NCBI RefSeq assembly: GCF_055900595.2 | Contig: NZ_CM148325.1 | Length of the DNA: 64,000 bases | Direction: 5' to 3' (one strand) | In this document: positions 1 to 64,000 of the stretch, piece by piece | Layout of the letters: each line of letters begins with the position of its first letter | How positions within the stretch are numbered: the first letter of the stretch is position 1 | Notes under the pieces: generated by a model | Database searches by the model: none | The model's input: only the letters and a program-made list of their open reading frames with translations | What the model was told of the DNA's origin: nothing | Made by a program: the position numbers and the translations under genes

Positions 1-579
1 CGCGCGGTGCTTGGGCGCGTCTGGTTATACGGCATGGCGCTGGCGTTGGCTTCTGCCGGATTTGGCGTTATCGCCACCTTTATCACATTGTTTTATGACG
101 CTAAAGGCTGGGACGGTGCGGCTTTTGCGCTGACGCTGTTTAGCTGTGCATTTGTTGGAACGCGATTGTTATTCCCTAACGGCATAAATCGTATCGGCGG
201 CTTAAATGTGGCGATGATTTGCTTTAGCGTTGAGATAATCGGCCTGCTACTGGTTGGCGTGGCGACTATGCCGTGGATGGCGAAAATCGGCGTCTTACTC
301 GCGGGGGCGGGGTTTTCGCTGGTGTTCCCGGCATTGGGCGTAGTGGCGGTAAAAGCAGTGCCGCAGCAGAATCAGGGGGCGGCGCTGGCAACTTACACCG
401 TATTTATGGATTTATCGCTTGGCGTGACCGGACCACTGGCTGGGCTGGTGATGAGTTGGGCGGGCGTCCCGGTGATTTATCTGGCGGCGGCGGGACTGGT
501 CGCAATCGCGTTATTACTGACGTGGCGATTAAAAAAACGGCCTCCGGTGGAAGTACCTGAGGCCATCTCATCATCTTAA
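1..579 (+). CDS. yhhS: MFS transporter YhhS, C-terminal part (5' end lies outside the window)
   Basis: ORF in frame from base 1; hydrophobic multi-helix translation; position next to dcrB as in E. coli. Confidence 0.85.
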   Translation, partial: RAVLGRVWLYGMALALASAGFGVIATFITLFYDAKGWDGAAFALTLFSCAFVGTRLLFPNGINRIGGLNVAMICFSVEIIGLLLVGVATMPWMAKIGVLLAGAGFSLVFPALGVVAVKAVPQQNQGAALATYTVFMDLSLGVTGPLAGLVMSWAGVPVIYLAAAGLVAIALLLTWRLKKRPPVEVPEAISSS

Positions 580-582
580 AAC

Positions 583-1140
583 TTACTGAATAACCAGCGT
601 ATTAATGATGTTTTCTGCGGTGGTCTGTGCTTTTTGCTGATCGTCAGCTGGCAGCGTAATTTGCATGGTCAGCAGTTGATTACCCACGTTACCCAGAATA
701 ACGGAAGAGTACGCCGTCTGGCCTTTCGCGGAGATAATGCTGTCTAACTGCTGCATTTTGTGACCTTTCAGCTCAATGGCTTTATTGGTTACCACTTGCA
801 GCTGCGGATCGCGGCTACGTTGCTGATCTTCCAGGCGCTTCGCCAGCACCGCCAGATCTTCTTTCGGATCATCGCCCATGATGACGATGACTGCTTTTTG
901 CCCGGTGGCGTCGGACCAGACATGCATGTTATTAGCCTGCGTTCCCAGCTTACCGCTCTGGTCGGTCATATCCGCTGGCAGCGAGAAACTTAACTTGCCA
1001 TCAAGCAGGTTGACGGGATTCCCGGTAGCGTTACTTTCCGCGACCGAACCCTGCGCCGTAGCGTTAGTGTCTTTATCATCACAGGCCGTAAGCCCCATAA
1101 CCAGCAGGCCAATTCCGACATATTTAACCAGATTGCGCAT
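583..1140 (-). CDS. dcrB: Periplasmic lipoprotein DcrB
   Basis: Translation [22 protein letters not shown] (lipobox LTAC); ORF track start at 1194 is an upstream in-frame extension, start chosen at the internal Met. Confidence 0.88.
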
Positions 1141-1212
1141 TGACTTCTTCCTTTCGATAAACGGCCATAACGGCTCATTCATCCATCTTATCACAACTCT
1201 GATAACGAACCT

Positions 1213-1878
1213 TTAACTCGCCTGCAAAGCGTTGATTTCGGATTTATCTGCCAGTCTTTTCAACAGCATATTGAGTAATACGCCATACATTGGCAGGAAG
1301 AAAACGATACTGATTAACACTTTGAAACAGTAATCGACCAGCGCGATTTCCATCCAGTGTTCAGCCATAAAGGCATCTGGGCTGCGCCAGAAGGCAATGA
1401 AGAAGAAGGCCAGCGTGTCGCTGACGTTACCAAACAGGGTGGAAGCCGTCGGTGCCAGCCACCAGCGACGACTCTGACGCAGGCGGTTAAAAACGTGCAC
1501 GTCGAGGATTTGCCCCAGCGCGTAGGCCATGAAACTGGCGGTGGCGATACGGGCGACAAACAGGTTGAAGTGGGCGAGCGCGCCGAATCCCTGCCAGGAA
1601 CCCATATAGAACAGCGACGAGATGACGTAGGAGATCAGTAACGCCGGGATCATCACCGCAAAGATGATACGACGGGCCAGCGGTGCGCCAAAAATACGCA
1701 CAGTCAGGTCGGTAGCAAGGAAAATAAACGGAAAGCTAAACGCGCCCCAGGTGGTATGGAAACCAAAAATGGATACGGGAAGCTGAACCAGATAGTTACT
1801 GGAGGTGATCACCAACAGATGAAATAACGATAACCAGAACAACGCCTTATAGCGTTGAGTTTGCGAGAAAACGTTCAT
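1213..1878 (-). CDS. yhhQ: Queuosine precursor transporter YhhQ
   Basis: 221-aa polytopic membrane protein, recognised sequence and synteny. Confidence 0.9.
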   Translation of the reverse strand: MNVFSQTQRYKALFWLSLFHLLVITSSNYLVQLPVSIFGFHTTWGAFSFPFIFLATDLTVRIFGAPLARRIIFAVMIPALLISYVISSLFYMGSWQGFGALAHFNLFVARIATASFMAYALGQILDVHVFNRLRQSRRWWLAPTASTLFGNVSDTLAFFFIAFWRSPDAFMAEHWMEIALVDYCFKVLISIVFFLPMYGVLLNMLLKRLADKSEINALQAS

Positions 1879-2098
1879 ATTGTACCTTTTTGATTAACCA
1901 TTGGGGTGAGGGAACCCAATACGTACGACACGTCTGTTACCTTAACATAATAACGTGCTGACCCTTTTTTCGAGCCGCCGCATGATACTGCTTTACGTTG
2001 ACAATGCAATGGTTAATTTTCACGCAATCGTTAACCTGGTTTGCTTACGGACTCACAGGGCGTAAACTAGCGCCGTTTTTTTATGTGATGAGAAGAAA

Positions 2099-2344
2099 AT
2101 GACCGATCTCTTTTCCAGCCCTGACCACACACTCGACGCACTTGGCCTGCGCTGCCCGGAACCAGTAATGATGGTGCGCAAAACTGTGCGCAATATGCAG
2201 CCAGGTGAAACGTTGCTGATTATTGCTGACGATCCGGCGACGACACGCGATATTCCTGGGTTTTGTACCTTTATGGAACACGAACTGGTTGCGAAAGAGA
2301 CCGATGGACTGCCTTATCGTTATTTGATTCGCAAATCGGGGTAA
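2099..2344 (+). CDS. tusA: Sulfur carrier protein TusA
   Basis: 81 aa; conserved CPxP motif (LGLRCPEPV). Confidence 0.95.
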
Positions 2345-2397
2345 GGTGGATCAGGCTAGCGGACCGATCGCGCTCAATTTTGCGGCTTGCAACCGGT

Positions 2398-2534
2398 TTG
2401 TAGGACGGATAAAACGTTCAAGCTGCATCTGGCGATACGGTGCGCAAGGCCTGATGCGACGCTGTCGCGTCTTATCATGCCTACGAGTTCGATGCCCTGT
2501 GTAGGCCAGGTAAGGCGTTTACGCCGCATCCGGC
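2398..2534. repeat. Cluster of REP (repetitive extragenic palindromic) elements, BIME-like
   Basis: Three imperfect palindromic units of the gcc(g/t)gatgcg...tgtaggcc type between tusA and the next ORF. Confidence 0.75.
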
Positions 2535-2558
2535 ACGCAAACGTAATGGAATGCACAA

Positions 2559-2867
2559 ATGGATTATTTAATTCCAGTTTGTCTGGCATTGCTGGGATTG
2601 CTCGCGATCTTCACCCCCAATTGGCTGATCCCTGTTTTTATCGTCGTGGGGGGATGGCTGGGGGTACTTGCCTGGGGTTGGCTCTGGCTAATGATTTTTT
2701 TACCTTTACTTAACGGTGTCGGGCTTGCTTATGCCCTGTGGTTGATGTTCAAAAGGCCATCCATAGCATCCCGCCTGGTTGCTGCATGCTGTGTTATCTC
2801 CGTCATTCTGATGTTAGCGCTTTATTATGCTTTCCTGACTATGCCGCCGTTCCCGGCCCAGCACTAA
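2559..2867 (+). CDS. Hypothetical small hydrophobic membrane protein (102 aa)
   Basis: ORF with 3-4 predicted TM stretches (W/L/G-rich), sits in an otherwise intergenic gap, followed immediately by a perfect 11-bp stem hairpin; weak SD; not recognised as a named gene. Confidence 0.4.
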   Translation: MDYLIPVCLALLGLLAIFTPNWLIPVFIVVGGWLGVLAWGWLWLMIFLPLLNGVGLAYALWLMFKRPSIASRLVAACCVISVILMLALYYAFLTMPPFPAQH

Positions 2868-2892
2868 GCCTGATAGCCAGAGGCTATCAGGC
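2868..2892. terminator. Hairpin terminator between the convergent 102-aa ORF and zntA
   Basis: GCCTGATAGCC-aga-GGCTATCAGGC perfect 11-bp stem, followed by AACACTTTTACTT. Confidence 0.6.
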
Positions 2893-2899
2893 AACACTT

Positions 2900-5098
2900 T
2901 TACTTCCTGCGCAACAATCTTAACGCATTCGCCGTCACCAGCACCGTCGCACCCGTATCTGCCAGCACCGCCAGCCAAAGGCCAGTCATTCCTAACAGCG
3001 TTGTGACGAGGAAGATCCCTTTCAGCCCCAGCGCAATGGTGATGTTCTGGCGGATATTGGCGTGAGTGGCGCGTGCCAGTTCAATCATCTGCGCCAGGCC
3101 GCGCAGGTGGTTATGGGTTAATGCTGCGTCGGCGGTTTCCAGCGCCACGTCTGTGCCACTGCCCATTGCAATCCCTATGGCGGCAGCTTTCATGGCGGGC
3201 GCGTCGTTAATACCGTCGCCGACCATCGCCAGCGGCGCATGTTGATTCAGCTCGGTCACCGCTTTGACTTTATCTTCCGGCAACAGGCCCGCTTTAAACT
3301 CCAGCCCCAACTCCCCGGCAATTGCCGCCGCTGCGCGTGGATTATCGCCAGTGAGGATCACCCCTTTGACACCCAGGGCGCTCAGTTCGCTGATGGCAGT
3401 TGCGGCGTCGGCGCGCAGGGTATCCTGCAATGCAATTACGCCAAGCACGTCATCGTTACGCACCACCAGTACTACCGTTTGCCCGGCGCTTTCCAGTTCG
3501 TTAATTAAACCAGCAAATGCAACAGCCGGATGTTTTCCGGCAGCGCATATCAACACGCGCTCGCCGTTAATCAGTGCTTCAATACCAGACCCGACCAGCG
3601 CCCGCTGTGATTCGGCGGCGGGAATGGCGAGTTCAGCAACCTGTGCTTCGCGTACGATGGCTTGCGCCAATGGATGCGTCGCGCCTTGCTCGACCGCCGC
3701 TGCCAGTGTCAGCAGTTCAGATTCACTAATACCCGTTGCCGGATGAATCGCGGTAACGCGCGGTTTACCGACGGTCAGCGTACCGGTTTTATCAAACGCC
3801 ACCTGGGTAACACGACCTAGTTGTTCCAGCGCCGCACCGCCTTTAATCAACGCCCCACGACGCGCTGCTGCTGCCAGCCCGGAGGTGATCGCCGCAGGTG
3901 TTGAGATCACCAGCGCACACGGGCAGCCAATCAGCAGCAGCGTCAGCCCTTTATAAATCCACTCCTGCCAGCTTGCGGCAAACAGCAGCGGCGGCACCAG
4001 CGTCACCAGCAGGGCGACGGCCATAATCGCTGGCGTGTAAATACGGCTGAAACGGTCGATAAACCGCTCAATCGGTGCGCGGCGCTCTTCAGCTTCTTCG
4101 ATCAGTTTCAGAATCCGGTCAATGGCGCTGGCACCCGGTTCTGACAGCACTTCCAGCGTTACCAGACGGTCTACGCTGGTGGCGCCTGCAGGAACTTTAT
4201 CACCCGTCGCGCGTTCCACCGGAATGGATTCGCCGGTCAGGGCGCTTTCATCAAAACTGGCAAACGGTGAGAGCAGTTTACCGTCGGCAGGTAAACGCCC
4301 ACCCGCTGCGACTTCAATCACATCGCCCGGACGCAGGCTGTTAATTGCTACCTCTTCACGCTTGCCATTACGCAGGCGCGTGGCGGTTTCCGGTTTCAGC
4401 GCCATTAACGCGCTGACCCCTTGACGCGCGCGGCTGGCGGCCCAGCCTTCCAGTCGTTCACCAATCAAAAATAGCAGCAACACCATCGCAGCTTCGGCGG
4501 TTGCGCCAATAAACAGCGCGCCAATGGCGGCTACGCTCATTAACGTTTCAATGGCGAAGTAGCTGCCCGATTTGATCAGCCGTAATGCCTGGCGCACAAT
4601 CGGGTACAGCCCAACCAGCGTGGTCGCGATAAACGCCAGTTGCCCGAACGGATGATTAAACTGCTCCAGACCCCAGCTGATTGCCATCAACACGATTAGC
4701 GTAATCAGCGGCAGATTCTCTTTCAGGCGTGATTCTTGTTGTTCGTCGGCGGACTGTTCATCGCGCAGGGAATAGCCCGCTTTTTGCACCGCAGATTCAA
4801 CTTGTGCACGGATGTCATTGTCGGCATCAACCACCAGTTTTTCGGTGGCGAACAGCACCTGCACCTGATTCACGCCTGCAAGCTGGCGCACGGCATTTTC
4901 TACCTTGCGCGCGCAGGCGGCGCAGTCCATGCCGCTGACTTTCCAGCTATAGCGGGTGCCGGAGACGTTTTCAGAGAGCGTTGGCGTGCTGGAACATGCG
5001 CCGTCGCAGCAACAGTCGTTGGCGTTCTGTGCCGTGGTTAGCGGTTTGAACGCAGCAAAGTGAGGGGCTTTCTTGCCGTTATTGTCAGGAGTCGACAT
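2900..5098 (-). CDS. zntA: Zn(II)/Cd(II)/Pb(II)-translocating P-type ATPase
   Basis: 732 aa; N-terminal GMDCAAC metal-binding motif, CPC in membrane domain, DKTGT phosphorylation motif. Confidence 0.96.
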   Translation of the reverse strand: MSTPDNNGKKAPHFAAFKPLTTAQNANDCCCDGACSSTPTLSENVSGTRYSWKVSGMDCAACARKVENAVRQLAGVNQVQVLFATEKLVVDADNDIRAQVESAVQKAGYSLRDEQSADEQQESRLKENLPLITLIVLMAISWGLEQFNHPFGQLAFIATTLVGLYPIVRQALRLIKSGSYFAIETLMSVAAIGALFIGATAEAAMVLLLFLIGERLEGWAASRARQGVSALMALKPETATRLRNGKREEVAINSLRPGDVIEVAAGGRLPADGKLLSPFASFDESALTGESIPVERATGDKVPAGATSVDRLVTLEVLSEPGASAIDRILKLIEEAEERRAPIERFIDRFSRIYTPAIMAVALLVTLVPPLLFAASWQEWIYKGLTLLLIGCPCALVISTPAAITSGLAAAARRGALIKGGAALEQLGRVTQVAFDKTGTLTVGKPRVTAIHPATGISESELLTLAAAVEQGATHPLAQAIVREAQVAELAIPAAESQRALVGSGIEALINGERVLICAAGKHPAVAFAGLINELESAGQTVVLVVRNDDVLGVIALQDTLRADAATAISELSALGVKGVILTGDNPRAAAAIAGELGLEFKAGLLPEDKVKAVTELNQHAPLAMVGDGINDAPAMKAAAIGIAMGSGTDVALETADAALTHNHLRGLAQMIELARATHANIRQNITIALGLKGIFLVTTLLGMTGLWLAVLADTGATVLVTANALRLLRRK

Positions 5099-5139
5099 GG
5101 CATCCTCCGGTTAAGTTTTTCTCATTAACCGAAGGATAC

Positions 5140-5161
5140 ACTCTGGAGTCGACTCCAGAGT
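5140..5161 (-). promoter_or_regulatory. ZntR (MerR-family) operator in the zntA promoter
   Basis: Perfect 22-bp palindrome ACTCTGGAGTCGACTCCAGAGT about 40 bp upstream of the zntA start. Confidence 0.8.
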
Positions 5162-5170
5162 CAAGTTTTA

Positions 5171-5797
5171 TCAGAGATACAGCGAGCGGACGATGAGGAA
5201 ATGTCCGGCAAAATAACAAGCGGCGGCAATCGCGTTATCCGCACGGAAGCGTCGGCGATAGTGGCTACCCAGCCAGACAAAGTTACTGATAAACAGCAAC
5301 GAAGCGCCGACAAATGCAGAAAGTGCCGGAGCGGTTGGACGGAAGAACCACAGTTCACCTGCCAGCCATACCATCACCAGCGTCATGCCGATAAACGTGC
5401 AGATAGGCCAACGATACTCTTCCAGACGCGTCCAGATAATCGCCAGTAACAGCGCACCCAGCACCAGCAACACCAGCGGCAAAGGCCAGAAGAATGAGAG
5501 CGTCATCTGGCTGGCGAAATAGATGGTGTACAGCAGGTGTGAGAGGAAAAACGCGCCGATGGCGTACATCAGACGTTGACGTGGCAACAGGGTTAGCGCA
5601 TCGCCCAGCAGTGAGGCGCACAGTCCCGCCAGCACCAGATAACTAATGGCGTCGAACATCGGCGCTTGCCATGCCAGTAACAGCAGGAGAAGAAGGGTTA
5701 ACGGTTTAAACACCCAGCGTTGCCAGGTTGGCCCACGATACGATGCATCCACAGATAGCCATGCGGAAAGACAGACTGCGATAAACGACCAAAGCAT
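5171..5797 (-). CDS. yhhN: YhhN-family integral membrane protein
   Basis: 208-aa polytopic membrane ORF, synteny. Confidence 0.88.
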
Positions 5798-5937
5798 CTT
5801 AGTTCCTTGAATTCGTTATTTTTTCGTAAGCGGAATGCCTACGGTCTTGCTTCCAGTTTAGTGGCGAGGGTGGACGGATGACAACACCATAACTGGCAGG
5901 GTATGCTTATTTCCGCATTTTCCGATGAGGGATAAAG

Positions 5938-6297
5938 ATGAGCAAACCACCTCTTTTCTTTATTGTTATCATTGGCTTAATTATCGTCGCCGCATCGTTT
6001 CGTTTTATGCAACAGCGACGGGAAAAAGCTGATAATGATATAGCGCCACTCCAGCAAAAGTTGGTGGTGGTGAGCAATAAGCGGGAAAAACCGATTAACG
6101 ATCGCCGTTCGCGCCAGCAGGAAGTGACACCGGCAGGTACCAGCATGCGCTATGAGGCGAGCTTCAAACCGCAAAGCGGAGGAATGGAACAGACCTTTCG
6201 CCTCGACGCCCAGCAGTACCACGCCCTGACAGTGGGCGATAAAGGTACGCTGAGCTATAAAGGAACGCGCTTTGTCAGCTTTGTCAGCAAACAATAA
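5938..6297 (+). CDS. yhhM: DUF2500-type membrane-anchored protein YhhM
   Basis: 119 aa, single N-terminal TM segment, synteny. Confidence 0.85.
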   Translation: MSKPPLFFIVIIGLIIVAASFRFMQQRREKADNDIAPLQQKLVVVSNKREKPINDRRSRQQEVTPAGTSMRYEASFKPQSGGMEQTFRLDAQQYHALTVGDKGTLSYKGTRFVSFVSKQ

Positions 6298-6299
6298 GG

Positions 6300-6569
6300 T
6301 TATTTTTTAACGTTAAATTTCTTCTGCCAGACCAGCAGTTCAAATACGCCGAAAAGGAAAATGCGCACCTTTTCGGCGGTGGTCATCTGCGGGCCATCTT
6401 TCGGTAAAGTGGATTTCAACAGCGCCAGCTGCATACCATGCATCAGCACGGTGAAAATCAGCGCCACGTTAACGAAAATATTCAGCGGACGCGGGAAGGG
6501 ATGCACCAGGTTGAGGATTAAAAATCCCCAAACACAGAGCATTAACACACGACCAATATTAATCAGCAT
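6300..6569 (-). CDS. yhhL: Small membrane protein YhhL (DUF1145)
   Basis: 89-aa product from internal Met (MLINIGRVLML...); upstream part of the 130-aa ORF overlaps rsmD and is treated as non-coding. Confidence 0.75.
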   Translation of the reverse strand: MLINIGRVLMLCVWGFLILNLVHPFPRPLNIFVNVALIFTVLMHGMQLALLKSTLPKDGPQMTTAEKVRIFLFGVFELLVWQKKFNVKK

Positions 6570-7155
6570 CACTTTCTCCTTGTGCTTCGCGTTGATACAG
6601 GCGGTAAGCCACCTGACCTGCCACTTTTTCCCGATGTAATGACCAGTTCGCCGGAACGGTGGGGAGCCCGTTTTCGACTTCGCTTTCGACATAAATCAGG
6701 GCTTCGTCAGCCAGCCAGCCGTTATCTTCCAGTAAATTTATCGTCTCTTCTAACAAGCCACGGCGGAACGGTGGATCGACAAAAACGATATTATGCGGTG
6801 TGCCTTTTTGCGCCAGGAATGACATCGCGTTGCTGTTCACCACGCGTGCATTACCTGCTTTTAGTGTCGCCAGATTCTTAATTAACTGTTGAGAAACCGC
6901 GCGATCCATCTCAATCAACGTGGCCCCCGCAGCGTAGCGCGATAACGCTTCCAGCCCCAGCGCGCCGCTCCCGGCGAAGCAATCCAGACATTGGGCGTCA
7001 ACAATGACCGGAGCCAGCCAGTTAAACAACGTTTCGCGTACGCGGTCGGTGGTGGGGCGCAGGCCTGGGCTATCAGGAACCGGGAGTTTACGGCCTCGCC
7101 ACTGCCCGCCAATAATGCGGATTTGGCCGCTGCCGGAATGATTCGGTTTTTTCAT
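6559..7155 (-). CDS. rsmD: 16S rRNA (guanine966-N2)-methyltransferase RsmD
   Basis: 198 aa; SAM-methyltransferase motifs (LDCFAGSGALG, DPPF). Confidence 0.93.
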   Translation of the reverse strand: MKKPNHSGSGQIRIIGGQWRGRKLPVPDSPGLRPTTDRVRETLFNWLAPVIVDAQCLDCFAGSGALGLEALSRYAAGATLIEMDRAVSQQLIKNLATLKAGNARVVNSNAMSFLAQKGTPHNIVFVDPPFRRGLLEETINLLEDNGWLADEALIYVESEVENGLPTVPANWSLHREKVAGQVAYRLYQREAQGESDAD

Positions 7156-7304
7156 GATAAATTGCTCAATCCGCCAGATAACACATACTTGCAGGCGGTG
7201 ATGTGAATTAAGTTAAGTGATAGACTATTTCATCATTTTTTTAGCTGCTATGTACATAGCGTTAACGCTGTGCCATGAAGCAACAGCGAGGAGTGTAGTC
7301 GCAA

Positions 7305-8843
7305 ATGGCGAAAGAAAAAAAACGTGGCTTTTTTTCCTGGCTGGGCTTTGGTCAAAAAGAGCAGACCCCGGAAAAAGAGACAGAAGTCCAGAACGAACAA
7401 CCAGTTGTAGAAGAAATCGTTCAGGCGCAAGAGCCTGCGAAGGCTTCTGAACAAGCCGTTGAAGAGCAGCCGCAGGCGCATACTGAAGCCGAGGCGGAAA
7501 CTTTTGCTGCCGACGTTGTGGAAGTTACTGAACAGGTTGCTGAAAGTGAAAAAGCGCAGTCTGAAGTTGTTGCTGAACCGGAAGTTATTACTGAGCCGGA
7601 AACGATAGTTGAAGAAACGCCAGCGTCAGTCATTGAACCTGAAGTTACGCCAGAGCCTGTGGCTATCGAGCGTGAAGAGCTGCCGTTGCCGGAAGACGTC
7701 AAAGCCGAAGAGGTTTCGCCAGAAGAGTGGCAGGCCGAAGCGGAAACCGTAGAGATTGTCGAAGCGGCGGAAGAAGAAGCGGCTAAAGACGAAATCACCG
7801 ACGAAGAGCTGGAAGCACAGGCGCTGGCTGCCGAAGCGGCAGAAGAGGCGGTGATGGTGGTTCCTCCGGCAGAAGAAGAGCAGCCGGTGGAAGAAATCGC
7901 TCAGGAGCAGGAAAAACCGACCAAAGAAGGTTTCTTCGCGCGCCTGAAACGCAGTCTGTTAAAAACCAAAGAAAACCTCGGTTCCGGATTTATCAGCCTG
8001 TTCCGCGGTAAAAAAATCGACGATGATCTGTTTGAAGAATTGGAAGAGCAATTGCTCATCGCCGATGTGGGCGTGGAAACCACGCGTAAAATTATCACCA
8101 ATCTGACAGAAGGTGCGACCCGCAAGCAGCTTCGTGATGCCGAGGCGCTCTATGGCCTACTGAAAGAAGAGATGGGTGAGATTCTGGCGAAAGTCGATGA
8201 ACCGCTGAACGTTGAAGGTAAAACGCCGTTCGTGATCCTGATGGTGGGCGTCAACGGTGTGGGTAAAACCACGACGATCGGTAAGCTGGCGCGTCAGTTT
8301 GAGCAGCAGGGTAAATCAGTGATGCTGGCGGCGGGCGATACTTTCCGTGCAGCAGCGGTTGAACAGCTTCAGGTCTGGGGTCAGCGTAATAATATTCCGG
8401 TGATTGCCCAGCATACCGGTGCGGATTCCGCTTCTGTTATCTTCGACGCCATTCAGGCCGCTAAAGCGCGTAACATCGACGTTTTGATTGCCGATACCGC
8501 CGGACGCCTGCAGAACAAATCGCACTTGATGGAAGAGTTGAAGAAAATCGTCCGCGTGATGAAGAAACTCGACGTTGAAGCTCCGCATGAAGTTATGCTG
8601 ACTATCGACGCCAGTACCGGGCAGAATGCAGTAAGCCAGGCCAAACTGTTCCACGAAGCCGTTGGCTTAACCGGCATCACGCTAACGAAACTGGACGGCA
8701 CGGCGAAAGGCGGGGTAATTTTCTCGGTGGCTGACCAGTTTGGTATCCCTATCCGCTACATTGGTGTCGGCGAACGTATTGAGGATTTGCGTCCGTTTAA
8801 AGCGGACGACTTTATAGAGGCACTTTTTGCCCGAGAGGATTAA
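7305..8843 (+). CDS. ftsY: Signal recognition particle receptor FtsY
   Basis: 512 aa; acidic E/A-rich N-terminal domain then SRP-GTPase motifs (GVNGVGKTTT, DTAGR, TKLD). Confidence 0.97.
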   Translation: MAKEKKRGFFSWLGFGQKEQTPEKETEVQNEQPVVEEIVQAQEPAKASEQAVEEQPQAHTEAEAETFAADVVEVTEQVAESEKAQSEVVAEPEVITEPETIVEETPASVIEPEVTPEPVAIEREELPLPEDVKAEEVSPEEWQAEAETVEIVEAAEEEAAKDEITDEELEAQALAAEAAEEAVMVVPPAEEEQPVEEIAQEQEKPTKEGFFARLKRSLLKTKENLGSGFISLFRGKKIDDDLFEELEEQLLIADVGVETTRKIITNLTEGATRKQLRDAEALYGLLKEEMGEILAKVDEPLNVEGKTPFVILMVGVNGVGKTTTIGKLARQFEQQGKSVMLAAGDTFRAAAVEQLQVWGQRNNIPVIAQHTGADSASVIFDAIQAAKARNIDVLIADTAGRLQNKSHLMEELKKIVRVMKKLDVEAPHEVMLTIDASTGQNAVSQAKLFHEAVGLTGITLTKLDGTAKGGVIFSVADQFGIPIRYIGVGERIEDLRPFKADDFIEALFARED

Positions 8844-8845
8844 CA

Positions 8846-9514
8846 ATGATTCGCTTTGAACATGTCAGCAAGGCTTATCTCGGTGGGAGACAGGCGCTGC
8901 AGGGCGTTACGTTCCATATGCAGCCGGGTGAGATGGCGTTTCTGACCGGTCATTCCGGCGCAGGGAAAAGTACCCTCCTGAAGCTGATCTGTGGGATTGA
9001 GCGGCCCAGCGCCGGGAAAATCTGGTTTAGCGGCCATGACATCACGCGTCTGAAAAACCGTGAAGTTCCGTTTCTGCGCCGCCAGATTGGCATGATTTTC
9101 CAGGATCACCATCTACTGATGGACCGTACTGTCTACGATAACGTGGCGATACCCCTGATTATCGCCGGTGCCAGCGGTGACGATATTCGTCGTCGTGTAT
9201 CGGCGGCGCTGGATAAAGTCGGGCTACTGGACAAAGCGAAGAACTTCCCTATTCAGCTTTCCGGCGGTGAACAACAGCGTGTTGGCATTGCCCGCGCGGT
9301 GGTGAACAAGCCCGCGGTACTGCTGGCGGATGAACCGACCGGTAACCTTGACGACGCGTTGTCAGAAGGAATTCTACGTCTGTTTGAAGAATTTAACCGC
9401 GTTGGGGTAACCGTATTGATGGCAACGCACGACATCAACCTGATTTCGCGGCGTTCCTATCGCATGCTCACCCTGAGCGATGGTCACTTGCATGGAGGCG
9501 TGGGCCATGAATAA
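8846..9514 (+). CDS. ftsE: Cell-division ABC ATPase FtsE
   Basis: Walker [13 protein letters not shown] signature LSGGEQQR, Walker [12 protein letters not shown]. Confidence 0.97.
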
Positions 9515-10565
9515 GCGCGATGCAATCAATCATATCCGGCAGTTTGGCGGGCGTCTGGATCGCTTCCGTAAATCGGTCGGCGGCTCTGGCGACGGCGGTC
9601 GTAACGCGCCGAAACGCGCGAAATCCTCGCCAAAACCGGTAAATCGCAAAACTAACGTTTTCAACGAACAGGTGCGCTATGCTTTCCACGGCGCTTTGCA
9701 GGATCTGAAAAGCAAACCGTTCGCCACGTTTTTAACGGTGATGGTTATCGCCATCTCCCTGACGCTGCCCAGCGTCTGTTATATGGTGTACAAAAACGTT
9801 AATCAGGCGGCGACGCAGTATTATCCGTCACCGCAAATCACCGTTTATCTGCAAAAAACGCTGGACGATGACGCCGCTGCGGGCGTGGTGGCACAGTTGC
9901 AGGCCGAGCAAGGCGTAGAGAAAGTGAATTATCTTTCTCGTGAAGACGCACTGGGGGAGTTCCGTAACTGGTCTGGTTTTGGTGGTGCGCTGGATATGCT
10001 GGAAGAAAACCCGCTTCCGGCAGTGGCGGTGGTAATCCCGAAACTCGATTTTCAGGGGACCGAGTCACTGAATACCTTGCGCGATCGTATCACCCAGATC
10101 AACGGCATTGACGAAGTGCGAATGGATGACAGCTGGTTTGCCCGTCTGGCGGCGTTGACCGGGCTGGTTGGGCGCGTTTCGGCAATGATCGGCGTATTGA
10201 TGGTGGCGGCAGTGTTCCTCGTCATCGGTAACAGTGTGCGTCTGAGCATCTTTGCTCGCCGTGACTCCATTAACGTACAGAAACTGATTGGTGCGACAGA
10301 TGGTTTCATCCTGCGCCCATTCCTGTACGGTGGCGCATTGCTGGGATTTTCTGGCGCATTGCTGTCATTAATTTTGTCGGAAATTCTGGTCCTGCGTTTG
10401 TCTTCGGCGGTTGCGGAAGTGGCGCAGGTTTTCGGAACGAGGTTTGATATCAATGGCTTATCTTTTGATGAATGCCTGCTATTGCTGCTGGTATGCTCGA
10501 TGATTGGCTGGGTGGCAGCCTGGCTTGCCACGGTACAACATTTACGCCACTTTACGCCTGAATAA
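9507..10565 (+). CDS. ftsX: Cell-division ABC permease-like protein FtsX
   Basis: Start at internal Met (MNKRDAINH), 8-nt overlap with ftsE; 4 TM C-terminal domain. Confidence 0.93.
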
Positions 10566-10582
10566 TAAAAGCGTGTTATACT

Positions 10583-10615
10583 CTTTCCCTGCAATGGGTT
10601 CCGTAGCAGGGAAAG
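10583..10615. other. Inverted repeat (10-bp perfect stem, 13-nt loop) downstream of ftsX, no U-tract
   Basis: CTTTCCCTGC ... GCAGGGAAAG. Confidence 0.4.
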
Positions 10616-10689
10616 AGACCCCGTTGTCTCTTCCCGGTATTTCATCTCTATGTCACATTTTGTGCGTAATTTATTCACAGCGTTGCATT

Positions 10690-10716
10690 GAACTTGTGGA
10701 TAAAATCACGGTCTGA
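10690..10716 (+). promoter_or_regulatory. sigma-E dependent rpoH promoter (P3-type)
   Basis: GAACTT -35, 16-bp spacer, TCTGA -10, about 95 bp upstream of the rpoH ATG. Confidence 0.8.
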
Positions 10717-10809
10717 TAAAACAGTGAATGATAACCTCGTTGCTCTTAAGCTCTGGCACAGTTGTTGCTACCACTGAAACGCCAGAAGATATCGATTGAG
10801 AGGATTTGA

Positions 10810-11664
10810 ATGACTGACAAAATGCAAAGTTTAGCTTTAGCCCCAGTTGGCAACCTGGATTCCTACATCCGGGCAGCTAACGCGTGGCCGATGTTGTCGG
10901 CTGACGAGGAGCGGGCGCTGGCTGAAAAGCTGCATTACCATGGCGATCTGGAAGCAGCTAAAACGCTGATCCTGTCTCACCTGCGGTTTGTTGTTCATAT
11001 TGCTCGTAATTATGCGGGCTATGGCCTGCCACAGGCGGATTTGATTCAGGAAGGTAACATCGGCCTGATGAAAGCAGTGCGCCGTTTTAACCCGGAAGTG
11101 GGTGTGCGCCTGGTCTCCTTCGCCGTTCACTGGATCAAAGCAGAGATCCACGAATACGTTCTGCGCAACTGGCGTATCGTCAAAGTTGCGACCACCAAAG
11201 CGCAGCGCAAACTGTTCTTCAACCTGCGTAAAACCAAGCAGCGTCTGGGCTGGTTTAATCAGGATGAAGTCGAAATGGTGGCCCGTGAACTGGGCGTAAC
11301 CAGTAAAGACGTACGTGAGATGGAATCGCGTATGGCGGCACAGGACATGACCTTTGACCTGTCTTCCGATGACGATTCCGACAGCCAGCCGATGGCTCCG
11401 GTGCTCTATCTGCAGGATAAATCGTCCAACTTTGCCGACGGCATTGAAGATGATAACTGGGAAGAGCAGGCGGCAAACCGTCTGACCGACGCGATGCAGG
11501 GCCTGGATGAGCGTAGCCAGGACATTATCCGCGCACGCTGGTTGGACGAAGACAACAAGTCCACGTTGCAGGAACTGGCTGACCGTTACGGTGTTTCCGC
11601 TGAGCGTGTGCGCCAGCTGGAAAAGAACGCGATGAAAAAACTTCGCGCTGCTATTGAAGCGTAA
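10810..11664 (+). CDS. rpoH: RNA polymerase sigma-32 heat-shock sigma factor
   Basis: 284 aa; sigma-70 family regions 2 and 4 (e.g. [19 protein letters not shown]). Confidence 0.97.
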
Positions 11665-11684
11665 TTACCGCTGTTAAGCAGAGA

Positions 11685-11717
11685 ACCCTGGATGAGAGTC
11701 CGGGGTTTTTATTTTTT
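11685..11717 (+). terminator. rpoH intrinsic terminator
   Basis: GC-rich hairpin (ACCCTGGA ... TCCGGGG) followed by TTTTTATTTTTT. Confidence 0.8.
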
Positions 11718-11935
11718 GGGCCTCTGCAATAATCAATGACCCCCTCCGGCAAAACGCCAATCTCCACGCAGATTGTTAATAAACTGTCAAAATAGCTATT
11801 CCAATATCATAAAAATCGGGTATGTTTTAGCAGAGTATGCTGCTAAAGCACGGGTAGTCATGCATAAAACGAAATAAAGTGCTGAACAACAACATCACAA
11901 CACACGTAATAACCAGATGAATGGGGATTCTCAGG

Positions 11936-13039
11936 ATGAATATAAAGGGTAAAGCGTTACTGGCAGGATGTATCGCGCTGGCATTCAGCAATATGGCTCT
12001 GGCAGAAGATATTAAAGTCGCGGTCGTGGGCGCAATGTCCGGTCCGGTGGCCCAGTATGGCGACCAGGAGTTTACTGGCGCAGAGCAGGCAGTTGCGGAT
12101 ATTAACGCTAAAGGCGGTGTGAAAGGCAACAAACTGCAAATCGTAAAATATGACGATGCCTGTGACCCGAAACAGGCGGTTGCGGTGGCGAACAAAGTCG
12201 TTAACGACGGCATTAAATACGTGATTGGTCACCTCTGCTCTTCATCAACGCAGCCTGCGTCTGACATCTACGAAGACGAAGGCATTTTAATGATCACCCC
12301 AGCAGCAACCGCACCAGAGCTGACCGCCCGTGGCTATCAGCTGATCCTGCGCACCACCGGCCTGGATTCCGACCAGGGGCCGACGGCGGCGAAATATATT
12401 CTTGAGAAAGTGAAACCGCAGCGTATTGCTATCGTTCACGACAAACAGCAGTACGGCGAAGGTCTGGCGCGTGCGGTGCAGGACGGCCTTAAGAAAGGCA
12501 ATGCTAACGTGGTGTTCTTTGACGGCATCACCGCCGGGGAAAAAGATTTCTCAACGCTGGTGGCGCGTTTGAAGAAAGAGAATATCGACTTCGTTTACTA
12601 CGGTGGTTACCACCCGGAAATGGGGCAAATCCTGCGTCAGGCACGCGCGGCAGGGCTGAAAACTCAGTTTATGGGGCCGGAAGGCGTGGCTAACGTCTCG
12701 CTGTCTAACATTGCGGGCGAATCAGCGGAAGGGCTGCTGGTAACCAAGCCGAAGAACTACGATCAGGTTCCGGCGAACAAACCAATTGTTGACGCGATCA
12801 AAGCGAAAAAACAGGACCCAAGCGGCGCGTTCGTCTGGACCACCTACGCCGCGCTGCAATCTTTGCAGGCGGGCCTGAATCAGTCTGACGATCCGGCTGA
12901 AATCGCCAAATACCTGAAAGCGAACTCCGTGGATACCGTGATGGGGCCGCTGACCTGGGATGAGAAAGGCGATCTGAAAGGCTTTGAGTTCGGCGTATTT
13001 GACTGGCACGCCAACGGCACGGCGACTGATGCGAAGTAA
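11936..13039 (+). CDS. livJ: Leu/Ile/Val-binding periplasmic protein
   Basis: Signal peptide [23 protein letters not shown]; about 80% identical to the downstream livK product. Confidence 0.95.
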
Positions 13040-13097
13040 TCATTAATCGGCAATTTGGGTTGCCGCCAAATTGCTAATATCGAGTACGCATGCTTCA

Positions 13098-13198
<101 letters not shown>

Positions 13199-13238
13199 AT
13201 TTCTCGTTGGTCATCACTTTTGAAATCAAACTTGACGA

Positions 13239-13622
13239 TTAACGCTTCTCCCAGCCGCCCTGTTGTGCCGTAAACCCCAGCGTCTGCATAAACGCCGTCA
13301 TCACGCCGCGATCTTCCACGCCTGCATCCGCCATCCACCAGCCTGAAACGCCAGGATTGTTACGCAAAACCTCTTCCAGCAAATATTGCCCCACACCGCG
13401 ACGTCGGGTGACTTCCCGCACGCGCAGGGAATCCAGTGCCCCCTCGGTGCCGTTTAAGGTTACCCGCACGGCCGCGAGCAGGCGCTCGTTAAAACGCGCG
13501 GCGTAGATACGGTGGTTATCGTCAACCTGTAAAGAGGAAGGGGAGTACTCCGGCCAGATCTTTTGCAGGTCAATCCGGTCCTGGTCGCTAAAGTGTTCTA
13601 AACGAATGATGGTCAGCTTCAT
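13239..13622 (-). CDS. panM: PanD maturation factor PanM (GNAT fold)
   Basis: 127-aa ORF, synteny between livJ and livK. Confidence 0.88.
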   Translation of the reverse strand: MKLTIIRLEHFSDQDRIDLQKIWPEYSPSSLQVDDNHRIYAARFNERLLAAVRVTLNGTEGALDSLRVREVTRRRGVGQYLLEEVLRNNPGVSGWWMADAGVEDRGVMTAFMQTLGFTAQQGGWEKR

Positions 13623-14045
13623 GGGAAACCCGTGTAAATCACAAAAGTGGAACCAGTGTAGCGAAATAATTTAATCGGAGGCTTTCTCTTTTTTATTTCT
13701 TTTGGCAGGTGATTAATTTTTTAACAGCAATAATTACAAATTAAAAACATTAGAGAATGAAAAATGTCCAGCATAATCCCCTGAATGGTAGTGAATTATT
13801 CCGCCCTTTGTACCGTTATTTTATGCTGACAACGGCGCTTTTTTCTGTTTATCTATCAACAAATTCAGAATATTATCTGTTCTTAATCGACTGAAAAATA
13901 GGGATTTTAATCGCTATTATCACAAAACACTGCGCTAAACCCTTAATCAGACAGGCAAAAACAGTGCAGTATAAAAAAAGTACAGTCTGATTTGTTAACA
14001 CATAAAAACAAAGCAACACAACATCACGAATGGGGATTTTTGACT

Positions 14046-15155
14046 ATGAAACGGAATGCGAAAACTATCATCGCAGGGATGATTGCACTGACAATTTCAC
14101 ACACCGCTATGGCCGACGATATTAAAGTTGCCGTTGTCGGCGCGATGTCCGGTCCGATTGCCCAGTGGGGCGATATGGAATTTAACGGCGCGCGTCAGGC
14201 GATTAAAGACATTAATGCCAAAGGGGGAATTAAAGGCGATAAGCTGGTGGGCGTGGAATATGACGACGCCTGCGACCCGAAACAAGCCGTTGCGGTCGCC
14301 AACAAAATCGTTAACGACGGCATTAAATACGTTATTGGTCATCTGTGTTCTTCTTCTACCCAACCTGCATCAGATATCTACGAAGATGAAGGTATTTTGA
14401 TGATCTCGCCGGGGGCGACCAACCCGGAGCTGACTCAACGCGGTTATCAACACATCATGCGTACTGCCGGGCTGGACTCTTCCCAGGGACCAACAGCGGC
14501 AAAATACATTCTTGAGACGGTGAAGCCCCAGCGCATCGCCATCATTCACGACAAACAACAGTATGGCGAAGGGCTGGCGCGTTCGGTGCAGGACGGATTG
14601 AAAGCAGCCAATGCCAACGTCGTCTTCTTCGACGGCATTACCGCTGGTGAGAAAGATTTCTCCGCACTGATCGCCCGCCTGAAAAAAGAAAACATCGACT
14701 TCGTTTACTACGGCGGTTACTACCCGGAAATGGGGCAGATGCTGCGCCAGGCCCGTTCCGTTGGCCTGAAAACTCAGTTTATGGGGCCGGAAGGGGTGGG
14801 TAATGCGTCGCTGTCGAACATTGCTGGTGATGCCGCCGAAGGTATGTTGGTCACTATGCCAAAACGCTATGACCAGGACCCGGCAAACAAAGGCATCGTT
14901 GATGCGCTGAAAGCAGACAAGAAAGATCCGTCCGGGCCATATGTCTGGATCACCTACGCGGCGGTGCAATCTCTGGCGACTGCCCTTGAGCGTACCGGCA
15001 GCGATGAGCCGCTGGCGCTGGTGAAAGATTTAAAAGCTAACGGTGCAAACACCGTGATTGGGCCGCTGAACTGGGATGAAAAAGGCGATCTTAAGGGATT
15101 TGATTTTGGTGTCTTCCAGTGGCACGCCGACGGTTCATCCACGGCAGCCAAGTGA
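14046..15155 (+). CDS. livK: Leucine-specific binding periplasmic protein
   Basis: Start at internal Met ([23 protein letters not shown] signal peptide); paralogue of livJ. Confidence 0.95.
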
Positions 15156-15202
15156 TCATCCCACTGCCCGTAAAATGCGGGCGGGTTTAGAAAGGTTACC
15201 TT

Positions 15203-16129
15203 ATGTCTGAGCAGTTTTTGTATTTCTTGCAGCAGATGTTTAACGGCGTCACGCTGGGCAGTACCTACGCGCTGATAGCCATCGGCTACACCATGGTTTA
15301 CGGCATTATCGGCATGATCAACTTCGCCCACGGTGAGGTTTATATGATTGGCAGCTACGTCTCTTTTATGATCATCGCCGCACTGATGATGCTGGGCATT
15401 GATACCGGCTGGCTGCTGGTGGCGGCGGGATTCGTCGGCGCAATCGTCATTGCCAGCGCCTACGGCTGGAGTATCGAACGGGTGGCCTATCGCCCGGTGC
15501 GTAACTCTAAGCGCCTGATTGCGCTCATCTCGGCAATCGGCATGTCCATCTTCCTGCAAAACTACGTCAGCCTGACCGAAGGTTCGCGCGACGTGGCGCT
15601 ACCCAGCCTGTTTAACGGTCAGTGGGTTGTGGGCCATAGTGAAAACTTCTCTGCCTCTATTACCACCATGCAGGCGGTGATCTGGATTGTTACCTTCCTC
15701 GCCATGTTGGCGCTGACAATTTTCATCCGCTATTCCCGCATGGGGCGCGCCTGTCGTGCTTGCGCGGAAGACCTGAAAATGGCGAGCCTGCTTGGCATCA
15801 ACACTGACCGGGTGATTGCGCTGACCTTTGTGATTGGCGCGGCGATGGCGGCGGTGGCAGGTGTGCTGCTCGGTCAGTTCTATGGCGTAATTAACCCCTA
15901 CATCGGCTTTATGGCCGGGATGAAAGCCTTTACCGCTGCGGTGCTCGGTGGGATTGGCAGTATTCCGGGGGCAATGATTGGTGGCCTGATCCTGGGGATT
16001 GCGGAAGCGCTCTCTTCTGCCTATCTGAGTACGGAATATAAGGATGTGGTTTCATTTGCCCTGCTGATTCTGGTACTGCTGGTGATGCCGACCGGTATTC
16101 TGGGTCGCCTGGAGGTAGAGAAAGTATGA
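15203..16129 (+). CDS. livH: Branched-chain amino acid ABC permease
   Basis: 308-aa polytopic membrane protein. Confidence 0.95.
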
Positions 16130-17403
16130 AACCGATGCATATTGCAATGGCGCTGCTCTCTGCCGCCATGTTCTTTGTTCTCGCGGGCGTCTTTATGGGT
16201 GTGCAACTGGAGCTGGACGGCACCAAACTGGTGGTCGATACGGCTTCAGACATCCGATGGCAGTGGGTGTTTATTGGCACTGCGGTGGTCTTTTTCTTCC
16301 AGCTTGTGCGACCTGCATTTCAGAAAGGATTGAAAAGCGTTTCCGGGCCGAAGTTTATTCTGCCCGCGATTGATGGCTCCACGGTGAAGCAAAAGCTGTT
16401 CCTCGTCGCACTGTTGGTGCTTGCGGTGGCGTGGCCGTTTATGGTGTCGCGCGGGACGGTGGATATCGCCACCCTGACCATGATCTACATTATCCTCGGC
16501 CTCGGGCTGAACGTGGTGGTTGGGCTGTCTGGCTTACTGGTACTGGGTTACGGTGGTTTTTACGCCATCGGCGCTTACACCTTTGCCTTGCTCAATCACT
16601 ATTACGGTCTCGGCTTCTGGACCTGTTTGCCGATTGCCGGACTGATGGCAGCGGCGGCGGGCTTCCTGCTCGGCTTCCCGGTGTTGCGTTTACGTGGCGA
16701 CTATCTGGCGATCGTTACTCTCGGTTTCGGCGAAATTGTGCGCATATTGCTGCTCAATAACACGGAAATCACCGGCGGTCCGAACGGAATTAGTCAGATC
16801 CCGAAACCGACACTCTTCGGACTCGAGTTCAGCCGCACCGCCCGCGAAGGCGGCTGGGATACGTTCAGCAATTTCTTTGGCCTGAAATACGACCCGTCCG
16901 ATCGCGTCATCTTCCTCTACCTGGTGGCGTTACTGCTGGTGGTACTAAGCCTGTTTGTCATTAATCGCTTACTGCGGATGCCGCTGGGCCGCGCCTGGGA
17001 AGCGTTGCGTGAAGATGAAATCGCCTGTCGTTCGCTGGGCTTAAGTCCGCGTCGTATCAAGCTGACCGCTTTTACCATCAGTGCCGCGTTTGCCGGTTTT
17101 GCCGGAACGCTGTTCGCGGCGCGTCAGGGCTTTGTCAGCCCGGAATCTTTCACCTTTGCCGAATCGGCGTTTGTGCTGGCGATAGTGGTGCTCGGTGGTA
17201 TGGGTTCGCAATTTGCGGTGATTCTGGCGGCAATTTTGCTGGTGGTGTCGCGAGAGTTGATGCGTGATTTCAACGAATACAGCATGTTAATGCTCGGTGG
17301 TTTGATGGTGCTGATGATGATCTGGCGTCCGCAGGGCTTGCTGCCCATGACGCGCCCGCAACTCAAGCTGAAAAACGGCGCAGCGAAAGGAGAGCAGGCA
17401 TGA
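16126..17403 (+). CDS. livM: Branched-chain amino acid ABC permease
   Basis: 425 aa; 4-nt overlap with livH. Confidence 0.95.
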
Positions 17404-18167
17404 GTCAGCCATTATTATCTGTTAACGGCCTGATGATGCGCTTCGGTGGCCTGCTGGCGGTGAACAACGTCAATCTTGAACTGTACCCGCAGGAAATCGT
17501 CTCGTTAATCGGTCCTAACGGTGCCGGAAAAACCACGGTCTTTAACTGCCTGACCGGATTCTATAAACCCACCGGCGGCACCATTTTACTGCGCGATCAG
17601 CATCTGGAAGGTTTACCGGGGCAGCAAATCGCCCGCATGGGCGTGGTGCGCACCTTCCAGCATGTGCGTCTGTTTCGTGAAATGACGGTGATTGAAAACC
17701 TGCTGGTGGCGCAGCATCAGCAACTGAAAACCGGGCTGTTCTCCGGCCTGTTGAAAACGCCTTCTTTCCGCCGCGCCCAGAGCGAAGCCCTCGACCGCGC
17801 CGCAACCTGGCTTGAGCGCATTGGTTTGCTCGAACACGCTAACCGTCAGGCGAGTAACCTGGCCTACGGTGACCAGCGCCGTCTGGAGATCGCCCGCTGC
17901 ATGGTAACGCAGCCGGAGATTTTAATGCTCGACGAACCGGCAGCAGGTCTTAACCCGAAAGAGACGAAAGAGCTGGATGAGCTGATTGCCGAACTGCGTA
18001 ACCATCACAACACCACTATCTTGTTGATTGAACACGATATGAAGCTGGTGATGGGGATTTCAGACAGAATTTACGTGGTCAATCAGGGGACGCCACTGGC
18101 AAATGGTACGCCGGAGCAAATCCGTAATAACCCGGACGTGATCCGTGCCTATTTAGGTGAGGCATAA
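17400..18167 (+). CDS. livG: Branched-chain amino acid ABC ATPase
   Basis: Walker [10 protein letters not shown]; overlaps livM by 4 nt. Confidence 0.95.
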
Positions 18168-18168
18168 G

Positions 18169-18882
18169 ATGGAAAAAGTCATGTTGTCCTTTGACAAAGT
18201 CAGCGCCCACTACGGCAAAATCCAGGCGCTGCATGAGGTGAGCCTGCATATCAATCAGGGCGAGATTGTCACCCTCATTGGCGCGAACGGCGCGGGGAAA
18301 ACCACCTTGCTCGGCACATTATGCGGCGACCCGCGCGCCACCAGCGGGCGAATTGTGTTTGATGATAAAGACATTACCGACTGGCAGACAGCGAAAATCA
18401 TGCGCGAAGCGGTGGCGATTGTTCCGGAAGGGCGTCGTGTTTTCTCGCGGATGACGGTGGAAGAGAACCTGGCGATGGGCGGCTTTTTTGCCGAACGCGA
18501 CCAGTTCCAGGAACGCATAAAGTGGGTCTATGAACTGTTTCCACGTCTGCATGAGCGCCGTGTTCAGCGGGCAGGCACCATGTCCGGCGGTGAACAGCAG
18601 ATGCTGGCGATTGGTCGCGCTTTGATGAGTAACCCACGTTTGCTATTGCTTGATGAACCCTCGCTCGGACTGGCACCGATTATCATCCAGCAAATTTTCG
18701 ACACCATCGAGCAACTGCGCGAGCAGGGGATGACTATCTTCCTCGTCGAGCAGAACGCCAACCAGGCGCTAAAGCTGGCGGATCGCGGCTACGTGCTGGA
18801 AAATGGTCATGTCGTGCTTTCCGATACTGGCGACGCGCTGCTGGCAAACGAAGCGGTGAGAAGTGCGTATTTAGGCGGGTAA
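18169..18882 (+). CDS. livF: Branched-chain amino acid ABC ATPase
   Basis: Start at internal Met MEKVMLSF; Walker A GANGAGKTT, signature MSGGEQQM. Confidence 0.95.
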   Translation: MEKVMLSFDKVSAHYGKIQALHEVSLHINQGEIVTLIGANGAGKTTLLGTLCGDPRATSGRIVFDDKDITDWQTAKIMREAVAIVPEGRRVFSRMTVEENLAMGGFFAERDQFQERIKWVYELFPRLHERRVQRAGTMSGGEQQMLAIGRALMSNPRLLLLDEPSLGLAPIIIQQIFDTIEQLREQGMTIFLVEQNANQALKLADRGYVLENGHVVLSDTGDALLANEAVRSAYLGG

Positions 18883-18893
18883 ATTATCGAATA

Positions 18894-18924
18894 CCCGGCA
18901 GCCAGCTTCTGCCGGGTTCTTCGT
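18894..18924 (+). terminator. liv operon terminator
   Basis: CCCGGCAG-ccagcttc-CTGCCGGG hairpin followed by TTCTTCG. Confidence 0.7.
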
Positions 18925-19000
18925 CCGTATACAGACTTGTTTCAACTGACCGGGAGGATTAAAACCAGACCACTTATTTGCCACGGAAAGGTTCCCTCCC

Positions 19001-19747
19001 ATGCATTATGCCGTTGTCGTCATGCTTGAACTGCTTTGCTGTATTCACGCTTATCGCTCCGGACAAGAGCGATACTGGATTTTTATTATCTTCTGTTTTC
19101 CGGTGATTGGCTGCGTGGCGTATTTCGTCATGGTTATGCTGCCTGAAACGGGCGCTGACCGTCACGGGCGTACTTTGCTGATGCGCCTGCAGGACAAAAT
19201 CAGCCCGGAACGCCACCTGCACAAATTAACCGAAGAGCTGGCGATTGCCGAGACCAATCAAAACCATTATGCGTTAGCTAACGAACTGGCGCGCCTTGGG
19301 CGTTATCACGAAGCCGTTCCCCATTATCAGCAGGCGTTAAGCGGAATTTTCGCCCATGAAGCGGTAATGATGTTAAGCCTGGCGCAGGCGCAATTTGCTA
19401 TTCAGGAGTTCGCCGCCTGTCAGCAGATGCTGGAAGATGTGATGCGTTATAACCCCGATTTTCAGTCGGCAGACGGGCATTTGTTATTTGCCAGAGCGTT
19501 AGCCGCACAAGAAAAATACGCTGATGCGGAAAGCGAGTTTGAGGTGCTTGTTTCTTATTACCCCGGCCCGCAGGCACGTATTTACTATGCGGAAATGTTG
19601 GCGAAAATGAGTCGGTTACGTGAAGCCAACGAGCAGTATGTTGCTGTAGTTGATACGGCTAAACGCTCAAGACCTCATTATAGAAAACACCACCGGGAAT
19701 GGATTAAGACCGCCAATGAACGGCTGAAGCAGAGTGTGGTGCAATGA
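19001..19747 (+). CDS. Hypothetical protein: N-terminal PLDc_N-like two-helix membrane anchor plus TPR-like helical domain (248 aa)
   Basis: Long ORF with E. coli-like codon usage; N-terminus YWIFIIFCFPVIGCVAYFV resembles the N-terminal membrane motif of cardiolipin synthase; the rest is helical-repeat (TPR-like); SD-like GGAAAGG about 10 nt upstream; two hairpin terminators downstream. Confidence 0.7.
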   Translation: MHYAVVVMLELLCCIHAYRSGQERYWIFIIFCFPVIGCVAYFVMVMLPETGADRHGRTLLMRLQDKISPERHLHKLTEELAIAETNQNHYALANELARLGRYHEAVPHYQQALSGIFAHEAVMMLSLAQAQFAIQEFAACQQMLEDVMRYNPDFQSADGHLLFARALAAQEKYADAESEFEVLVSYYPGPQARIYYAEMLAKMSRLREANEQYVAVVDTAKRSRPHYRKHHREWIKTANERLKQSVVQ

Positions 19748-19816
19748 AAATCTTCTTTGCCGTTAGACCAGTGTCGCGGCAATCTTTTGTTAAAATTGAA
19801 AAATGTAGCTCTCATC

Positions 19817-19856
19817 GGGCAGCAAAACTGGACGCAGAATTTGCTGCCATTTTTGC
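19817..19856 (+). terminator. Hairpin plus T-tract downstream of the 248-aa ORF
   Basis: GGCAGCAAA ... TTTGCTGCC then ATTTTTG. Confidence 0.6.
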
Positions 19857-19876
19857 TCTTCATGGTAAGGAGTTCT

Positions 19877-19907
19877 GGCGATTAGCTGACCGTTAATCGC
19901 CTCTTTT
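19877..19907 (+). terminator. Second hairpin plus T-tract upstream of the ugpB promoter
   Basis: GGCGATTA-gctgaccg-TAATCGCC then TCTTTTC. Confidence 0.6.
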
Positions 19908-19970
19908 CAGTGCATTCTCGGGATATCCGTGCCCCATCTCCCAATTTCCCTCACCCACGCCGTCACCGCC

Positions 19971-19988
19971 TTGTCATCTTTCTGACAC
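19971..19988 (+). promoter_or_regulatory. Pho box (PhoB site) of the ugpB promoter
   Basis: TTGTCATctttCTGACAC matches the CTGTCAT-N4-CTGTCAC consensus, about 120 bp upstream of ugpB. Confidence 0.7.
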
Positions 19989-20106
19989 CTTACTATCTTA
20001 CAAATGTAACAAAAAAGTTATTTTTCTGTAATTCGAGCATGTCATGTTACCCCGCGAGCATAAAACGCGTGAATTCGCGCATTCGGTACAACAAGAGAGA
20101 TAAACG

Positions 20107-21423
20107 ATGAAACCGTTACATTATACAGCTTCAGCACTGGCGCTCGGACTGGCGTTAATGGGGAATGCACAGGCAGTGACGACCATTCCGTTCTGGCATT
20201 CTATGGAAGGGGAACTGGGTAAAGAGGTGGATTCTCTTGCCCAACGTTTTAACGCCGAAAACCCGGATTACAAAATTGTACCGACCTATAAAGGCAACTA
20301 CGAACAGAATTTAAGCGCGGGGATTGCCGCATTTCGTACCGGCAACGCGCCGGCTATTTTGCAGGTTTATGAAGTTGGCACCGCCACCATGATGGCGTCG
20401 AAAGCCATTAAACCGGTATATGACGTGTTTAAAGAGGCGGGGATTCAATTCGATGAGTCGCAGTTTGTGCCGACGGTTTCAGGCTACTACTCCGACAGCA
20501 AAACCGGACATTTACTCTCCCAGCCGTTCAACAGCTCGACTCCTGTTCTCTATTACAACAAAGATGCTTTCAAGAAAGCGGGATTAGACCCGGAACAGCC
20601 GCCGAAAACCTGGCAGGATCTGGCAGACTATGCCGCGAAACTGAAAGCCTCTGGTATGAAGTGCGGCTACGCCAGCGGCTGGCAGGGCTGGATCCAACTG
20701 GAAAACTTTAGCGCCTGGAACGGTCTGCCGTTTGCCAGCAAAAACAACGGCTTTGACGGCACGGACGCGGTGCTTGAGTTCAACAAGCCGGAGCAGGTGA
20801 AACACATCGCCATGCTCGAAGAGATGAACAAGAAGGGCGATTTCAGTTACGTAGGGCGTAAGGATGAATCTACCGAGAAGTTCTATAACGGTGATTGCGC
20901 GATGACGACCGCCTCTTCGGGTTCTCTTGCCAACATTCGCGAGTACGCCAAATTCAACTACGGCGTAGGTATGATGCCTTACGACGCCGATGCGAAAGAT
21001 GCGCCACAAAACGCCATTATCGGCGGAGCCAGCCTGTGGGTGATGCAGGGCAAAGATAAAGAAACTTACACCGGCGTGGCGAAGTTTCTCGACTTCCTCG
21101 CGAAGCCAGAAAACGCTGCCGAGTGGCATCAGAAAACCGGTTATCTGCCAATTACCAAAGCGGCGTATGACCTGACCCGTGAGCAGGGCTTTTATGAGAA
21201 AAACCCAGGGGCGGATACTGCGACGCGTCAGATGCTGAACAAGCCGCCGTTGCCGTTCACCAAAGGGCTGCGTCTGGGCAACATGCCGCAGATCCGCGTG
21301 ATTGTGGATGAAGAGCTGGAAAGCGTGTGGACCGGTAAGAAGACGCCACAGCAGGCGCTGGATACCGCTGTTGAGCGTGGGAACCAGTTACTGCGCCGCT
21401 TTGAGAAATCTACGAAGTCTTAA
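20107..21423 (+). CDS. ugpB: sn-Glycerol-3-phosphate-binding periplasmic protein
   Basis: 438 aa with signal peptide, synteny. Confidence 0.96.
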
Positions 21424-21432
21424 CCAGTGAAA

Positions 21433-21500
21433 TGTCGGATGCGTTTCGCTTATCTGACCTGGCATCGCGTGTAGGCCGGATAAGCGAAGCGCATCCGGCA
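21433..21500. repeat. REP elements between ugpB and ugpA
   Basis: gtaggccggataagcgaagcgcatccggca plus an imperfect upstream unit. Confidence 0.8.
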
Positions 21501-21520
21501 CAGTTCAGGAATTAACCGTA

Positions 21521-22408
21521 ATGTCATCATCCCGTCCGGTGTTCCGCTCGCGCTGGCTGCCTTATTTGCTGGTCGCGCCGCAGCTTATCATCACCGTTAT
21601 CTTTTTTATCTGGCCTGCGGGCGAAGCGTTGTGGTACTCGCTACAAAGCGTCGATCCATTTGGCTTTTCCAGCCAGTTTGTCGGCCTGGATAACTTCGTC
21701 ACGCTGTTTCATGACAGCTACTATCTCGACTCCTTCTGGACGACGATAAAATTCAGCACCTTTGTCACCGTCAGCGGTTTGCTGGTGTCGCTGTTCTTCG
21801 CGGCGCTGGTGGAGTACATCGTGCGCGGCAGCCGTTTCTATCAAACCTTAATGCTGCTGCCGTATGCCGTGGCTCCCGCCGTTGCCGCCGTATTGTGGAT
21901 CTTCCTGTTTAACCCTGGTCGCGGGCTGATCACTCATTTTCTCGCTGAGTTCGGCTACGACTGGAACCATGCGCAAAACAGCGGTCAGGCAATGTTCCTG
22001 GTGGTGTTTGCCTCAGTATGGAAGCAAATCAGCTACAACTTTCTGTTCTTCTATGCCGCGCTGCAATCCATTCCCCGTTCGTTGATTGAAGCCGCAGCCA
22101 TCGACGGTGCAGGCCCGATTCGCCGCTTCTTTAAGATTGCGCTGCCGCTGATTGCGCCGGTGAGCTTCTTCCTGCTGGTGGTGAACCTGGTGTACGCCTT
22201 CTTCGACACCTTCCCGGTGATCGATGCCGCCACGTCCGGCGGACCAGTACAGGCCACCACGACGCTGATTTATAAGATCTACCGCGAAGGCTTTACCGGA
22301 CTGGATCTGGCTTCGTCTGCCGCGCAGTCGGTGGTGTTGATGTTCCTCGTCATCGTGCTGACGGTGGTGCAGTTCCGCTATGTTGAAAGCAAGGTGCGTT
22401 ACCAATGA
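21521..22408 (+). CDS. ugpA: sn-Glycerol-3-phosphate ABC permease
   Basis: 295-aa membrane protein. Confidence 0.95.
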
Positions 22409-23250
22409 TTGAGAACCGTCCGTGGCTGACAATATTCAGCCATACCATGCTGATCCTCGGGATCGCGGTGATCCTCTTCCCGTTGTACGTGGCGTTTGTC
22501 GCGGCGACGCTGGATAAACAGGCCGTCTACGCCGCGCCGATGACGCTCATCCCCGGCACGCATCTGTTGGAAAACATCCACAACATCTGGGTGAACGGGG
22601 TAGGCACAAATAGCGCGCCGTTCTGGCGGATGTTGCTTAACAGCTTCGTGATGGCGTTCAGCATTACGCTCGGCAAAATTACCGTCTCGATGCTCTCGGC
22701 ATTTGCCATTGTCTGGTTTCGTTTTCCGCTGCGTAACCTCTTCTTCTGGATGATTTTTATCACCCTGATGCTGCCAGTTGAAGTGCGTATCTTCCCGACA
22801 GTAGAAGTCATCGCCAATCTGAATATGCTCGACAGCTACGCTGGTTTAACGCTGCCGCTGATGGCCTCGGCAACCGCTACCTTCCTGTTCCGCCAGTTCT
22901 TTATGACGCTACCGGATGAGCTGGTGGAAGCGGCGCGGATCGACGGTGCGTCACCAATGCGTTTCTTTTGCGACATCGTTTTCCCGCTGTCGAAAACCAA
23001 TCTGGCGGCGCTGTTTGTGATCACTTTTATTTACGGCTGGAACCAGTATTTGTGGCCGTTGTTGATTATTACCGACGTTGATCTCGGCACCACCGTGGCA
23101 GGAATCAAAGGGATGATCGCTACAGGCGAAGGCACCACGGAATGGAATTCGGTGATGGCGGCGATGTTGTTAACGCTTATCCCTCCGGTGGTGATTGTTT
23201 TAGTGATGCAGCGTGCCTTCGTGCGCGGCCTGGTCGATAGTGAGAAATAA
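22405..23250 (+). CDS. ugpE: sn-Glycerol-3-phosphate ABC permease
   Basis: 281 aa; 4-nt overlap with ugpA. Confidence 0.95.
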
Positions 23251-23251
23251 G

Positions 23252-24322
23252 ATGGCAGGACTGAAATTACAGGCAGTAACCAAAAGCTGGGATGGCAAAA
23301 CCCAGGTCATTAAACCGCTGACCCTTGATGTGGCGGATGGCGAATTTATCGTGATGGTCGGGCCGTCTGGCTGCGGGAAATCCACGCTGCTGCGCATGGT
23401 TGCCGGGCTGGAGCGGGTCACCGAAGGCGATATCTGGATTAACGACCAACGCGTGACCGAAATGGAGCCGAAAGATCGCGGGATTGCGATGGTGTTCCAG
23501 AACTACGCTCTTTATCCGCATATGAGTGTCGAAGAAAACATGGCGTGGGGGCTGAAAATTCGCGGCATGGGCAAGCAACAAATTGCCGAACGTGTTAAAG
23601 AAGCGGCGCGTATTCTGGAGCTGGATGGCCTGCTCAAGCGTCGTCCGCGTGAGCTTTCTGGCGGTCAGCGTCAGCGTGTAGCGATGGGCCGTGCGATTGT
23701 GCGCGATCCGGCGGTGTTCCTGTTTGATGAGCCGCTCTCTAACCTCGATGCCAAGCTGCGCGTGCAGATGCGCCTTGAGCTGCAACAACTGCACCGTCGC
23801 CTGAAAACGACTTCACTCTACGTTACTCACGATCAGGTTGAGGCGATGACGCTCGCTCAGCGGGTAATGGTGATGAACGGCGGCATTGCTGAACAGATTG
23901 GCACACCAGTTGAAGTCTACGAAAAGCCCGCCAGCCTGTTTGTGGCGAGTTTTATCGGTAGTCCGGCGATGAATCTGCTGACAGGCCGCGTGAATAACGA
24001 TGGCACGCATTTCGAACTGGATGGGGGGATGGCGCTACCGCTAAACGGTGGCTACCGTCAGTATGCCGGACGTAAAATGACTCTTGGCATTCGCCCGGAA
24101 CATATTGCGTTAAGCTCGCAGGCAGAAGGTGGCATACCGCTGGTGATGGACACGCTGGAGATCCTCGGCGCAGATAACCTGGCGCACGGACGCTGGGGCG
24201 AACAGAAGCTGGTGGTGCGACTGGCGCATCAGGAGCGCCCGACGGCAGGCAGCACGCTGTGGCTGCATCTGCCGGAAAATCAGCTGCATCTTTTTGATGG
24301 TGAAACAGGACAACGAGTATGA
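23252..24322 (+). CDS. ugpC: sn-Glycerol-3-phosphate ABC ATPase
   Basis: Start at internal Met MAGLKLQAV; Walker [10 protein letters not shown]; MalK-like C-terminal domain. Confidence 0.95.
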
Positions 24323-25062
24323 GTAACTGGCCTTATCCCCGCATCGTCGCCCACCGTGGCGGCGGTAAACTGGCCCCGGAAAACACCCTGGCGGCAATCG
24401 ACGTTGGGGCAAAATACGGTCATAAGATGATCGAATTTGACGCGAAGTTATCGAAAGATGGTGAGATCTTCCTGCTGCATGACGATAATCTCGAGCGTAC
24501 CAGCAATGGTTGGGGCGTCGCGGGCGAACTGAACTGGCAGGATTTACTGCGCGTGGATGCAGGCAGTTGGTACAGCAAAGCGTTTAAAGGTGAGCCGCTG
24601 CCGTTGCTTTCTCAGGTGGCGGAACGCTGTCGCGAACACGGGATGATGGCGAATATCGAAATCAAACCCACCACTGGCACAGGTCCATTAACGGGCAAAA
24701 TGGTATCGCTGGCGGCGCGCGAACTGTGGGCTGGTATGACGCCGCCGCTGCTGTCATCGTTTGAGATTGATGCTTTAGAAGCCGCGCAACAGGCTGCACC
24801 GGAACTGCCGCGCGGTTTGTTGCTGGATGAGTGGCGCGACGACTGGCGCGAACTGACCACGCGGCTGGGCTGCGTCTCTATTCATCTCAATCATAAGTTG
24901 CTCGATAAAGCGCGAGTGATGCAGTTGAAAGACGCTGGATTACGGATTCTGGTTTATACCGTCAACAAACCCCAGCGCGCGGCAGAGTTGCTGCGCTGGG
25001 GCGTGGATTGCATCTGTACCGATGCGATTGATGTGATTGGCCCGAACTTTACGGCCCAATAG
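24319..25062 (+). CDS. ugpQ: Glycerophosphodiester phosphodiesterase
   Basis: 247 aa; HRG motif (IVAHRGGG). Confidence 0.95.
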
Positions 25063-25489
25063 TTTTCAACGGAATATCAGGCTGCGGCGTGCTGGGCTGA
25101 TTCAGCATGTCGCCGTTTCTCCTCTCCGGCAACATATGCTGCTGATTCAACGAACTATCCGGATTACGGTTGCTGTTTAACATCCCGCCGTTGGTGTTGG
25201 GCAGCATTTGCTGCCGGGCGGGATTTAGCTCCCCCGGCTGTGACTGCAATACCCGCTGCGAGTTGCTATTAAGCTGATTTTCTAAATGCTGCTGTTGCAA
25301 CTGCGTTTGCGTTTTCAGTTGCTGATTCAGCATCCCTTTTTGCTGGATTTGCTGCGTTTGCATTTGAGTTTGCATTCGCTGCTGGCTGGGGATCTGATAC
25401 CCCGGCTGGTTAGGGTTGTTCAGAGTATTAATGGGCTGTGCAAAGCCGACAAAAGGCAGGAGTGCCGTCAAAAGCAGAAGTCGTTTCAT
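25049..25489 (-). CDS. yhhA: Secreted Gln/Asn-rich protein YhhA (DUF2756)
   Basis: 146 aa, signal peptide, low-complexity Q-rich body. Confidence 0.85.
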
Positions 25490-25608
25490 CGCGTATCCTT
25501 CTCTGAAGATATTCTTTAAGTTTACTCCTTTCCTGCAATCATCAGGATTAATTCAGAGTTATATACCAGGCTTAGCTGGGGTTGCCCCTTAATCTCTGGA
25601 GTATAACG

Positions 25609-27354
25609 ATGATAAAACCGACGTTTTTACGCCGGGTGGCTATTGCTGCTCTGCTCACAGGAAGTTGTTTTAGTGCTGTCGCCGCGCCACCTGCGCCGCC
25701 GCCAGTCTCGTATGGCGTGGAGGAGGATGTCTTCCATCCGGTACGCGCGAAGCAGGGGATGGTAGCATCTGTGGACGCCACTGCCACTCAGGTGGGGGTA
25801 GATATCCTTAAGCAGGGCGGGAATGCCGTTGATGCTGCCGTGGCAGTGGGCTACGCGCTGGCGGTAACGCATCCGCAGGCAGGGAATCTGGGCGGCGGCG
25901 GTTTTATGCTGATCCGCACTAAAGATGGCAATACCACCGCCATCGATTTCCGCGAAATGGCACCCGCCAAAGCGACCCGCGATATGTTCCTTGATGATCA
26001 GGGCAACCCGGACAGCAAAAAATCTCTCACTTCGCATCTTGCTTCTGGCACACCCGGTACGGTAGCGGGCTTCTCGTTGGCGCTGGAGAAATACGGCACC
26101 ATGCCGCTGAACAAAGTTGTGCAGCCCGCGTTTAAACTGGCACGCGATGGTTTTATCGTTAACGATGCGCTGGCAGACGATCTCAAAACCTACGGCAGTG
26201 AAGTGCTACCAAATCACGAAAACAGCAAAGCTATCTTCTGGAAAGAGGGCGAACCGCTGAAAAAGGGCGACAAGCTGGCACAGACGAATCTGGCAAAGAG
26301 TCTGGAGATGATTGCCGAAAACGGCCCGGATGAATTCTACAAAGGCACGATAGCGGAACAGATCGCCCTGGAGATGCAGAAAAACGGTGGCTTGATCACT
26401 AAAGAAGATTTAGCGGCCTATAAAGCGGTCGAACGTACACCAATAAGTGGCGATTATCGCGGGTATCAGGTTTACTCCATGCCACCGCCATCCTCCGGCG
26501 GGATTCATATCGTGCAGATCCTCAATATTCTGGAAAACTTCGATATGCAGAAATACGGCTTTGGCAGCGCCGACGCGATGCAAATCATGGCAGAAGCGGA
26601 GAAACATGCCTACGCCGATCGCTCGGAATATCTTGGCGACCCGGATTTTGTCAAAGTACCGTGGCAGGCGCTGACCAATAAAGCCTATGCCAAATCTATT
26701 GCCGATCAAATCGATATCAATAAAGCGAAGCCATCCAGCGAAATTCGTCCTGGCAAGCTTGCGCCTTATGAGAGTAATCAAACTACCCATTACTCAGTGG
26801 TGGATAAAGACGGTAACGCCGTGGCGGTGACCTATACGCTGAACACCACCTTCGGTACGGGCATTGTCGCGGGCGAGAGCGGTATTTTGCTCAATAACCA
26901 GATGGATGATTTCTCCGCCAAACCGGGCGTACCGAACGTTTACGGGCTGGTGGGCGGCGATGCCAACGCCGTCGGGCCGAATAAACGCCCGCTGTCGTCG
27001 ATGTCACCAACCATTGTGGTCAAGGATGGTAAAACCTGGCTGGTCACCGGAAGCCCAGGCGGTAGCCGGATTATCACCACTGTGCTGCAAATGGTGGTGA
27101 ACAGCATCGATTATGGCATGAATGTCGCCGAAGCGACCAATGCGCCGCGTTTCCACCATCAGTGGTTGCCGGACGAGCTGCGTGTCGAGAAAGGATTTAG
27201 CCCGGATACGCTCAAGCTGCTGGAAGCAAAAGGTCAGAAAGTGGCGCTAAAAGAGGCGATGGGCAGTACGCAAAGTATTATGGTTGGGCCGGACGGTGAG
27301 TTATACGGCGCTTCCGACCCACGTTCGGTAGATGATTTAACGGCCGGGTATTAA
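25609..27354 (+). CDS. ggt: Gamma-glutamyltranspeptidase
   Basis: Start at internal Met MIKPTFLRR (signal peptide); autoprocessing-site region TTHYSVVDKDGNAV. Confidence 0.96.
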   Translation: MIKPTFLRRVAIAALLTGSCFSAVAAPPAPPPVSYGVEEDVFHPVRAKQGMVASVDATATQVGVDILKQGGNAVDAAVAVGYALAVTHPQAGNLGGGGFMLIRTKDGNTTAIDFREMAPAKATRDMFLDDQGNPDSKKSLTSHLASGTPGTVAGFSLALEKYGTMPLNKVVQPAFKLARDGFIVNDALADDLKTYGSEVLPNHENSKAIFWKEGEPLKKGDKLAQTNLAKSLEMIAENGPDEFYKGTIAEQIALEMQKNGGLITKEDLAAYKAVERTPISGDYRGYQVYSMPPPSSGGIHIVQILNILENFDMQKYGFGSADAMQIMAEAEKHAYADRSEYLGDPDFVKVPWQALTNKAYAKSIADQIDINKAKPSSEIRPGKLAPYESNQTTHYSVVDKDGNAVAVTYTLNTTFGTGIVAGESGILLNNQMDDFSAKPGVPNVYGLVGGDANAVGPNKRPLSSMSPTIVVKDGKTWLVTGSPGGSRIITTVLQMVVNSIDYGMNVAEATNAPRFHHQWLPDELRVEKGFSPDTLKLLEAKGQKVALKEAMGSTQSIMVGPDGELYGASDPRSVDDLTAGY

Positions 27355-27361
27355 TATCTTA

Positions 27362-27390
27362 AGCCCTCTCCCGGTAGGTGAGGGCTTTTA
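27362..27390. terminator. Hairpin terminator between convergent ggt and yhhY
   Basis: AGCCCTC ... GAGGGCT followed by TTTTAG. Confidence 0.7.
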
Positions 27391-27403
27391 GATTACAAAT
27401 TCT

Positions 27404-27892
27404 CTATTTCACCCGCGCCATATAATACGCATCGACATATTCACCGTTTCGTAATGCGTACTTCTTGCCAGTCCCTTCAATTTCAAAGCCGAATTTTTTA
27501 TAGACCTTAATTGCTGGCGCGTTATCAACGAACACCGTTAGTTCAATACGATCTACCCGCAACCAGTTGTCGCACATTTCAATCATCTCTCGCATCAGGG
27601 CGCTGGCGACGCCGCGGTTCTTCCAGCGGGAGTCGACACAGATACCAAAGTCGGCAACATGACTGCGGCGTGGGCGTTGCTGTACGTCAATAGTGAGATG
27701 ACCCACGACGTCTCCATCAATACAGGCGACGAGTTGCTTGATGCCGGGACGATCGGCGAGTCGCTCCTGCCACATTGGCTCTGACGGATGAGGCACCTGT
27801 AGCGTGTTGTAATACACCTCCGGTTGGGCGTGAATTTGCCTGATGGCCTCGTAATCCCGTGTTTCTGCGTGGCGTATTACTATCTCACTCAT
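27404..27892 (-). CDS. yhhY: GNAT-family N-acetyltransferase
   Basis: Start at internal Met MSEIVIRHAETRDYEAIRQIH; upstream part of the 188-aa ORF treated as non-coding. Confidence 0.88.
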   Translation of the reverse strand: MSEIVIRHAETRDYEAIRQIHAQPEVYYNTLQVPHPSEPMWQERLADRPGIKQLVACIDGDVVGHLTIDVQQRPRRSHVADFGICVDSRWKNRGVASALMREMIEMCDNWLRVDRIELTVFVDNAPAIKVYKKFGFEIEGTGKKYALRNGEYVDAYYMARVK

Positions 27893-27990
27893 TCCTTTGT
27901 CCTCTTTGGGGTAAATGTCCCTTTCAACATCATTGACTTTCAAATGCGAGTCAAATGCATTTTTTTGCAAAAAGTGTTGGACAAGTGCGA

Positions 27991-28009
27991 ATGAGAATGA
28001 TTATTATTG
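27991..28009 (+). promoter_or_regulatory. Fur box overlapping the ryhB promoter
   Basis: atgagaatgattattattg resembles the GATAATGATAATCATTATC consensus, immediately 5' of RyhB. Confidence 0.7.
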
Positions 28010-28013
28010 TCTC

Positions 28014-28104
28014 GCGATCAGGAAGACCCTCGCGGAGAACCTGAAAGCACGACATTGCTCACATTGCTTCCAGTATTACTTAGCCAGCCGGGTGCTGGCT
28101 TTTT
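28014..28104 (+). ncRNA. ryhB: RyhB small regulatory RNA (iron-sparing, Fur-repressed)
   Basis: Sequence GCGATCAGGAAGACCCTCGCGGAGAACCTGAAAGCACGACATTGCTCACATTGCTTCCAGTATTACTTAGCCAGCCGGGTGCTGGCTTTT recognised; ends in hairpin plus T8 terminator. Confidence 0.93.
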
Positions 28105-28225
28105 TTTTGACCTTTCGTTCTCAATTTATCCACGGGAAGTGCTTGTGTTTGTTATGCGCACTCCTGTAGGAACCACGTCCGCTTTGCGCTAAGGTGTAAC
28201 TAACCACCTTAAAAAGGACGAAATC

Positions 28226-29263
28226 ATGGTCATCAACTGCGCCTTTATTGGCTTTGGTAAAAGCACGACCCGTTACCATTTACCGTATGTACTTAACCGC
28301 AAGGATAGCTGGCATGTCGCGCATATTTTTCGCCGCCATGCGAAGCCGGAAGAACAGGCTCCCATTTATTCCCATATTCATTTCACCAGCGATCTCGACG
28401 AAGTGCTAAACGATCCTGACGTTAAGTTGATTGTCGTCTGCACCCACGCGGACAGCCACTTCGAGTACGCGAAGCGCGCGCTGGAAGCCGGGAAAAATGT
28501 GCTGGTCGAAAAACCGTTCACCCCGACACTTGCGCAGGCGAAAGAGCTGTTTGCGCTGGCGAAAAGTAAAGGGCTGACCGTCACGCCGTATCAGAATCGT
28601 CGCTTTGATTCCTGTTTTCTGACGGCGAAAAAAGCGATTGAAAGCGGCAAGCTGGGAGAGATTGTTGAAGTGGAAAGCCATTTTGACTATTACCGCCCAG
28701 TGGCAGAAACCAAACCTGGACTGCCGCAGGATGGCGCGTTCTATGGCCTTGGTGTGCATACGATGGACCAGATTATCTCGCTGTTCGGTCGCCCGGATCA
28801 CGTCGCTTATGACATCCGCAGCCTGCGTAATAAAGCCAATCCTGACGACACCTTTGAAGCGCAGCTATTTTATGGCGATCTAAAAGCCATCGTCAAAACC
28901 AGCCATCTGGTGAAAATCGATTATCCGAAATTTATCGTTCATGGGAAGAAAGGTTCGTTTATTAAATACGGTATCGACCAGCAGGAAACCAGCCTGAAGG
29001 CTAACATTATGCCCGGCGAACCGGGATTCGCAGCGGATGATTCGGTCGGTGTGCTGGAGTATGTCAATGACGAGGGCGTTACGGTCAGAGAAGAGATGAA
29101 GCCGGAGATGGGCGATTACGGACGCGTTTATGATGCGTTGTACCAAACCATCACCAACGGTGCACCAAATTACGTCAAGGAATCTGAAGTTCTTACCAAT
29201 CTGGAAATCCTTGAACGCGGTTTTGAGCAAGCCTCTCCCTCCACAGTGACTCTTGCGAAGTAA
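28226..29263 (+). CDS. yhhX: Gfo/Idh/MocA-family oxidoreductase
   Basis: 345 aa, N-terminal Rossmann motif, synteny. Confidence 0.9.
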   Translation: MVINCAFIGFGKSTTRYHLPYVLNRKDSWHVAHIFRRHAKPEEQAPIYSHIHFTSDLDEVLNDPDVKLIVVCTHADSHFEYAKRALEAGKNVLVEKPFTPTLAQAKELFALAKSKGLTVTPYQNRRFDSCFLTAKKAIESGKLGEIVEVESHFDYYRPVAETKPGLPQDGAFYGLGVHTMDQIISLFGRPDHVAYDIRSLRNKANPDDTFEAQLFYGDLKAIVKTSHLVKIDYPKFIVHGKKGSFIKYGIDQQETSLKANIMPGEPGFAADDSVGVLEYVNDEGVTVREEMKPEMGDYGRVYDALYQTITNGAPNYVKESEVLTNLEILERGFEQASPSTVTLAK

Positions 29264-29385
29264 GTTTGATGACCTCTCGAATAGTTCAATTTTTTTGAAC
29301 AGAGGGGTCAATTTTCACCCTCTATCATCCCAGGCGGATCGGGTCCACACTAAGCCCATCGAAATCATTCAGGGGGCGAATACAA

Positions 29386-30081
29386 ATGATCTACTTACGC
29401 AAAGCAAATGAACGTGGTCATGCAAATCATGGCTGGCTGGACTCCTGGCATACTTTCTCTTTTGCCAACTATTACGACCCGAACTTTATGGGCTTCTCCG
29501 CGCTGCGCGTGATTAACGACGACGTGATTGAAGCAGGGCAGGGCTTCGGCACTCACCCGCATAAAGATATGGAAATTTTGACCTACGTGCTGGAAGGTAC
29601 TGTTGAGCACCAGGACAGCATGGGCAATAAAGAGCAGGTTCCGGCGGGCGAGTTCCAGATTATGAGTGCGGGTACGGGTATTCGTCACTCAGAGTACAAC
29701 CCAAGCAGCACTGAGCGTCTGCACCTGTATCAGATCTGGATCATGCCAGAAGAAAATGGTATTACGCCGCGTTATGAACAGCGTCGCTTTGATGCCGTAC
29801 AGGGTAAACAGCTGGTGCTCTCGCCGGATGCGCGAGATGGTTCATTGAAAGTGTATCAGGATATGGAACTGTACCGCTGGGCGCTGCTGAAAGATGAGCA
29901 GTCGGTGCATCAGATTGCCGCTGAACGCCGCGTCTGGATCCAGGTGGTGAAAGGTAATGTCACCATTAACGGCGTAAAAGCTTCGATCAGCGATGGTCTG
30001 GCAATCTGGGATGAGCAGGCAATCTCCATCCACGCTGACAGCGACAGCGAAGTGTTACTGTTCGATCTGCCTCCGGTTTAA
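29386..30081 (+). CDS. yhhW: Pirin-like quercetin 2,3-dioxygenase
   Basis: 231 aa, cupin His motif (GFGTHPHKDMEI). Confidence 0.9.
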   Translation: MIYLRKANERGHANHGWLDSWHTFSFANYYDPNFMGFSALRVINDDVIEAGQGFGTHPHKDMEILTYVLEGTVEHQDSMGNKEQVPAGEFQIMSAGTGIRHSEYNPSSTERLHLYQIWIMPEENGITPRYEQRRFDAVQGKQLVLSPDARDGSLKVYQDMELYRWALLKDEQSVHQIAAERRVWIQVVKGNVTINGVKASISDGLAIWDEQAISIHADSDSEVLLFDLPPV

Positions 30082-30304
30082 AACTTAACGGCATTTTTGA
30101 AGCCTGCCTTTTTGCGGGCTTCATCGCTCGCCCCGGTCTCGTGCTAATGTACGCGACCGGGGTTTTGTCGCGTCTTTAGCACAATGCGATGCAATTGATT
30201 TAGTGTATATCTAATAATTATAAACAAGCACTGTTTTCTCCGGGAAGGTTCTGATGCGTCCGTGTTAAACTAAGAGAATCTATCTCTTTTGTACCTTCAG
30301 GACG

Positions 30305-31300
30305 ATGAAAAAGAAAAGACCCGTACTTCAGGATGTGGCTGACCGTGTTGGCGTGACCAAAATGACGGTCAGCCGTTTTTTACGCAACCCGGAGCAGGTT
30401 TCCGTCGCTCTACGTGGCAAGATTGCCGCCGCTCTTGATGAACTGGGTTATATTCCCAATCGCGCACCCGATATCCTCTCTAACGCCACCAGCCGGGCGA
30501 TTGGCGTCCTGTTACCTTCACTCACTAACCAGGTTTTCGCTGAAGTATTACGCGGTATCGAAAGCGTCACCGACGCACACGGTTATCAGACGATGCTGGC
30601 GCACTACGGTTATAAACCGGAAATGGAGCAAGAACGCCTCGAATCAATGCTTTCCTGGAATATCGACGGACTTATTCTCACCGAACGTACCCACACGCCC
30701 CGCACCTTAAAAATGATTGAAGTAGCGGGTATTCCGGTGGTGGAGCTGATGGACAGTAAGTCGCCGTGTCTCGATATCGCCGTCGGTTTTGATAACTTTG
30801 AAGCGGCACGCCAGATGACCACCGCCATTATTGCTCGCGGGCATCGTCACATTGCCTATCTCGGCGCACGCCTCGACGAACGTACTATCATCAAACAGAA
30901 GGGATATGAGCAGGCGATGCTGGATGCAGGCCTGGTGCCGTATAGCGTGATGGTCGAGCAATCTTCTTCTTACTCTTCCGGTATTGAACTGATTCGCCAG
31001 GCGCGGCGGGAATATCCGCAGCTGGATGGCGTATTTTGTACTAATGATGACCTGGCGGTCGGCGCGGCGTTTGAATGTCAGCGTCTGGGGCTGAAAGTTC
31101 CTGACGATATGGCGATTGCCGGTTTCCACGGTCATGACATTGGTCAGGTGATGGAGCCACGGCTGGCGAGCGTGCTGACGCCGCGTGAGCGGATGGGCAG
31201 CATTGGCGCTGAGCGCCTGCTGGCGCGTATTCGTGGCGAATCTGTGACACCGAAAATGTTAGATTTAGGTTTCACCTTGTCACCAGGCGGATCTATTTAA
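30305..31300 (+). CDS. gntR: Gluconate repressor (LacI family)
   Basis: N-terminal HTH (LQDVADRVGVTKMTVSRFL). Confidence 0.95.
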   Translation: MKKKRPVLQDVADRVGVTKMTVSRFLRNPEQVSVALRGKIAAALDELGYIPNRAPDILSNATSRAIGVLLPSLTNQVFAEVLRGIESVTDAHGYQTMLAHYGYKPEMEQERLESMLSWNIDGLILTERTHTPRTLKMIEVAGIPVVELMDSKSPCLDIAVGFDNFEAARQMTTAIIARGHRHIAYLGARLDERTIIKQKGYEQAMLDAGLVPYSVMVEQSSSYSSGIELIRQARREYPQLDGVFCTNDDLAVGAAFECQRLGLKVPDDMAIAGFHGHDIGQVMEPRLASVLTPRERMGSIGAERLLARIRGESVTPKMLDLGFTLSPGGSI

Positions 31301-31378
31301 GCTCACAAATTTGAAGTAGCTCACACTTATACACTTAAGGCACGGATGGATATTGCTTCTGTTTTTGTCCGGCTGGAC

Positions 31379-31408
31379 AATGTTACCGATAACAGTTACC
31401 CGTAACAT
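31379..31408 (+). promoter_or_regulatory. GntR operator region in the gntK promoter
   Basis: Tandem palindromic ATGTTACCGATAACA / GTTACCCGTAACAT motifs about 30 bp upstream of the gntK start. Confidence 0.7.
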
Positions 31409-31439
31409 TTTCTGATTCTTGTATTGTGGGGGCACCACT

Positions 31440-31967
31440 TTGAGCACGACTAACCATGATCACCACATTTACGTCTTGATGGGCGTATCGGGCAGCGGCA
31501 AATCTGCAGTCGCCAGTGAAGTGGCGCATCAACTTCATGCCGCGTTTCTTGATGGCGATTTCCTCCATCCGCGCTGCAATATCGAAAAAATGGCGTCTGG
31601 CGAACCGCTGAACGACGACGATCGCAAACCGTGGTTACAGGCGCTTAACGACGCCGCGTTTGCCATGCAGCGCACCAATAAAGTGTCGCTGATCGTCTGT
31701 TCTGCACTGAAAAAGCACTATCGCGACCTGCTGCGTGAAGGTAATCCGAATCTCTCTTTCATCTACCTGAAAGGCGATTTTGATGTAATTGAAAGCCGTC
31801 TGAAAGCGCGCAAAGGCCATTTCTTTAAAACCCAAATGCTGGTGACGCAGTTTGAAACGCTGCAGGAGCCGGGTGCGGACGAAACCGATGTACTGGTGGT
31901 GGATATCGATCAACCGCTGGAAGGTGTTGTGGCAAGCACCATTGAGGTTATTAATAAAGGCAAATAA
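31440..31967 (+). CDS. gntK: Gluconokinase (thermoresistant)
   Basis: TTG start giving MSTTNHDHHIYVLMGVSGSGKS (P-loop). Confidence 0.93.
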   Translation: MSTTNHDHHIYVLMGVSGSGKSAVASEVAHQLHAAFLDGDFLHPRCNIEKMASGEPLNDDDRKPWLQALNDAAFAMQRTNKVSLIVCSALKKHYRDLLREGNPNLSFIYLKGDFDVIESRLKARKGHFFKTQMLVTQFETLQEPGADETDVLVVDIDQPLEGVVASTIEVINKGK

Positions 31968-31970
31968 GTA

Positions 31971-33311
31971 GTGACTACATTAACGCTTGTTTTAACAGCA
32001 GTAGGGTCTGTTTTACTGCTGCTGTTTTTAGTCATGAAGGCGCGTATGCACGCTTTCCTGGCTTTGATGGTGGTGTCTATGGGGGCTGGCCTTTTTTCCG
32101 GCATGCCGCTCGATAAAATCGCAGCGACGATGGAAAAAGGGATGGGAGGCACCCTCGGCTTCCTGGCGGTAGTTGTCGCCCTGGGAGCCATGTTTGGCAA
32201 GATCTTACATGAAACCGGCGCAGTCGATCAGATTGCCGTCAAAATGCTCAAATCCTTCGGTCACAGTCGTGCGCATTATGCCATTGGCCTTGCGGGTCTG
32301 GTCTGTGCGCTACCGCTGTTCTTTGAAGTGGCGATTGTCCTGTTGATTAGCGTTGCTTTCTCAATGGCGCGCCACACCGGTACGAACCTGGTGAAACTGG
32401 TAATCCCATTATTCGCAGGCGTGGCGGCAGCGGCGGCGTTCCTGGTGCCGGGGCCTGCGCCAATGCTATTGGCATCGCAGATGAACGCTGACTTTGGCTG
32501 GATGATCCTGATTGGCCTGTGTGCGGCAATCCCGGGAATGATTATTGCCGGGCCGCTGTGGGGTAATTTCATCAGCCGCTACGTGGAGCTGCATATTCCT
32601 GACGATATCAGCGAACCGCATCTCGGCGAAGGCAAAATGCCGTCCTTCGGATTCAGCCTGTCGCTGATCCTGCTGCCGCTGGTGCTGGTGGGGCTGAAAA
32701 CCATTGCCGCGCGTTTTGTGCCGGAAGGCTCTACCGCTTACGAATGGTTCGAGTTTATCGGTCATCCGTTTACCGCAATTCTGGTCGCTTGCCTGGTAGC
32801 AATTTACGGCCTGGCGATGCGTCAGGGTATGCCGAAAGACAAAGTGATGGAGATTTGTGGTCACGCGCTGCAACCGGCGGGGATCATTCTGCTGGTGATT
32901 GGTGCAGGCGGCGTGTTCAAACAGGTGCTGGTTGACTCTGGCGTAGGTCCGGCACTGGGCGAAGCGTTAACCGGCATGGGCCTGCCGATTGCCATCACCT
33001 GCTTTGTGCTGGCTGCGGCGGTGCGTATCATTCAGGGTTCTGCCACCGTTGCCTGTTTAACGGCGGTGGGACTGGTGATGCCGGTTATTGAACAACTGAA
33101 CTACTCCGGTGCGCAAATGGCGGCGCTGTCGATTTGTATCGCCGGTGGTTCGATTGTTGTCAGCCACGTTAACGACGCCGGTTTCTGGTTGTTCGGTAAA
33201 TTTACCGGCGCGACCGAAGCCGAAACGCTGAAAACCTGGACCATGATGGAAACCATCCTCGGCACCGTTGGTGCCATCGTCGGGATGATTGCGTTCCAGC
33301 TGTTGAGTTAA
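31971..33311 (+). CDS. gntU: Low-affinity gluconate transporter
   Basis: GTG start, 446-aa GntP-family permease. Confidence 0.94.
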   Translation: MTTLTLVLTAVGSVLLLLFLVMKARMHAFLALMVVSMGAGLFSGMPLDKIAATMEKGMGGTLGFLAVVVALGAMFGKILHETGAVDQIAVKMLKSFGHSRAHYAIGLAGLVCALPLFFEVAIVLLISVAFSMARHTGTNLVKLVIPLFAGVAAAAAFLVPGPAPMLLASQMNADFGWMILIGLCAAIPGMIIAGPLWGNFISRYVELHIPDDISEPHLGEGKMPSFGFSLSLILLPLVLVGLKTIAARFVPEGSTAYEWFEFIGHPFTAILVACLVAIYGLAMRQGMPKDKVMEICGHALQPAGIILLVIGAGGVFKQVLVDSGVGPALGEALTGMGLPIAITCFVLAAAVRIIQGSATVACLTAVGLVMPVIEQLNYSGAQMAALSICIAGGSIVVSHVNDAGFWLFGKFTGATEAETLKTWTMMETILGTVGAIVGMIAFQLLS

Positions 33312-33319
33312 GTTTGTTC

Positions 33320-33353
33320 GCCCGGTAGTTGTGACGCTACCGGGCTCTTTTCG
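33320..33353. terminator. Hairpin terminator between convergent gntU and yhgN
   Basis: GCCCGGTAG-ttgtgacg-CTACCGGGC followed by TCTTTTCG. Confidence 0.75.
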
Positions 33354-33367
33354 AAAAACTCTCCTCG

Positions 33368-33961
33368 TTACCCCTTCATCCACATTCGAATGCCGTCGAG
33401 GAACATCTGAGTTGCCATCATCACCAGAATCAATCCCATCAGGCGTTCCAGCGCGTTCACCCCTTTCTCTCCCAGCAGACGCAAGAACAGCGAAGACTGT
33501 AGCAGGATGACAAAGGTGCCGCCCCAGGCCAGCAGCAGGGCAATCACCAGATGCCCCATCTGATTCGGGTACTGATGAGACAACAACATCAGCGTGGCGA
33601 GAATAGTCGGCCCGGCGACTAACGGAATTGCCAACGGCACGATAAACGGCTCTTCACCTGCCGGAAGCCCACTGCTATTTCCTGAAGCACTGGGGAAAAT
33701 CATCTTAATGGCGATCAGAAACAGAATGATGCCGCCAGAAATGGAGACGGTTTCTGCCCGCAGGCTAAGAAATGCCAGAATTTTCTCACCCGCAAACAGG
33801 AACACCAGCATCACCAGGAGAGCAATAAGCAACTCTCGCACCATGATTGCCCGCCGTCTTTTCGGTTCAGTATGTTTCAGTACGGACATGAAAATAGGTA
33901 GGTTTCCGAGCGGATCCATAATCAGGATCAATAAAACTGCTGCAGAAATGATTTCATTCAT
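33368..33961 (-). CDS. yhgN: MarC-family membrane protein
   Basis: 197-aa polytopic membrane ORF, synteny. Confidence 0.9.
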   Translation of the reverse strand: MNEIISAAVLLILIMDPLGNLPIFMSVLKHTEPKRRRAIMVRELLIALLVMLVFLFAGEKILAFLSLRAETVSISGGIILFLIAIKMIFPSASGNSSGLPAGEEPFIVPLAIPLVAGPTILATLMLLSHQYPNQMGHLVIALLLAWGGTFVILLQSSLFLRLLGEKGVNALERLMGLILVMMATQMFLDGIRMWMKG

Positions 33962-34153
33962 AACTCAAATTCCCTGATAATTGCCGCGGACTTTCTGCGT
34001 GCTAACAAAGCAGGATAAGTCGCATTACTGATGGCTTCGCTATCATTGATTAATTTCACTTGCGACTTTGGCTGCTTTTTGTATGGTGAAAGATGTGCCA
34101 CGAGGAGACCGGCACATTTATACAGCACACATCTTTGCAGGAAAAAAACGCTT

Positions 34154-35257
34154 ATGAAAAATGTTGGTTTTATCGGCTGGCGCGGTATGGTCGGCTCCGT
34201 TCTCATGCAACGCATGGTTGAAGAGCGCGACTTCGACGCCATTCGCCCTGTCTTCTTTTCTACTTCTCAGCTTGGCCAGGCTGCGCCGTCTTTTGGCGGA
34301 ACCACTGGCACACTTCAGGATGCCTTTGATCTGGAGGCGCTAAAGGCCCTCGATATCATTGTGACCTGTCAGGGCGGCGATTATACCAACGAAATCTATC
34401 CAAAGCTTCGTGAAAGCGGATGGCAAGGTTACTGGATTGACGCAGCATCATCTCTGCGCATGAAAGATGACGCCATCATCATTCTTGACCCCGTCAATCA
34501 GGACGTCATTACCGACGGATTAAATAATGGCATCAGGACTTTTGTTGGCGGTAACTGTACCGTAAGCCTGATGTTGATGTCGTTGGGGGGTTTATTCGCC
34601 AATGATCTTGTTGATTGGGTGTCCGTTGCAACCTACCAGGCCGCTTCCGGCGGTGGTGCGCGACATATGCGTGAGTTATTAACCCAGATGGGCCATCTGT
34701 ATGGCCATGTGGCAGATGAACTCGCGACCCCGTCCTCTGCTATTCTCGATATCGAACGCAAAGTCACAACTTTAACCCGTAGCGGTGAGCTGCCGGTGGA
34801 TAACTTTGGCGTGCCGCTGGCGGGTAGCCTGATTCCGTGGATCGACAAACAGCTCGATAACGGTCAGAGCCGCGAAGAGTGGAAAGGGCAGGCGGAAACC
34901 AACAAGATCCTCAACACATCTTCCGTAATTCCGGTAGATGGTTTATGTGTGCGTGTCGGGGCATTGCGCTGCCACAGCCAGGCATTCACTATTAAATTGA
35001 AAAAAGATGTGTCTATTCCGACCGTGGAAGAACTACTGGCTGCGCACAATCCGTGGGCGAAAGTCGTTCCGAACGATCGGGAAATCACTATGCGTGAGCT
35101 AACCCCAGCTGCCGTTACCGGCACGCTGACCACGCCGGTAGGCCGTCTGCGTAAGCTGAATATGGGGCCGGAGTTCCTGTCAGCCTTTACCGTGGGCGAC
35201 CAGCTGCTGTGGGGGGCCGCGGAGCCGCTGCGTCGGATGCTTCGTCAACTGGCGTAA
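34154..35257 (+). CDS. asd: Aspartate-semialdehyde dehydrogenase
   Basis: Start at internal Met [16 protein letters not shown]; active-site region GGNCTVS. Confidence 0.96.
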
Positions 35258-35529
35258 TCTTTATTCATTAAATCTGGGGCGCGTTGCCGCCCCTGTTAGT
35301 GCGTAATACAGGAGTAAGCGCAGATGTTTCATGATTTACCGGGAGTTAAATAGAGCATTGGCTATTCTTTAAGGGTGGCGGAATACAAGAGTATTTACAG
35401 CCTTACCTGAAGTGAGGACGACGCAGAGAGGATGCACAGAGTGCTGCGCCGTTCAGGTCAAAAAAATGTCACAACCAGAAGTCAAAAATTCAGTTGGATG
35501 GGGTGACACAATAAAACAGGAAGACAAGC

Positions 35530-37716
35530 ATGTCCGATCGTATCGATAGAGACGTGATTAACGCGCTAATTGCAGGCCATTTTGCGGATCCTTTTTCTGT
35601 ACTGGGAATGCATAAAACCACCGCGGGACTGGAAGTCCGTGCCCTTTTACCCGACGCTACCGATGTGTGGGTGATTGAACCGAAAACCGGGCGCAAACTC
35701 GCAAAACTGGAGTGTCTCGACTCCCGTGGATTCTTTAGCGGTGTCATTCCGCGACGTAAGAATTTTTTCCGCTATCAGTTGGCTGTTGTCTGGCATGGTC
35801 AGCAAAACCTGATAGATGATCCTTACCGTTTTGGTCCGCTAATCCAGGAAATGGATGCCTGGCTATTATCTGAAGGTACGCATCTGCGCCCATATGAAAC
35901 CTTAGGCGCGCATGCAGATACTATGGATGGCGTCACGGGTACGCGTTTTTCTGTCTGGGCTCCAAACGCCCGCCGGGTCTCGGTAGTCGGTCAATTCAAC
36001 TACTGGGACGGTCGCCGTCACCCGATGCGCCTGCGTAAAGAGAGCGGCATCTGGGAACTGTTTATCCCTGGGGCGCACAACGGTCAGCTCTATAAATACG
36101 AGATGATTGATGCCAATGGCAACTTGCGTCTGAAGTCCGACCCTTATGCCTTCGAAGCGCAAATGCGCCCGGAAACCGCGTCTCTTATTTGCGGGCTGCC
36201 GGAAAAGGTTGTGCAGACTGAAGAGCGCAAAAAGGCGAATCAGTTTGATGCGCCAATCTCTATTTATGAAGTTCACCTGGGCTCCTGGCGTCGCCACACC
36301 GACAACAATTTCTGGTTGAGCTACCGCGAGCTGGCCGATCAACTGGTGCCTTATGCTAAATGGATGGGCTTTACCCACCTCGAACTGCTGCCCATTAACG
36401 AGCATCCGTTCGATGGCAGTTGGGGTTATCAGCCAACCGGCCTGTATGCACCGACCCGCCGTTTTGGTACCCGCGACGACTTCCGTTATTTCATTGATGC
36501 CGCACACGCAGCTGGTCTGAACGTGATTCTCGACTGGGTACCAGGCCACTTCCCGACCGATGACTTTGCGCTTGCCGAATTTGATGGCACGAACTTGTAT
36601 GAACACAGCGATCCGCGCGAAGGCTACCATCAGGACTGGAATACGCTGATCTACAACTATGGTCGCCGTGAAGTCAGTAACTTCCTTGTCGGTAATGCGC
36701 TTTACTGGATCGAACGTTTTGGTATTGATGCGCTGCGCGTCGATGCTGTGGCATCAATGATTTATCGCGACTACAGCCGCAAAGAGGGGGAGTGGATCCC
36801 GAACGAATTTGGCGGGCGCGAGAATCTTGAAGCGATTGAATTCTTGCGTAATACCAACCGTATTCTTGGTGAGCAGGTTTCCGGTGCGGTGACAATGGCG
36901 GAAGAGTCTACCGATTTCCCTGGCGTTTCTCGTCCGCAGGACATGGGGGGTCTGGGCTTCTGGTACAAGTGGAATCTCGGCTGGATGCATGACACCCTGG
37001 ACTATATGAAGCTCGACCCGATTTATCGTCAGTATCATCACGGTAAGCTCACCTTCGGGATGCTCTATAACTACACTGAAAACTTCGTCCTGCCGTTGTC
37101 GCATGATGAAGTGGTCCACGGTAAAAAATCGATTCTCGACCGGATGCCGGGCGACGCATGGCAGAAATTCGCTAACTTGCGCGCCTACTATGGCTGGATG
37201 TGGGCATTCCCGGGCAAGAAACTGCTGTTCATGGGGAACGAATTTGCCCAGGGCCGTGAGTGGAACCATGACGCCAGCCTCGACTGGCATCTGTTGGAAG
37301 GCGGCGATAACTGGCACCACGGTGTCCAGCGTCTGGTGCGCGATCTGAACCTCACCTACCGCCACCATAAAGCGATGCATGAACTGGATTTTGACCCGTA
37401 CGGTTTTGAATGGCTGGTGGTGGATGACAAAGAACGCTCGGTGCTGATCTTTGTGCGTCGCGATAAAGAGGGTAACGAAATCATCGTTGCCAGTAACTTT
37501 ACTCCAGTGCCGCGTCATGATTATCGCTTCGGCATTAACCAGCCGGGTAAATGGCGTGAGATCCTCAATACCGATTCCATGCACTATCACGGCAGTAATG
37601 CAGGCAATGGCGGCACGGTTCACAGCGATGAGATTGCCAGCCATGGTCGTCAGCATTCACTGAGCCTGACGCTACCACCGCTGGCCACTATCTGGCTGGT
37701 TCGGGAGGCAGAATGA
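35530..37716 (+). CDS. glgB: 1,4-alpha-glucan branching enzyme
   Basis: 728 aa, GH13 catalytic motifs. Confidence 0.97.
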
Positions 37717-39686
37717 CACAACTCGCCATTGGCAAACCCGCACCCCTCGGCGCGCATTACGACGGTCAGGGCGTCAACTTCACACTTTTCTCCGCTCATG
37801 CCGAGCGGGTAGAACTGTGTATCTTTGACGCCAATGGCCAGGAACATCGCTATGACTTGCCAGGGCACAGTGGCGACATTTGGCACGGTTATCTGCCGGA
37901 TGCGCGCCCGGGTTTGCGTTATGGTTATCGCGTTCATGGCCCCTGGCGACCCGCCGAGGGACATCGCTTTAACCCAGCGAAGTTGTTGATTGATCCTTGC
38001 GCGCGGCAAATTGACGGGGAGTTTAAAGATAACCCGCTGCTGCACGCAGGTCATAATGAACCTGACTATCGCGACAACGCCGCCATTGCGCCGAAATGTG
38101 TAGTGGTGGTTGATCACTATGACTGGGAGGATGATGCCCCGCCGCGCACGCCGTGGGGCAGCACTATCATTTATGAAGCCCATGTCAAAGGATTAACGTA
38201 TCTGCACCCGGAGATCCCCGTCGATATCCGCGGCACTTATAAAGCCCTGGGGCATCCGGTGATGATCAACTATTTGAAACAGTTGGGCATTACTGCGCTG
38301 GAGTTGCTGCCGGTGGCACAATTTGCCAGCGAACCACGCCTGCAACGTATGGGGTTAAGTAACTACTGGGGCTATAACCCGGTAGCGATGTTTGCGCTGC
38401 ATCCGGCGTATGCCTGCTCGCCAGAAACGGCGCTGAATGAGTTTCGCGATGCAATCAAAGCACTGCATAAAGCGGGTATCGAAGTCATTCTTGATATCGT
38501 GCTTAACCATAGTGCGGAACTGGACCTCGACGGTCCGTTATTCTCTCTGCGTGGGATCGACAACCGTAGCTATTATTGGATAAGAGAAGACGGTGATTAT
38601 CACAATTGGACAGGCTGTGGCAACACGCTCAATTTGAGTCATCCGGCGGTGGTGGATTATGCCAGCGCCTGCCTGCGTTATTGGGTAGAAACCTGCCACG
38701 TCGATGGTTTCCGTTTTGATCTGGCGGCAGTCATGGGCCGTACGCCTGAGTTCCGTCAGGATGCGCCGTTGTTTACCGCAATTCAGAACTGCCCGGTGCT
38801 CTCGCAGGTGAAGTTAATTGCCGAACCGTGGGATATTGCGCCTGGTGGTTATCAGGTGGGAAATTTCCCGCCATTGTTTGCTGAGTGGAACGATCATTTC
38901 CGTGATGCTGCCCGTCGTTTCTGGCTGCATTATGATTTGCCTCTGGGGGCGTTTGCCGGGCGTTTTGCTGCCTCCAGCGATGTTTTTAAACGTAATGGTC
39001 GTCTGCCGAGTGCCGCGATTAATCTCGTCACCGCGCATGACGGTTTTACGCTTCGCGACTGCGTTTGCTTCAACCATAAACACAATGAAGCAAACGGAGA
39101 AGAAAATCGCGACGGGACCAACAACAATCACAGTAACAATCATGGTAAAGAAGGATTAGGCGGTACTCTTGACCTGGTTGAACGGCGGCGCGACAGCATT
39201 CACGCCCTGTTAACAACGTTGTTGCTCTCCCAGGGTACGCCGATGTTACTGGCCGGTGACGAACATGGTCATAGCCAGCATGGCAATAACAATGCCTACT
39301 GTCAGGATAATCAATTAACCTGGTTGGACTGGTCGCAGGCAAGCAGTGGTTTAACCGCATTTACCGCCGCGTTAATCCATCTGCGCAAGCGCATTCCCGC
39401 TTTGGTGGAGAATCGCTGGTGGGAAGAAGGCGACGGCAATGTCCGTTGGCTAAATCGATATGCTCAACCTTTAAGCACGGATGAGTGGCAAAACGGGCCG
39501 AAACAGCTGCAAATTCTGCTCTCGGATCGCTTTTTGATCGCAATTAACGCCACGCTTGAGGTAACAGAGATTGTTTTACCTGCTGGGGAGTGGCACGCCA
39601 TTCCCCCATTCGCTGGAGAGGATAACCCAGTGATTACGGCTGTCTGGCAGGGACCTGCACACGGATTGTGTGTGTTCCAGAGATGA
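37713..39686 (+). CDS. glgX: Glycogen debranching enzyme
   Basis: 657 aa; overlaps glgB by 4 nt. Confidence 0.97.
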
Positions 39687-39703
39687 TAAAAAAGGAGTTA
39701 GTC

Positions 39704-40999
39704 ATGGTTAGTTTAGAGAAGAACGATCACTTAATGTTGGCGCGCCAGCTGCCATTGAAATCTGTTGCCCTGATACTGGCGGGAGGACGTGGTACCCGCC
39801 TGAAGGATTTAACCAATAAGCGAGCAAAACCGGCCGTACACTTCGGCGGTAAGTTCCGCATTATCGACTTTGCACTGTCTAACTGCATCAACTCCGGGAT
39901 CCGTCGTATGGGCGTGATCACCCAGTACCAGTCCCATACTCTGGTGCAGCACATTCAGCGCGGCTGGTCATTCTTCAATGAAGAAATGAACGAGTTTGTC
40001 GATCTGTTGCCAGCGCAGCAGAGAATGAAAGGGGAAAACTGGTATCGCGGCACCGCAGATGCGGTCACGCAAAACCTCGACATTATTCGCCGTTACAAAG
40101 CGGAATATGTGGTGATCCTGGCGGGCGACCATATCTACAAGCAAGACTACTCGCGTATGCTTATCGACCACGTCGAAAAAGGCGCACGTTGCACCGTCGC
40201 TTGTATGCCTGTACCGATTGAAGAAGCCTCCGCATTTGGCGTTATGGCGGTTGATGAGAACGATAAAATTATCGAATTCGTTGAAAAACCCGCTAACCCG
40301 CCGTCAATGCCGAACGATCCGAGCAAATCTCTGGCGAGCATGGGTATCTACGTCTTTGACGCCGACTATCTGTATGAACTGCTGGAAGAAGACGATCGCG
40401 ATGAGAACTCCAGCCACGACTTTGGTAAAGATTTGATTCCCAAAATCACCGAAGCCGGTCTGGCCTATGCGCACCCGTTCCCGCTCTCTTGCGTACAATC
40501 CGACCCGGATGCCGAGCCGTACTGGCGCGATGTGGGTACGCTTGAAGCTTACTGGAAAGCGAACCTCGATCTGGCATCAGTGGTGCCGGAACTGGATATG
40601 TACGATCGCAATTGGCCAATTCGCACCTACAATGAATCATTACCGCCAGCGAAATTCGTGCAAGATCGCTCCGGTAGCCACGGGATGACCCTTAACTCAC
40701 TGGTTTCCGGCGGTTGTGTGATCTCCGGTTCGGTGGTGGTGCAGTCCGTTCTGTTCTCGCGCGTTCGCGTGAATTCATTCTGCAACATTGATTCCGCCGT
40801 ATTGTTACCGGAAGTATGGGTAGGTCGCTCGTGCCGTCTGCGCCGCTGCGTCATTGATCGTGCTTGTGTTATTCCGGAAGGCATGGTGATTGGTGAAAAC
40901 GCAGAGGAAGATGCACGTCGTTTCTATCGTTCAGAAGAAGGCATCGTGCTGGTAACGCGCGAAATGCTACGGAAGTTAGGGCATAAACAGGAGCGATAA
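39704..40999 (+). CDS. glgC: Glucose-1-phosphate adenylyltransferase
   Basis: Start at internal Met [16 protein letters not shown]; GGRGTRL motif. Confidence 0.96.
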
Positions 41000-42432
41000 T
41001 GCAGGTTTTACATGTATGTTCAGAGATGTTCCCGCTGCTTAAAACCGGCGGTCTGGCTGATGTTATTGGGGCATTACCCGCAGCACAAATCGCAGACGGC
41101 GTTGACGCTCGCGTACTGTTGCCTGCATTTCCCGATATTCGCCGTGGCGTAACCGATGCGCAGGTGGTATCTCGCCGTGATACCTTCGCAGGGCATATCA
41201 CGCTGTTGTTCGGCCATTACAACGGGGTTGGCATTTACCTGATTGACGCGCCGCATCTCTATGATCGTCCGGGAAGCCCGTATCACGATACCAACTTATT
41301 TGCCTACACTGACAACGTATTGCGTTTTGCGCTGTTGGGGTGGGTTGGGGCAGAAATGGCCAGCGGGCTTGACCCATTCTGGCGCCCTGATGTGGTGCAT
41401 GCGCACGACTGGCATGCGGGCCTTGCGCCTGCGTATCTGGCGGCGCGCGGGCGTCCGGCGAAGTCGGTGTTTACTGTGCACAACCTGGCCTATCAAGGCA
41501 TGTTTTATGCACATCACATGAATGACATCCAATTGCCATGGTCATTCTTTAATATTCATGGGCTGGAATTCAACGGACAAATCTCTTTCCTGAAGGCTGG
41601 TCTGTACTATGCCGATCATATTACGGCGGTCAGCCCGACCTACGCTCGCGAGATCACCGAACCGCAGTTTGCCTACGGTATGGAAGGTCTGTTGCAACAG
41701 CGTCACCGTGAAGGGCGTCTTTCCGGCGTACTAAACGGCGTGGATGAAAAAATCTGGAGTCCAGAGACGGACTTACTGTTGGCCTCGCGTTACACCCGCG
41801 ATACGTTGGAAGATAAAGCGGAGAATAAGCGCCAGTTACAAATCGCAATGGGGCTTAAGGTTGACGATAAAGTGCCGCTTTTTGCAGTGGTGAGCCGTCT
41901 GACCAGCCAGAAAGGTCTCGACCTGGTGCTGGAAGCCTTACCAGGCCTTCTGGAGCAGGGCGGACAGCTGGCGCTACTCGGCGCGGGTGATCCGGTGTTG
42001 CAGGAAGGTTTCCTTGCCGCGGCCGCGGAATATCCCGGACAAGTGGGCGTTCAGATTGGCTATCACGAAGCATTTTCGCATCGCATTATGGGCGGCGCGG
42101 ACGTCATTCTGGTGCCCAGCCGTTTTGAACCGTGCGGCTTAACGCAACTTTATGGATTGAAGTACGGTACGCTGCCGTTAGTGCGGCGCACCGGTGGGCT
42201 TGCTGATACGGTTTCTGACTGTTCTCTTGAGAACCTTGCAGATGGCGTCGCCAGTGGGTTTGTCTTTGAAGATAGTAATGCCTGGTCGCTGTTACGGGCT
42301 ATTCGACGTGCTTTTGTACTGTGGTCCCGTCCTTCACTGTGGCGGTTTGTGCAACGTCAGGCTATGGCAATGGATTTTAGCTGGCAGGTCGCGGCGAAGT
42401 CGTACCGTGAGCTTTACTATCGCTTGAAATAG
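40999..42432 (+). CDS. glgA: Glycogen synthase
   Basis: 477 aa; KTGGL motif; 1-nt overlap with glgC (TAATG). Confidence 0.97.
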
Positions 42433-44898
<2,466 letters not shown>

Positions 44899-44914
44899 GT
44901 TCACTAAAAAATAG

Positions 44915-44944
44915 AACGGGGCCAAATCGGTCCCGTTTTTTTTT
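44915..44944 (+). terminator. glgP intrinsic terminator
   Basis: CGGGGCC-aaat-GGTCCCG hairpin followed by T9. Confidence 0.85.
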
Positions 44945-44992
44945 GCCTTTATTTCGGAGAAGTGTCCAGAGGGGCAAGGGGACTCGGGGGAG

Positions 44993-44998
44993 TATAAT
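44993..44998 (+). promoter_or_regulatory. Candidate -10 hexamer (TATAAT) for the accessory operon; no good -35
   Basis: Exact TATAAT 18 bp upstream of the first ATG of the 505-aa ORF. Confidence 0.3.
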
Positions 44999-45015
44999 TT
45001 CGCCATTCAGAAAGA

Positions 45016-46533
45016 ATGGAAAGAATAATGCAAAACAGAAAATGGATTTTGACCTCGCTGATAATGACTTTTTTCGGCATCCCCATACTGACGCAATTTT
45101 TGGCAGCGGTTATTGCCATGCTGGGGGCCGGGCTTGCCGCTATTCTTGAGGTTTGCAATTTTCTCTTTACGCCAACAATTTATCTTCTACTCAACGTCTT
45201 TATGCTGACGCTGGGGGCGATAATTCTATTTTTCTCTGGTCGCGTGTGGGCCGGTGATAGCGCACCAGAAAACAGAGAAATAGCCGTCTGGCGGCAATGC
45301 TTTTTTCTTTTACCTGCACTGTTAACTCTGGTTGGCTGGATAATCACGCTACATCTGGCAGATTATCAATTTCGCCAAATGGGAGCAGGTTGGTTGGCAG
45401 AGCTTATGCTCCCCTGGCTGGGAGTTTTGTTAGTCTCATTAGTCGGAGGTGAGTTCTGGTGGATAGTCATTATACCCGTTGGTGCGCATATTAGTTTTTC
45501 GCTGGGGTATGGCTGGCCGACCAGATATCCTTTAACCGGCACGTACGGGTTACGTTGCCGTAATTCCCTCCTGTTTATCCTTCTTATGCTTGGTTTTATC
45601 GCTGGTTATCAGGCTTATTTATATAAACAGCTTAATCCCGGCGTCGGTGTGCGTGAAAATATTGATACCTGGGCCTGGCGACCCGATAAACTCAATAATC
45701 AACTGACGCCACTGCGTGGTAAACCGCAAATTCAGTTTACACAAAACTGGCTGCGACTCGATGGTGCTACGGCGGCGTACCCAATTTATGCTTCTGCCTT
45801 TTATGCGTTGAGCGTTATACCGGAAGATTTCCACACCTGGGAATATCTGGAGAACTCTCGTACCCCCGATGCATATAACAGGATTGTTAAAGGTGATGCC
45901 GATATTATTTTTGTGGCGCAACCTTCCGGTGGGCAGAAAAAACGCGCAGAGGAATCGGGCGTCACTTTGAACTACACTCCTTTCGCCCGTGAAGCATTCG
46001 TTTTCATCGTCAATGCGGATAACCCGGTTAATTCCCTGACTGACCAACAGGTGCGTGACATCTTCAGTGGCGCAATTACCAACTGGCGTACTGTTGGCGG
46101 TAACGATCAGGAGATCCAGACCTGGCAACGCCCGGAAGACTCTGGCAGCCAGACAGTGATGCAATCGCAGGTCATGAAAAATGTCCGCATGATCTCGCCG
46201 CAGGAAACCGAAGTGGCAAGCATGATGGAGGGAATGATTAAAGTTGTTGCCGAATACCGTAATACAAACAACTCAATAGGCTACACCTTCCGCTATTACG
46301 CAACACAAATGAACGCTGACAAGAATATCAAATTAGTAGCGATTAACGGTATTGCACCGACTGCGGAAAATATTCGTAACGGCAAATATCCGTATATCGT
46401 CGATGCCTTTATGGTAACGCGGGAAAATACTACGTCAGAAACACAAAAACTGGTCGAATGGTTTTTAACGCCGCAGGGGCAGAGTCTGGTGGAAGATGTG
46501 GGTTATGTACCGTTGCATACAACAATGAAATAA
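45016..46533 (+). CDS. Hypothetical fusion protein: N-terminal polytopic membrane domain (about 215 aa) plus C-terminal substrate-binding-like domain (PstS-like)
   Basis: 505-aa ORF (alternative start at Met5, 45028, with better SD); 6 or more hydrophobic helices; C-terminal domain about 60% identical to the next ORF (IIFVAQPSGGQKKRAEE..., WQRPEDSGSQTVM). Confidence 0.8.
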   Translation: MERIMQNRKWILTSLIMTFFGIPILTQFLAAVIAMLGAGLAAILEVCNFLFTPTIYLLLNVFMLTLGAIILFFSGRVWAGDSAPENREIAVWRQCFFLLPALLTLVGWIITLHLADYQFRQMGAGWLAELMLPWLGVLLVSLVGGEFWWIVIIPVGAHISFSLGYGWPTRYPLTGTYGLRCRNSLLFILLMLGFIAGYQAYLYKQLNPGVGVRENIDTWAWRPDKLNNQLTPLRGKPQIQFTQNWLRLDGATAAYPIYASAFYALSVIPEDFHTWEYLENSRTPDAYNRIVKGDADIIFVAQPSGGQKKRAEESGVTLNYTPFAREAFVFIVNADNPVNSLTDQQVRDIFSGAITNWRTVGGNDQEIQTWQRPEDSGSQTVMQSQVMKNVRMISPQETEVASMMEGMIKVVAEYRNTNNSIGYTFRYYATQMNADKNIKLVAINGIAPTAENIRNGKYPYIVDAFMVTRENTTSETQKLVEWFLTPQGQSLVEDVGYVPLHTTMK

Positions 46534-46558
46534 CTTTTGAGAGAACGGAATCAGCGCG

Positions 46559-47551
46559 ATGAATAAATTCATAGGCGTTTTACTGCTAGGTGCGGTTTTA
46601 CTGGCGGGATGTGTCGACCGGGAAGGGTACTATAACAGCGTCAGGGAAGAAGAGAGTCATGGACTGACGTCTCTGCGGGGGCAACCTGAATTACGTTACA
46701 ACGATGATTGGTCAAGATGGCCGAGAGTGTACGGCGCTACAGCCTTATACCCGCTGTATGCCTCCGCGTATTATGAATTAGTACCCGAGCCAAAAGATAA
46801 GGATCGAACCTCGCTGGCCTGGCAGGCGTATGGTTTGCAACAAACCCGAACAGCTGAAGCCTACGATAGTCTGATCAAGGGTACCGCGACGGTTATTTTT
46901 GTTGCACAACCGTCGGAAGGACAGAAAAAACGTGCAGAAGAAGCAGGCGTTAAACTGAAATATACCGCGTTTGCCCGCGAAGCCTTTGTCTTTATCGTTG
47001 ATATCAAAAACCCGGTTAATTCACTTAGCGAACAGCAGGTCAAAGACATTTTTAGCGGTAAAGTGAGTCGCTGGAATAAAGTGGGCGGCGGTGACGAAAG
47101 TATAAAAGTCTGGCAGCGGCCAGAAGATTCTGGAAGCCAAACGGTTATGAAGGGACTGGTTATGCAAGATACTCCAATGCTGCCAGCCAAAAAATCCACT
47201 GTTATCGATCTTATGGGCGGTTTAATTACCGAAGTCGCCGACTACAAAAATACACCATCTTCTATTGGATACACTTTCCACTATTACGTCACACGTATGA
47301 ATGACAATATGCTCAAAATGCGCAAACAGATCAAACTGCTGGCTATAAATGGCGTTGCACCTACAGAGGAAAATATCCGTAACGGCACTTATCCGTACAT
47401 GATTGATGCTTATATGGTGACGCACGAAACCCCTACGCTGGAAACGCAGAAATTCGTCGACTGGTTTTTAAGCCCGCAGGGACAGCAATTGGTAGAGGAT
47501 GTGGGGTATGTGCCGATTCATGACGCATCATACGAATCATCAGTGCAATAA
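46559..47551 (+). CDS. Hypothetical lipoprotein with substrate-binding-like domain (paralogue of the preceding C-terminal domain)
   Basis: 330 aa; signal peptide with lipobox LLAGC (Cys18); VIFVAQPSEGQKKRAEE and WQRPEDSGSQTVM motifs shared with the 505-aa ORF. Confidence 0.85.
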   Translation: MNKFIGVLLLGAVLLAGCVDREGYYNSVREEESHGLTSLRGQPELRYNDDWSRWPRVYGATALYPLYASAYYELVPEPKDKDRTSLAWQAYGLQQTRTAEAYDSLIKGTATVIFVAQPSEGQKKRAEEAGVKLKYTAFAREAFVFIVDIKNPVNSLSEQQVKDIFSGKVSRWNKVGGGDESIKVWQRPEDSGSQTVMKGLVMQDTPMLPAKKSTVIDLMGGLITEVADYKNTPSSIGYTFHYYVTRMNDNMLKMRKQIKLLAINGVAPTEENIRNGTYPYMIDAYMVTHETPTLETQKFVDWFLSPQGQQLVEDVGYVPIHDASYESSVQ

Positions 47552-48153
47552 TGATGAATAAAATCAGACTTTATATTCCTCCGTTAATTCTTGGTTTTGT
47601 TATTGTGCCGTTGTTGGTGTGGCCGACGGTGGTTGCGCTGGCTGCTTCTGTTATCACGCTGAGTTTTCTGGGAGAGATACTGTTCTCTATCCCGCTCATG
47701 ATCAGGCGTATTTCACTTCTGCAATTACAACTATGGTTATCGGCTGAATATGCGCTTTTCTGCTGTGCAATGGTGGGCGTTGGTTGGCAATTTGCTCGTA
47801 TAACTCAATCTGAATTGAAAAGCAGACTGCATTGTTGGCTGGTATTTGCACCAGTTTATTTCTGGTTGCTCCTGTGGAATATCATTTTCTATGTCGCGCC
47901 AGCGAATATTGCGTTGCTGGAGAATATGCGCAGTTTCTTTCTGACAGTTGTCTGGCTCCCACTAAATTTTTCGCCATTTTGGTCTCAACCGTGGATTGAC
48001 TTTGTCGGTCCAATAAGCGCACAGCTTGGTTTTGCGTTGGGATATTATTGCCAGTGGCGTAGCAAAAATAGAAGCCAGATACGGAAGTGGAGTGAGTGGG
48101 GAACGTGCCTGAGTTTTGTTACGTTGGGTATGATGGCGTGGGCTTTGCGGTAA
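47551..48153 (+). CDS. Hypothetical polytopic membrane protein (200 aa)
   Basis: Start overlaps the preceding stop (TAATG); 5-6 hydrophobic helices; loosely resembles the N-terminal domain of the 505-aa ORF. Confidence 0.7.
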   Translation: MMNKIRLYIPPLILGFVIVPLLVWPTVVALAASVITLSFLGEILFSIPLMIRRISLLQLQLWLSAEYALFCCAMVGVGWQFARITQSELKSRLHCWLVFAPVYFWLLLWNIIFYVAPANIALLENMRSFFLTVVWLPLNFSPFWSQPWIDFVGPISAQLGFALGYYCQWRSKNRSQIRKWSEWGTCLSFVTLGMMAWALR

Positions 48154-48202
48154 TTCCCTGACTCAAAAAGTAGGTCAGATTGTTGACAAAGTGCGCTTTG
48201 TT

Positions 48203-48301
48203 CATGCCGGATGCGACATGAACGTCTTATTGGCCTACAAGACCATGCAAATTCAATATATTGCATAAGCCACGTAGGCCTGATAAGCGTAGCGCATCAG
48301 G
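48203..48301. repeat. Pair of REP elements (BIME) followed by a T-tract
   Basis: tgccggatgcgacatgaacgtcttattggcctaca and cgtaggcctgataagcgtagcgcatcaggca then GTTTTTTG. Confidence 0.85.
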
Positions 48302-48323
48302 CAGTTTTTTGTTTATCATCAGT

Positions 48324-48347
48324 CTCAGGTCAGATTGAAATCTGACC
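48324..48347. other. Near-perfect 24-bp palindrome downstream of glpD, no U-tract on either strand
   Basis: CAGGTCAGATT-ga-AATCTGACCTG. Confidence 0.5.
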
Positions 48348-48365
48348 TGGCCACCTTACGTTAAT

Positions 48366-49871
48366 TTACGACGCCAGCGACAACCTCTGCTGCGTATATT
48401 CCCCTAGCCACTGACTCACACGGGATTGTTGCTGCGCATTCAGCCACATGCCTTGTTTTGTGCGACGCCACAGGGCATCGTCGGCGCGGCGGACCCATTC
48501 GTGGTCGACCAGATATTTCAGCTCCGCTTCGTAGAACTCATGACCGAAATCCTCCCCGAGGTCGCTTACCGCCCCCGCGTTGCCGAGCAGCAGCTCGCTA
48601 TTGCTGCCGTAAGTGCGTGCGTAATGACGTGCCAGCGATTCAGTCAGGAACGGGTAACGGCGGCGCAGGCGGGCGGCATAATCGTCGCGATCGCCTTCAA
48701 TGGCACCACCCGGCAGCACGCTCTCTTTCGTCCACGCCGGGCCAATGCCCTGATAATACGGCGTCAGTTTTTCCAGCGCGTGCTCCGCCAGTTTGCGGTA
48801 GGTGGTCAGCTTACCGCCGAATACTGATAACAGCGGAGCTTTGCCGTTTTCATCATGGATATCAAGGGTGTAATCACGGGTAATGGCCTGCGGCGAATCG
48901 GACTCATCATCACACAGTGGACGCACGCCGGAGTAGGTCCAGACGATATCATCCCGGCTTAGCTGCTTTTTAAAGTGCGCGTTATACACTTTCAGCAGGT
49001 AATTGATTTCACTCTCTTCAATCTTCACCGCTTTCGGATCGCCTTTATACTCCACATCGGTGGTACCGATAATGGAAAACTCGTCCATCCACGGGATCAC
49101 GAACACAATACGCTTATCTTCGTTTTGCAGAATGTAGGCCTGCTTTTGGGTATGCACGCGCGGCACCACAATATGGCTGCCTTTGATCAGGCGAATGCCA
49201 TAAGGCGAAGGCAGATGCATCCCGTCGTCGAAGAACTGTTTCACCCACGGGCCGGTGGCATTCACCAGACCGCGTGCCTGCCAGCTGTATTTTTTACCGG
49301 TATCAATATCTTCTGCTTCTACAATCCACAGGCCGTTTTCGCGGCGAGCAGAAGTGGCGCGAGTCCGGGTAAGCACTTCACCGCCTTTACGCACCACCAT
49401 CTGGGCGTTGGCGAGTACCAGACGCGCATCGTCTACCCAACAGTCGGAATATTCGAATCCGCGCTTAATTTCCGGTTTTAACACTGAATTTGCGCCAAAA
49501 CGCAAACCGGTAGATCCCGGCAGGCTGGTACGCTTACCCAGATGATCGTACATAAACAGACCAATACGGATCATCCACGCCGGACGCAGATGCGGGCGAT
49601 GCGGCAGGCGAAAACGCATCGGGAAAGCGATATGGGGAGCCATTTTCAGCAACACTTCACGTTCAGCCAGCGCCTCGCTGACCAGGCGGAATTCATAGTG
49701 CTCAAGGTAGCGAAGGCCACCATGAATGAGTTTTGAACTGGCGGAAGAGGTCGCACAAGCGAGATCCTGCGCCTCCAGCATCAGCACGGATAAACCGCGT
49801 CCAGCGGCGTCTGCCGCGATACCAGCACCATTGATGCCGCCACCTATCACAATCAGATCTTTGGTTTCCAT
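48366..49871 (-). CDS. glpD: Aerobic glycerol-3-phosphate dehydrogenase
   Basis: Start at internal Met METKDLIVIGGGINGAGIA (FAD-binding). Confidence 0.96.
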   Translation of the reverse strand: METKDLIVIGGGINGAGIAADAAGRGLSVLMLEAQDLACATSSASSKLIHGGLRYLEHYEFRLVSEALAEREVLLKMAPHIAFPMRFRLPHRPHLRPAWMIRIGLFMYDHLGKRTSLPGSTGLRFGANSVLKPEIKRGFEYSDCWVDDARLVLANAQMVVRKGGEVLTRTRATSARRENGLWIVEAEDIDTGKKYSWQARGLVNATGPWVKQFFDDGMHLPSPYGIRLIKGSHIVVPRVHTQKQAYILQNEDKRIVFVIPWMDEFSIIGTTDVEYKGDPKAVKIEESEINYLLKVYNAHFKKQLSRDDIVWTYSGVRPLCDDESDSPQAITRDYTLDIHDENGKAPLLSVFGGKLTTYRKLAEHALEKLTPYYQGIGPAWTKESVLPGGAIEGDRDDYAARLRRRYPFLTESLARHYARTYGSNSELLLGNAGAVSDLGEDFGHEFYEAELKYLVDHEWVRRADDALWRRTKQGMWLNAQQQSRVSQWLGEYTQQRLSLAS

Positions 49872-49904
49872 GCTGCCCTCATTCACTTTCGTTAAAGCTC
49901 ATAA

Positions 49905-49922
49905 ATGTTCGTTATCGAACAT
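49905..49922. promoter_or_regulatory. GlpR operator palindrome in the glpD / glpE divergent region
   Basis: ATGTTCGTTATCGAACAT, about 35 bp upstream of the glpD start. Confidence 0.7.
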
Positions 49923-49982
49923 ATTAGCAAAGAATCGCGCTTTAGGTAACATTGAAAAAACATTTTAGAGTGATATGTATAA

Positions 49983-50387
<405 letters not shown>

Positions 50388-50419
50388 CGCTTTATACTGT
50401 CCCCTTTTGTGTGGAATAA

Positions 50420-51262
<843 letters not shown>

Positions 51263-51278
51263 TTCCAGGGATTTATAA

Positions 51279-52037
51279 ATGAAACAAACACAACGTCACA
51301 ACGGTATTATTGAACTGGTTAAACAGCAGGGTTATGTCAGCACCGAAGAACTGGTGGAACACTTCTCCGTCAGTCCGCAGACTATTCGTCGTGACCTCAA
51401 CGAGCTGGCGGAGCAAAACCTGATCCTGCGTCACCATGGCGGCGCGGCACTGCCTTCCAGTTCGGTTAACACGCCGTGGCACGATCGTAAGGCCACCCAG
51501 ACCGAAGAAAAAGAGCGTATTGCCCGCAAAGTGGCGGAGCAAATTCCTAACGGCTCGACGCTATTTATTGATATCGGCACCACGCCGGAAGCGGTGGCGC
51601 ACGCGCTGCTTAATCACAGCAATTTGCGCATTGTGACCAACAATCTCAACGTCGCTAACACGCTGATGGTAAAAGAAGATTTTCGCATCATTCTTGCAGG
51701 TGGCGAATTACGCAGCCGCGATGGTGGGATCATTGGCGAAGCGACGCTCGATTTTATCTCCCAGTTCCGCCTTGATTTCGGGATTCTGGGGATCAGCGGC
51801 ATCGATAGCGACGGCTCGCTGCTGGAGTTCGATTACCACGAAGTTCGCACCAAACGCGCTATTATTGAGAACTCGCGCCACGTTATGCTGGTTGTCGATC
51901 ACTCGAAATTTGGCCGTAATGCGATGGTCAATATGGGCAGCATCAGCATGGTCGATGCCGTCTACACCGACGCCCCGCCACCAGCGAGCGTGATGCAGGT
52001 GCTGACAGACCATCATATTCAGCTGGAGCTGTGCTGA
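51279..52037 (+). CDS. glpR: Glycerol-3-phosphate regulon repressor (DeoR family)
   Basis: 252 aa, N-terminal HTH. Confidence 0.95.
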   Translation: MKQTQRHNGIIELVKQQGYVSTEELVEHFSVSPQTIRRDLNELAEQNLILRHHGGAALPSSSVNTPWHDRKATQTEEKERIARKVAEQIPNGSTLFIDIGTTPEAVAHALLNHSNLRIVTNNLNVANTLMVKEDFRIILAGGELRSRDGGIIGEATLDFISQFRLDFGILGISGIDSDGSLLEFDYHEVRTKRAIIENSRHVMLVVDHSKFGRNAMVNMGSISMVDAVYTDAPPPASVMQVLTDHHIQLELC

Positions 52038-53617
52038 TCCTGCACGGCTTCCCACGTCAGACCAAAACGCGCCAGGTATTTGCGTAGCCGATCCGCGTCG
52101 TTGACGCTGGCTTTGCCCTGGCGCGAAACATCAAAGAGTTCACGCCCGGCAGCGGAAAGCGATTTTGCCTGACGGCAGATAGCGATAACGTGTTCCAGTT
52201 GCAGCCGATCAAAGAGGTCGATGTTTTCCGCTTCAGCGCCCAGTAGCTGCTTAAGCGCAGAAGAGCGGCTATCCTGCCAGTTGTAGCGTAGACGGTTTAT
52301 CTCATCTTCTACGGTTTCAAGGGTGATACGCCCACTATCGGCAAACGTCGCCATGCGTGTGACGCTGGCAGAAAGCTCGCGAAAGTTACCGCGCCATGTT
52401 GCCTGGGGAGATGTCGCAAAGGCCAGCCAGGCGCGCCTCGCTTCGGTGTTAAAACGTACGCTGTCGCCGGTGAGTGAGGCGTGGCGCTCCACTTCATAAT
52501 CCAGGTTCGGTTCAATATCTTCCTGGCGCTGGCGTAGACCCGGCAGGGTGAAGGTCCAGAGATTGATCCGCGCGTACAGGTCTTCGCGAAATTTGCCTTC
52601 GGCAACCAGCTGACGCAAATCGCGCACCGTTCCGGCGATCAGCTGAAAATCACTGCTCACCTGGCGATCGCTACCAAACGGGTAAAAGGTTTTCTCTTCA
52701 ATGGCTTTCAGCAACATCGCCTGTTCGTCTGCGCCCAGTTCGCCAATCTCATCAAGAAACAACATGCCACCGTTGGCGCTGCGTAATAATCCTTCACGAG
52801 ATTCCCGCGCCCCGGTGAACGCGCCTTTCACATGACCAAACAGCGCGGACATGGCGGTATCGCCACGCAGAGTGGCGCAGTTCACTTCCACAAACTCGCC
52901 GCTAAACTGATGCCTCGCCTGTTTTAACTCGAAGATGCGTCGTGCCAGAAACGACTTTCCCGCACCAGTTGGGCCGTTGAGCAGGATCGGCGCGCGGGAT
53001 CTAATCGCCACTTTTTCGATCTGCTCAATCATGCGGTTGAAATGGGAGTTACGCGTGGCAATGCCGGATTTGAGGAAATCGAGGGTTTGCTGGCGTTCTT
53101 CGGCAAAGCGGCTGGCAATAGCGTTATAACGGCTTAAATCGAGATCGATAATCGTCACCGCACCAGGGCTGTTGGGCTGTTCTTTTTTACGCGGTGGCGA
53201 AGATTGTATTAACCTGGCGGGCAGGTAACGCGCTTCCGCCAGCAGAAACCAGCAAATCTGCGCGACGTGGGTACCGGTGGTGATGTGAATTAAATAGTCT
53301 TCTTTATCAGGTTCGAACGCGTAACCACGGGCGAAATCATGCAGGCAGGCGTAAACCTCCTCGAAATCCCACGGGTTATGCAGTTCAATCTCAACGCTCA
53401 CCACTTCTGTTTCTGGCGAAACATTGGCGATATCGCGTTTAAGCGTTTCAAACAGCGAGCGTGAGCGGGCGTCGTGCAACAATTCCAGTCGATTGATGAC
53501 TAACGATTCTTGCTGGCATAGACAGAGTGACGGACGCCATTTCGACCATCGCTGACTGCCGCGCCCGGCATAATCCAGTACGGTGCCGACAAAGCCAAAA
53601 GCCACTGTTTTACGCAT
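52019..53617 (-). CDS. rtcR: sigma-54-dependent transcriptional activator RtcR
   Basis: 532 aa; AAA+ Walker A GPTGAGKS and GAFTGA loop. Confidence 0.95.
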   Translation of the reverse strand: MRKTVAFGFVGTVLDYAGRGSQRWSKWRPSLCLCQQESLVINRLELLHDARSRSLFETLKRDIANVSPETEVVSVEIELHNPWDFEEVYACLHDFARGYAFEPDKEDYLIHITTGTHVAQICWFLLAEARYLPARLIQSSPPRKKEQPNSPGAVTIIDLDLSRYNAIASRFAEERQQTLDFLKSGIATRNSHFNRMIEQIEKVAIRSRAPILLNGPTGAGKSFLARRIFELKQARHQFSGEFVEVNCATLRGDTAMSALFGHVKGAFTGARESREGLLRSANGGMLFLDEIGELGADEQAMLLKAIEEKTFYPFGSDRQVSSDFQLIAGTVRDLRQLVAEGKFREDLYARINLWTFTLPGLRQRQEDIEPNLDYEVERHASLTGDSVRFNTEARRAWLAFATSPQATWRGNFRELSASVTRMATFADSGRITLETVEDEINRLRYNWQDSRSSALKQLLGAEAENIDLFDRLQLEHVIAICRQAKSLSAAGRELFDVSRQGKASVNDADRLRKYLARFGLTWEAVQDQHSSS

Positions 53618-53750
53618 CTTAGATATCCTTATAAAAGACGATATTTCATTATCGGCGAATTGGCTTTGCGGGAAATCTCCGCTTACGGACGTAAAGATTT
53701 AATCTATTAAAAACAATGAATTAAAAAATTAAGCTGCTTATTTAATTTTC

Positions 53751-53766
53751 TGGCACGACGGTTGCA
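53751..53766 (+). promoter_or_regulatory. sigma-54 (-24/-12) promoter of rtcBA
   Basis: TGGCAC-gacgg-TTGCA, about 40 bp upstream of rtcB. Confidence 0.85.
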
Positions 53767-53804
53767 ATTATCTGGACAGCAAACAACGAAAAGAGAAAAA
53801 CAAA

Positions 53805-55031
53805 ATGAATTACGAATTACTGACCACTGAAAATGCCCCGGTAAAAATGTGGACCAAAGGCGTGCCGGTAGAGGCCGATGCGCGTCAGCAACTTATTAAT
53901 ACGGCGAAGATGCCGTTTATTTTCAAACATATTGCGGTAATGCCGGATGTACACCTGGGTAAAGGTTCCACCATTGGTAGCGTGATCCCAACCAAAGGAG
54001 CGATTATTCCGGCGGCGGTGGGGGTAGATATCGGTTGTGGAATGAACGCACTGCGAACTGCGTTAACGGCGGCTGACCTGCCTGAAAACCTGGCGGAGCT
54101 GCGTCAGGCGATTGAAACTGCCGTGCCGCACGGACGTTCCAATAATCGTAGCCGTCGTGATAAAGGCGCATGGGAGCATCCGCCTGTTAACGTCGATGCG
54201 AAATGGGCTGAGCTTGAAGCCGGTTATCAGTGGTTAACGCAAAAATATCCGCGTTTCCTTAACACTAATAACTATAAATATCTGGGAACGCTGGGAACGG
54301 GTAACCACTTTATTGAAATCTGCCTTGATGAGTCGGACCAGGTGTGGATTATGCTGCACTCCGGTTCACGCGGAATTGGTAATGCCATCGGGACTTACTT
54401 TATCGATCTGGCACAAAAAGAGATGCAGGAAACGCTTGAAACGTTGCCATCGCGTGACCTGGCGTACTTTATGGAAGGTACGGAATACTTTGATGATTAC
54501 CTGAAAGCGGTGGCCTGGGCGCAGCTTTTTGCCAGCCTTAACCGCGATGCGATGATGGAAAACGTGGTAACGGCGTTGCAGAGCGTTACGCAGAAAACGG
54601 TAAGACAGCCACAAACACTGGCGATGGAAGAGATCAACTGTCACCACAACTATGTGCAAAAAGAACAGCACTTTGGCGAAGAGATCTATGTGACGCGTAA
54701 AGGCGCGGTGTCTGCGTGTGCTGGTCAATATGGAATTATTCCCGGTTCGATGGGGGCGAAAAGCTTTATTGTCCGTGGGCTGGGAAATGAAGAGTCGTTC
54801 TGTTCGTGCAGCCACGGTGCCGGGCGGGTAATGAGCCGTACTAAAGCGAAAAAACTGTTCAGCGTGGAAGATCAAATTCGTGCTACCGCGCATGTGGAAT
54901 GCCGTAAAGATGCCGAAGTGATCGACGAAATCCCGATGGCGTATAAAGATATCGACGCGGTGATGGCGGCACAAAGCGATCTGGTGGAAGTAATCTACAC
55001 CCTGCGTCAGGTGGTGTGTGTAAAAGGATAA
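53805..55031 (+). CDS. rtcB: RNA-splicing ligase RtcB
   Basis: 408 aa, conserved His/Cys metal-ligand pattern. Confidence 0.95.
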   Translation: MNYELLTTENAPVKMWTKGVPVEADARQQLINTAKMPFIFKHIAVMPDVHLGKGSTIGSVIPTKGAIIPAAVGVDIGCGMNALRTALTAADLPENLAELRQAIETAVPHGRSNNRSRRDKGAWEHPPVNVDAKWAELEAGYQWLTQKYPRFLNTNNYKYLGTLGTGNHFIEICLDESDQVWIMLHSGSRGIGNAIGTYFIDLAQKEMQETLETLPSRDLAYFMEGTEYFDDYLKAVAWAQLFASLNRDAMMENVVTALQSVTQKTVRQPQTLAMEEINCHHNYVQKEQHFGEEIYVTRKGAVSACAGQYGIIPGSMGAKSFIVRGLGNEESFCSCSHGAGRVMSRTKAKKLFSVEDQIRATAHVECRKDAEVIDEIPMAYKDIDAVMAAQSDLVEVIYTLRQVVCVKG

Positions 55032-56051
<1,020 letters not shown>

Positions 56052-56093
56052 TGCAGAGATGTAAGCCGGATCCGACGTATTATCCGGCTAAAC

Positions 56094-58805
<2,712 letters not shown>

Positions 58806-58911
58806 TCACTTCACTGTGGAAAATGAGGAAATATTATTTTTTTTGCGCTTCGTAATTAATGGTTATAAGGTCGGCCAGAAACCCTTCTAATGCAAGCGAT
58901 GACGTTTTTTT

Positions 58912-58942
58912 ATGTGTCTGAATTTGCACTGTGTCACAATTC
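58912..58942. promoter_or_regulatory. Possible CRP-like site in the malT upstream region
   Basis: tgtgtctgaatttgcactgtgtcacaattc contains TCACA and TGTGT half-site-like motifs; weak match. Confidence 0.3.
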
Positions 58943-59308
58943 CAAATGTTTATTAACAACTCACCTAATAACGACGCTGATGCAGCGTGAATACTGGGTT
59001 TTACGGTATTTTCCTCATGTTCATCAGTTTCATTTAAGCAAGGGAGTCTTCTCAATTCCTGATGAAAGAGCCATCTAAAAAGAGGATCTTAATAAACCTA
59101 TTAAGAATGAGATGGAGCAAACTGGATGTTTTACTTATGAAACTGTTTCACTCCTTTACTTAATTTATAGAGTTACCTTCCGCCTTTTGAAAATACACAA
59201 CGGCCATTTTTTGCACTTAGATACAGATTTTCTGCGCTGTATGGCATTGATTTGCTGCTAATCCTGTGGATTGCACTAGGTTTAAGTGGTCGAGATCACA
59301 TTTCCTTG

Positions 59309-59351
59309 CTCATCCCCGCAACTCCTCCCTGCCTAATCCCCCGCAGGATGA
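59309..59351 (+). promoter_or_regulatory. MalT boxes of the malPQ promoter
   Basis: GGATGA / GGAGGA hexamers in both orientations (ctcatcc, ctcctcc, ggatgagg), 70-115 bp upstream of malP. Confidence 0.7.
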
Positions 59352-59398
59352 GGAAGGTCAACATCGAGCCTGGCAAACTAGCGATAACGTTGTGTTGA

Positions 59399-61816
<2,418 letters not shown>

Positions 61817-61825
61817 GGAAGCTCG

Positions 61826-63910
61826 ATGGAAAGCAAACGTCTGGATAATGCCGCGCTGGCGGCGGGGATCAGCCCCAATTACATCAATGCCCACGGTAAA
61901 CCGCAGTCGATTAGCGCCGAAACCAAACGGCGTTTGCTTGACGCGATGCATCAACGTACCGCCACGAAAGTGGCGGTAACGCCAGTCCCGAATGTCATGG
62001 TCTATACCAGCGGCAAAAAAATGCCGATGGCGGTGGAGGGCAGCGGCGAATATAGCTGGCTGCTGACCACCGAAGAAGGAACGCAGTACAAAGGCCATGT
62101 AACGGGGGGCAAAGCGTTCAATTTACCGACGAAGTTGCCGGAAGGTTATCACACGTTGACACTCACCCAGGACGACCAGCGCGCGCATTGTCGGGTGATT
62201 GTCGCCCCGAAACGCTGTTACGAACCGCAGGCGTTGCTGAATAAACAAAAGCTGTGGGGCGCCTGCGTCCAGCTTTATACGCTGCGATCGGAAAAAAACT
62301 GGGGTATTGGGGATTTTGGCGATCTCAAAGTGATGCTGGTGGATGTGGCAAAACGTGGCGGGGCTTTCATCGGTCTGAACCCGATTCATGCGCTCTATCC
62401 GGCAAATCCGGAAAGTGCCAGCCCGTATAGCCCGTCTTCTCGTCGCTGGCTAAATGTGGTTTATATCGACGTTAACGCCGTCGAAGATTTCCATCTTAGC
62501 GAAGAGGCTCAGACCTGGTGGCAGTTACCGACCACGCAACAGACGCTGCAACAGGCACGGGATGCCGACTGGGTCGATTACTCCACCGTCACTGCGCTGA
62601 AAATGACAGCATTGCGGATGGCGTGGAAAGGTTTTGCGCAACGTGATGATGAGCAGATGGCCGCGTTTCGCCAGTTTGTTGCAGAGCAGGGCGACAGCCT
62701 GTTCTGGCAGGCGGCGTTTGACGCGTTACATGCCCAGCAAGTGAAAGAAGACGAAATGCGCTGGGGCTGGCCTGCATGGCCAGAGATGTATCAGAACGTG
62801 GATTCACCAGAAGTGCGTCAGTTCTGCGAAGAACATCGTGATGACGTCGATTTTTATCTCTGGTTGCAGTGGCTGGCTTACAGCCAGTTTGCCGCCTGCT
62901 GGGAGATAAGCCAGGGCCATGAAATGCCGATTGGCTTGTACCGTGATCTGGCGGTTGGCGTAGCAGAGGGTGGAGCAGAAACCTGGTGCGACCGGGAGTT
63001 GTATTGCCTGAAAGCGTCGGTGGGCGCGCCGCCGGATATCCTCGGCCCGTTGGGGCAGAACTGGGGATTGCCGCCGATGGATCCGCATATCATCACCGCG
63101 CGTGCCTATGAACCGTTTATCGAGCTGTTGCGTGCCAATATGCAAAACTGCGGCGCGTTGCGAATTGACCATGTGATGTCGATGCTGCGTTTGTGGTGGA
63201 TACCGTATGGCGAGACGGCAGATCAGGGCGCGTATGTTCACTATCCGGTAGATGATCTGCTCTCGATTCTGGCACTCGAAAGTAAGCGCCATCGCTGCAT
63301 GGTGATTGGTGAAGACCTCGGCACTGTACCGGTAGAGATTGTCGGTAAACTGCGCAGCAGCGGTGTGTACTCCTACAAAGTGCTCTATTTCGAAAGCGAC
63401 CACGAGAAGACATTCCGCGCGCCGAAAGCGTATCCGGAGCAGTCGATGGCGGTTGCGGCGACACACGACCTGCCTACACTGCGTGGCTACTGGGAGAGCG
63501 GGGATTTAACACTGGGCAAAACGCTGGGGCTGTACCCGGATGAAGTGGTATTGCGCGGTCTGTATCAGGATCGCGAACTGGCGAAGCAAGGGTTACTGGA
63601 TGCACTGCATAAACATGGTTGCCTGCCAAAACGTGCGGGGCATAAGGCATCGTTAATGTCGATGACGCCGATGCTTAATCGTGGTTTGCAACGTTATATC
63701 GCTGATAGTAACAGTGCTCTGTTAGGGCTTCAGCCAGAAGACTGGCTGGATATGGCCGAACCGGTAAATATTCCCGGAACCAGTTACCAGTATAAAAACT
63801 GGCGACGTAAGCTTTCTGCAACGCTTGAGTCGATGTTTGCCGATGATGGCGTGAACAAGTTGCTGAAGGATTTGGACAGACGGCGCAGAGCGGCTGCGAA
63901 GAAGCAGTAG
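61826..63910 (+). CDS. malQ: 4-alpha-glucanotransferase (amylomaltase)
   Basis: 694 aa, GH77. Confidence 0.97.
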   Translation: MESKRLDNAALAAGISPNYINAHGKPQSISAETKRRLLDAMHQRTATKVAVTPVPNVMVYTSGKKMPMAVEGSGEYSWLLTTEEGTQYKGHVTGGKAFNLPTKLPEGYHTLTLTQDDQRAHCRVIVAPKRCYEPQALLNKQKLWGACVQLYTLRSEKNWGIGDFGDLKVMLVDVAKRGGAFIGLNPIHALYPANPESASPYSPSSRRWLNVVYIDVNAVEDFHLSEEAQTWWQLPTTQQTLQQARDADWVDYSTVTALKMTALRMAWKGFAQRDDEQMAAFRQFVAEQGDSLFWQAAFDALHAQQVKEDEMRWGWPAWPEMYQNVDSPEVRQFCEEHRDDVDFYLWLQWLAYSQFAACWEISQGHEMPIGLYRDLAVGVAEGGAETWCDRELYCLKASVGAPPDILGPLGQNWGLPPMDPHIITARAYEPFIELLRANMQNCGALRIDHVMSMLRLWWIPYGETADQGAYVHYPVDDLLSILALESKRHRCMVIGEDLGTVPVEIVGKLRSSGVYSYKVLYFESDHEKTFRAPKAYPEQSMAVAATHDLPTLRGYWESGDLTLGKTLGLYPDEVVLRGLYQDRELAKQGLLDALHKHGCLPKRAGHKASLMSMTPMLNRGLQRYIADSNSALLGLQPEDWLDMAEPVNIPGTSYQYKNWRRKLSATLESMFADDGVNKLLKDLDRRRRAAAKKQ

Positions 63911-63921
63911 AGAGCGGTTGA

Positions 63922-63944
63922 TGCCGGATGCGATGCATCCGGCA
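63922..63944. repeat. REP-like palindromic hairpin downstream of malQ
   Basis: TGCCGGATGC-gat-GCATCCGGCA. Confidence 0.7.
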
Positions 63945-64000
63945 GTCAGTATTATCAAATCACCATATTCAGCAGCAGACAGCCTACCAGACCGCACACC

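Follow-up and report, generated by a model that had tools for sequence, protein, structure and literature searches.

The open reading frame (ORF) at positions 2559-2867 of the window, which is the whole 64,000-nucleotide stretch of contig NZ_CM148325.1 (assembly GCF_055900595.2) that was analysed, is probably a genuine accessory protein-coding gene. Its 102-residue product is a predicted membrane protein that, judged from sequence comparisons, belongs to a previously undescribed family of three branches anchored 3' of tusA. The gene is dispensable in E. coli, and the locus that holds it is polymorphic and decaying. The listing of its product as a hypothetical protein was already known; the evidence for selection, the three-branch family and the picture of a polymorphic locus are new here. 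An earlier note on this DNA had proposed that a real small hydrophobic protein gene occupies the site, and the proposal is supported by conservation of the reading frame, a dN/dS ratio of 0.35 and an enrichment of synonymous changes. The features of the locus and of its relatives are collected in Table 1.

Table 1. Positions of features in the window and, where a comparison locus (L number) is given, on the corresponding contig.
Feature	Position	Strand	Basis or remark
yhhQ	1213-1878	-	ORF list
tusA (sulfurtransferase TusA)	2099-2344	+	ORF list; RefSeq annotation of the 99.8%-identical E. coli locus L001
REP/BIME cluster, tusA-ORF spacer	2403-2538	no strand	Rfam naRNA4 (RF02564); genomic copy number
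GGAA, weak Shine-Dalgarno-like	2548-2551	+	7 nt before the ATG; part of the conserved GGAAT
ORF, 102 aa	2559-2867, including stop	+	ATG 2559, TAA 2865-2867; ORF list; PGAP hypothetical protein WP_032303952.1
G6 homopolymer in ORF	2648-2653	+	Frameshift-allele site; read from sequence
T7 homopolymer in ORF	2695-2701	+	Frameshift-allele site; read from sequence
Perfect 11-bp hairpin	2868-2892	no strand	Inverted repeat (arms 2868-2878 and 2882-2892) between the convergent ORF and zntA stops
zntA (Zn/Cd/Pb P-type ATPase)	2900-5098	-	Convergent neighbour; ORF list and RefSeq annotation
Paralogue P0065 gene, 84 aa	L019 4001-4255	+	Also in L020-L022
Broken paralogue copy	L007 2575-2828		Directly after tusA, upstream of the 102-aa gene
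DUF2004-like gene	L018 3382-3876; L006 3369-3866; L008 3378-3872; L023 1501-1995; L004 688-1176	-

As the earlier note had described, a 102-codon ORF with an ATG start lies between the REP cluster and the 3' end of zntA, and a perfect hairpin with an 11-bp stem follows its stop codon directly. The names tusA and zntA were taken from the RefSeq annotation of E. coli E200086, which is 99.8% identical to the window over positions 2300-2950, a match that marks the window as E. coli DNA. In that genome PGAP annotates the ORF as the hypothetical protein WP_032303952.1, and it does likewise in every other carrier that was inspected, so the suspicion that the gene had been missed in annotation was mistaken; the gene is uncharacterised rather than unannotated. 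The same gene at the same locus is recorded as WP_032303952.1, WP_000385056.1, WP_000385059.1 and WP_171460688.1 (UniProt A0A2K3TTP7 and A0A1M2T030), and these RefSeq records describe a 309-nucleotide coding sequence between tusA and zntA that carries no name, domain or function. Literature searches on the locus, on DUF2004 and on the RefSeq and UniProt accessions returned nothing relevant, and no paper citing the accessions was found.

The 102-residue product is extremely hydrophobic (GRAVY of 1.48), and charged or ionisable side chains are confined to D2, K65, R66, R72 and H102. An AlphaFold2 model with a mean pLDDT of 72 contains four helices (residues 4-18, 24-39, 41-65 and 69-94), which makes the three to four transmembrane helices of the earlier note a reasonable prediction. 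The sole basic cluster is located between helices 3 and 4, and R72 within it is invariant across the subfamilies described below. The three cysteines (C8, C77 and C78) are all variable, and thus none is conserved. The length of the ORF is by itself no evidence for a gene, because ORFs of 89-160 residues also run antisense inside zntA, and it is the comparative data that make the case for more than chance.

To assess coding potential, the ORF was compared at ten loci. These are the window, the E. coli strains THO-008, EC974 and GF4-3, a divergent species representative labelled 'E. coli', and five loci from outside E. coli, i.e. the cryptic-clade isolates Escherichia sp. E1V33 and MOD1-EC7003, E. 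marmotae, E. whittamii and E. albertii. The alleles have pairwise nucleotide identities of 86-98%, and all ten are 309 nucleotides long with neither an indel nor an internal stop codon; the loss of frame in relatives that would have told against a gene is thus not seen among them. Variable sites number 22/16/40 at codon positions 1, 2 and 3. The dN/dS ratio (Nei-Gojobori) is 0.34-0.35, as compared to 0.043 for tusA, 0.017 for yhhQ and 0.042 for zntA, which places the constraint on the ORF about 10-fold below that on the neighbouring genes. When each observed substitution pattern was relocated to a random column of the same consensus base, 26.8 synonymous changes were expected, whereas 41 were observed (p ~ 0.0006), and all ten alleles stayed free of stop codons in only 1.1% of these null trials. 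The constraint is unevenly distributed. In a partition that was chosen post hoc, after the alignment had been seen, the core (codons 40-68 and 80-102) has a dN/dS ratio of 0.15 and codons 21-39 a ratio of ~1.3. Comparisons within E. coli give omega values of 0.16 (window versus L016) and 0.14 (window versus L018). The ORF is under real but relaxed purifying selection, and its conserved core is made up of helices 3 and 4, the basic loop between them and the C-terminal FP(A/P)QH tail. The dN/dS check that the earlier note had proposed thus yields values below 1, both overall and in the core.

Several independent frameshifted or truncated alleles also exist at the G6 and T7 runs of the ORF, each form being present on 1-12 contigs. 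The variant proteins P0038 and P0026 change frame at the G6 run, the truncated 61-residue variants P0034 and P0035 (ending ...MIFYLYLTVSGLLMPCG) fit a T7 to T6 change, and the hybrid-frame variants P0028 and P0030 return to the main frame at the T7 run. By comparison, 427 contigs encode the exact protein of the window and at least 1,000 carry a sister allele. An alternative-frame ORF of 108 residues (2387-2713, plus strand) shares sequence with both the REP cluster and the first half of the gene, and its inner ATG at position 2551 is the start chosen by gene callers for the frameshifted alleles, whose proteins begin MECTNGLFNSS. This ORF is an annotation artefact and no second gene.

The gene is patchily distributed. 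A sensitive blastn search detected it in 317 of 5,426 complete E. coli genomes (~6%), always on the chromosome and in one copy each, and it is absent from the remaining ~94%. In the carriers that were inspected it is located between tusA and zntA. The 317 carriers fall into identity bands of at least 99% (90 genomes), 95-99% (174) and 90-95% (53). In K-12, O157:H7 and ATCC 25922 the match is limited to the REP part and the gene is absent; published ribosome profiling of K-12 and O157 is therefore uninformative. Protein searches found the 102-residue form only in Escherichia, where E. coli, E. marmotae, E. albertii, E. whittamii and unnamed clades carry it at 85-97% identity. A scan of species-representative genomes returned five Escherichia loci; it used Escherichia-specific peptide patterns and is blind to distant relatives. 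E. coli EC974 (L017) has an allele that shares 98.1% identity with the one in Escherichia sp. E1V33 (L005) and only 91-93% with other E. coli alleles, and zntA is unusually divergent among the E. coli strains compared here (94-96%). Together, the cross-species alleles and the divergent zntA suggest old haplotypes or inter-species recombination at the locus.

More distant relatives are likewise linked to tusA. A phmmer search of 1.84 billion representative proteins recovered only the 102-residue family and P0039, a protein of 83 residues that is 40% identical (E-value of 1.3e-6). Its gene begins 35 nucleotides after tusA on contig L004, whose TusA belongs to a cluster named for Superficieibacter. 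The gene was not found in typical Superficieibacter genomes, and P0039 is therefore a rare variant and no genus-wide feature; a search with P0039 alone returned just P0039. A profile search recovered a further, intact paralogue of 84 residues (P0065), which is present on nine contigs in the order tusA, 27 nucleotides, P0065, 172 nucleotides, the 102-residue gene and zntA. P0065 is absent from all complete E. coli genomes searched. A second copy of this kind in the species representative L007 is broken at a run of eight thymines, where the intact P0065 copies have nine, and the split is either a frameshift or an assembly error. The profile-search E-values of ~1e-23 for P0039 and P0065 are circular, as both proteins were rows of the query alignment. 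Independently of them, pairwise alignments of the three forms score 105-153, as compared to 33-38 (standard deviation of 6-7) for composition-preserving shuffles, which is significant homology at identities of 31-40%.

The three forms have common features in addition to their sequence similarity. Each is predicted to contain three or four hydrophobic helices, the last of which follows the sole basic loop, and in all loci examined the gene is positioned immediately downstream of tusA on the same strand. The invariant arginine in the basic loop and a PLLN/N-x-x-G-L motif are common to all three, and P0039 also has a C-terminal FPAQH like that of the 102-residue form. The similarity extends to the ribosome-binding region: TGGAAT is found at the same distance before the ATG in 11 of 11 loci of the 102-residue gene, AAGGAATG occupies the same distance before both short paralogues, and GGAAT is common to all three subfamilies. 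The forms differ at their N-termini. P0039 and P0065 have three predicted helices and start with MK-, whereas the 102-residue form has four and starts with MD-. The additional N-terminal helix resembles the protein's own helix 2 (alignment score of 30 versus 16 ± 3, p ~ 0.002), which suggests that the 102-residue form arose by an internal duplication that would have flipped its N-terminus to the periplasm. The MK- and MD- starts fit an added N-terminal helix that flips the N-terminus outward.

In the window, tusA and the ORF are separated by a REP-filled spacer of 214 nucleotides. The REP-derived Rfam family naRNA4 matches positions 2403-2481 with 50 bits, which is below its gathering score of 59.5, and also matches positions 2504-2538. 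The segment has ~24,000 matches in E. coli genomes and is strongly structured when folded as RNA, and its likeness to the consensus together with its high copy number identify it as a REP/BIME element. Loci differ in how many REP units separate tusA from the ORF and in how these are arranged, and the whole interval from tusA to zntA ranges from 121 to 1,209 nucleotides. On the other side of tusA, positions 2059-2084 of the window (plus strand) contain a terminator-like hairpin and a T7 run (GGCGTAAACTAGCGCC GTTTTTTTAT) ~15 nucleotides before the tusA start codon. A similar sequence precedes tusA in the Superficieibacter-like contig (at about 115-145), and Rfam gives no match for the hairpin and T7 sequence of the window. 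Its role may be that of a leader or attenuator, or else a short upstream transcript may end here.

The hairpin downstream of the ORF begins at the base that follows the TAA codon and ends 8 nucleotides before the zntA stop codon, and thus occupies the 32-nucleotide gap between the two convergent stops. Its 11-nucleotide arms are 100% complementary and enclose a 3-nucleotide loop. The structure occurs once in the window and was matched in none of 100 shuffles, and its calculated folding energy is about -21 kcal/mol on the plus strand and -26 kcal/mol on the minus strand (z ~ -3). There is no T-run within 2 nucleotides of the hairpin on either strand and a terminator scan made no call; a canonical intrinsic (rho-independent) terminator, in which the stem would be joined by such a run, was therefore rejected. 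The hairpin is kept in the eight compared loci that have no DUF2004-like gene after the ORF, apart from single-base differences in the arms in L017, L007 and L019 and a loop that reads TCT instead of AGA in L009, and it is missing wherever a DUF2004-like gene sits between the ORF and zntA. The transcripts of these two genes probably share the hairpin as an end or stabiliser structure.

The DUF2004-like gene encodes 162-165 residues on the strand opposite to the ORF. E. coli GF4-3, the E. albertii type strain and Escherichia sp. MOD1-EC7003 carry it in the interval that separates the ORF from zntA. PGAP labels the gene of 164-165 residues as 'DUF2004 domain-containing', a label that was not reproduced, as current Pfam and NCBIfam gave no match for the protein. 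A sequence search of the PDB also gave no match, and the AlphaFold2 model of the protein is unusable (pLDDT of 42). On the Superficieibacter-like contig, P0039 is followed by a homologue with 58% identity. Two of the 5,426 complete E. coli genomes contain the gene, GF4-3 together with the ORF and 6EVA without it, so that E. coli genomes display all four states, i.e. neither gene, the ORF only (~316), both genes, or the DUF2004-like gene only. Since all four combinations occur, an obligate pair or two-gene module of the toxin-antitoxin type was rejected, and as the two genes are convergent they form no operon. The ORF and the DUF2004-like gene are independent of each other.

These arrangements are most parsimoniously derived from an ancestral order of tusA (+), the small membrane-protein gene (+), the DUF2004-like gene (-) and zntA (-), and later deletions would explain the other states of the locus. 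The deletions differ in extent: in the arrangement of the window the DUF2004-like gene is gone and the hairpin is in place, in the REP-only type (L002) half of the hairpin is left, and in the K-12 type (L003) just 121 nucleotides separate tusA from zntA. The end of ZntA also varies. In hairpin loci the protein ends in LRRK (732 residues), whereas in loci with the DUF2004-like gene it ends in LRRKG or LRKKS (733 residues), as judged by comparing positions 2900-2905 of the window with L018, L008 and L006; the rearrangement that deleted the DUF2004-like gene therefore also altered the zntA stop codon.

Pfam contains no family that matches the ORF protein at E-values of up to 10, colicin and microcin immunity families included, and NCBIfam, PHROGs and PADLOC return nothing above noise for the ORF protein, its paralogues or the DUF2004-like neighbour. 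The monovalent cation/H+ antiporter subunit F model (NF009243, MnhF) scores 17.1 bits against a cut-off of 95 (E-value of 0.0069) and aligns to residues 45-91 only, a match that reflects hydrophobic composition and was rejected. A role as an anti-phage defence or phage protein was likewise set aside, as PADLOC detects none and the best PHROG match has an E-value of 0.18. In a Foldseek comparison of the AlphaFold2 model with the PDB, only generic helical bundles were retrieved, the best with an E-value of 1.3.

Known systems offer partial parallels. KdpF, MgtS and MgtR are single-helix proteins of ~30-50 residues that are co-transcribed or co-regulated with a P-type ATPase pump. The ORF protein resembles them in being small, hydrophobic and encoded near a P-type ATPase gene, here zntA, but differs in its 102 residues and four helices and in the convergent orientation of its gene, and the small gene is tied to tusA even where zntA is not its neighbour (L004). 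YeeD is a TusA-family carrier that is paired with the YeeE/YedE thiosulfate transporter, and in that system a TusA-type gene is likewise positioned directly beside a membrane-protein gene. As compared to YeeE/YedE, the ORF protein is much smaller, has no match to the Sulf_transp Pfam family and contains no conserved cysteine. Because the post-tusA position is kept by three divergent subfamilies in two genera, one can imagine that the small protein partners the sulfur carrier TusA at the membrane, a reading that is very unlikely. Such a partner might hold TusA at the inner membrane or link it to the movement of a sulfur compound, loosely as in YeeD-YeeE, and if it existed it would constitute an unrecognised, lineage-specific branch of the sulfur-relay system. 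With no family match, no adjacent toxin, an orientation convergent to zntA and no conserved cysteine, none of the three functional candidates, i.e. bacteriocin immunity, a ZntA accessory subunit or a TusA membrane partner, is supported.

Three explanations compete with the reading of the ORF as a functional accessory gene. The ORF could be a decaying relic, a gene that once functioned in an ancestral tusA-zntA locus, is now effectively neutral in E. coli and is headed for deletion, its frame being kept open by inertia and shared ancestry. Its absence from ~94% of complete E. coli genomes, the deletions of different extent and the multiple frameshifted or truncated alleles are what such a relic would display, as is a dN/dS ratio of 0.35 that is ~10 times that of the neighbours and is near 1 in codons 21-39. 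We consider this reading unlikely, since constraint persists within E. coli itself (omega of 0.16 against L016 and 0.14 against L018), the core segment has an omega of 0.15, and intact alleles occupy far more contigs than disrupted ones. A neutral relic also fits poorly with ten alleles that diverge by up to 14% in nucleotide sequence and yet contain no indel, and with the synonymous enrichment (p ~ 0.0006) and the rarity of a stop-free outcome (1.1%) in neutral permutations. The same synonymous enrichment and the 22/16/40 periodicity are specific to the frame of the ORF, and they leave it highly improbable that conservation acts on the RNA or DNA, for example on a zntA 3' region or terminator, an antisense RNA or a REP-associated structure, with the ORF being incidental. 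The hairpin and the REP cluster are indeed real structured elements, and chance ORFs of similar length run antisense in zntA. However, the hairpin is outside the ORF, and homologues that are 31-40% identical at the protein level keep the hydrophobic architecture, the basic loop and the Shine-Dalgarno-like motif even though their DNA has diverged.

The remaining alternative concerns what is being retained, and is a narrower form of the speculative role that is given with the main reading below. The protein could be an orphan of the immunity type that protects against a membrane-acting bacteriocin or effector and is kept in some lineages. Small inner-membrane proteins with three to four helices are typical of immunity to pore-forming colicins and microcins, and the colicin and microcin immunity proteins Cei, Cai and Cvi are likewise polytopic and variably present, with a specificity that resides in their transmembrane helices, as is proposed for the ORF protein. 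Presence/absence polymorphism, tandem divergent paralogues, cross-species alleles and a fast-evolving transmembrane segment are also in keeping with such a role. In contrast to those systems, the ORF has no adjacent toxin, lysis or export gene and resides in a chromosomal housekeeping neighbourhood. Membership of the colicin/microcin immunity group was rejected, as there is no family match (no Pfam family at E-values of up to 10) and the neighbours are tusA, zntA and the DUF2004-like gene. A toxin gene is adjacent in none of the loci examined, and the gene keeps its place next to a housekeeping gene in two genera, as expected of vertical inheritance more than of a toxin cassette. An immunity role therefore seems quite unlikely.

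For a functional accessory gene, the following scheme of expression and topology would apply. Transcripts that start at the tusA promoter would run on through the REP cluster into the ORF, because no sigma-70-like promoter or terminator is predicted between tusA and the ORF and the short paralogues begin 27-35 nucleotides after tusA; the strongly folded REP cluster that separates the two genes counts against this model. Translation would initiate at the ATG at position 2559 via the conserved GGAAT, which includes the weak GGAA. The 102-residue protein is predicted to insert in the inner membrane with its K65/R66/R72 loop in the cytoplasm, an orientation that is based on the positive-inside rule. 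The four-helix form would then have both termini in the periplasm (N-out/C-out), and the three-helix forms would be N-in/C-out. The hairpin would mark a shared 3' end, or a stabiliser, of the convergent ORF and zntA transcripts. More speculatively, the protein might act within the bilayer, its helices contacting those of a larger membrane protein, and might serve there as a modulator or an immunity-like protector, with the fast-evolving helix 2 tuning partner specificity, and it might function independently of its DUF2004-like neighbour.

The gene has never been studied, as K-12 does not carry it and no curated family includes its product. The practical outcome of this work is a better annotation, i.e. 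a family definition and a link to tusA, and no major question is touched. The locus itself presents at least five states of one site between core genes (empty, with REPs alone, with the ORF, with the ORF and a DUF2004-like gene, or with the ORF and a tandem paralogue), and thus constitutes a compact natural experiment that could be used to follow the birth, duplication and loss of small membrane-protein genes. If the ORF is translated, its product would be one more lineage-restricted small inner-membrane protein in the accessory proteome of Escherichia.

Follow-up and report, generated by a model that had tools for sequence, protein, structure and literature searches.

The ftsY locus of the E. 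coli DNA analysed here, a stretch of 64,000 nucleotides which we call the window, raises the question of why FtsY, the receptor for the signal recognition particle (SRP), should be longer in this strain than in K-12, and of which of the two lengths is the older. The identity of the gene is clear. ORF 7305–8843 is FtsY, its product matching the NCBIfam TIGR00064 ftsY equivalog (385.9 bits; cutoff 260.7) over residues 237–508 and profile positions 1–279 of 279, and matching solved E. coli FtsY chains end to end. As judged from the ORFs and from the annotation of K-12 and of a collinear strain, it is the first gene of the ftsYEX group and is followed by ftsE and ftsX; the divergent rsmD lies on one side and ftsE-ftsX-rpoH on the other, which is the standard E. 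coli order. Translation starts with MAKEKKRGFF, as it does in K-12, and the frame is intact throughout. The features of the gene are collected in Table 1.

Table 1. Position, strand and basis of features of the ftsY gene in the window.
Feature	Position	Strand	Basis or remark
ftsY (SRP receptor FtsY), 512 aa plus stop	7305–8843	+	ORF listing; TIGR00064; identity to WP_103253583.1
A domain, residues 1–211 (K-12 1–196), acidic and of low complexity	7305–7937	+	Composition; NMR of the K-12 protein (PMC5094494)
Basic N-terminal lipid-binding segment MAKEKKRGFFSWLG, residues 1–14, same as K-12	7305–7346	+	Alignment; role from PMC5094494
125-aa antisense ORF within the A-domain coding region	7421–7798	-	Mechanical ORF list
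12-nt segment (four codons), lacking in K-12/CFT073-type alleles	~7567–7578	+	DNA and codon alignments; placement uncertain by a few bases
30-nt (10-codon) segment TPASVIEPEV, absent from K-12/CFT073-type alleles	7617–7646	+	Alignments
Direct repeat ACGCCAG (7 nt), second copy; the first is at 7617–7623	7647–7653	+	Bounds the 30-nt indel exactly
One-codon difference Q172, absent from K-12, present in common 498-aa alleles, e.g. CFT073	~7817–7820	+	Alignments
Amphipathic membrane-targeting helix at the A/N junction, residues 210–222 (K-12 195–207), same as K-12	7932–7970	+	Alignment; role from PMC2928010
N domain (SRP54_N helical bundle), residues 225–290	7977–8174	+	Pfam PF02881, 56.1 bits
G domain (SRP54-type GTPase), residues 308–508	8226–8828	+	Pfam PF00448, 268 bits

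The GTPase motifs GVNGVGKT (residues 315–322), DTAGR (397–401) and TKLD (461–464) are present and invariant across the alignments. Based upon 99.4% identity to K-12 in the NG portion, this FtsY is predicted to form the GTP-dependent heterodimer with Ffh and to take part in targeting as the K-12 protein does. A Pfam search returned no family before residue 225. The A domain which occupies most of that region is 28% Glu, with 63 acidic against 13 basic residues. The antisense ORF that overlaps its coding sequence had no Pfam match and was rejected as a gene; GAA/GCN-rich sense codons, read as their reverse complement, would presumably yield just such a Ser/Ala/Thr-rich product.

A preliminary description of this DNA had given the product as 512 aa and the K-12 protein as about 497 aa. 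Both figures stand, the MG1655 gene (NC_000913.3, b3464) being 1494 nt in length, and pairwise alignment of the two proteins gave unequal lengths of 512 and 497 aa. The same description had placed the additional length, as most likely, in the E/A/P/V-rich repeats of the acidic N-terminal domain, which it regarded as prone to in-frame indels. Protein and DNA alignments agree with it on both counts: the 15-aa excess resolves into 4 + 10 + 1 residues, that is, three in-frame indels all of which fall within the A domain. The third of these, at Q172, is not a clean 3-nt deletion. In K-12 the change is from EAQA to ETA, and GAAGCACAGGCG against GAAACGGCG requires either two small deletions or one deletion and a substitution.

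Outside these sites the two proteins are nearly the same. K-12 FtsY (NP_417921.1; PDB 2YHS and 5GAD, full-length sequence) is the product of the same gene in the same ftsYEX context and has an identical lipid-binding N-terminal segment and A/N helix; it differs in lacking the 4 + 10 + 1 central A-domain residues and in a handful of substitutions beside the indels. The first 85 residues match save for A45V. No change in length occurs 3' of the A/N junction. The NG portion has 309 residues in both proteins, with two substitutions (S272T and A307T, the K-12 residue being given first), and 43 of its 47 nucleotide differences lie in synonymous codons. The figure of 309 residues holds for all 11 Escherichia alleles that were compared.

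The long gene is not peculiar to the window. The ftsY of E. coli Z0117EC0005 [NZ_CP098223.1, WP_103253583.1] is 1539 nt long, annotated as such, and 100% identical to the gene described here. Of 5426 complete E. coli genomes, 49 carry the segment which marks the long allele (7545–7665), in every case on the chromosome and within ftsY, and a search with the full gene returned a 1539-nt ftsY in all 49, including SMS-3-5 [WP_001040624.1]. The 512-aa FtsY of SMS-3-5 carries both of the extra segments at the positions they occupy in the window; its gene is 96.9% identical to the window allele at the nucleotide level, and the A domains differ by a few substitutions such as S86P and V88A. We take SMS-3-5 to be a phylogroup-F-type strain.

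Low-complexity coding sequence may be prone to assembly errors, and one might ask whether the extra codons reflect such an error, a sequencing error, or a wrongly chosen start codon. We consider the chance of this practically negligible. The start and the first 85 residues agree with K-12 as described above, the frame is unbroken, and several complete, independent genomes contain the identical gene of 1539 nt. The identical annotated gene in Z0117EC0005 and the long architecture in 49 independent genomes together show that the difference in length is not an artefact of assembly or annotation. The 512-aa allele is therefore not new; it is a natural length variant which had been publicly annotated before. 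A literature search on ftsY length polymorphism and in-frame deletions found nothing relevant.

Among 40 genomes, sampled at even spacing down the match ranking, the gene was 1497 nt in 28, 1494 nt in ten, 1539 nt in one and 1377 nt in one. Most E. coli thus have the 498-aa state with the Q172 codon. The strains closest to the window are few. At least 99% identity at ftsY was found in 18 of the 5426 genomes and at glgA/C/P, 33 kb away, in the same 18, the next-best genomes standing at about 98%. The 9 kb around ftsY are 95.7% identical to K-12, so that it is the neighbourhood as a whole, and not ftsY alone, which has diverged from K-12 by about 4%. That the same 18 genomes alone reach 99% at both loci identifies the window as part of a small, rather divergent lineage of E. 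coli.

Over the whole 64 kb the window is collinear with Z0117EC0005 and differs from it by 14 SNPs and one 9-bp indel. The latter, at about position 2583, consists of CTGGCATTG, missing from the window, and is the sole length difference between the two; it sits in a small ORF (~2559–2867; "hypothetical protein" WP_250777490.1) between tusA and zntA. Annotation of the collinear strain also places a tetratricopeptide-repeat protein gene [WP_032303945.1] at ~19001–19747 in the ugpB-livF interval, and a hypothetical protein gene with two genes for PstS-family phosphate-binding proteins at ~45025–48153 between glpD and glgP. In K-12 the glpD-glgP interval presumably holds only the pseudogene remnant yzgL. 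The one Rfam family above threshold within the window was the RyhB sRNA (RF00057; 28043–28107, plus strand), at 83.1 bits (gathering score, 55).

Which of the two lengths is the older can be approached through other members of the genus. When the A domain alone served as query in a word-indexed protein search, the matches were mainly truncated or partial FtsY, with no full-length outgroups; among them were an incomplete sequence from E. albertii and A domains of Salmonella, Citrobacter and Klebsiella that align poorly. Outgroups were instead taken from a degenerate DNA pattern scan, based upon the invariant motif EIAQEQEKPTKEGFF, of species-representative genomes; E. fergusonii, E. marmotae and E. 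ruysiae were not among the genomes it recovered. Five sequences resulted: E. whittamii (FtsY of 512 aa), "E. coli" SCPM-O-B-8794, which is a separate and divergent species-level representative (512 aa), Escherichia sp. E1V33 (509 aa), E. albertii (504 aa) and Escherichia sp. MOD1-EC7003 (486 aa).

In codon alignments the 12-nt segment is present in all five of these Escherichia from outside E. coli proper. E. whittamii, E1V33 and SCPM-O-B-8794 have the 30-nt segment in full, its sequence having diverged; SMS-3-5 also has it. E. whittamii, E1V33 and E. albertii resemble the window in having long A domains with the 12-nt segment and differ from it by 6–9% at the nucleotide level in NG; they also have indels of their own, E1V33 lacking 3 aa and E. 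albertii having lost 24 nt from within the 30-nt unit. This last deletion is different from that of K-12. It leaves 6 of the 30 nt and is found in MOD1-EC7003 as well.

The deletion in E. albertii and MOD1-EC7003 is a curiosity in itself. The same 24 nt are missing from both, at ftsY codons ~103–113, together with a GAA-to-TCT change common to the two, and NG of E. albertii has diverged from the window by 8.5% and that of MOD1-EC7003 by 4.6%. The coincidence points to parallel slippage or to recombination between species at ftsY.

Since the outgroups keep segments that K-12 lacks, the window most likely represents the older long form and the K-12-type alleles are most likely deletion derivatives of it. 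On the evidence of these alignments the most economical reading would be that the 512-aa architecture is old in Escherichia and that the 497- and 498-aa alleles, which make up about 99% of E. coli, have been shortened. For the 30-nt unit the condition at the base of the genus can be assigned with less confidence, since most of the unit is missing from MOD1-EC7003 and from E. albertii, which is the most distant of the species included.

To call the window protein longer than that of K-12, as the preliminary description did in its heading, might suggest the opposite, namely that K-12 retains the original length and that the window lineage acquired the 12-nt and 30-nt segments through local duplication or insertion. 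This probably has the direction of change reversed. The 30-nt segment does resemble adjoining sequence (7610–7630 against 7640–7660, 76% over 21 nt), and such self-similarity makes an origin by tandem duplication possible. A perfect 24-nt tandem duplication in strain 1190 indicates that gains occur at the same spot, and the incomplete unit of E. albertii could be read the same way. Against this, diverged copies of the 30-nt segment lie at the same positions in three other members of the genus and the 12-nt segment in every outgroup sampled. A recent expansion in a single lineage fails on this evidence, and any duplication that gave rise to the 30-nt unit predates these species. We regard such an expansion as improbable.

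A second question is how the long state came to reside in the window lineage. If phylogroup F branches from within E. coli, simple vertical retention would need repeated deletions or the recombinational spread of one allele. One might suppose that an allele of the ancestral type reached the window lineage from another Escherichia lineage and not by unbroken vertical descent. Its patchy distribution would fit, the 49 genomes out of 5426 falling into at least two groups about 3% apart in ftsY (the 18-genome group of the window and the SMS-3-5-like strains), as would the mosaic divergence between the window and SMS-3-5, which is 2.0% in nt 1–255 of the A domain and 3.6% in NG. The deletion shared by E. 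albertii and MOD1-EC7003 also hints at exchange at ftsY. The divergence from K-12 of about 4% extends over the entire neighbourhood, however, and it is the same 18 genomes that are closest at ftsY and at glgA/C/P; there is thus nothing to indicate that a short tract around ftsY has been imported. We consider acquisition of the allele in this manner possible but unlikely.

The region in which the changes have occurred, ftsY codons ~86–115, is a hotspot for indels, and other Escherichia alleles specify proteins of 458, 486, 504, 506 and 509 aa. In the 506-aa allele (strain 1190, WP_001040616.1), carried by about 19 E. coli genomes, the 24-nt duplication results in PEAEVVAQ being present twice. 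The 458-aa allele (PSJ-07, WP_155555796.1) is intact and annotated as FtsY. Its 120-nt deletion lies further downstream, between CAGAAGAG repeats, and has removed EEWQ...AAEAA, including the region of the transient helix at K-12 residues 152–161. These two alleles and the 498-aa allele of CFT073 are like the window in that their in-frame indels are confined to the A domain with the NG core unchanged; the events in 1190 and PSJ-07 are different ones from those that distinguish the window. Additional small in-frame deletions are present in MOD1-EC7003 and E1V33.

Direct repeats of 7 and 8 nt lie at the ends of two of these deletions. Of the 374 possible distinct products of a 30-nt deletion in the A domain three have microhomology of at least 7 nt, the observed product with its ACGCCAG being one of them; for the 120-nt event none of the other possible products, out of 300, does as well as the observed one with its 8-nt microhomology CAGAAGAG. 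At the 12-nt event exact microhomology is absent, and there is just the imperfect repeat CTGAAGC/CTGAACC. Tandem Repeats Finder reported just two weak arrays, with a period of 18 at 7563–7601 and of 15 at 7761–7793, from which the region is repeat-like and not a clean tandem array. It would appear that coding sequence rich in GAA, CCG and GTT, specifying repetitive runs of E, P, V, A and T, supplies short imperfect direct repeats, and that replication slippage or short-homology recombination between them generates the in-frame indels.

What effect the additional residues have on the protein may be judged from work on K-12 FtsY. By NMR its residues 38–140 are highly dynamic and disordered and make no lipid contact, and the central acidic part of the A domain binds SecYEG in a transient, non-specific, electrostatic manner for which the role of a flexible tether was proposed (PMC5094494). 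FtsY-NG+1, in which the A domain is reduced to Phe196, complements FtsY depletion in vivo, and its targeting activity in vitro is 26% below that of full-length FtsY (PMC2928010). The extra residues of the window protein correspond to K-12 positions ~88–100, in the middle of the dynamic segment, and preserve its composition; for that reason no qualitative change in function is expected. In an AlphaFold2 model residues 84–138 are coil with a pLDDT of about 25–30, the model as a whole being poor (mean 45.7, from a shallow alignment of 17 sequences).

The long form has five additional acidic residues and its A domain a net charge of about -50 against -46 in K-12. A longer and more negative tether might tune the binding of FtsY to SecYEG, or its search radius, in the window lineage, and the electrostatic binding and proposed tether role of the A domain (PMC5094494) would allow for this. 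Three observations speak against such an adaptation. Among E. coli that are healthy and broadly sampled, FtsY proteins from 458 to 512 aa occur side by side, near-complete removal of the A domain has a modest effect (PMC2928010), and the indels bear the signature of slippage at short repeats. We think it highly improbable. There is equally little chance, in our estimation, that A-domain length is selected and tunable more generally, with the repeated loss, gain and possible exchange at codons ~86–115 reflecting selection and not neutral slippage. Were it so, the long tether of the window and of the SMS-3-5-like strains would alter the reach or the tightness with which SecYEG is sampled.

The reading that we prefer, with a probability of roughly 0.88, is that of an ordinary, already catalogued allele of the essential gene ftsY, with 15 extra residues in an A domain that is probably disordered. 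The 12-nt and 30-nt deletions would most likely have arisen in the ancestry of the common 497/498-aa alleles of E. coli, and the small group to which the window belongs, along with strains of the SMS-3-5 type, would have kept the long state seen in sister species. The segment affected appears to be a flexible tether that binds electrostatically and does not depend critically upon a particular sequence or length. With the lipid-binding N-terminus, the A/N helix and the NG GTPase core all unchanged, the functional consequence of the difference is probably negligible.

This is a well-studied protein, an annotated allele and a region tolerant of deletion, and the importance of the variant is limited accordingly. 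It does bear upon how the reference protein is viewed: K-12 FtsY, on which essentially all of the biochemistry has been done, probably has an A domain shortened from that of the Escherichia ancestor. The natural alleles, which run from 458 to 512 aa around an invariant NG core, amount to a ready-made deletion series, and one in keeping with the literature, in which the central A domain is seen as an electrostatic tether, non-specific and tolerant of changes in length.

Follow-up and report, generated by a model that had tools for sequence, protein, structure and literature searches.

The window analysed here is a stretch of 64,000 nucleotides of Escherichia coli DNA; the parts of the hairpin region, from the P1 -35-like sequence to the C-rich tract past the stem, are given on the + strand. 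Within it, ftsX ends with a TAA stop codon at positions 10563-10565 (open reading frame 9480-10565, as in the RefSeq annotation of the identical K-12 region) and rpoH begins with the ATG at position 10810. The spacer between the two genes contains an inverted repeat. Its 5′ arm (arm A, CTCTTTCCCTGC, 10581-10592) and its 3′ arm (arm B, GCAGGGAAAGAG, 10606-10617) were identified through the repeat itself, through folding and through their covariation. Paired with each other, they form a perfect stem of 12 base-pairs that starts approximately 15 nt past the ftsX stop codon. The segment separating the arms (10593-10605) corresponds to the upper stem and loop, a portion whose length and sequence differ by genus. 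In the window, it provides four inner pairs (AUGG at 10594-10597 with CCGU at 10601-10604) closed by an apical loop of 3 nt. The original prediction, made from the sequence of the window, had described 10-bp arms (CTTTCCCTGC, 10583-10592, and GCAGGGAAAG, 10606-10615) beginning 18 nt past the ftsX stop codon, in the rpoH upstream region. The arms, their distance from the stop codon and the gene order, ftsX then rpoH, were all found as described, except that the stem is actually longer (12 bp).

Folded in isolation, the hairpin has a predicted energy of -24.5 kcal/mol (z = -7.0), and none of 200 shuffled sequences folds as well. It is the sole perfect 12-bp stem with a loop of 20 nt or less in the entire window, where it is also the longest perfect stem; the mean number of perfect 12-bp stems obtained in 100 dinucleotide shuffles is 0.11. 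The hairpin is a non-chance feature. Seven distinct other perfect stems, 10-11 bp in length, are found in the window, where shuffles predict about one; stems of this length lie at 2868-2892, 6347-6378, 30337-30374, 39062-39096, 48326-48349 and 63922-63944.

The hairpin is not followed by a U-tract, as already noted in the original prediction: the tail on the 3′ side of the stem reads ACCCCGUUGUCUCUU / ACCCCGUUGUCU, and a pattern scan for terminators covering positions 10400-10900 returned no sites. A search of the 10000-11800 interval with the Rfam 15 covariance models (E <= 1) gave no match over the hairpin.

Overlap with the rpoH P1 promoter

The base of the stem coincides with rpoH P1, the distal sigma-70/sigma-S promoter of the gene. 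The extended -10 element of P1, TGTTATACT, occupies positions 10574-10582 and includes the hexamer TATACT (10577-10582), whose final CT constitutes the first two bases of the stem (arm A). A -35-like sequence, TTTACG (10551-10556), falls within the last ftsX codons, separated from the hexamer by an unusually long spacer of 20 nt; TTTAC is kept within Phe-Thr codons of ftsX in other genera. Transcription from P1 starts 221 nt upstream from the ATG, that is, at position 10589 (10810 - 221, +/-1 nt), which is the ninth base of the 12-base arm A. The -221 start is listed with the class “Known”, 1 nt off the catalogued site, in supplementary file 3 of Mendoza-Vargas 2009 (PMC2760140), where “gcgtGTTATACTcttt” is given as the -10 box and “acgcCACTTTACGcctg” as the -35 box. 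P1 conforms to the sigma-70 extended -10 pattern, a TGnTATAAT-like element followed at 6-8 nt by a mapped start, and its RNA has been described as the primary one of rpoH in most conditions (PMC3562002). The location originally predicted for the hairpin, between ftsX and the rpoH promoters, must be revised, as the P1 -10 element overlaps the stem base and the P1 start lies within the 5′ arm. The DNA in question (TATACT at 10577-10582 and the -221 start) is the same as that of the P1 promoter already known. The accessible literature on P1 is silent on the hairpin, on its conservation and on the presence of a start within its 5′ arm; likewise, the literature surveyed on rpoH, ftsX and terminators (its scope not extending to the classics of the 1980s and 2001) holds no account of the hairpin, of the covariation or of the start in the arm. 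P1 itself is well known; the architecture, with a promoter that overlaps a hairpin, is modestly interesting.

Since the P1 start is inside arm A, RNA made from P1 is devoid of 8 of the 12 arm A bases and, as a result, the full 12-bp stem can form only in RNA entering from ftsX. The structures predicted for the two RNAs differ accordingly. RNA entering from ftsX folds into the hairpin of 12 + 4 bp, while RNA starting at 10589 folds into a small 5′-terminal hairpin (10589-10609, -7.1 kcal/mol) followed by a second hairpin in which the 10609-10619 segment pairs with the 10626-10635 segment (-14.1 kcal/mol). The latter segment, which we call A′ (GTCTCTTCCC, 10626-10635), is a pyrimidine-rich near-copy of arm A, recognizable as an inverted repeat 6-15 nt after the 3′ arm. 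The second hairpin, B:A′, is possible when arm A is absent.

Conservation and covariation of the stem

Synteny of ftsX and rpoH is widespread in Gammaproteobacteria. The comparison was carried out with a set of 15 genera, comprising E. coli, Salmonella, Citrobacter, two Enterobacter, Klebsiella, Kosakonia, Yokenella, Kluyvera, Atlantibacter, Pseudescherichia, Serratia, Yersinia, Erwinia and Hafnia, the spacers of the close relatives being located via their FtsX proteins. The sequence TGnTATAMT is found in all 15, at 8 nt past the ftsX stop codon in 14 and at 18 nt in Erwinia. In every case, a hairpin with a predicted energy of -20 to -26 kcal/mol starts within the last bases of the -10 hexamer, and in none of the 15 is this hairpin followed by a U-tract. 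The segment between the arms ranges from 10 to 20 nt and its inner pairs are genus-specific. Conservation across enterobacterial rpoH upstream regions, which the original prediction had put forward as a check, is borne out by all 15 genera; the hairpin is absent from Acerihabitans, the one sampled Enterobacterales lineage that lacks it entirely. In Acerihabitans arboris (L004, 2286-2340), a P1-like sequence, TGTTATAAT, is found directly past the ftsX stop codon with no comparable hairpin after it. Lack of an evident hairpin in this organism indicates that at least one lineage can do without the element.

Covariation was counted on an ungapped alignment limited to the two arms, MAFFT having misaligned them (CTGCTGC repeats, differences in loop length). 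In this alignment, arm B was chosen by best complementarity; its homology (GCAGGGAAAG) is obvious. Across the 15 genera, 92.8% of the cells are paired and 9 of the 12 pairs change on both sides, several of the both-sides cells of Hafnia resulting from a matched 1-nt deletion in both arms (7 pairs covary if Hafnia is left out). None of 500 shuffles reached these values, and sliding the partner by 1-3 columns brought the paired fraction down to 43-61%. The changes include a U-A to C-G replacement at 10586/10612 in five genera; Pseudescherichia has the same replacement at 10585/10613, and Enterobacter sp. Bisph1 has it at 10584/10614. The reverse, C-G to U-A, is seen in Serratia (10587/10611) and Erwinia (10588/10610). 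In Serratia and Hafnia, U-G wobbles occur within otherwise perfect stems, at positions where the opposite strand would have C-A mismatches; counting the wobble cells (3 for the sense strand versus 1 for the other) slightly favours RNA of the sense strand. The CTGC/GCAG portion of the stem is nearly invariant across genera.

The distribution of these changes relative to the promoter is informative. The covarying pairs correspond to columns 8-15 of the alignment, that is, to positions 10581-10588 of the window, upstream from the P1 start at 10589. Moreover, in Kosakonia and Yokenella the stem covers the entire -10 hexamer. Together, these findings place the selection on RNA reading through from ftsYEX. 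On comparative grounds, then, the hairpin is a sense-strand RNA structure of the ftsYEX read-through transcript, and not primarily an element of the P1 leader.

Some variations on the arrangement were observed around and beyond this set. In Hafnia alvei (L098, ~2340-2360), another TATACT, with a C-run after it, is found approximately 60 nt downstream from the first, as if the -10 element plus the 5′ arm had been partly duplicated. The hairpin that Photorhabdus (L003) has at this place is unrelated. In Vibrio, the hairpin found after ftsX (L008, 2350-2377; L009, ~2322-2370) has an A-run and a U-run, and in one of the two loci (L008) a TTGAAA-N16-TATACT match places one promoter hexamer in each hairpin arm, representing a different type of promoter-hairpin overlap. 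The idea that Vibrio might share the design of a -10 element followed by a terminator was dropped, the promoter hexamers sitting in both arms of the Vibrio hairpin.

Evidence on possible termination in the ftsX-rpoH spacer

Published Term-seq data were used to look for RNA 3′ ends at the hairpin. Coordinates in this data set (PMC7815308) equal 3,611,593 minus the window position, a conversion checked against the printed sequence of the 3′ end found 21 nt upstream from the rpoH ATG. The curated lists for LB at OD 0.4, LB at OD 2.0 and M63 include no 3′ end at or near the hairpin (3600968-3601012), no 3′ end numbered 36009xx or 36010xx and no entry naming ftsX (PMC7815308). The hairpin thus yields no abundant, stable 3′ end in the data set. 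The lists of this one data set show neither a precise 3′ end a few nucleotides past the stem, as an intrinsic terminator would leave, nor a steady-state 3′ end where the stem-loop has its base, as would be left by Rho-type termination. Low abundance of ftsYEX RNA may explain the missing 3′ end, which nonetheless counts against a Rho-type boundary. Among the RNA 3′ ends reported by the same study is a very strong one in LB at both densities, located 19-21 nt upstream from the rpoH ATG (PMC7815308); it maps to positions 10789-10791, inside the rpoH 5′ UTR.

The sequence that follows the hairpin is C-rich and G-poor. By its base composition, the untranslated tract from 10618 to 10695 is a candidate Rho loading region: the C/G ratio over these 78 nt is 1.67, which places it in the top 3% of windows in the 64 kb, and C exceeds G downstream from the hairpin in all 15 genera. 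A stable stem-loop without U-tract at the end of the transcription unit, with a C-rich, G-poor (rut-like) tract downstream, is the anatomy of a Rho-dependent 3′ end. According to Dar and Sorek (2018, PMC6061677), such ends carry stable stem-loops without U-rich tails, which block 3′ exonucleases, and have rut sites immediately downstream. In addition, bicyclomycin treatment led to a Rho region being called at ~10723 (score 1.92, p = 1e-11, from 800-nt windows; PMC7815308, supplementary file 2). At this resolution, transcripts reading through from ftsX are inseparable from P1 leader transcripts, and the call could reflect the action of Rho on the long P1 leader or a bicyclomycin-induced rise in rpoH transcription. 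The case for Rho-type termination is made up of the C-rich tract, the ~10723 call, low in resolution owing to the 800-nt windows, and the anatomy described in PMC6061677.

The hairpin as a proposed boundary element of ftsYEX

We favour an interpretation that in our estimation has about an even chance of being correct, namely that ftsYEX has a Rho-type terminator whose boundary and protective stem-loop is this hairpin, and that the location of the P1 start in its 5′ arm exempts rpoH transcripts. In RNA reading through from ftsX, the hairpin would form about 15 nt past the stop codon and mark the 3′ boundary of the ftsYEX unit. Having no U-tract, it would not act as a classical intrinsic terminator. 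Rho would load on the C-rich untranslated tract just 3′ of the hairpin and terminate transcription before rpoH, and the hairpin would block 3′-to-5′ exonucleases, or pause the polymerase, so as to fix and stabilise the end of ftsYEX mRNA. Transcripts made from P1, without 8 of the 12 bases of arm A, would escape, folding as the 5′-terminal hairpin plus the pairing between arm B and A′. The element is most likely neither a classical intrinsic terminator nor a protein-binding site. This interpretation retains one part of the original prediction, which envisaged a partial terminator insulating rpoH from ftsYEX read-through: the covariation upstream from the P1 start assigns the structure to RNA entering from ftsX. 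The other part, termination at the hairpin, finds no counterpart among the Term-seq 3′ ends of the three conditions.

The hairpin resembles the stem-loops at Rho-dependent 3′ ends, as characterized in PMC6061677, in being stable, in lying past the end of a gene without a U-rich tail and in having a C-rich tract downstream. It differs from that class, as described, in that an active promoter (-10 element and start) shares the 5′ arm and in having no steady-state 3′ end in the PMC7815308 data. The region upstream from rpoH, the gene that sets the heat-shock sigma factor level, is among the most studied regulatory regions of E. coli. If the conserved structure belongs to incoming ftsYEX RNA and has bases in common with P1, this would explain the lack of transcriptional cross-talk between a cell-division operon and a stress regulator that lie 244 bp apart, and would illustrate compactly how a promoter can be nested within a boundary element of the operon upstream. 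A modest practical consequence is that reporter or deletion constructs of the rpoH upstream region that are cut at P1 also destroy the structure at the 3′ end of ftsYEX.

Alternative interpretations

The folding predictions suggest that the two classes of transcripts may adopt alternative structures, A:B in read-through RNA and B:A′ in P1 RNA. It is conceivable, though rather unlikely, that these structures amount to a switch set by the start site: RNA from ftsX would fold as A:B, leaving the C-rich tract open to Rho, which would stop it, whereas P1 RNA would fold as B:A′, which would mask the tract and allow transcription to reach rpoH. In keeping with this scenario, the three-part layout (A, B, A′) is conserved, A′ being CTTTTCCTGC-like in most other genera and keeping its position ~20-25 nt upstream from a conserved TGTCACA box. 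The predicted folds are A:B for the read-through RNAs of all genera and B:A′ for the P1-started RNAs of most. Complementarity between B and A′, as duplex energy, exceeds that of composition-matched shuffles in about 10 of the 15 genera (z from -2 to -3.7), and it is maintained although the register of pairing in the E. coli/Salmonella/Citrobacter group differs from that of the other genera. Furthermore, the common variant C10619T, found in about one third of complete E. coli genomes and lying two bases outside the stem, converts a C-G pair of the B:A′ hairpin to U-G and so leaves the pairing intact. The ~10723 Rho call, at the resolution of 800-nt windows, also falls in the spacer. Against the switch, the B:A′ pairing covers only ~10 nt, whereas the C-rich sequence that Rho usually requires for loading is much longer; Kluyvera, Atlantibacter and Yersinia show little or no B:A′ complementarity; and the pyrimidine richness of A′ may have another purpose, such as providing a binding site or contributing to the CRP/CytR region next to it.

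A precedent for this type of control is offered by the E. coli pyrC and pyrD genes, in which the start of a single promoter moves by a few bases and a leader hairpin blocks the ribosome site. As in pyrC/pyrD, hairpin formation in the ftsX-rpoH spacer is set by where transcription starts relative to the 5′ arm. The two situations differ in that here the RNA classes do not share a promoter and 190 nt separate the hairpin from the rpoH ribosome site. Were the switch real, one short sequence would combine a promoter, the terminator of the upstream operon and a device exempting the promoter's own transcripts.

The structure could also be viewed as a 5′-terminal stem-loop of rpoH P1 mRNA that shields the RNA from 5′-end-dependent decay or tunes the leader, with no relation to ftsX. 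Stem-loops at the 5′ terminus are known to stabilise E. coli mRNAs, as in the ompA work. RNA from 10589 does fold from its first nucleotide (CUGC-AUGG...CCGU-GCAG, -7.1 kcal/mol, z = -2.2); the CTGC/GCAG part of the stem that it uses is the nearly invariant one, and the distance between hairpin and -10 element is fixed in all genera. Still, we find this explanation quite improbable. The structure under selection does not lie as a whole within the P1 transcript: 8 of the 12 stem pairs, the covarying ones (10581-10588), are upstream from the mapped start at 10589, where selection cannot act via P1 RNA, and in some genera the stem crosses the -10 hexamer.

A third explanation, by which the hairpin would be a weak or factor-assisted intrinsic terminator, or would stabilise a pause, a few bases past the stem and without Rho, strikes us as decidedly doubtful. 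The element has in common with a canonical intrinsic terminator a strong hairpin directly past the last stop codon of an operon, and its stem-loop is stable and contains G+C (12 + 4 bp, -24.5 kcal/mol). Hairpins after ftsX in Vibrio and Aeromonas have U-rich tails, which suggests an ancestral role in termination. It departs from the canonical type in the three traits reported above, namely the missing U-tract (15 of 15 genera), the negative terminator scan and the empty Term-seq lists, which contain no 3′ end at 10617-10630 (PMC7815308).

The remaining two explanations fare worse. An RNase III site, or a site for another endonuclease, that separates the ftsYEX and rpoH parts of the read-through transcript appears very unlikely. 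A nearly perfect helix of ~16 bp between two cistrons would suit such a role, but typical RNase III substrates are longer than this. In addition, no processed ends are listed nearby in PMC7815308. Finally, a DNA-level element, either the palindromic operator of a dimeric regulator, as the original prediction also proposed, or a cruciform modulating P1, is scarcely tenable: although the repeat overlaps the P1 -10 element and start, a classic operator position, the distance between its arms varies by 10 nt among genera (10-20 nt), at odds with a fixed spacing of half-sites, 9 of 12 positions change on both sides with pairing kept, at odds with half-site conservation, the U-G wobbles of Serratia and Hafnia amount to C-A mismatches on the other strand, and the accessible promoter and binding-site literature reports nothing at the hairpin, the variable spacing and the compensatory changes together excluding a dimeric-regulator palindrome.

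Variation within E. coli and other elements of the spacer

Of 5426 complete E. coli genomes, 5425 gave a match to a 501-nt query around the site, and the genes annotated under the match are ftsX and rpoH. The 10566-10640 segment is identical in 3751 of 5424 E. coli genomes and the stem is essentially invariant within the species. Over positions 10400-10900, only 10 of the 5425 genomes reach or exceed 99% identity to the window, indicating that the strain from which the window derives has a minority allele. Compared with K-12 BW25113, the ftsX-rpoH spacer is the same across the hairpin, and differences are confined to positions 10680-10682 and 10779. The first of these sites, GCG in the window and AGC in K-12, is just upstream from a sigma-E -35 element; at the second, the window has A and K-12 has G. 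The -35 element belongs to a sigma-E type promoter match (GAACTT-N16-TCTGA, 10690-10716), which we take to be the known heat-inducible promoter P3 of rpoH. Further downstream, a match to the -24/-12 sequence of sigma-54 type promoters (TGGCAC-N5-TTGC) is found at 10754-10768, upstream from rpoH; a genomic SELEX study reported an RpoN peak in the rpoH-ftsX spacer (PMC8743547).

Follow-up and report, generated by a model that had tools for sequence, protein, structure and literature searches.

The window analysed here, a stretch of 64,000 nucleotides, carries a genuine gene in the spacer between livF and ugpB that was missed by expectations based on E. coli K-12. The open reading frame at 19001-19747 on the plus strand is a real gene and is selectively maintained, and the extra 1.2 kb at this position is, judging by genome comparison, the ancestral state and not an insertion. 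By profile matches and structure prediction, the product is a membrane hairpin of the PLDc_N type followed by four tetratricopeptide repeats (TPRs) and a capping helix. We consider it fairly probable that the gene forms its own unit and encodes a functional 248-aa inner-membrane protein whose TPR domain faces the cytoplasm and serves as an adaptor; the role is one that we infer from the sequence and the predicted model.

The gene and its flanking signals

The spacer spans 1224 bp, from the end of livF at 18882 to the start of ugpB at 20107. The features assigned within it are given below with the evidence used for each.

18883-19923, plus strand: variable segment of the livF-ugpB spacer, 1041 bp (genome comparison)
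18893-18917, plus strand: hairpin after the livF stop, ACCCGGCAG...CUGCCGGGU (dG -20 kcal/mol, z -4.2)
18925-19000, plus strand: upstream block conserved across Escherichia (alignment)
18937-18942 and 18960-18965, plus strand: candidate weak sigma-70 promoter, TTGTTT and TAAAAC with a 17-nt spacer (read by eye)
18985-18991, plus strand: ribosome-binding site GGAAAGG (sequence)
19001-19747, plus strand: coding sequence, PLDc_N-like hairpin then TPR domain (ORF list, homologues, dN/dS, AlphaFold2)
19001-19153, plus strand: predicted two-helix hydrophobic hairpin, codons 1-51 (AlphaFold2, Pfam, conservation)
19154-19255, plus strand: basic linker, codons 52-85, with predicted helices at 54-67 and 71-82 (AlphaFold2, alignment)
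19256-19744, plus strand: four predicted TPR pairs and cap, codons 86-248 (AlphaFold2, Pfam)
19818-19860, plus strand: first downstream terminator-like site, hairpin 19818-19848 then AUUUUUGCUCUU (dG -17.4, z -3.4)
19877-19908, plus strand: second downstream terminator-like site, hairpin 19877-19901 then UCUUUUC (dG about -15 to -16, z -3.8)
19924-20106, plus strand: ugpB promoter and leader, at the right edge of the variable segment (genome comparison)

The ORF list of the window gives 19001-19747 as an intact, ATG-started frame of 248 aa and a stop codon, and the ATG at 19001 was taken as the right start because M1 aligns with the start of the family. A first-pass annotation, made from the letters of the window, had drawn attention to a clean 747-nt ORF in a 1.2-kb livF-ugpB gap, with native-looking codon usage and a probability of arising by chance of roughly 1e-5 per start codon. 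These points were borne out. The chance of a stop-free run of 248 codons was computed as 6.7e-6 per start, and a codon-adaptation-style score reached 0.66 in frame, compared with 0.50 and 0.49 off frame, near the mean of 0.694 ± 0.043 for the 30 long ORFs of the window that served as reference. GC3 of the ORF was 0.54, somewhat under that of livG, livF and ugpB (0.63-0.67).

Selection on the protein was assessed by the method of Nei and Gojobori. The window allele gave dN/dS values of 0.093 against O157:H7 EDL933 and 0.124 against O145:H28, with dS of about 0.2 in both comparisons. The orthologue in C. freundii is equal in length and shares 75% amino acid identity; synonymous sites are saturated in this comparison. 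Apart from the copy in the E. albertii type strain, which is frameshifted near codon 185, homologues have an intact frame under purifying selection; disrupted homologous frames of the kind that the first-pass annotation had named as a sign of a non-coding region were otherwise not encountered. The description of the ORF as unexplained needs a qualification. Its product is already in RefSeq as WP_032303945.1 under the generic name 'tetratricopeptide repeat protein', and the E. coli copies there are called either this or 'hypothetical protein', but no dedicated Pfam or NCBIfam family was found.

The hairpins around the gene, one upstream and two hairpin/T-tract sites downstream, lie as they had been described, and each of the three (18893-18917, 19818-19848 and 19877-19901) was more stable than all 200 of its shuffles. 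The upstream hairpin is followed by UCUUCGU and is likely the terminator of the liv operon; a CCCGG...CCGGG stem also occurs in C. freundii. Across all Escherichia compared, the adjoining block of about 75 bp (18925-19000) has almost the same sequence, even in E. albertii and E. whittamii, where an extra 0.4 kb separates it from livF. A consensus promoter scan upstream of the gene listed none, the TTGTTT-N17-TAAAAC candidate included, and inspection of the block by eye found no sigma-E, sigma-32 or sigma-54 consensus. An Rfam scan of 18700-20300 matched no RNA family. On the right, the segment 19924-20106 is common to 5424 of 5426 complete E. coli genomes and lies outside the gene; it includes CTTGTCATCTTTCTGACAC, which from its sequence and textbook ugp regulation we take to be a candidate pho box of ugpB. 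As far as these signals indicate, the gene would form its own transcription unit.

Distribution of the gene and history of the locus

Of 5426 complete E. coli genomes, 659 (12%) have the full spacer with the gene. Each carrier has one full copy, and all 660 copies are chromosomal, none being on plasmids. Carriers sampled across the ranking included O157:H7 (with EDL933), O55:H7 and O145:H28, as well as a range of isolates from humans and animals; Nissle 1917 is without the gene. Non-carrier E. coli genomes share with the window the last 183 bp of the spacer only (19924-20106). The first-pass annotation had taken livF and ugpB to be adjacent genes in K-12, and this agrees with the K-12-like O16:H48 genome, in which a 398-bp spacer ending in the same 183 bp joins the two genes. 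The comparison of the spacer with E. coli genomes that it had called for showed the gene to be absent from K-12-type genomes, so that no named K-12 copy accounts for the ORF. About 215 bp of hairpin and REP-type palindromes replace the variable segment in these genomes.

Outside E. coli, the order livF-gene-ugpB is kept in seven other enteric genomes. It was seen in Escherichia sp. E1V33, E. whittamii, E. albertii, Citrobacter sp. NCU1, a Pseudocitrobacter MAG and C. freundii; MOD1-EC7003 also has the gene, on a contig that stops before ugpB. In the K-12 spacer, positions 120-395 match at 88.9% a stretch found in E. albertii downstream of that species' gene copy. As the K-12 spacer keeps this sequence, K-12 is read as the deletion state, and its arrangement is most simply explained by loss of the gene from an ancestor that carried it, and not by the reverse. 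On this comparative evidence the livF-ugpB position is the ancestral site of the gene in Escherichia and Citrobacter, about 88% of complete E. coli genomes have lost it by deletion, and K-12 represents a derived, deleted state at this locus.

A different history would have the gene arrive recently by horizontal transfer, as cargo of a small island, or persist as a decaying remnant with no function. Its restriction to 12% of the complete E. coli genomes, its GC3 below that of its neighbours and the frameshift in the E. albertii type strain are what such a history would leave, and in C. freundii a Phd/Fic toxin-antitoxin pair and two small ORFs share the spacer with the gene, a sign that the site accepts foreign DNA. 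These points are outweighed by the fact that E. albertii, E. whittamii, two cryptic Escherichia species, Citrobacter and Pseudocitrobacter have the gene at the same site and in the same direction, by the E. albertii-like sequence left in the K-12 spacer, by gene divergence that keeps in step with that of the flanking livF and ugpB, and by dN/dS values of 0.09-0.12. Moreover, no bracketing repeats were found around the gene, no integrase or IS lies near it, a phage search gave no match, and the plasmid collection held no small-plasmid copies. Recent acquisition or decay is thus largely refuted, and we regard it as highly improbable.

Cargo of a mobile element or a defence function was likewise rejected, on the chromosomal location of the copies, the null phage and repeat searches and the lack of a PADLOC match. 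Matches in the plasmid collection were limited to replicons of 0.37-2.3 Mb, from Ralstonia, Methylobacterium and Comamonas (0.37 Mb), at about 30% identity. As it has been lost from 88% of E. coli and is frameshifted in the E. albertii type strain, the gene is dispensable in enterics, and its contribution to fitness there may be small. Accessory genes with no assigned function are common in E. coli.

Predicted architecture and orientation of the protein

A membrane segment resembling the N-terminus of cardiolipin synthase and a TPR-like remainder had both been proposed from the sequence, and profile searches and structure prediction agreed with both. The AlphaFold2 model, computed from an alignment of 146 sequences, is all-helical (pLDDT 94.7, pTM 0.80). 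Two N-terminal helices (residues 2-19 and 25-51, the second kinked at P34) are predicted to form the hairpin. A linker with a conserved P69 leads to four TPR helix pairs (86-98/102-112, 121-133/137-150, 157-169/173-186 and 191-202/206-222), and helices 225-230 and 232-247 make up the C-terminal cap. In Pfam-A, TPR_19 matched twice (1.1e-5 and 8.7e-4) and TPR_1 and TPR_2 at about 1.3e-4, with the TPR models together spanning residues 89-227; tandem repeats are thus detected by profile HMMs and the model shows the helix-pair solenoid. PLDc_N (PF13396) matched residues 26-43 with an i-E of 1.1e-4 and 22.5 bits, a match that covers only 18 positions of the model (22-39 of 42). The two hydrophobic N-terminal helices, with a W / P..G / Y pattern in the second, follow the PLDc_N layout. 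Among 23 family members, TPR_19 was found in 21 at E<=0.001, and PLDc_N in 6 at E<=0.001 and in 13 at E<=0.1.

Everything past the hairpin is TPR; no catalytic domain was detected, and Pfam-A gave no PLDc match. TPR matches in NCBIfam were all sub-threshold, the best being YbgF (E 9.2e-7, 29.5 bits against a cutoff of 90.1), and TIGR04265, the bacterial cardiolipin synthase model, aligned its positions 31-91 to residues 22-82 with a weak E of 0.053. A profile search of PDB sequences returned TPR proteins only, over positions 70-230, and fold matches among solved structures were generic TPR proteins (MamA, YrrB, APC6 and consensus TPR). Foldseek against AFDB50 returned only members of the same family, of 244-254 aa. 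These fold and structure-sequence searches gave no functional lead.

The most conserved residues of the entire protein lie in the hairpin: across the 146-sequence alignment, H16, W26, G37 and Y41 are conserved at 99%, P48 at 98% and P34 at 92%. Within the TPR part, conservation covers the small and hydrophobic positions canonical for TPRs and the polar residues R165, E179, E191, R195 and W234, and the family shares the motifs SADGHLL(Y/F)AR at residues 156-165 in helix A3 and YYPGP at 186-190. Information content was higher in the A helices (A3 2.79 bits, A4 2.51 bits) than in the B helices (B3 1.99, B4 1.55). As the concave groove of a TPR domain is lined by its A helices, this is the pattern expected if the groove binds something.

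From these observations we propose that the hairpin would insert with both ends in the cytoplasm, which would bring the TPR domain up to the cytoplasmic side of the membrane. The domain would act as a tether or adaptor, holding a partner protein or peptide in its concave groove, where the better-conserved A helices would contribute SADGHLL(Y/F)AR from A3 and E191/R195 from A4 (Q and Y in Escherichia). The strong conservation of polar and aromatic residues in the hairpin suggests that it does more than anchor the protein, for example by recognising a lipid or a membrane partner. Counted against the adaptor reading is that the Escherichia proteins have lost two charged residues conserved in the family, with Q191 and Y195 where the family has E (92%) and R (81%).

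The emphasis could also be placed the other way round, with the hairpin as the business end, recognising an anionic phospholipid or a membrane partner, and the TPR part serving mainly for self-assembly in the manner of MamA. That the strongest conservation in the protein falls in the hairpin would fit, as would the weak TIGR04265 match to the N-terminal segment and the presence of MamA, a TPR protein that self-assembles, among the best fold matches. The W, P..G and Y residues are, on the other hand, a generic PLDc_N signature that could reflect packing of the hairpin, and helices A3 and A4 are as conserved as the hairpin (2.5-2.8 bits), which points to a groove for a specific ligand. By analogy with MamA such a division of labour is conceivable, and we judge it very doubtful.

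Orientation in the membrane was assessed from the distribution of basic residues. Averaged across the family, the number of K+R is 0.03 in the two-residue N-terminal tail, 2.2 in the seven-residue loop between the helices and 4.0 in the 20 residues after helix 2 (48-67), which carry a net charge of +2.6. With about four K+R following helix 2, the positive-inside rule favours a cytoplasmic location for both termini and the TPR domain. On the Kyte-Doolittle scale, helix 1 is moderately hydrophobic (1.26) and helix 2 peaks at 2.7 over residues 27-45. The basic inter-helix loop and the modest hydrophobicity of helix 1 make the topology ambiguous. On balance, the charge pattern moderately favours a cytoplasmic TPR domain.

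With the opposite orientation, the TPR domain would be periplasmic and the protein would be an envelope adaptor like CpoB/YbgF, NlpI or YfgM, the last a partner of PpiD/SecYEG. The 2.2 basic residues of the inter-helix loop would suit the cytoplasm, and the best NCBIfam match is to the periplasmic Tol-Pal protein YbgF, although at a score that, as for every other NCBIfam model, falls far below its cutoff. Export of the C-terminal domain is disfavoured by the charge that follows helix 2, the protein has no cleavable signal peptide, and the generic TPR fold matches are uninformative about the compartment. We judge a periplasmic domain to be unlikely.

The wider family and comparison with known systems

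A word-index search returned 40 relatives of about 245-258 aa, which aligned with 92-100% of the query and came from Escherichia, Citrobacter, Pseudomonas (43-44% identity), Exilibacterium (36%) and metagenomes. A profile built from 23 of these relatives was run against 1.84 billion cluster representatives and recovered at least 682 clusters at 50% identity with E<=1e-30; almost all of the best 150 of the 682 were 243-255 aa long and aligned from residue 1 to about 244. Genomes scanned with the 23-sequence alignment yielded 155 relatives in gamma- and alphaproteobacteria, and relatives were also found on chromids of Ralstonia and Methylobacterium. The family is thus compact and widespread across gamma-, alpha- and betaproteobacteria, including the plant pathogens Xanthomonas and Ralstonia as well as E. 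coli O157:H7. Neither Pfam nor NCBIfam has a dedicated model for it, PDB sequences include no solved structure of a member, and the literature library searched contained no paper on it. In UniProt, the members returned by Foldseek are named 'Tetratricopeptide repeat protein', 'Cardiolipin synthase N-terminal domain-containing protein', 'membrane protein' (Xanthomonas) or 'uncharacterized'.

In every context covered the gene stands by itself, and its neighbours differ between lineages. In Pseudomonas alcaligenes, it has a LOG-family gene on one side and a convergent gene for an MscS-type channel on the other, in Exilibacterium it adjoins an ECF sigma cluster and a shikimate-kinase-like gene, and in Lysobacterales an AccA-like gene is upstream; three metagenomic members have neighbours that are all different. 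ORF clustering of 83 loci, which is noisy owing to shadow ORFs in high-GC genomes, gave no neighbour common beyond related genera. Conservation was seen only as order-level synteny (livF/ugpB in enterics, AccA-like in Lysobacterales, LOG/MscS in Pseudomonas). As no neighbour is conserved, guilt by association points to no partner.

The gene itself was already known, being present in RefSeq and UniProt under a generic name. It belongs to a large, tightly defined family for which no dedicated Pfam or NCBIfam model, structure or paper was found. Two known modules are joined in a dispensable accessory gene, which is no surprise in kind. Studied membrane-anchored TPR proteins such as LapB and YfgM are regulators of envelope biogenesis, and this makes the family a reasonable candidate for study. 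The existence of natural E. coli carriers and non-carriers, such as O157:H7 and K-12, makes a search for phenotypes cheap. As a speculation that we consider quite improbable, these proteins of approximately 245 aa, with a hairpin and four TPRs, might form a distinct family in which the cardiolipin-synthase-type hairpin, with its invariant membrane-embedded His, Trp and Tyr, reads out the lipid state of the membrane or docks onto a membrane enzyme while the cytoplasmic TPR groove recruits a specific client. If true, the family would be a LapB-like regulatory adaptor for another pathway, possibly phospholipid homeostasis or membrane proteolysis.

The protein was compared with known systems that share either of its modules. 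PLDc_N is the N-terminal two-helix membrane segment of the bacterial cardiolipin synthase ClsA and also occurs in many small membrane proteins that stand alone. The N-terminus of ClsA likewise has two hydrophobic helices, a short basic loop and a W...P..G...Y pattern in the second helix; the present family differs in having its own near-invariant H16 at the end of helix 1, and a TPR domain takes the place of the PLD/HKD catalytic domains of ClsA-type proteins. A cardiolipin synthase or PLD enzyme was rejected, as there are no HKD domains and TIGR04265 scored 12.5 bits against a cutoff of 290, through the N-terminal segment only.

On the TPR side, identity to MamA, YrrB and designed consensus TPR is 12-20%, and those proteins are without a membrane hairpin; the likeness is one of fold class only and carries no functional information. 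CpoB/YbgF (TIGR02795) and HemY (TIGR00540) were also rejected as identities for the protein. The former scored 29.5 bits against a cutoff of 90.1 and the latter 16.9 bits against 142, and both differ in the N-terminal part and in length.

A likeness in layout is seen to LapB (YciM), a cytoplasmic TPR adaptor anchored in the inner membrane, which links LpxC to FtsH. Both have an N-terminal membrane anchor followed by TPRs, which in the present protein are cytoplasmic by prediction. LapB is a protein of approximately 390 aa with one transmembrane helix, about nine TPRs and, at its C-terminus, a rubredoxin-like zinc domain, whereas the protein described here has a two-helix hairpin, four TPRs and no Cys-rich C-terminus in 248 aa. 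One family member, from Saezia, has been automatically named 'Lipopolysaccharide assembly protein B' in UniProt. Membership of the LapB family was rejected, as NCBIfam returned no LapB model at E<=1 and the C-terminal 100 residues hold no Cys cluster. By analogy, LapB would serve as the best working model for the mode of action of this family, of which it is not a member.

Allelic differences in the TPR gene

In O145:H28, the TPR gene (1501-2250 of locus L009) encodes 249 aa, one codon more than in the window. The added residue is an alanine at about position 121, in the turn between TPR1 and TPR2, and the RefSeq name for this allele is 'hypothetical protein', not 'tetratricopeptide repeat protein'. 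The copy in the E. albertii type strain (L015 6001-6746) carries a frameshift near codon 185; the open reading frame stops at 202 aa, and the other 63 residues are legible in a different frame.

Sequence downstream of the TPR gene

The following features were noted on the ugpB side of the TPR gene and in the K-12-like genome.

Window 19744-19896, + strand: 50-aa ORF with an ATG start codon sharing bases with the TPR gene's TGA stop (ATGA)
L001 (K-12-like locus) 2286-2683: K-12-type spacer, with a short hairpin and two REP-type palindromes

The 50-aa ORF spans both terminator hairpins of the window. As the corresponding region is divergent or missing in E1V33, E. whittamii and E. albertii, the ORF is, judged by sequence comparison, probably non-coding.

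In the K-12-type spacer, the short hairpin (GGAGTC...GACTCC) lies directly 3' of livF, and the REP-type palindromes read GCCTGATGCGC... and TGTAGGCCTGATAAGGCGTTTACGCCGCATCCGGCA. The second palindrome and the DNA on its right are common to K-12 and E. albertii (88.9%) but not to the window, where two terminator hairpins are found in place of this region. Therefore, at least three structural variants exist downstream of the TPR gene.

Additional DNA in the livF-ugpB spacer

Additional segments were observed on either side of the TPR gene, as listed here.

L015 (E. albertii NBRC 107761) 5551-5886: added upstream segment; same region present in L014 (E. whittamii)
L003 (C. freundii CP055551.1), within 6850-8324: two small ORFs of 93 and 135 aa
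L003, within 6850-8324: PhdYeFM antitoxin and Fic-domain toxin pair

In E. albertii and E. whittamii, approximately 0.4 kb is added between livF and the conserved block upstream of the TPR gene. The E. albertii segment, which neither the window nor O157:H7 carries, contains a 111-aa ORF (including ...FLKLFCCAVVL...LIFPVIALWLADKK...), the predicted product of which resembles a small, hydrophobic protein of the membrane.

C. freundii carries four further genes past the TPR gene in the same spacer (L003 6850-8324), and a REP-like palindrome comes after these added genes. The ORFs of 93 and 135 aa had no match in Pfam. The livF-ugpB spacer acts as a minor hotspot for accessory DNA.

Follow-up and report, generated by a model that had tools for sequence, protein, structure and literature searches.

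In E. coli K-12 MG1655 the stop codons of yhhY and ggt lie 3,454 bp apart, whereas in the 64,000-nucleotide stretch of DNA analysed here (the window) they face each other across exactly 49 bp (27355–27403). This raises the question of whether the short spacer is the scar of a lost segment or the state of the site before the segment arrived. The gene ggt (gamma-glutamyltransferase) occupies 25609–27354 on the plus strand in the ORF list and ends in the stop codon TAA at 27352–27354; it was identified by NCBIfam NF007187 (E = 0, 1310 bits), the profile match beginning at residue 10 of the TTG-started ORF, and RefSeq annotates it at 1,746 bp in NZ_CP098223, a 100% identical genome. On the minus strand, yhhY (GNAT N-acetyltransferase) occupies 27404–27892, with its stop codon at 27404–27406 (NCBIfam NF007527, 4e-111; ORF list; RefSeq annotation of the identical genome). 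Both NCBIfam models are of equivalog level. The preliminary description of two directly convergent genes 49 bp apart, with a single hairpin between them, was borne out: ggt ends at 27354, the yhhY stop codon starts at 27404 and one hairpin spans 27361–27387.

The interval in MG1655 contains yhhZ, yrhA split by IS1E (insA6/insB6), yrhD and yrhB. The K-12 arrangement given in the preliminary description, about 3 kb including an IS1 copy, agrees with this, and the gene order stated there, yhhZ-yrhA-IS1-yrhB, is correct as listed and omits yrhD. By BLAST, the window matches K-12 up to 27354, where ggt ends, and again from 27400, four bases ahead of the yhhY stop codon. The 49-bp junction does not occur in K-12, as the MG1655 comparison proposed at the outset confirmed. 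The K-12 yhhZ-yrhA-yrhD-yrhB segment and the window spacer thus occupy the same chromosomal site, bounded by the stop codons of ggt and yhhY, but the whole island is absent from the window, which has only the 49-bp spacer of ancestral type. Apart from IS1, the K-12 island has a GC content of 30–35%, against 50–55% in its flanks. Neither island genes nor the DUF4225 cassette described below are encoded anywhere in the window.

The hairpin, AAGCCCTC-tcccggtaggt-GAGGGCTT, begins 7 nt past the ggt stop codon. Its arms (27361–27368, AAGCCCTC; 27380–27387, GAGGGCTT) form a GC-rich stem of 8 bp around a loop of 11 nt (27369–27379) that contains two inner pairs. The folding energy is −18.8 kcal/mol on the plus strand and −18.5 kcal/mol on the minus strand, corresponding to z values of −3.7 and −3.5 against dinucleotide shuffles, of which 0 and 2 out of 200, respectively, folded equally well. 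A TTTT run on the plus strand (27386–27389) overlaps the 3′ arm and extends past it, giving the ggt transcript a short U-tract. Only the 49-bp allele has this run; in its place the 60-bp allele reads GAGGGCTTAAATG. The tail reads TTTTAGAT on the plus strand (5 T in 8) and TTAAGATA on the minus strand. A simple terminator pattern scan did not flag the hairpin because the loop of 11 nt exceeds the 8 nt allowed by the scan.

A stable GC-rich stem-loop directly downstream of the ggt stop codon is what is expected of an intrinsic terminator. Like terminators shared by convergent genes, the structure lies 3′ of the stop codon and is accompanied by a T run on the ggt strand; it differs from them in a U-tract of only four T's, in the poor tail on the yhhY strand and in the long loop. 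The best available evidence for a function of the predicted hairpin is the conservation of its position: the stem arms are invariant in the alignment of Escherichia spacers, and other genera have a GC-rich hairpin of different sequence at the same position. Folding energy and cross-species conservation together suggest that the hairpin is probably an intrinsic terminator of ggt and, on the opposite strand, possibly a less effective one for yhhY. The hairpin sequence has one match in the 64-kb window with up to 3 mismatches allowed, and the palindrome is not a recurrent element of the REP/BIME kind within the window. By eye, the spacers of Klebsiella, Citrobacter and Enterobacter resemble REP elements. 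In the spacer of E. albertii the stem arms are unchanged, but the loop they enclose reads as the E. coli loop in reverse complement (GCCTACCGG vs CCGGTAGG), which looks like an inversion.

The 16 kb around the site are 95.6–96.0% identical to nearly all E. coli, with only eight genomes reaching at least 99%, and identity to other Escherichia species is 93–94.5%. Genomes identical to the window at the junction number eight and include E200086, E400634, E500002, E600003 and 100117. The first four are designated ‘Cryptic I’ and the last ‘Cryptic’; they are eatA-positive GEMS isolates of ST485, OND:H45 (PMC13064198). A dog isolate from Korea, Z0117EC0005, is 100% identical over the 16-kb query. 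Identity of about 96% to E. coli, together with junction identity to Cryptic I ST485 genomes, therefore assigns the window to Escherichia cryptic clade I. That the strain is not K-12, as had been proposed from the junction, is true but understates the distance, since the surrounding 16 kb differ to this extent from nearly all E. coli.

A 16-kb query centred on the junction (window 19355–35403) matched 5,425 of 5,426 complete E. coli genomes over very different spans, and allele states were defined from representative loci. Empty alleles have 49 bp, as in the window, or 60 bp, as in ST131 CU568-3 and in CB6837. Occupied alleles comprise yrhB alone (431 bp; CPEC80), the intact yhhZ-yrhA-yrhD-yrhB island (2,676 bp; ATCC 25922, MINF_1D), the same island plus IS1E (3,454 bp; K-12), IS1-adjacent deletion forms (867 and 2,464 bp; EC190486 and PK8217) and an unrelated DUF4225 cassette (1,855 bp; O157:H7); in DCE7, a 60-bp empty allele is interrupted in its hairpin loop by ISEc13 (1,621 bp). 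About 4,069 of the 5,426 genomes (75%) have the yrhB/yhhZ island, whole or as a remnant, with yrhB present in 4,049 at a coverage of at least 80% and in 4,069 with any match, and yhhZ-yrhA in 3,768. Some 985 genomes (18%) have the empty-type spacer, and the DUF4225 cassette occurs in 343 (6%), all copies being at least 99% identical to each other. These counts follow from BLAST coverage rules rather than from a curated pangenome, and about 29 genomes fall outside the classes. The figure of 985 was obtained by blastn with a 96-bp spacer-centred query and supersedes 909, obtained by megablast with a 251-bp query; the latter was set aside as joining of pieces could admit yrhB-only alleles and word-size limits could lose variants.

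The site thus has conserved flanking genes between which strains carry either nothing or one of two or more unrelated cargoes, and since IS insertions and IS1-mediated deletions add further states, the term variable site is justified. The preliminary description of the junction as an insertion hotspot is well founded, given the two or more unrelated cargoes, ISEc13 in the hairpin loop, the IS1-driven deletions and a metNIQ-like insert in Franconibacter. Integration hotspots in the chromosome, flanked by conserved core genes, are familiar in E. coli from strain-specific K- and O-islands and from pan-genome hotspot surveys. The ggt-yhhY site resembles them in its conserved flanking core genes, its several alternative cargoes and its variable occupancy across the species; it differs in the small size of the cargoes (0.4–3.5 kb) and in having no tRNA gene, integrase or att repeats. 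No paper naming ggt-yhhY as a hotspot was found by a text search that was weak, ‘GGT’ being matched mostly as a codon, and a literature search on yrhA/yrhB returned nothing relevant. The difference from K-12 is an ordinary and largely known presence/absence polymorphism.

In DCE7 (locus 537–2158), ISEc13 has Tn5/IS50-like ends, and CCCGGTAGGTG is apparently duplicated in its flanks. The yhhY gene of ATCC 25922 (locus 10096–10584) has an internal stop and a pseudogene annotation, and that of EC190486 is truncated by IS1; this island-flanking gene is therefore dispensable in some strains. A RecQ family helicase and DprA were considered as a third cargo of the site and rejected, as the annotated regions place the pair between gntU and yhgN. 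That interval is a second tight convergent junction in the window, of about 56 bp (33312–33367, gntU stop to yhgN stop). In ST131, O157:H7 and ATCC 25922 it contains a 3.3-kb pair annotated as a RecQ-family helicase, frameshifted in O157, and a DprA-like protein; the pair is absent from the window and from K-12.

The polarity of the polymorphism was read from other species. YhhY relatives were sought in one genome per species, which gave 40 loci, 38 of them also containing ggt. The two genes are convergent, with stop codons 34–122 bp apart, in 34 of these 38, including E. albertii (62 bp), E. whittamii (70 bp) and Escherichia sp. E1V33 (60 bp) as well as species of Citrobacter, Enterobacter, Klebsiella, Lelliottia and Pluralibacter. 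Four loci depart from this pattern, namely Franconibacter pulveris (2,859 bp, with a metNIQ-like ABC transporter), the Pluralibacter MAG UBA7423 (369 bp), a locus designated L036 (231 bp) and Leclercia adecarboxylata (1,234 bp, where the gene matches are only partial). Within Escherichia, the window spacer is collinear with the 60–62 bp spacers of ST131, PapRG-06-5, Escherichia sp. E1V33, E. coli E69 and E. albertii. The alignment is base for base except for one deletion of 11 bp (AAATGACAAAC) just 3′ of the hairpin, at 27387/27388, which distinguishes the 49-bp allele from the genus-wide 60-bp allele, and one accompanying G-to-A change at 27395; no foreign remnant was seen in the window spacer in this alignment. 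The tight junction in the outgroups and the collinear Escherichia spacers together show the tight junction to be ancestral and the K-12 island to be derived. ‘Empty’ is therefore the ancestral arrangement, common to other Escherichia and to other enterobacterial genera, and not a gap relative to a K-12 norm.

These data also bear on secondary loss, according to which the yhhZ-yrhB or another island was formerly present in the lineage of the window and its deletion left the 49 bp as a scar. Deletions are known at the locus, namely the yrhB-only alleles and the IS1-adjacent forms, and the window spacer is 11 bp below the genus consensus. However, the missing 11 bp fall inside ancestral spacer sequence, and what is left has no bases that stem from an island and is collinear with the spacers of E. 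albertii, Escherichia sp. E1V33, E. coli E69 and PapRG-06-5. Clade I is, moreover, an outgroup to the island-carrying lineages, the tight arrangement prevails in other species, and the window has the empty-type hairpin, unlike the variant linked to every occupied allele (see below). Secondary loss is hence unlikely. We prefer ‘never occupied’ to ‘lost without a trace’, although recombination that had long ago cleanly exchanged an occupied allele for an empty one would give the same spacer, and empty alleles are mobile (see below).

The content of the inserts was analysed with Pfam. In YhhZ an N-terminal T6SS_HCP domain (1e-11) is followed by a C-terminal HNH match that is sub-threshold (17.3 bits against a cutoff of 21.4 bits); YrhB is Imm35 (6e-22), and YrhA and YrhD have no Pfam match. 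YhhZ has been classified as an Hcp1-family His-Me finger toxin (PMC5714182), and Hcp proteins that bear a toxin at the C terminus (Hcp-ET) have been validated as T6SS effectors (PMC6730261). Among them, Hcp-ET1 is an HNH DNase with its immunity gene directly downstream (PMC6730261; bioRxiv 10.1101/2024.03.05.583533), and for Hcp-ET1/ETI1 in STEC it has been reported that delivery depends on the T6SS and that the adjacent immunity gene neutralises the toxin (Ma et al. 2017, as reviewed in PMC6730261). From domain content and these descriptions (PMC6730261; bioRxiv 10.1101/2024.03.05.583533) we infer that YhhZ/YrhA is a pair of the Hcp-ET1/ETI1 class. K-12 is without a T6SS (PMC6730261). The K-12 insert has the make-up of an orphan T6SS effector-immunity module, with an Hcp carrier bearing a toxin domain, Imm35, and ggt and yhhY as neighbours. 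In MG1655 (3864–6310 of the locus) the Hcp-HNH toxin gene yhhZ is intact, whereas IS1E interrupts the neighbouring yrhA, the probable immunity gene; K-12 may, for instance, escape self-intoxication by silencing the AT-rich island.

The DUF4225 domain of the O157:H7 cassette has been shown experimentally to be an antibacterial T6SS toxin domain acting in the periplasm (PMC9765294). The cassette shares with the K-12-type island the left junction, the ggt-proximal hairpin variant and a T6SS-associated toxin domain, but its sequence and right junction are unrelated to that island; it is likewise absent from the window. Judged by sequence, both cargo types at ggt-yhhY are predicted orphan type VI secretion toxin modules. 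No convincing same-strand ORF that could serve as an immunity gene was found downstream of the O157:H7 DUF4225 gene. An unannotated ORF of 138 aa with hydrophobic, membrane-like segments (8369–8785 of the locus, plus strand) runs convergently to the DUF4225 gene, the 3′ end of which it overlaps; no Pfam family matches it significantly, and it is a possible candidate for the immunity gene. Immunity genes of DUF4225 toxins have been described at the downstream position (PMC9765294), whereas this ORF lies on the opposite strand.

The boundaries of the alleles give indications of how they came to be exchanged. All empty alleles have one spacer type, beginning TATCTTAAGCCCTC. All occupied alleles, whatever their cargo, have a different ggt-proximal hairpin, GGTTAGCGGCCCTCTTCGTGGGAAGAGGGC (−19.1 kcal/mol), and this variant (GCCCTCTTC...GAAGAGGGC) is closer to the spacers of E. 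whittamii and SCPM-O-B-8794. The background that first received an island was therefore not of the spacer type of the window. K-12-type and O157-type inserts have in common a left junction just 3′ of the ggt hairpin and differ from each other at their right edges; the K-12-type island has a hairpin of its own beside yhhY (CCCTTTTTC...GAAAAAGGG, −15.2 kcal/mol).

The common left junction could be taken to mean that the hairpin is an attachment or target site of an integrase or transposase, into which the islands inserted as mobile units, and the same is suggested by ISEc13, which lies within this loop in one empty allele and whose flanks look like an 11-bp target duplication. The remaining features speak against it. 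The longest direct or inverted repeats at the island edges are 7–9 bp, within the range of shuffled controls, which reach 10–13 bp, and no recombinase gene is annotated in the intact island (ATCC 25922, MINF_1D) or was found by Pfam among the island proteins, which also applies to integrase and transposase genes. The two cargo types do not share a right junction, the IS1E of K-12 sits inside yrhA, away from the island edges, and a single ISEc13 event is an ordinary IS insertion. With neither an excess of flanking repeats nor a recombinase gene, the locus does not have the features of a site-specific integrative element with an att site; the island was not inserted by a site-specific, repeat-leaving mechanism, and we regard a role of the hairpin as a specific target as very improbable.

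The 49-bp spacer is the same in N96, MFDS1019527 and EC42405, and its identity in lineages whose flanks differ by 5–9% shows that empty alleles move. As repeats and recombinase genes are lacking at every allele and the alleles differ across the whole spacer, exchange by homologous recombination in the flanking core genes is the most likely mode, and the cassettes themselves appear to have been acquired horizontally. MFDS1019527 is 97–99% identical to the window over 15 kb, including the identical 49-bp spacer, and has a tract of about 355 bp (window 27443–27797) that lowers its yhhY to 82–83% identity. This mosaicism at the junction fits exchange by homologous recombination.

A second, deeply divergent yhhY allele is present in MFDS1019527 (7481–7969), in PapRG-06-5 (2061–2549) and in EC42405. 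It is 80–83% identical at the nucleotide level and 84–85% at the protein level to all other Escherichia yhhY, and more distant from them than the E. albertii copy is. The divergent tract is sharply bounded and adjoins the identical spacer and flanks that are otherwise 97–99% identical.

An assembly artefact, in which an island was collapsed or dropped from the window, has nothing in its favour and can be dismissed, as the junction is 100% identical in eight independent complete genomes, the empty-type spacer recurs in roughly a thousand genomes (the 985 counted above) and the spacer is collinear with those of other species.

Taken together, we consider it highly probable that the 49-bp spacer is ancestral and was at no time occupied, that its hairpin is a predicted ggt terminator and that E. 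coli gained cassettes here which were then swapped or eroded by recombination. According to this model, the hairpin would most likely terminate transcription of ggt and, less efficiently, that of yhhY. An AT-rich orphan type VI secretion toxin-immunity cassette, consisting of yhhZ (Hcp-HNH nuclease), yrhA, yrhD and yrhB (Imm35), would have entered E. coli sensu stricto between the ggt terminator and the yhhY stop codon and is now the majority allele. In K-12 it has IS1E within yrhA; in the O157/O55 lineage it would later have been replaced by the DUF4225 toxin cassette, and in other lineages it would have been eroded by IS1-mediated deletions or cut to yrhB alone, the alleles being swapped by homologous recombination in the flanking core genes. 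The lineage of the window, cryptic clade I, sister to ordinary E. coli, would have kept the original state, the 11-bp deletion beside the hairpin being its only change.

A broader reading, which we put forward tentatively as plausible rather than probable, is that ggt-yhhY serves E. coli sensu stricto as a recombinase-free landing pad for orphan type VI cassettes, with turnover by recombination in the flanks, and that the window presents the exact pre-insertion target. If this is true, such turnover would leave mosaic tracts, of which the divergent yhhY allele may be an example. With its ancestral sequence, the window allows the K-12 yhhZ-yrhB island and the O157 DUF4225 cassette to be delimited to the base. 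Since both cargoes are predicted orphan type VI modules, one of them retained in K-12 although it has no T6SS, the locus offers a natural example of cassette gain, swapping and erosion without dedicated mobility genes. The junction itself is a cheap marker that separates clade I and some E. coli lineages, such as ST131, from K-12-like strains, and has little import beyond strain typing.

Further differences and constants were seen in the surroundings of the site. The first 569 bases of the 16-kb query (window 19355–19923) are unmatched in most E. coli, including K-12. A gene for a tetratricopeptide-repeat protein of 248 aa (19001–19747, plus strand) lies between livF and ugpB in the window and in O157:H7. 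The small RNA RyhB (28043–28107, plus strand; Rfam RF00057, 83 bits, E = 1e-15) is located between yhhY and yhhX as in K-12, and a terminator-like site at 28082–28100 is the RyhB terminator.

Follow-up and report, generated by a model that had tools for sequence, protein, structure and literature searches.

Positions 28014-28108 on the plus strand of the 64,000-nucleotide stretch of DNA analyzed here (hereafter, the window) are, with near certainty, the chromosomal ryhB gene of an Escherichia coli strain, which encodes the Fur-repressed, Hfq-dependent, iron-sparing small RNA RyhB. This is a textbook element, described as known rather than novel in a preliminary description of the locus, and indeed already annotated in K-12; nothing in the knowledge of RyhB is changed by its presence here. 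RyhB is induced by iron starvation and shuts down non-essential iron-using proteins. The placement of the gene in the gap between yhhY and yhhX was confirmed, with the flanking genes on the minus and plus strands, respectively:

27404-27892, minus strand: yhhY, GNAT N-acetyltransferase (RefSeq; Pfam Acetyltransf_1, E = 2.7e-19), divergent from ryhB
28014-28108, plus strand: ryhB, small RNA RyhB, 95 nt according to the K-12 annotation and approximately 90 nt when mature (K-12 identity and RF00057)
28226-29263, plus strand: yhhX, GFO/IDH/MocA-family oxidoreductase (RefSeq and Pfam), 117 nt downstream of the ryhB terminator on the same strand

Identification of ryhB

When the whole window was scanned with Rfam 15 at gathering thresholds, RF00057 (RyhB) was the sole family returned. 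The match, at 28043-28107 on the plus strand, scored 83.1 bits (E = 3.6e-14) against a gathering score of 55, and covered positions 1-67 of the 67-position model without truncation. Because this model spans just the 3' two-thirds of the RNA, the full gene was compared with annotated genomes. The K-12 MG1655 annotation places a 95-nt ncRNA, ryhB (b4451), between yhhX and yhhY, and this RNA corresponds to window positions 28014-28108. In a base-by-base alignment, no mismatch to the K-12 gene was found in the promoter, the Fur box, the target-pairing core or the terminator. Identity to K-12 is 100% over the entire 218 nt from 27893 to 28110, which take in the yhhY start codon, the promoter, the Fur box, the RNA and the two bases that follow the T run. 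All five differences from K-12 in the yhhY-yhhX gap fall downstream of 28110, the nearest being 3 nt beyond that run. Four of them, three substitutions and a 1-bp indel, lie in the tail of a 61-aa open reading frame (ORF) considered below; the fifth is a substitution farther along the ryhB-yhhX spacer. As the window overall is only 94.8-96.7% identical to K-12 (96.7% in the 17.8-kb alignment block enclosing ryhB), the 218 identical bases form a clear island of constraint.

The preliminary description, made from the letters alone, had called a RyhB sRNA at 28014-28104 and had named two checks, an Rfam covariance-model search and an alignment to K-12 ryhB. Both came out in its favor: the RF00057 score is far above threshold, and the alignment is free of mismatches, including in the conserved pairing region. 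The proposed start, 28014, is exactly the annotated K-12 5' end. The proposed end, 28104, falls inside the T run, and the K-12 annotation continues to 28108. The 90-nt form of RyhB given in the literature would put the 3' end at 28103.

The present locus shares with K-12 RyhB (b4451; RF00057) the promoter, the Fur box, all 95 nt of the RNA, the terminator, and the flanking genes with their orientations. Beyond yhhY, K-12 carries a 3.45-kb yhhZ-yrhA::IS1E-yrhD-yrhB segment that the present strain lacks. From the sequence identity, we infer that ryhB in the present strain has the functional properties established for K-12.

The window contains one copy of ryhB, and the median per E. coli genome is likewise one. 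Of 5426 complete E. coli genomes, 5424 contain a match to a 351-nt query around the site, and in each of them the match lies between yhhY and yhhX. The promoter and RNA (27978-28108) were at least 99% identical in 5413 of these 5424 genomes. The adjoining 117-nt spacer reached that level in just nine genomes, was 90-95% identical in 721, and was undetectable in 54.

Across genera, exact matches to the 28-nt target-pairing core of the RNA (28047-28074) were sought in one genome per species. This search returned 120 loci, 110 of which had enough flanking sequence to be analyzed; the invariance of the core over these 110 loci is by construction, the core having been the search pattern. Matches were found in Escherichia, Citrobacter, Enterobacter, Klebsiella, Yersinia, Serratia, Photorhabdus, Pantoea, Aeromonas, Photobacterium and additional genera, and extend to the Vibrionaceae.

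The ryhB promoter and Fur box

Upstream of the RNA, a promoter and an overlapping Fur box were located:

27978-27983, plus strand: -35 element of the ryhB promoter, TGGACA (promoter scan)
28002-28007, plus strand: -10 element of the ryhB promoter, TATTAT (promoter scan), ending 7 nt before the annotated RNA 5' end
27993-28011, no strand assigned: Fur box GAGAATGATTATTATTGTC, matching 16 of 19 positions of the consensus, overlapping the -10 element and ending 3 nt before the transcription start

In a consensus scan of 27850-28260, TGGACA-18-TATTAT was the only sigma-70-like site, with 10 of 12 matches and an 18-nt spacer. The -35 position is kept as TTGGAC, TTTACA or TAGACA over 41 aligned loci.

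A Fur-box-like, AT-rich repeat over the promoter had been noticed in the preliminary description, and the comparison at 27993-28011 with the 19-bp Fur consensus, GATAATGATAATCATTATC, supports that observation. It is the only site in the 64 kb that departs from the consensus at no more than three positions; 0.03 such sites were expected from shuffled sequence. In 107 of the 110 loci, the 90 nt preceding the core include a Fur box that matches at 14 or more of the 19 positions, and the best match averaged 15.5 in this upstream DNA versus 9.6 in downstream control DNA of equal length. Further, the block AAGTGCGAATGAkAATGATTATTATTG is nearly invariant in the alignment of divergent control regions. 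In K-12, where the sequence is the same, a 25.2-bit Fur cluster centered at -15 of ryhB was described and its binding confirmed by gel shift (PMC2189734). We infer from the gel shift on this identical sequence that Fur also binds 27993-28011 in the present strain.

Organization and conservation of the RNA

Within the RNA, the following segments were distinguished:

28014-28033, plus strand: predicted 5' stem-loop of RyhB (minimum free energy [MFE] fold, nt 1-4 paired with nt 17-20)
28047-28074, plus strand: target-pairing core GCACGACAUUGCUCACAUUGCUUCCAGU (exact 28-nt match in the 120 loci)
28051-28059, plus strand: GACAUUGCU, nt 38-46 of RyhB, a perfect complement to sodB mRNA from -4 to +5, across the start codon AUG
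28075-28081, plus strand: A/U-rich single-stranded linker AUUACUU between the core and the terminator (unpaired in the Rfam consensus structure and in the MFE fold)
28082-28108, plus strand: Rho-independent terminator, with an AGCCAGC-CGGGU-GCUGGCU stem-loop at 28082-28100 and a U tail at 28101-28108 (terminator scan)

The core contains an imperfect tandem 9-mer, ACAUUGCUC/ACAUUGCUU, at 28052-28069, and spans the uppercase, that is, the most conserved, positions of the Rfam consensus. The 5' stem-loop segment is the part of the RNA that varies most between genera, and the A/U linker differs in length by 1-3 nt between them.

In the MFE fold, the 5' stem-loop is followed by a central hairpin presenting the conserved core, the unpaired A/U linker, and the terminator. 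The energy of the whole-RNA fold, -24.1 kcal/mol, was no better than that of shuffled sequences (z = -0.67; 48 of 200 shuffles were equally stable). We therefore did not take fold energy as evidence of structure, and relied instead on the covariance-model score and on covariation in the terminator. The terminator stem has 7 bp, five of them G-C pairs, and a loop of 5, and is followed by TTTTTTTT. Over 104 distinct sequences, 94.4% of the cells of this helix are paired, and five of the seven pairs changed on both sides, including changes from A-U to G-C, from A-U to C-G and from C-G to U-A. When the 3' partner was slid by 1-3 columns, pairing of the whole tested structure dropped from 97% to 27-46%. 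The T tail stays in register while the stem bases change. The six pairs of the two Rfam core hairpins are invariant by construction, because the loci were collected with the exact 28-nt core as the search key.

The preliminary description had characterized the 3' end as a strong hairpin plus a T8 terminator, an account that agrees with the 7-bp stem at 28082-28100 and the eight T after it. Nine consecutive T (28100-28108) are present in the DNA, but the first of these pairs with A28082, so that "hairpin plus T8" is fair wording. Another terminator-like hairpin, at 28131-28147, was evaluated as a possible back-up to the first and rejected: it has three G-C pairs and an interrupted T tail, and as it is weak, contains the K-12 indel and lies in a variable spacer, it is probably a chance match.

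RyhB paralogues in other Enterobacterales and the tandem copies of Vibrionaceae have the same 28-nt core as the present gene, and in most of them a Fur box also lies upstream and a terminator hairpin and U tail occur in the same register. They differ from the present ryhB in the 5' stem-loop, the linker and the sequence of the stem, and the Vibrionaceae versions run well past the core before termination. Two copies per genome occur in, for example, Yersinia, Photorhabdus, Serratia, Pantoea and Pectobacterium, in contrast to the one copy in the window. PrrF1 and PrrF2 of Pseudomonas (RF00444) are functional analogues of RyhB, being Fur-repressed sRNAs of the iron-sparing response. They share this type of function with RyhB, but the present locus is not a member of RF00444: a permissive rescan of the gap gave 21.3 bits (E = 0.5) against a gathering score of 90.

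Proposed mode of action

The arrangement of these elements suggests how the locus would operate. With iron available, Fe2+-Fur would occupy the box at 27993-28011; as the box lies over the -10 element and extends to 3 nt before the start site, RNA polymerase would be shut out. When iron is scarce, Fur would be released and transcription would begin at 28014 and end mostly at 28082-28108, yielding an RNA of approximately 90 nt; expression in this strain is predicted from the sequence. According to the literature, the 3' U tail and the A/U-rich linker would then bind Hfq. Hfq binding needs the terminal 3' U tail, and a fraction of ryhB transcripts passes the terminator (PMC4509938). The single-stranded core (28047-28074) would pair with mRNAs for dispensable iron proteins at their translation-initiation regions. 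In the case of sodB, our computed complementarity predicts that nt 38-46 pair with -4 to +5. The expected outcome, as known from the literature, would be a block to ribosome binding followed by decay of the mRNA.

The sodB complementarity was computed with the K-12 gene, as sodB of the present strain lies outside the window. Between RyhB and K-12 sodB from -60 to +30, no perfect complement is longer than the 9-nt GACAUUGCU, a length that 39 of 2000 shuffled targets also reach. The test recovers the start-codon site; the length of the match alone is only modestly significant. A whole-molecule RNAduplex prediction between RyhB and the same sodB region was set aside, as the duplex was unrealistically long and its energy (-34.8 kcal/mol) set it only marginally apart from shuffled targets, 14 of 1000 of which were as good.

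Open reading frames overlapping ryhB

Translated products attributed to this DNA, by gene callers and by a published study, include the following:

28007-28192, plus strand: 61-aa ORF with a TTG start, a spurious frame that is open here and is not a gene
28054-28083, plus strand: published "RyhP" frame, with an AUU start, the peptide MAHIASSIT and a UAG stop (mapped from PMC5331693)

The preliminary description had dismissed the 61-aa ORF as not a protein, and our analysis leads to the same conclusion: it is a chance open frame and a recurrent gene-caller artefact. Its TTG (28007) precedes the annotated RNA 5' end (28014) by 7 nt, no Shine-Dalgarno motif is present in the sequence upstream of that TTG, gaatgattattat, and 28 of the 61 codons lie past the intrinsic terminator, whose helix covaries. 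The frame is also not conserved. A 1-bp indel at window position 28137 gives K-12 a frame of 53 aa with another C-terminus, and in four Escherichia (the present strain, K-12, another E. coli and E. albertii), the frame measures 61, 53, 62 and 78 aa, respectively, with unrelated tails. At 19 syntenic loci outside Escherichia (YhhX 79-93% identical), it has 9-50 codons or no start before a stop, and at 17 of the 19 it stops at +35, inside the RNA and before the terminator. Over the 110 loci, stop positions are scattered, and a start codon at the E. coli position (-40) occurs in just 13. Even within E. coli, the tail of the ORF falls in a spacer that varies freely.

It could nevertheless be argued that the 61-aa ORF, or an 84-aa ORF (27915-28169) that occupies another frame of the same DNA and is mutually exclusive with it, is a true Escherichia-specific small-protein gene lying over ryhB. 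Both ORFs are open in the present strain, part of the ryhB transcripts pass the terminator (PMC4509938), and both have been deposited in many GenBank records of Escherichia and Shigella, the exact 61-aa sequence as a "hypothetical protein" on at least 1000 contigs. These deposits mark the 61-aa ORF as a recurrent artefact rather than as a frame that gene callers ignore. Against such a gene stand the observations above on the 61-aa frame, together with the fact that the two deposited ORFs are in different frames and that current RefSeq annotates no CDS over either. No Pfam family was found for either ORF (for the 61-aa ORF, at E values up to 1). The 84-aa ORF was rejected in its own right, as it starts in the yhhY-ryhB promoter region and measures 84 aa here versus 95 in K-12. 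We give the small-protein reading practically no credence. An antisense 34-aa ORF (27951-28055) was also considered as a gene and rejected. With the exception of three members of the 53-aa cluster, the exact-sequence clusters of these ORFs comprise just "hypothetical protein" entries from Escherichia and Shigella; those three (JGI/IMG, Pseudomonas and Staphylococcus) look unrelated.

RyhP lies in a third frame, and is thus not the ORF dismissed in the preliminary description. SgrS encodes SgrT, a conserved, canonically initiated protein of 43 aa, and by analogy ryhB could be a dual-function RNA, also translated from the AUU into a nonapeptide that itself affects growth under iron limitation. 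Neuhaus et al. (2017) reported ribosome footprints on ryhB in EHEC and an effect of plasmid-expressed RyhP on competitive growth relative to stop-codon controls (PMC5331693). In addition, the RyhP ORF is intact here, the sequence being the same as in K-12, and a weak GGAGAA lies upstream of the frame at 28034-28039. The published phenotype, however, comes from overexpression, and the start codon is non-canonical. RyhP codons 1-7 lie within the core, which is invariant for RNA pairing, so their conservation is uninformative on coding. Over the 110 loci, we found no conservation of the frame beyond the RNA constraint: it has nine codons in just 33, ranges from 7 to more than 81 codons, and ends in IT, VF, II or other residues. 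Depending on a 1-nt difference in the length of the A/U linker, the conserved TAG ends either the RyhP frame or the 61-aa frame, and in neighboring genera such a change shifts it from the former to the latter. Unlike SgrS with its conserved SgrT ORF, ryhB has no conserved frame running through it. The comparative data thus lend no support to RyhP, whose putative translation in E. coli is addressed by the published RIBOseq and overexpression data (PMC5331693), and we judge a dual function for ryhB to be very unlikely.

Neighboring genes and transcriptional readthrough

The two neighbors of ryhB differ in how closely they are associated with it. In 49 of 50 loci, the divergent yhhY begins 142-212 nt upstream of the core, and this holds even where YhhY is as little as 47% identical. 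Where yhhX is present, it lies downstream of ryhB on the same strand in every locus, at a distance of 73-1463 nt, but it is not found downstream of ryhB outside Enterobacteriaceae proper. The conserved neighbor of ryhB is therefore yhhY rather than yhhX, and the same neighbor pattern was noted in a study of Klebsiella (PMC3423075). The conserved AGTCAA at 27949-27954 reads TTGACT on the yhhY strand, and this TTGACT (27954-27949, minus strand) is a candidate -35 element for yhhY.

Readthrough into yhhX would add to, rather than replace, the identification of the locus as ryhB: the gene may serve both as a Fur-controlled promoter and as a leaky attenuator of a ryhB-yhhX operon, as in sgrS-setA. 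SgrS is Hfq-dependent, with a leaky terminator and a downstream gene on the same strand, and is the model for both the co-transcription and the dual-function readings (PMC4509938). A crude consensus scan, which may miss weak promoters or those of other sigma factors, found no sigma-70-like promoter in the ryhB-yhhX spacer (28109-28225). Substantial readthrough of the ryhB terminator has been measured, and co-transcription of yhhX was proposed on that basis (PMC4509938). In RNA-seq, yhhX was upregulated in low iron in the wild type, and this response was lost upon deletion of the ryhB promoter (PMC8896160); yhhX was also originally recovered by in vivo selection for Fur sites (PMC2189734). Conversely, Morita et al. 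state that co-transcription still awaits direct demonstration, and that inducing stress makes termination more efficient (PMC4509938). Further, the variable ryhB-yhhX distance and the absence of yhhX downstream of ryhB outside Enterobacteriaceae proper, also noted for Klebsiella (PMC3423075), argue that the link is not a conserved design feature. Together, the spacer without a promoter-like site and the published RNA-seq make readthrough into yhhX plausible, and we hold the operon to be a real possibility that falls somewhat short of probable.

A broader version would make ryhB the hub of a small iron-starvation module, in which its promoter also drives yhhX and its control region is coupled to yhhY. 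The yhhX half of this idea has already been proposed in the literature; the yhhY half is an observation of synteny and spacing, the near-constant yhhY spacing across Enterobacterales hinting that yhhY expression may be coupled to the ryhB/Fur control region. We regard the module as a whole as rather unlikely. Within the literature collection searched, no paper was found that mentions YhhY together with microcin C or another aminoacyl-nucleotide antibiotic.

Implications for annotation

The identification of this locus as ryhB matters mainly for annotation quality. In the RefSeq/PGAP records of the genomes sampled, including that of the present strain, ryhB is unannotated, and in older GenBank submissions the gap is occupied by one or the other of two "hypothetical proteins" that exclude each other. 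The yhhY-yhhX gap instead holds a heavily studied regulatory RNA and codes for no protein. Recognizing ryhB takes a false protein out of the catalogue and accounts for the perfect conservation of 218 nt of intergenic DNA amid a 3-5% divergence from K-12.

Conservation of the yhhY-ryhB control region

The gene for the small RNA RyhB lies between yhhY and yhhX, and the upstream interval that it shares with yhhY contains two short sequence features:

27404-27892, minus strand, yhhY
27893-28013, yhhY-ryhB control region
27940-27958, direct repeat, TCAAATGC-gag-TCAAATGC
27949-27954, AGTCAA motif
28014-28108, plus strand, ryhB
28047-28074, RyhB core (the 28-nt target-pairing segment)
28226-29263, plus strand, yhhX

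We compared this arrangement with ryhB loci from other genomes (L004-L120). A divergent layout, with 142-212 nt between the yhhY ATG and the RyhB core, is kept in 49 of 50 loci spanning the Enterobacterales, and is retained even where YhhY identity is as low as 47%. In the same set, the distance between ryhB and yhhX varies from 73 to 1463 nt, or the link is absent. Within the control region, AGTCAA is conserved across genera and is overlapped by the direct repeat; read on the yhhY strand it is TTGACT, making it a candidate -35 for yhhY.

On the other side of ryhB, the spacer preceding yhhX holds a weak second terminator-like hairpin (28131-28147; CACGGGAAGTGCTTGTG then TTTGTTAT). We considered it as a second terminator, but it is probably a chance match, as a 1-bp indel relative to K-12 falls within it and the stretch is fast-evolving.

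Annotation of the yhhY-yhhX gap is inconsistent among public records. The RefSeq/PGAP records sampled annotate neither ryhB nor any CDS there, whereas many GenBank submissions carry a "hypothetical protein" that corresponds to either the 61-aa ORF (28007-28192) or the overlapping 84-aa ORF (27915-28169).

RyhB copies and variants in other genomes

Among 5424 complete E. coli genomes, one, 23AR0151 (NZ_CP195448.1; L126:61-200), carries a 9-nt tandem duplication within the pairing core. Its core contains three copies of the 9-mer ACATTGCTC, which is present in the window as an imperfect tandem pair (28052-28069). Beyond E. coli, the exact core occurs twice, on different contigs, in many genera (loci L003-L122), namely Yersinia, Photorhabdus, Serratia, Pantoea, Pectobacterium, Brenneria, Mixta, Acerihabitans, and Pluralibacter; in Salinivibrio the two copies are in tandem, approximately 300 nt apart (L061, L081).

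Comparison of the window with K-12

Several intergenic segments differ in content from E. coli K-12 MG1655. The convergent genes ggt and yhhY are separated by just a 46-bp spacer with a hairpin (27355-27400; aagccctc...gagggctttt), whereas K-12 has 3.45 kb at this position, comprising yhhZ (putative endonuclease), yrhA split by IS1E, yrhD, and yrhB. Conversely, K-12 lacks 2.8 kb that this strain carries between glpD and glgP (45016-48153), a block with three ORFs on the same strand; of this, K-12 retains the remnant yzgL alone. Two further intervals are longer than in K-12: livF-ugpB (18883-19923; approximately 1 kb versus approximately 0.2 kb) and tusA-zntA (2336-2904; 569 bp versus approximately 115 bp).

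ORFs in segments that differ from K-12
glpD-glgP, ORF 1: 505 aa; membrane N-terminus and PBP_like_2
glpD-glgP, ORF 2: 330 aa; lipoprotein-like, PBP_like_2
glpD-glgP, ORF 3: 200 aa; hydrophobic, no Pfam match
livF-ugpB, 19001-19747: 248 aa; TPR repeats, with a short membrane segment of PLDc_N type at the N-terminus
tusA-zntA, 2559-2867: 102 aa; very hydrophobic, no Pfam match

A 123-nt stretch (13094-13216) is 82% identical to an unrelated K-12 position near glpD/yzgL (3563563-3563684), and is probably a dispersed intergenic repeat. No tRNA genes were found in window 1-64000.

Overall, the window (1-64000) is collinear with K-12 3,547,830-3,611,094 in reverse orientation, at an identity of only 94.8-96.7%. 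When a 351-nt sequence around ryhB was used as the query, only 12 of 5424 E. coli genomes were at least 99% identical; the canine isolate Z0117EC0005 matches the window exactly in the ryhB region. Together, the window-wide identity and the scarcity of close matches to the query suggest that the lineage of this strain is rather far from K-12.

Follow-up and report, generated by a model that had tools for sequence, protein, structure and literature searches.

The three-gene unit A-B-C, situated in a hypervariable islet between glgP and glpD in Escherichia, consists of old paralogues which, judged by alignment and phylogeny, are no products of local duplication. ORF A joins an N-terminal membrane domain to a C-terminal PstS-like binding domain; ORF B is a derivative keeping the binding domain alone, with a lipoprotein signal gained, and ORF C is a derivative keeping the membrane domain alone. 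The explanation that best accounts for these observations jointly, and which is considered probable, combines this old paralogy with the placement of B as a cassette and with A acting as a transporter-independent oxyanion-binding membrane protein. All features described here lie in one window, the whole stretch of DNA that was analyzed (64,000 nt of contig NZ_CM148325.1, assembly GCF_055900595.2; Table 1), and no further copy of the binding domain is present within these 64 kb. A sequence-only reading of the window had located the three ORFs correctly on the plus strand, and all of the strings it quoted are present. Its claim that the C-terminal domain of A and the mature part of B are paralogous is equally sound: A 224–501 aligns with B 30–321 in 292 columns, of which 57% are identical (E 3e-118).

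Table 1. Features of the A-B-C unit and its surroundings (window coordinates).
Feature	Position	Strand	Remarks
glgP intrinsic terminator	44913..44949	+	11-bp stem and T run (terminator scan, sequence)
Upstream region of A	44950..45015	+	Conserved across genera
ORF A	45016-46533	+	505 aa from the first ATG
A membrane domain, aa 1-206	45016..45633	+	Six predicted helices, AF2
A binding domain (PBP_like_2, PF12849), aa 246-485	45751..46470	+	Pfam i-E 3.9e-30
ORF B	46559-47551	+	330-aa lipoprotein, PstS-like domain alone
B lipoprotein signal peptide	46559..46612	+	Lipobox L-L-A-G-C, Cys18 at 46610-46612
Right recombination junction	47519-47551	+	Last 10 B codons (H321-Q330) and stop; DNA alignment
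ORF C	47551-48153	+	200 aa, stand-alone homologue of the A-type membrane domain
Two REP-type palindromic elements	48206..48303	.	Between C and glpD; outside the gene unit (sequence)

The RefSeq start of A is at 45025, and the true start is likely the ATG at 45028 (MQNRKW...), in line with the starts of its homologues. The AF2 model of A (mean pLDDT 90.5, pTM 0.81) predicts helices at residues 2–46, 53–81, 87–114, 124–144, 149–169, and 177–206, though six full membrane passes are at odds with the positive-inside pattern. This membrane domain of about 205 residues corresponds to no family in Pfam or NCBIfam, and it matches none of the transporter families compared (ABC permease, TRAP DctQM, and TTT TctA) by sequence or fold. 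It is kept across about 74 A-type proteins, where conservation falls on G, P, W, R, and F residues; no conserved acidic or His residue occurs in the domain, which thus carries no enzyme signature. Over 97–99% of its length, A aligns with proteins of about 500 aa from at least eight genera, and homologues of this type are found in Klebsiella, Salmonella, Intestinirhabdus, Phytobacter, Budviciaceae, Leminorella, Leclercia, and Brachymonas. On these alignments, the A-type is a widespread, uncharacterised family of about 500 aa that combines an N-terminal polytopic membrane domain with a C-terminal PstS-like domain. The two halves have evolved at different rates, with faster divergence in the membrane domain: binding domains that are 60–65% identical pair with membrane domains of 28–35% identity. 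Outside Enterobacteriaceae, A-type genes occupy unrelated contexts. Furthermore, no ABC permease, ATPase or kinase was found beside A-type or B-type genes in any context examined for transporter partners, namely the window locus, Klebsiella, Salmonella (two loci), Pseudocitrobacter, E. coli TA054, Budviciaceae, Brachymonas, and Leminorella.

The binding domain adopts the fold of solved phosphate-binding proteins: its top Foldseek matches, 4gd5, 9l8j, 1twy, and 4q8r, reach target TM-scores of 0.66–0.78 at E values between 1e-13 and 6e-15. A and B match TIGR02136 (‘ptsS_2’) with 119.0 and 121.1 bits, respectively (both E about 1e-34), and neither reaches the curated NCBIfam cut-off of 206.6 bits. 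The anion-binding motif R372-x3-S376-G-S378 is retained in A, where R372, S376, G377, and S378 are invariant positions, and both A and B types keep it without variation. Two other motifs of solved relatives are altered here: S-T-S, the phosphate motif of 4gd5 and 4q8r, is replaced by G-A-T-A in the alignment, and an invariant Ser (S304) takes the place of Asp in ‘ASRD’. Due to these two replacements and the sub-cut-off match to TIGR02136, the ligand is uncertain. In B, the binding domain is preceded by a signal peptide ending in a lipobox, which reads MNKFIGVLLLGAVLLAG-C18 in the translation, and a lipobox is also present in the B-types of Pseudocitrobacter and Salmonella. The residue at position +2 after the lipobox Cys is Val, from which the established +2 rule predicts sorting of B to the outer membrane.

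The second similarity pointed out in the sequence-only reading, a weaker resemblance between the membrane domain of A and ORF C, is real, although it is not apparent in naive pairwise comparisons. There, the N-terminal domain of A gives no significant score against C, an outcome which the reading had said would leave only the binding domain duplicated: BLASTP of A 1–215 against C returns a single 35-residue segment at E 0.024, Smith-Waterman and global alignments score 1.7–3.1 SD above composition- or window-preserving shuffles, and hhalign with shallow, Escherichia-only profiles yields P 0.019 and a probability of 2.5%. These values would fit a duplication of the binding domain alone, with a likeness between the membrane domains that is merely compositional and due to Trp-rich transmembrane helices. 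At the level of deep profiles, HMMs and structure, however, this explanation fails. When 31 diverse membrane domains of the A-type are combined into a profile, this matches the C family over 166 colinear columns (hhalign Prob 97.7%, E 1.4e-12), and the score of 81 lies far above those of the controls, which are 19 for the reversed profile, 27 on average (maximum 57) for column shuffles in 5-column windows and 19 on average (maximum 32) for those in 10-column windows. With the Salmonella-type clade alone, the match to the C family extends to 188 columns (Prob 99.1%, E 8e-19). The C-family HMM (HMMER) recognizes the A-type protein P0186 over its full length with 62 bits, and the same protein is found by BLASTP both with C (29% identity, 200 columns, E 2e-9) and with P0264, a diverged relative (34% identity, E 2e-13). 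In addition, both sides of the comparison share the motifs G-x-P-L-L and P-x-x-(S/A)-Q-x-G-F-x-L-G-Y-Y, K/R-rich loops occur at matching places in both families, and the predicted helices of C (9–45, 56–84, 92–115, 121–133, 154–171, and 176–199) have a layout nearly identical to that of A. C was also modelled with AF2 from sequences of its own family alone; the model, of low confidence (pLDDT 60), has one credible Foldseek match in AFDB50, the 499-aa A-type protein A0A5B0K5B8 (prob 0.99, TM 0.52, E 0.46), all others having a TM of at most 0.38. Chance similarity of the membrane domains is ruled out by the profile, control, HMM, and BLASTP results, and the compositional explanation is left with next to no probability. 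By the same comparisons, C is a homologue of the A-type membrane domain that lacks the binding domain, and hence a domain-level relative and no full member of the family.

C itself matches no family in Pfam or NCBIfam. When the C profile was run against 1.84 billion representatives, by word index and by a full HMMER scan, it returned Escherichia-type sequences, fragments, and P0264 only; no wider stand-alone C family is detectable in this way. A 351-aa protein encoded 3′ of the B orthologue in Pseudocitrobacter was considered as a possible intermediate on the path towards C. The protein belongs to the A-type, its binding domain having suffered an internal deletion. Since its membrane domain is not specifically near C (BLASTP gives E 0.016, and the protein is missing among the top matches of the C-HMM), the idea that it is the orthologue of C was dropped.

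The terminator of glgP sets this gene apart from the A-B-C unit. The region upstream of A contains a perfect -10 hexamer (TATAAT, 44993–44998), aligns with E. coli, Klebsiella, and Salmonella, and is conserved despite a different upstream gene in Salmonella; it is probably the promoter of A. No Pho box was identified upstream of A or anywhere else in the window. B begins 25 nt past the stop codon of A, and B and C overlap by one base, the start of C lying on the stop of B (TAATG), and the two genes are translationally coupled. The REP-type elements downstream of C give rise to many scattered megablast matches per genome (median 18 places per genome). In this three-gene form, the unit is stable in 881–885 complete E. 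coli genomes (about 16%), including O157:H7 and BL21. The dN/dS values are low for C (0.18), for the membrane and binding domains of A (0.14–0.29 and 0.08–0.12, respectively) and for B (0.10–0.14), and therefore indicate purifying selection on A, B, and C, all three being functional.

The sequence-only reading had further interpreted the locus as a local tandem duplication of a membrane-plus-binding unit, one copy of which was split and reversed into B and C. Both domain pairs are indeed homologous, and the depths of divergence are roughly compatible with such an event, as the binding domains of B and A are 60% identical, a level which in this family goes with membrane-domain identity of about 30%, and C is 29% identical to its nearest A-type membrane domain. 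Nevertheless, the interpretation is largely refuted by the phylogeny and by the structure of the locus, and is now very improbable. In none of 500 bootstrap replicates does B group with the Escherichia A beside it, and its binding domain clusters with an orthologue at the same locus in Pseudocitrobacter (99% bootstrap; 40% for monophyly of the B-type). For C, the membrane domains of Salmonella-type A proteins are a closer match (E 8e-19) than that of the neighboring A (E 1.6e-4). Moreover, the gene before C in other E. coli, to which C is translationally coupled, is an unrelated one for a cytoplasmic protein of 255 aa; the pairing recurs with a 278-aa version in L005, a distant relative, and has left remnants in Superficieibacter. 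Both breakpoints of the B cassette can be identified. The left one lies directly after the stop codon of A, and at the right one the tail of B (HDASYESSVQ) is homologous at the DNA level to the tail of the 255-aa gene (YDASSESPGK), which is also conserved in the 278-aa homologue of L005. Since B ends in the tail of the displaced 255-aa gene, it arrived by cassette replacement; tail and breakpoints together indicate that it was inserted into an existing A-236-255-C locus, so that the order of B and C is a secondary juxtaposition. Neither the 236-aa nor the 255-aa protein of this variant locus has a match in Pfam, and the sole NCBIfam match is a sub-threshold one of the N-terminus of the 236-aa protein to NF007301. 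The fused form, with the membrane domain preceding the binding domain, is ancestral, as all deep branches consist of proteins of about 480–520 aa.

For A, the likeliest role would be that of a membrane-tethered oxyanion receptor without a transporter. As a self-contained inner-membrane protein, A would hold its oxyanion-binding (phosphate-like) domain at the periplasmic face and feed no ABC transporter, and its membrane domain may serve as an anchor and partner-contact module, being neither an enzyme nor an ion-coupled carrier. B would carry this binding domain on a lipid anchor, in all likelihood at the outer membrane, and C would provide the membrane module alone, functional in its own right. 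Literature searches turned up no experiment or paper on the A, B or C genes, and nothing relevant on yzgL, STM3528, YbbD or PstS in connection with Rhs and immunity.

Alternatively, B and C could constitute a two-piece working A, in which the lipoprotein docks on C and thereby rebuilds an A-type receptor. The translational coupling of the two genes, the purifying selection on both and the stability of the unit in complete E. coli genomes are consistent with this arrangement, as is the B orthologue of Pseudocitrobacter, which is likewise followed by a membrane-domain protein (4-nt overlap). However, Val at +2 would direct B to the outer membrane and thus away from C, and C is equally coupled to the unrelated 255/278-aa gene in other variants. 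Given also that the adjacency of B and C stems from cassette replacement and that the B-type genes of Salmonella have no C-like neighbor, a two-piece receptor is judged unlikely. A possibly different biology is hinted at by the neighborhoods of related genes, which could mark the islet as an orphan immunity-type island of Rhs/T6SS-type polymorphic toxins, with A, B, and C as envelope proteins for immunity or protection rather than nutrient receptors. In Salmonella (L009), two B-type genes are embedded in an array that combines C-terminal Rhs fragments (with a DPxGL core end, an HExxH toxin, and Ntox34) and immunity-like genes (HEAT, small lipoproteins), and there the B-type genes sit before, not after, the toxin fragments. 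Proteins of the YbbD_head family (NF007301), whose member ybbD presumably sits in the rhsD locus of K-12, follow A in Klebsiella, in Salmonella, and in variant II of E. coli, and the hypervariable glgP-glpD islet also carries small lipoprotein genes. Conversely, no toxin gene and no Rhs core or fragment is present at the window locus, no known immunity family is matched, and the A-type genes outside Enterobacteriaceae lie in unrelated contexts. The invariance of the anion-binding motif across both types suggests ligand binding, and only a small probability is assigned to an immunity function. Tentatively, and with doubt prevailing, A-type proteins might represent a new transporter-independent envelope class, in which an undescribed polytopic membrane domain contacting envelope machinery is joined to a PstS-like oxyanion-binding head and the halves are able to work apart (B at the outer and C at the inner membrane), either to sense or buffer a phosphate-type ligand in the periplasm or as protective proteins of variable islands linked to Rhs.

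Thousands of enterobacterial genomes, including those of E. coli O157:H7 and BL21, carry annotations such as “hypothetical protein” for these genes. What is new here is that the A-type members of about 500 aa bear an undescribed membrane domain and that none of them has a link to an ABC transporter, and, furthermore, that the “hypothetical” C is a free-standing, selected copy of this domain. The membrane domain is definable as a new family, and the coexistence of fused and split forms offers an experimental handle on the role of each half. The glgP-glpD islet emerges as a recombination hot spot in which cassettes are swapped at precise junctions. Practical consequences will stay modest as long as no ligand or phenotype is in hand.

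The unit resembles several known systems and differs from each of them. At the same glgP-glpD locus, E. coli K-12 carries the pseudogene yzgL, a 222-nt 5′ remnant of the A gene; K-12 has lost the remainder of A together with B and C entirely, whereas the window contains the intact three-gene form. With the PstS/PBP_like_2 component of PstSCAB, A and B share the fold (PF12849) and the R-x3-S-G-(S/T) motif, and the solved phosphate-binding proteins matched by their C-terminal domains include 4gd5, 4q8r, 1twy, and E. coli PstS itself. In contrast to PstS, both have an altered first phosphate-contact motif, score about 120 instead of 206.6 bits and lack pstCAB-type partner genes as well as a Pho box, and A has a polytopic membrane domain of about 205 aa in place of a signal peptide. 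OpuA and GlnPQ are ABC importers in which substrate-binding domains are fused to membrane domains. As in these fusions, a binding-protein fold is covalently joined to a polytopic membrane domain in A; unlike them, with their recognizable ABC permease and partner ATPase, A has no permease match and no linked ATPase gene. Finally, the coexistence of the fused A with the single-domain B and C recalls the Rosetta-stone pattern of gene fission or domain loss, which is used to infer functional linkage, yet B and C were not split from one gene in place but have separate histories and were joined by recombination.

The locus between glgP and glpD encodes a fused protein beside its two separated halves: A joins an N-terminal membrane domain to a C-terminal PstS-like domain, B is a PstS-like lipoprotein and C a membrane protein. 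The sequence-only reading had taken the C-terminal part of A and B for paralogues, and this is borne out by 57% identity between A 224–501 and B 30–321 (292 columns, E 3e-118), with the quoted identical stretches present; a third copy of the binding domain is absent from the 64-kb window. PBP_like_2 (PF12849) matches A residues 246–485 (3.9e-30), while A and B both reach about 120 bits against TIGR02136, below its curated cut-off of 206.6 bits. In fold the binding domain matches phosphate-binding proteins of known structure, and it retains R-x3-S-G-S as an invariant motif. The first contact motif is G-A-T-A, as opposed to S-T-S, and the position of the discriminating Asp is an invariant Ser. 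The ligand is probably an oxyanion. The residue following the lipobox Cys predicts lipoprotein sorting (the +2 rule), and Val at +2 of the B lipobox (LLAG-C) would direct B to the outer membrane.

The proposed resemblance between the membrane domain of A and C also stands, although it emerges only from the wider family. Direct comparisons alone give no significant score, the outcome expected if only the binding domain were duplicated: BLASTP of A 1–215 against C aligns 35 residues (E 0.024), alignment scores lie 1.7–3.1 SD above shuffles, and hhalign with Escherichia-only profiles gives P 0.019. A full-length search with A, however, retrieved proteins of about 500 aa covering 97–99% of its length in Klebsiella, Salmonella, Intestinirhabdus, Phytobacter, Budviciaceae, Leminorella, Leclercia and Brachymonas; the membrane domain is therefore part of a real, diverse family of A-type proteins, and it matched no described family. 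A profile of 31 A-type membrane domains aligns with the C family over 166 colinear columns (hhalign Prob 97.7%, E 1.4e-12), with a score of 81 versus 19 for the reversed control and versus column shuffles in windows of five (mean 27, max 57) or ten columns (mean 19, max 32). When clades are taken separately, the Salmonella-type proteins match the C family best (Prob 99.1%, E 8e-19, 188 columns), whereas the adjacent Escherichia A reaches only E 1.6e-4. The C-family HMM gives a full-length match of 62 bits to the A-type protein P0186, and BLASTP aligns P0186 with C (29% identity, 200 columns, E 2e-9) and with P0264, a diverged relative of C (34% identity, E 2e-13). A K/R-rich loop pattern is common to both families. 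In AF2 models, A (helices 2–46, 53–81, 87–114, 124–144, 149–169 and 177–206; mean pLDDT 90.5) and C (9–45, 56–84, 92–115, 121–133, 154–171 and 176–199; pLDDT 60) have the same predicted helix plan, and the C model, built with C-family sequences alone, has one credible AFDB50 match: an A-type protein of 499 aa (prob 0.99, TM 0.52). Since this wider evidence links C to the A-type membrane domain, the two-domain likeness is confirmed.

The proposed origin, a local tandem duplication in which one copy was split and reversed, is contradicted by the tree position of B, the affinity of C, the locus variants and the cassette junctions. Neighbor-joining trees of the binding domain (500 bootstrap replicates) indicate that the fused form is ancestral, because all deep branches are proteins of about 480–520 aa. 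The A proteins of Escherichia cluster together (100% bootstrap), and B joins this clade in 0/500 replicates; B pairs instead with its Pseudocitrobacter orthologue (99%), and monophyly of all B-types receives only 40%. C is by sequence nearest to Salmonella-type A proteins rather than to its neighbour. Among A-type proteins the membrane domain changes more quickly than the binding domain, 60–65% binding-domain identity being paired with 28–35% membrane-domain identity, and low A–C identity alone therefore does not rule out that C shares an origin with B.

The A-B-C arrangement is found in 881–885 of 5,426 complete E. coli genomes, including O157:H7 and BL21. Other E. coli carry A-236aa-255aa-C' or A-255aa-C', where C' is an allele about 70% identical to C, or a fimbrial operon in place of A followed by 236aa-255aa-C'; in the K-12 form nothing is left but yzgL, a 222-nt vestige of the 5' end of A. 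Homology between variants stops directly 3' of the A stop codon and resumes at window position 47519, within B: its final ten codons (HDASYESSVQ) derive from the 3' end of the 255-aa gene (YDASSESPGK). This ending belongs to the 255-aa family by origin, because the 278-aa homologue in L005 has CAMHDVS there. B thus replaced the 236- and 255-aa genes where C was already present, and the B-then-C order is secondary. The 255aa-C pairing recurs in a distant lineage (278aa and P0264, overlapping by 13 nt), and in Superficieibacter a single ORF combines what is left of 236, 255 and C.

Features of the locus and of related loci in other genomes (L-numbers)
Feature	Location	Remark
Perfect TATAAT	window 44993-44998	inside conserved region upstream of A
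A-B-C allele	window 45016-48153	
A (505 aa)	window 45016-46533	+ strand
A start candidates	window 45016-45030	longest ORF, ATG 45016; RefSeq, 45025; Klebsiella and Salmonella homologues match ATG 45028
B (330 aa)	window 46559-47551	+ strand; start 25 nt 3' of A stop
C (200 aa)	window 47551-48153	+ strand; ATG overlaps B TAA as TAATG
Two REP-type palindromic elements	window 48206-48303	between C and glpD
Islet in KMS2005	L004 1-4700	
255/278-aa gene	L002 7460-8227; L005 121-957	
Broken A-type gene and following 179-aa ORF, Superficieibacter electus	L011 5814-7484	most of A membrane domain deleted
351-aa A-type gene, Pseudocitrobacter	L014 7002-8057	4-nt overlap with B
~142-aa repeat protein	L005 1686-2114; L011 7569-8006; L014 8216-8659; L016 2987-3412 and 8636-9064	
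Rhs orphan array, Salmonella enterica	L009 1-12993	
A-type paralogue, Salmonella	L013 8001-9497	between ruvC and ruvA
A-type paralogue, Brachymonas	L018 6001-7503	overlaps ruvB end

The islet is a recombination hot spot with at least five gene arrangements in E. coli (KMS2005, L002, L003, L021). At the same site, E. coli TA054 carries A followed by two B-types, and Pseudocitrobacter carries B followed by a 351-aa A-type protein with an intact membrane domain and an internally deleted PstS-like domain, which may represent a naturally occurring intermediate in loss of the binding domain. In Superficieibacter electus the 179-aa chimera of 236-, 255-aa and C pieces lies 3' of a broken A and represents a decayed copy of the 236aa-255aa-C' variant (variant II). 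The 255/278-aa cytoplasmic protein has conserved Cys motifs (e.g., VVCCEYC, DECLCAM) and matches nothing in Pfam or NCBIfam; in all cases its gene is translationally coupled to C. Next to glpD, several genera encode a secreted protein of about 142 aa with TTYRD-x-NG-N/H-x-x-G repeats, which has no assigned family and in TA054 flanks the islet on both sides. The window allele is unusually diverged from L002 and L003 (dS 0.2–0.4 for A, ~1.0 for C versus C') and is matched at ≥99% identity by only 9 of 5,426 genomes, a pattern suggestive of old balanced alleles or of introduction from a different Escherichia lineage.

The region upstream of A is conserved in alignments across E. coli, Klebsiella and Salmonella, the last having a different upstream gene, and no Pho box was found in the window. 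The start of A is ambiguous; a Shine-Dalgarno-like GGAAAG precedes the third candidate (ATG 45028, MQNRKW), and the cross-genus alignment suggests that this is the real start. The three genes are common and already annotated (C as "hypothetical protein" in RefSeq); no literature on them was found. Because of the REP-type elements, a 3.6-kb megablast query had a median of 18 hit sites in each E. coli genome.

The islet may alternatively be part of polymorphic-toxin and immunity islands. Two Salmonella B-type genes lie within an array that combines Rhs C-terminal toxin fragments with immunity-like genes, and the genes 3' of A in Klebsiella and Salmonella, as well as in variant II of E. coli, encode proteins of the YbbD_head family (NF007301), to which ybbD of the K-12 rhsD locus belongs; however, the window contains no toxin genes, and A-type genes outside Enterobacteriaceae lack toxin/immunity-type neighbours. 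The two B-type genes of the Salmonella array are scattered among DPxGL core-end fragments, an HExxH metallopeptidase-like toxin domain and a fragment of Ntox34, together with genes for a HEAT-repeat protein and several small lipoproteins. Distant A-type paralogues adjoin ruv genes in two unrelated taxa, which may be coincidence.

Between alleles, dN/dS is 0.18 for C, 0.14–0.29 for the A membrane domain, 0.08–0.12 for the A binding domain and 0.10–0.14 for B; C is a gene under selection rather than debris. The membrane domain conserves G, P, W, R and F positions alone; acidic and His residues are not among them, which favours a role as anchor or contact module over that of an enzyme or coupled carrier. 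In the favoured reading A would act as a self-contained periplasmic oxyanion receptor tethered to the membrane, B as a lipid-anchored copy of its head and C as a free membrane module. None of the genomic contexts examined places an ABC permease, ATPase or kinase gene beside an A-type gene, which stands by itself each time. The binding domains of A and B resemble PstS proteins in fold and profile, but differ from them in scoring below the curated family cut-off and in lacking the defining transporter linkage.
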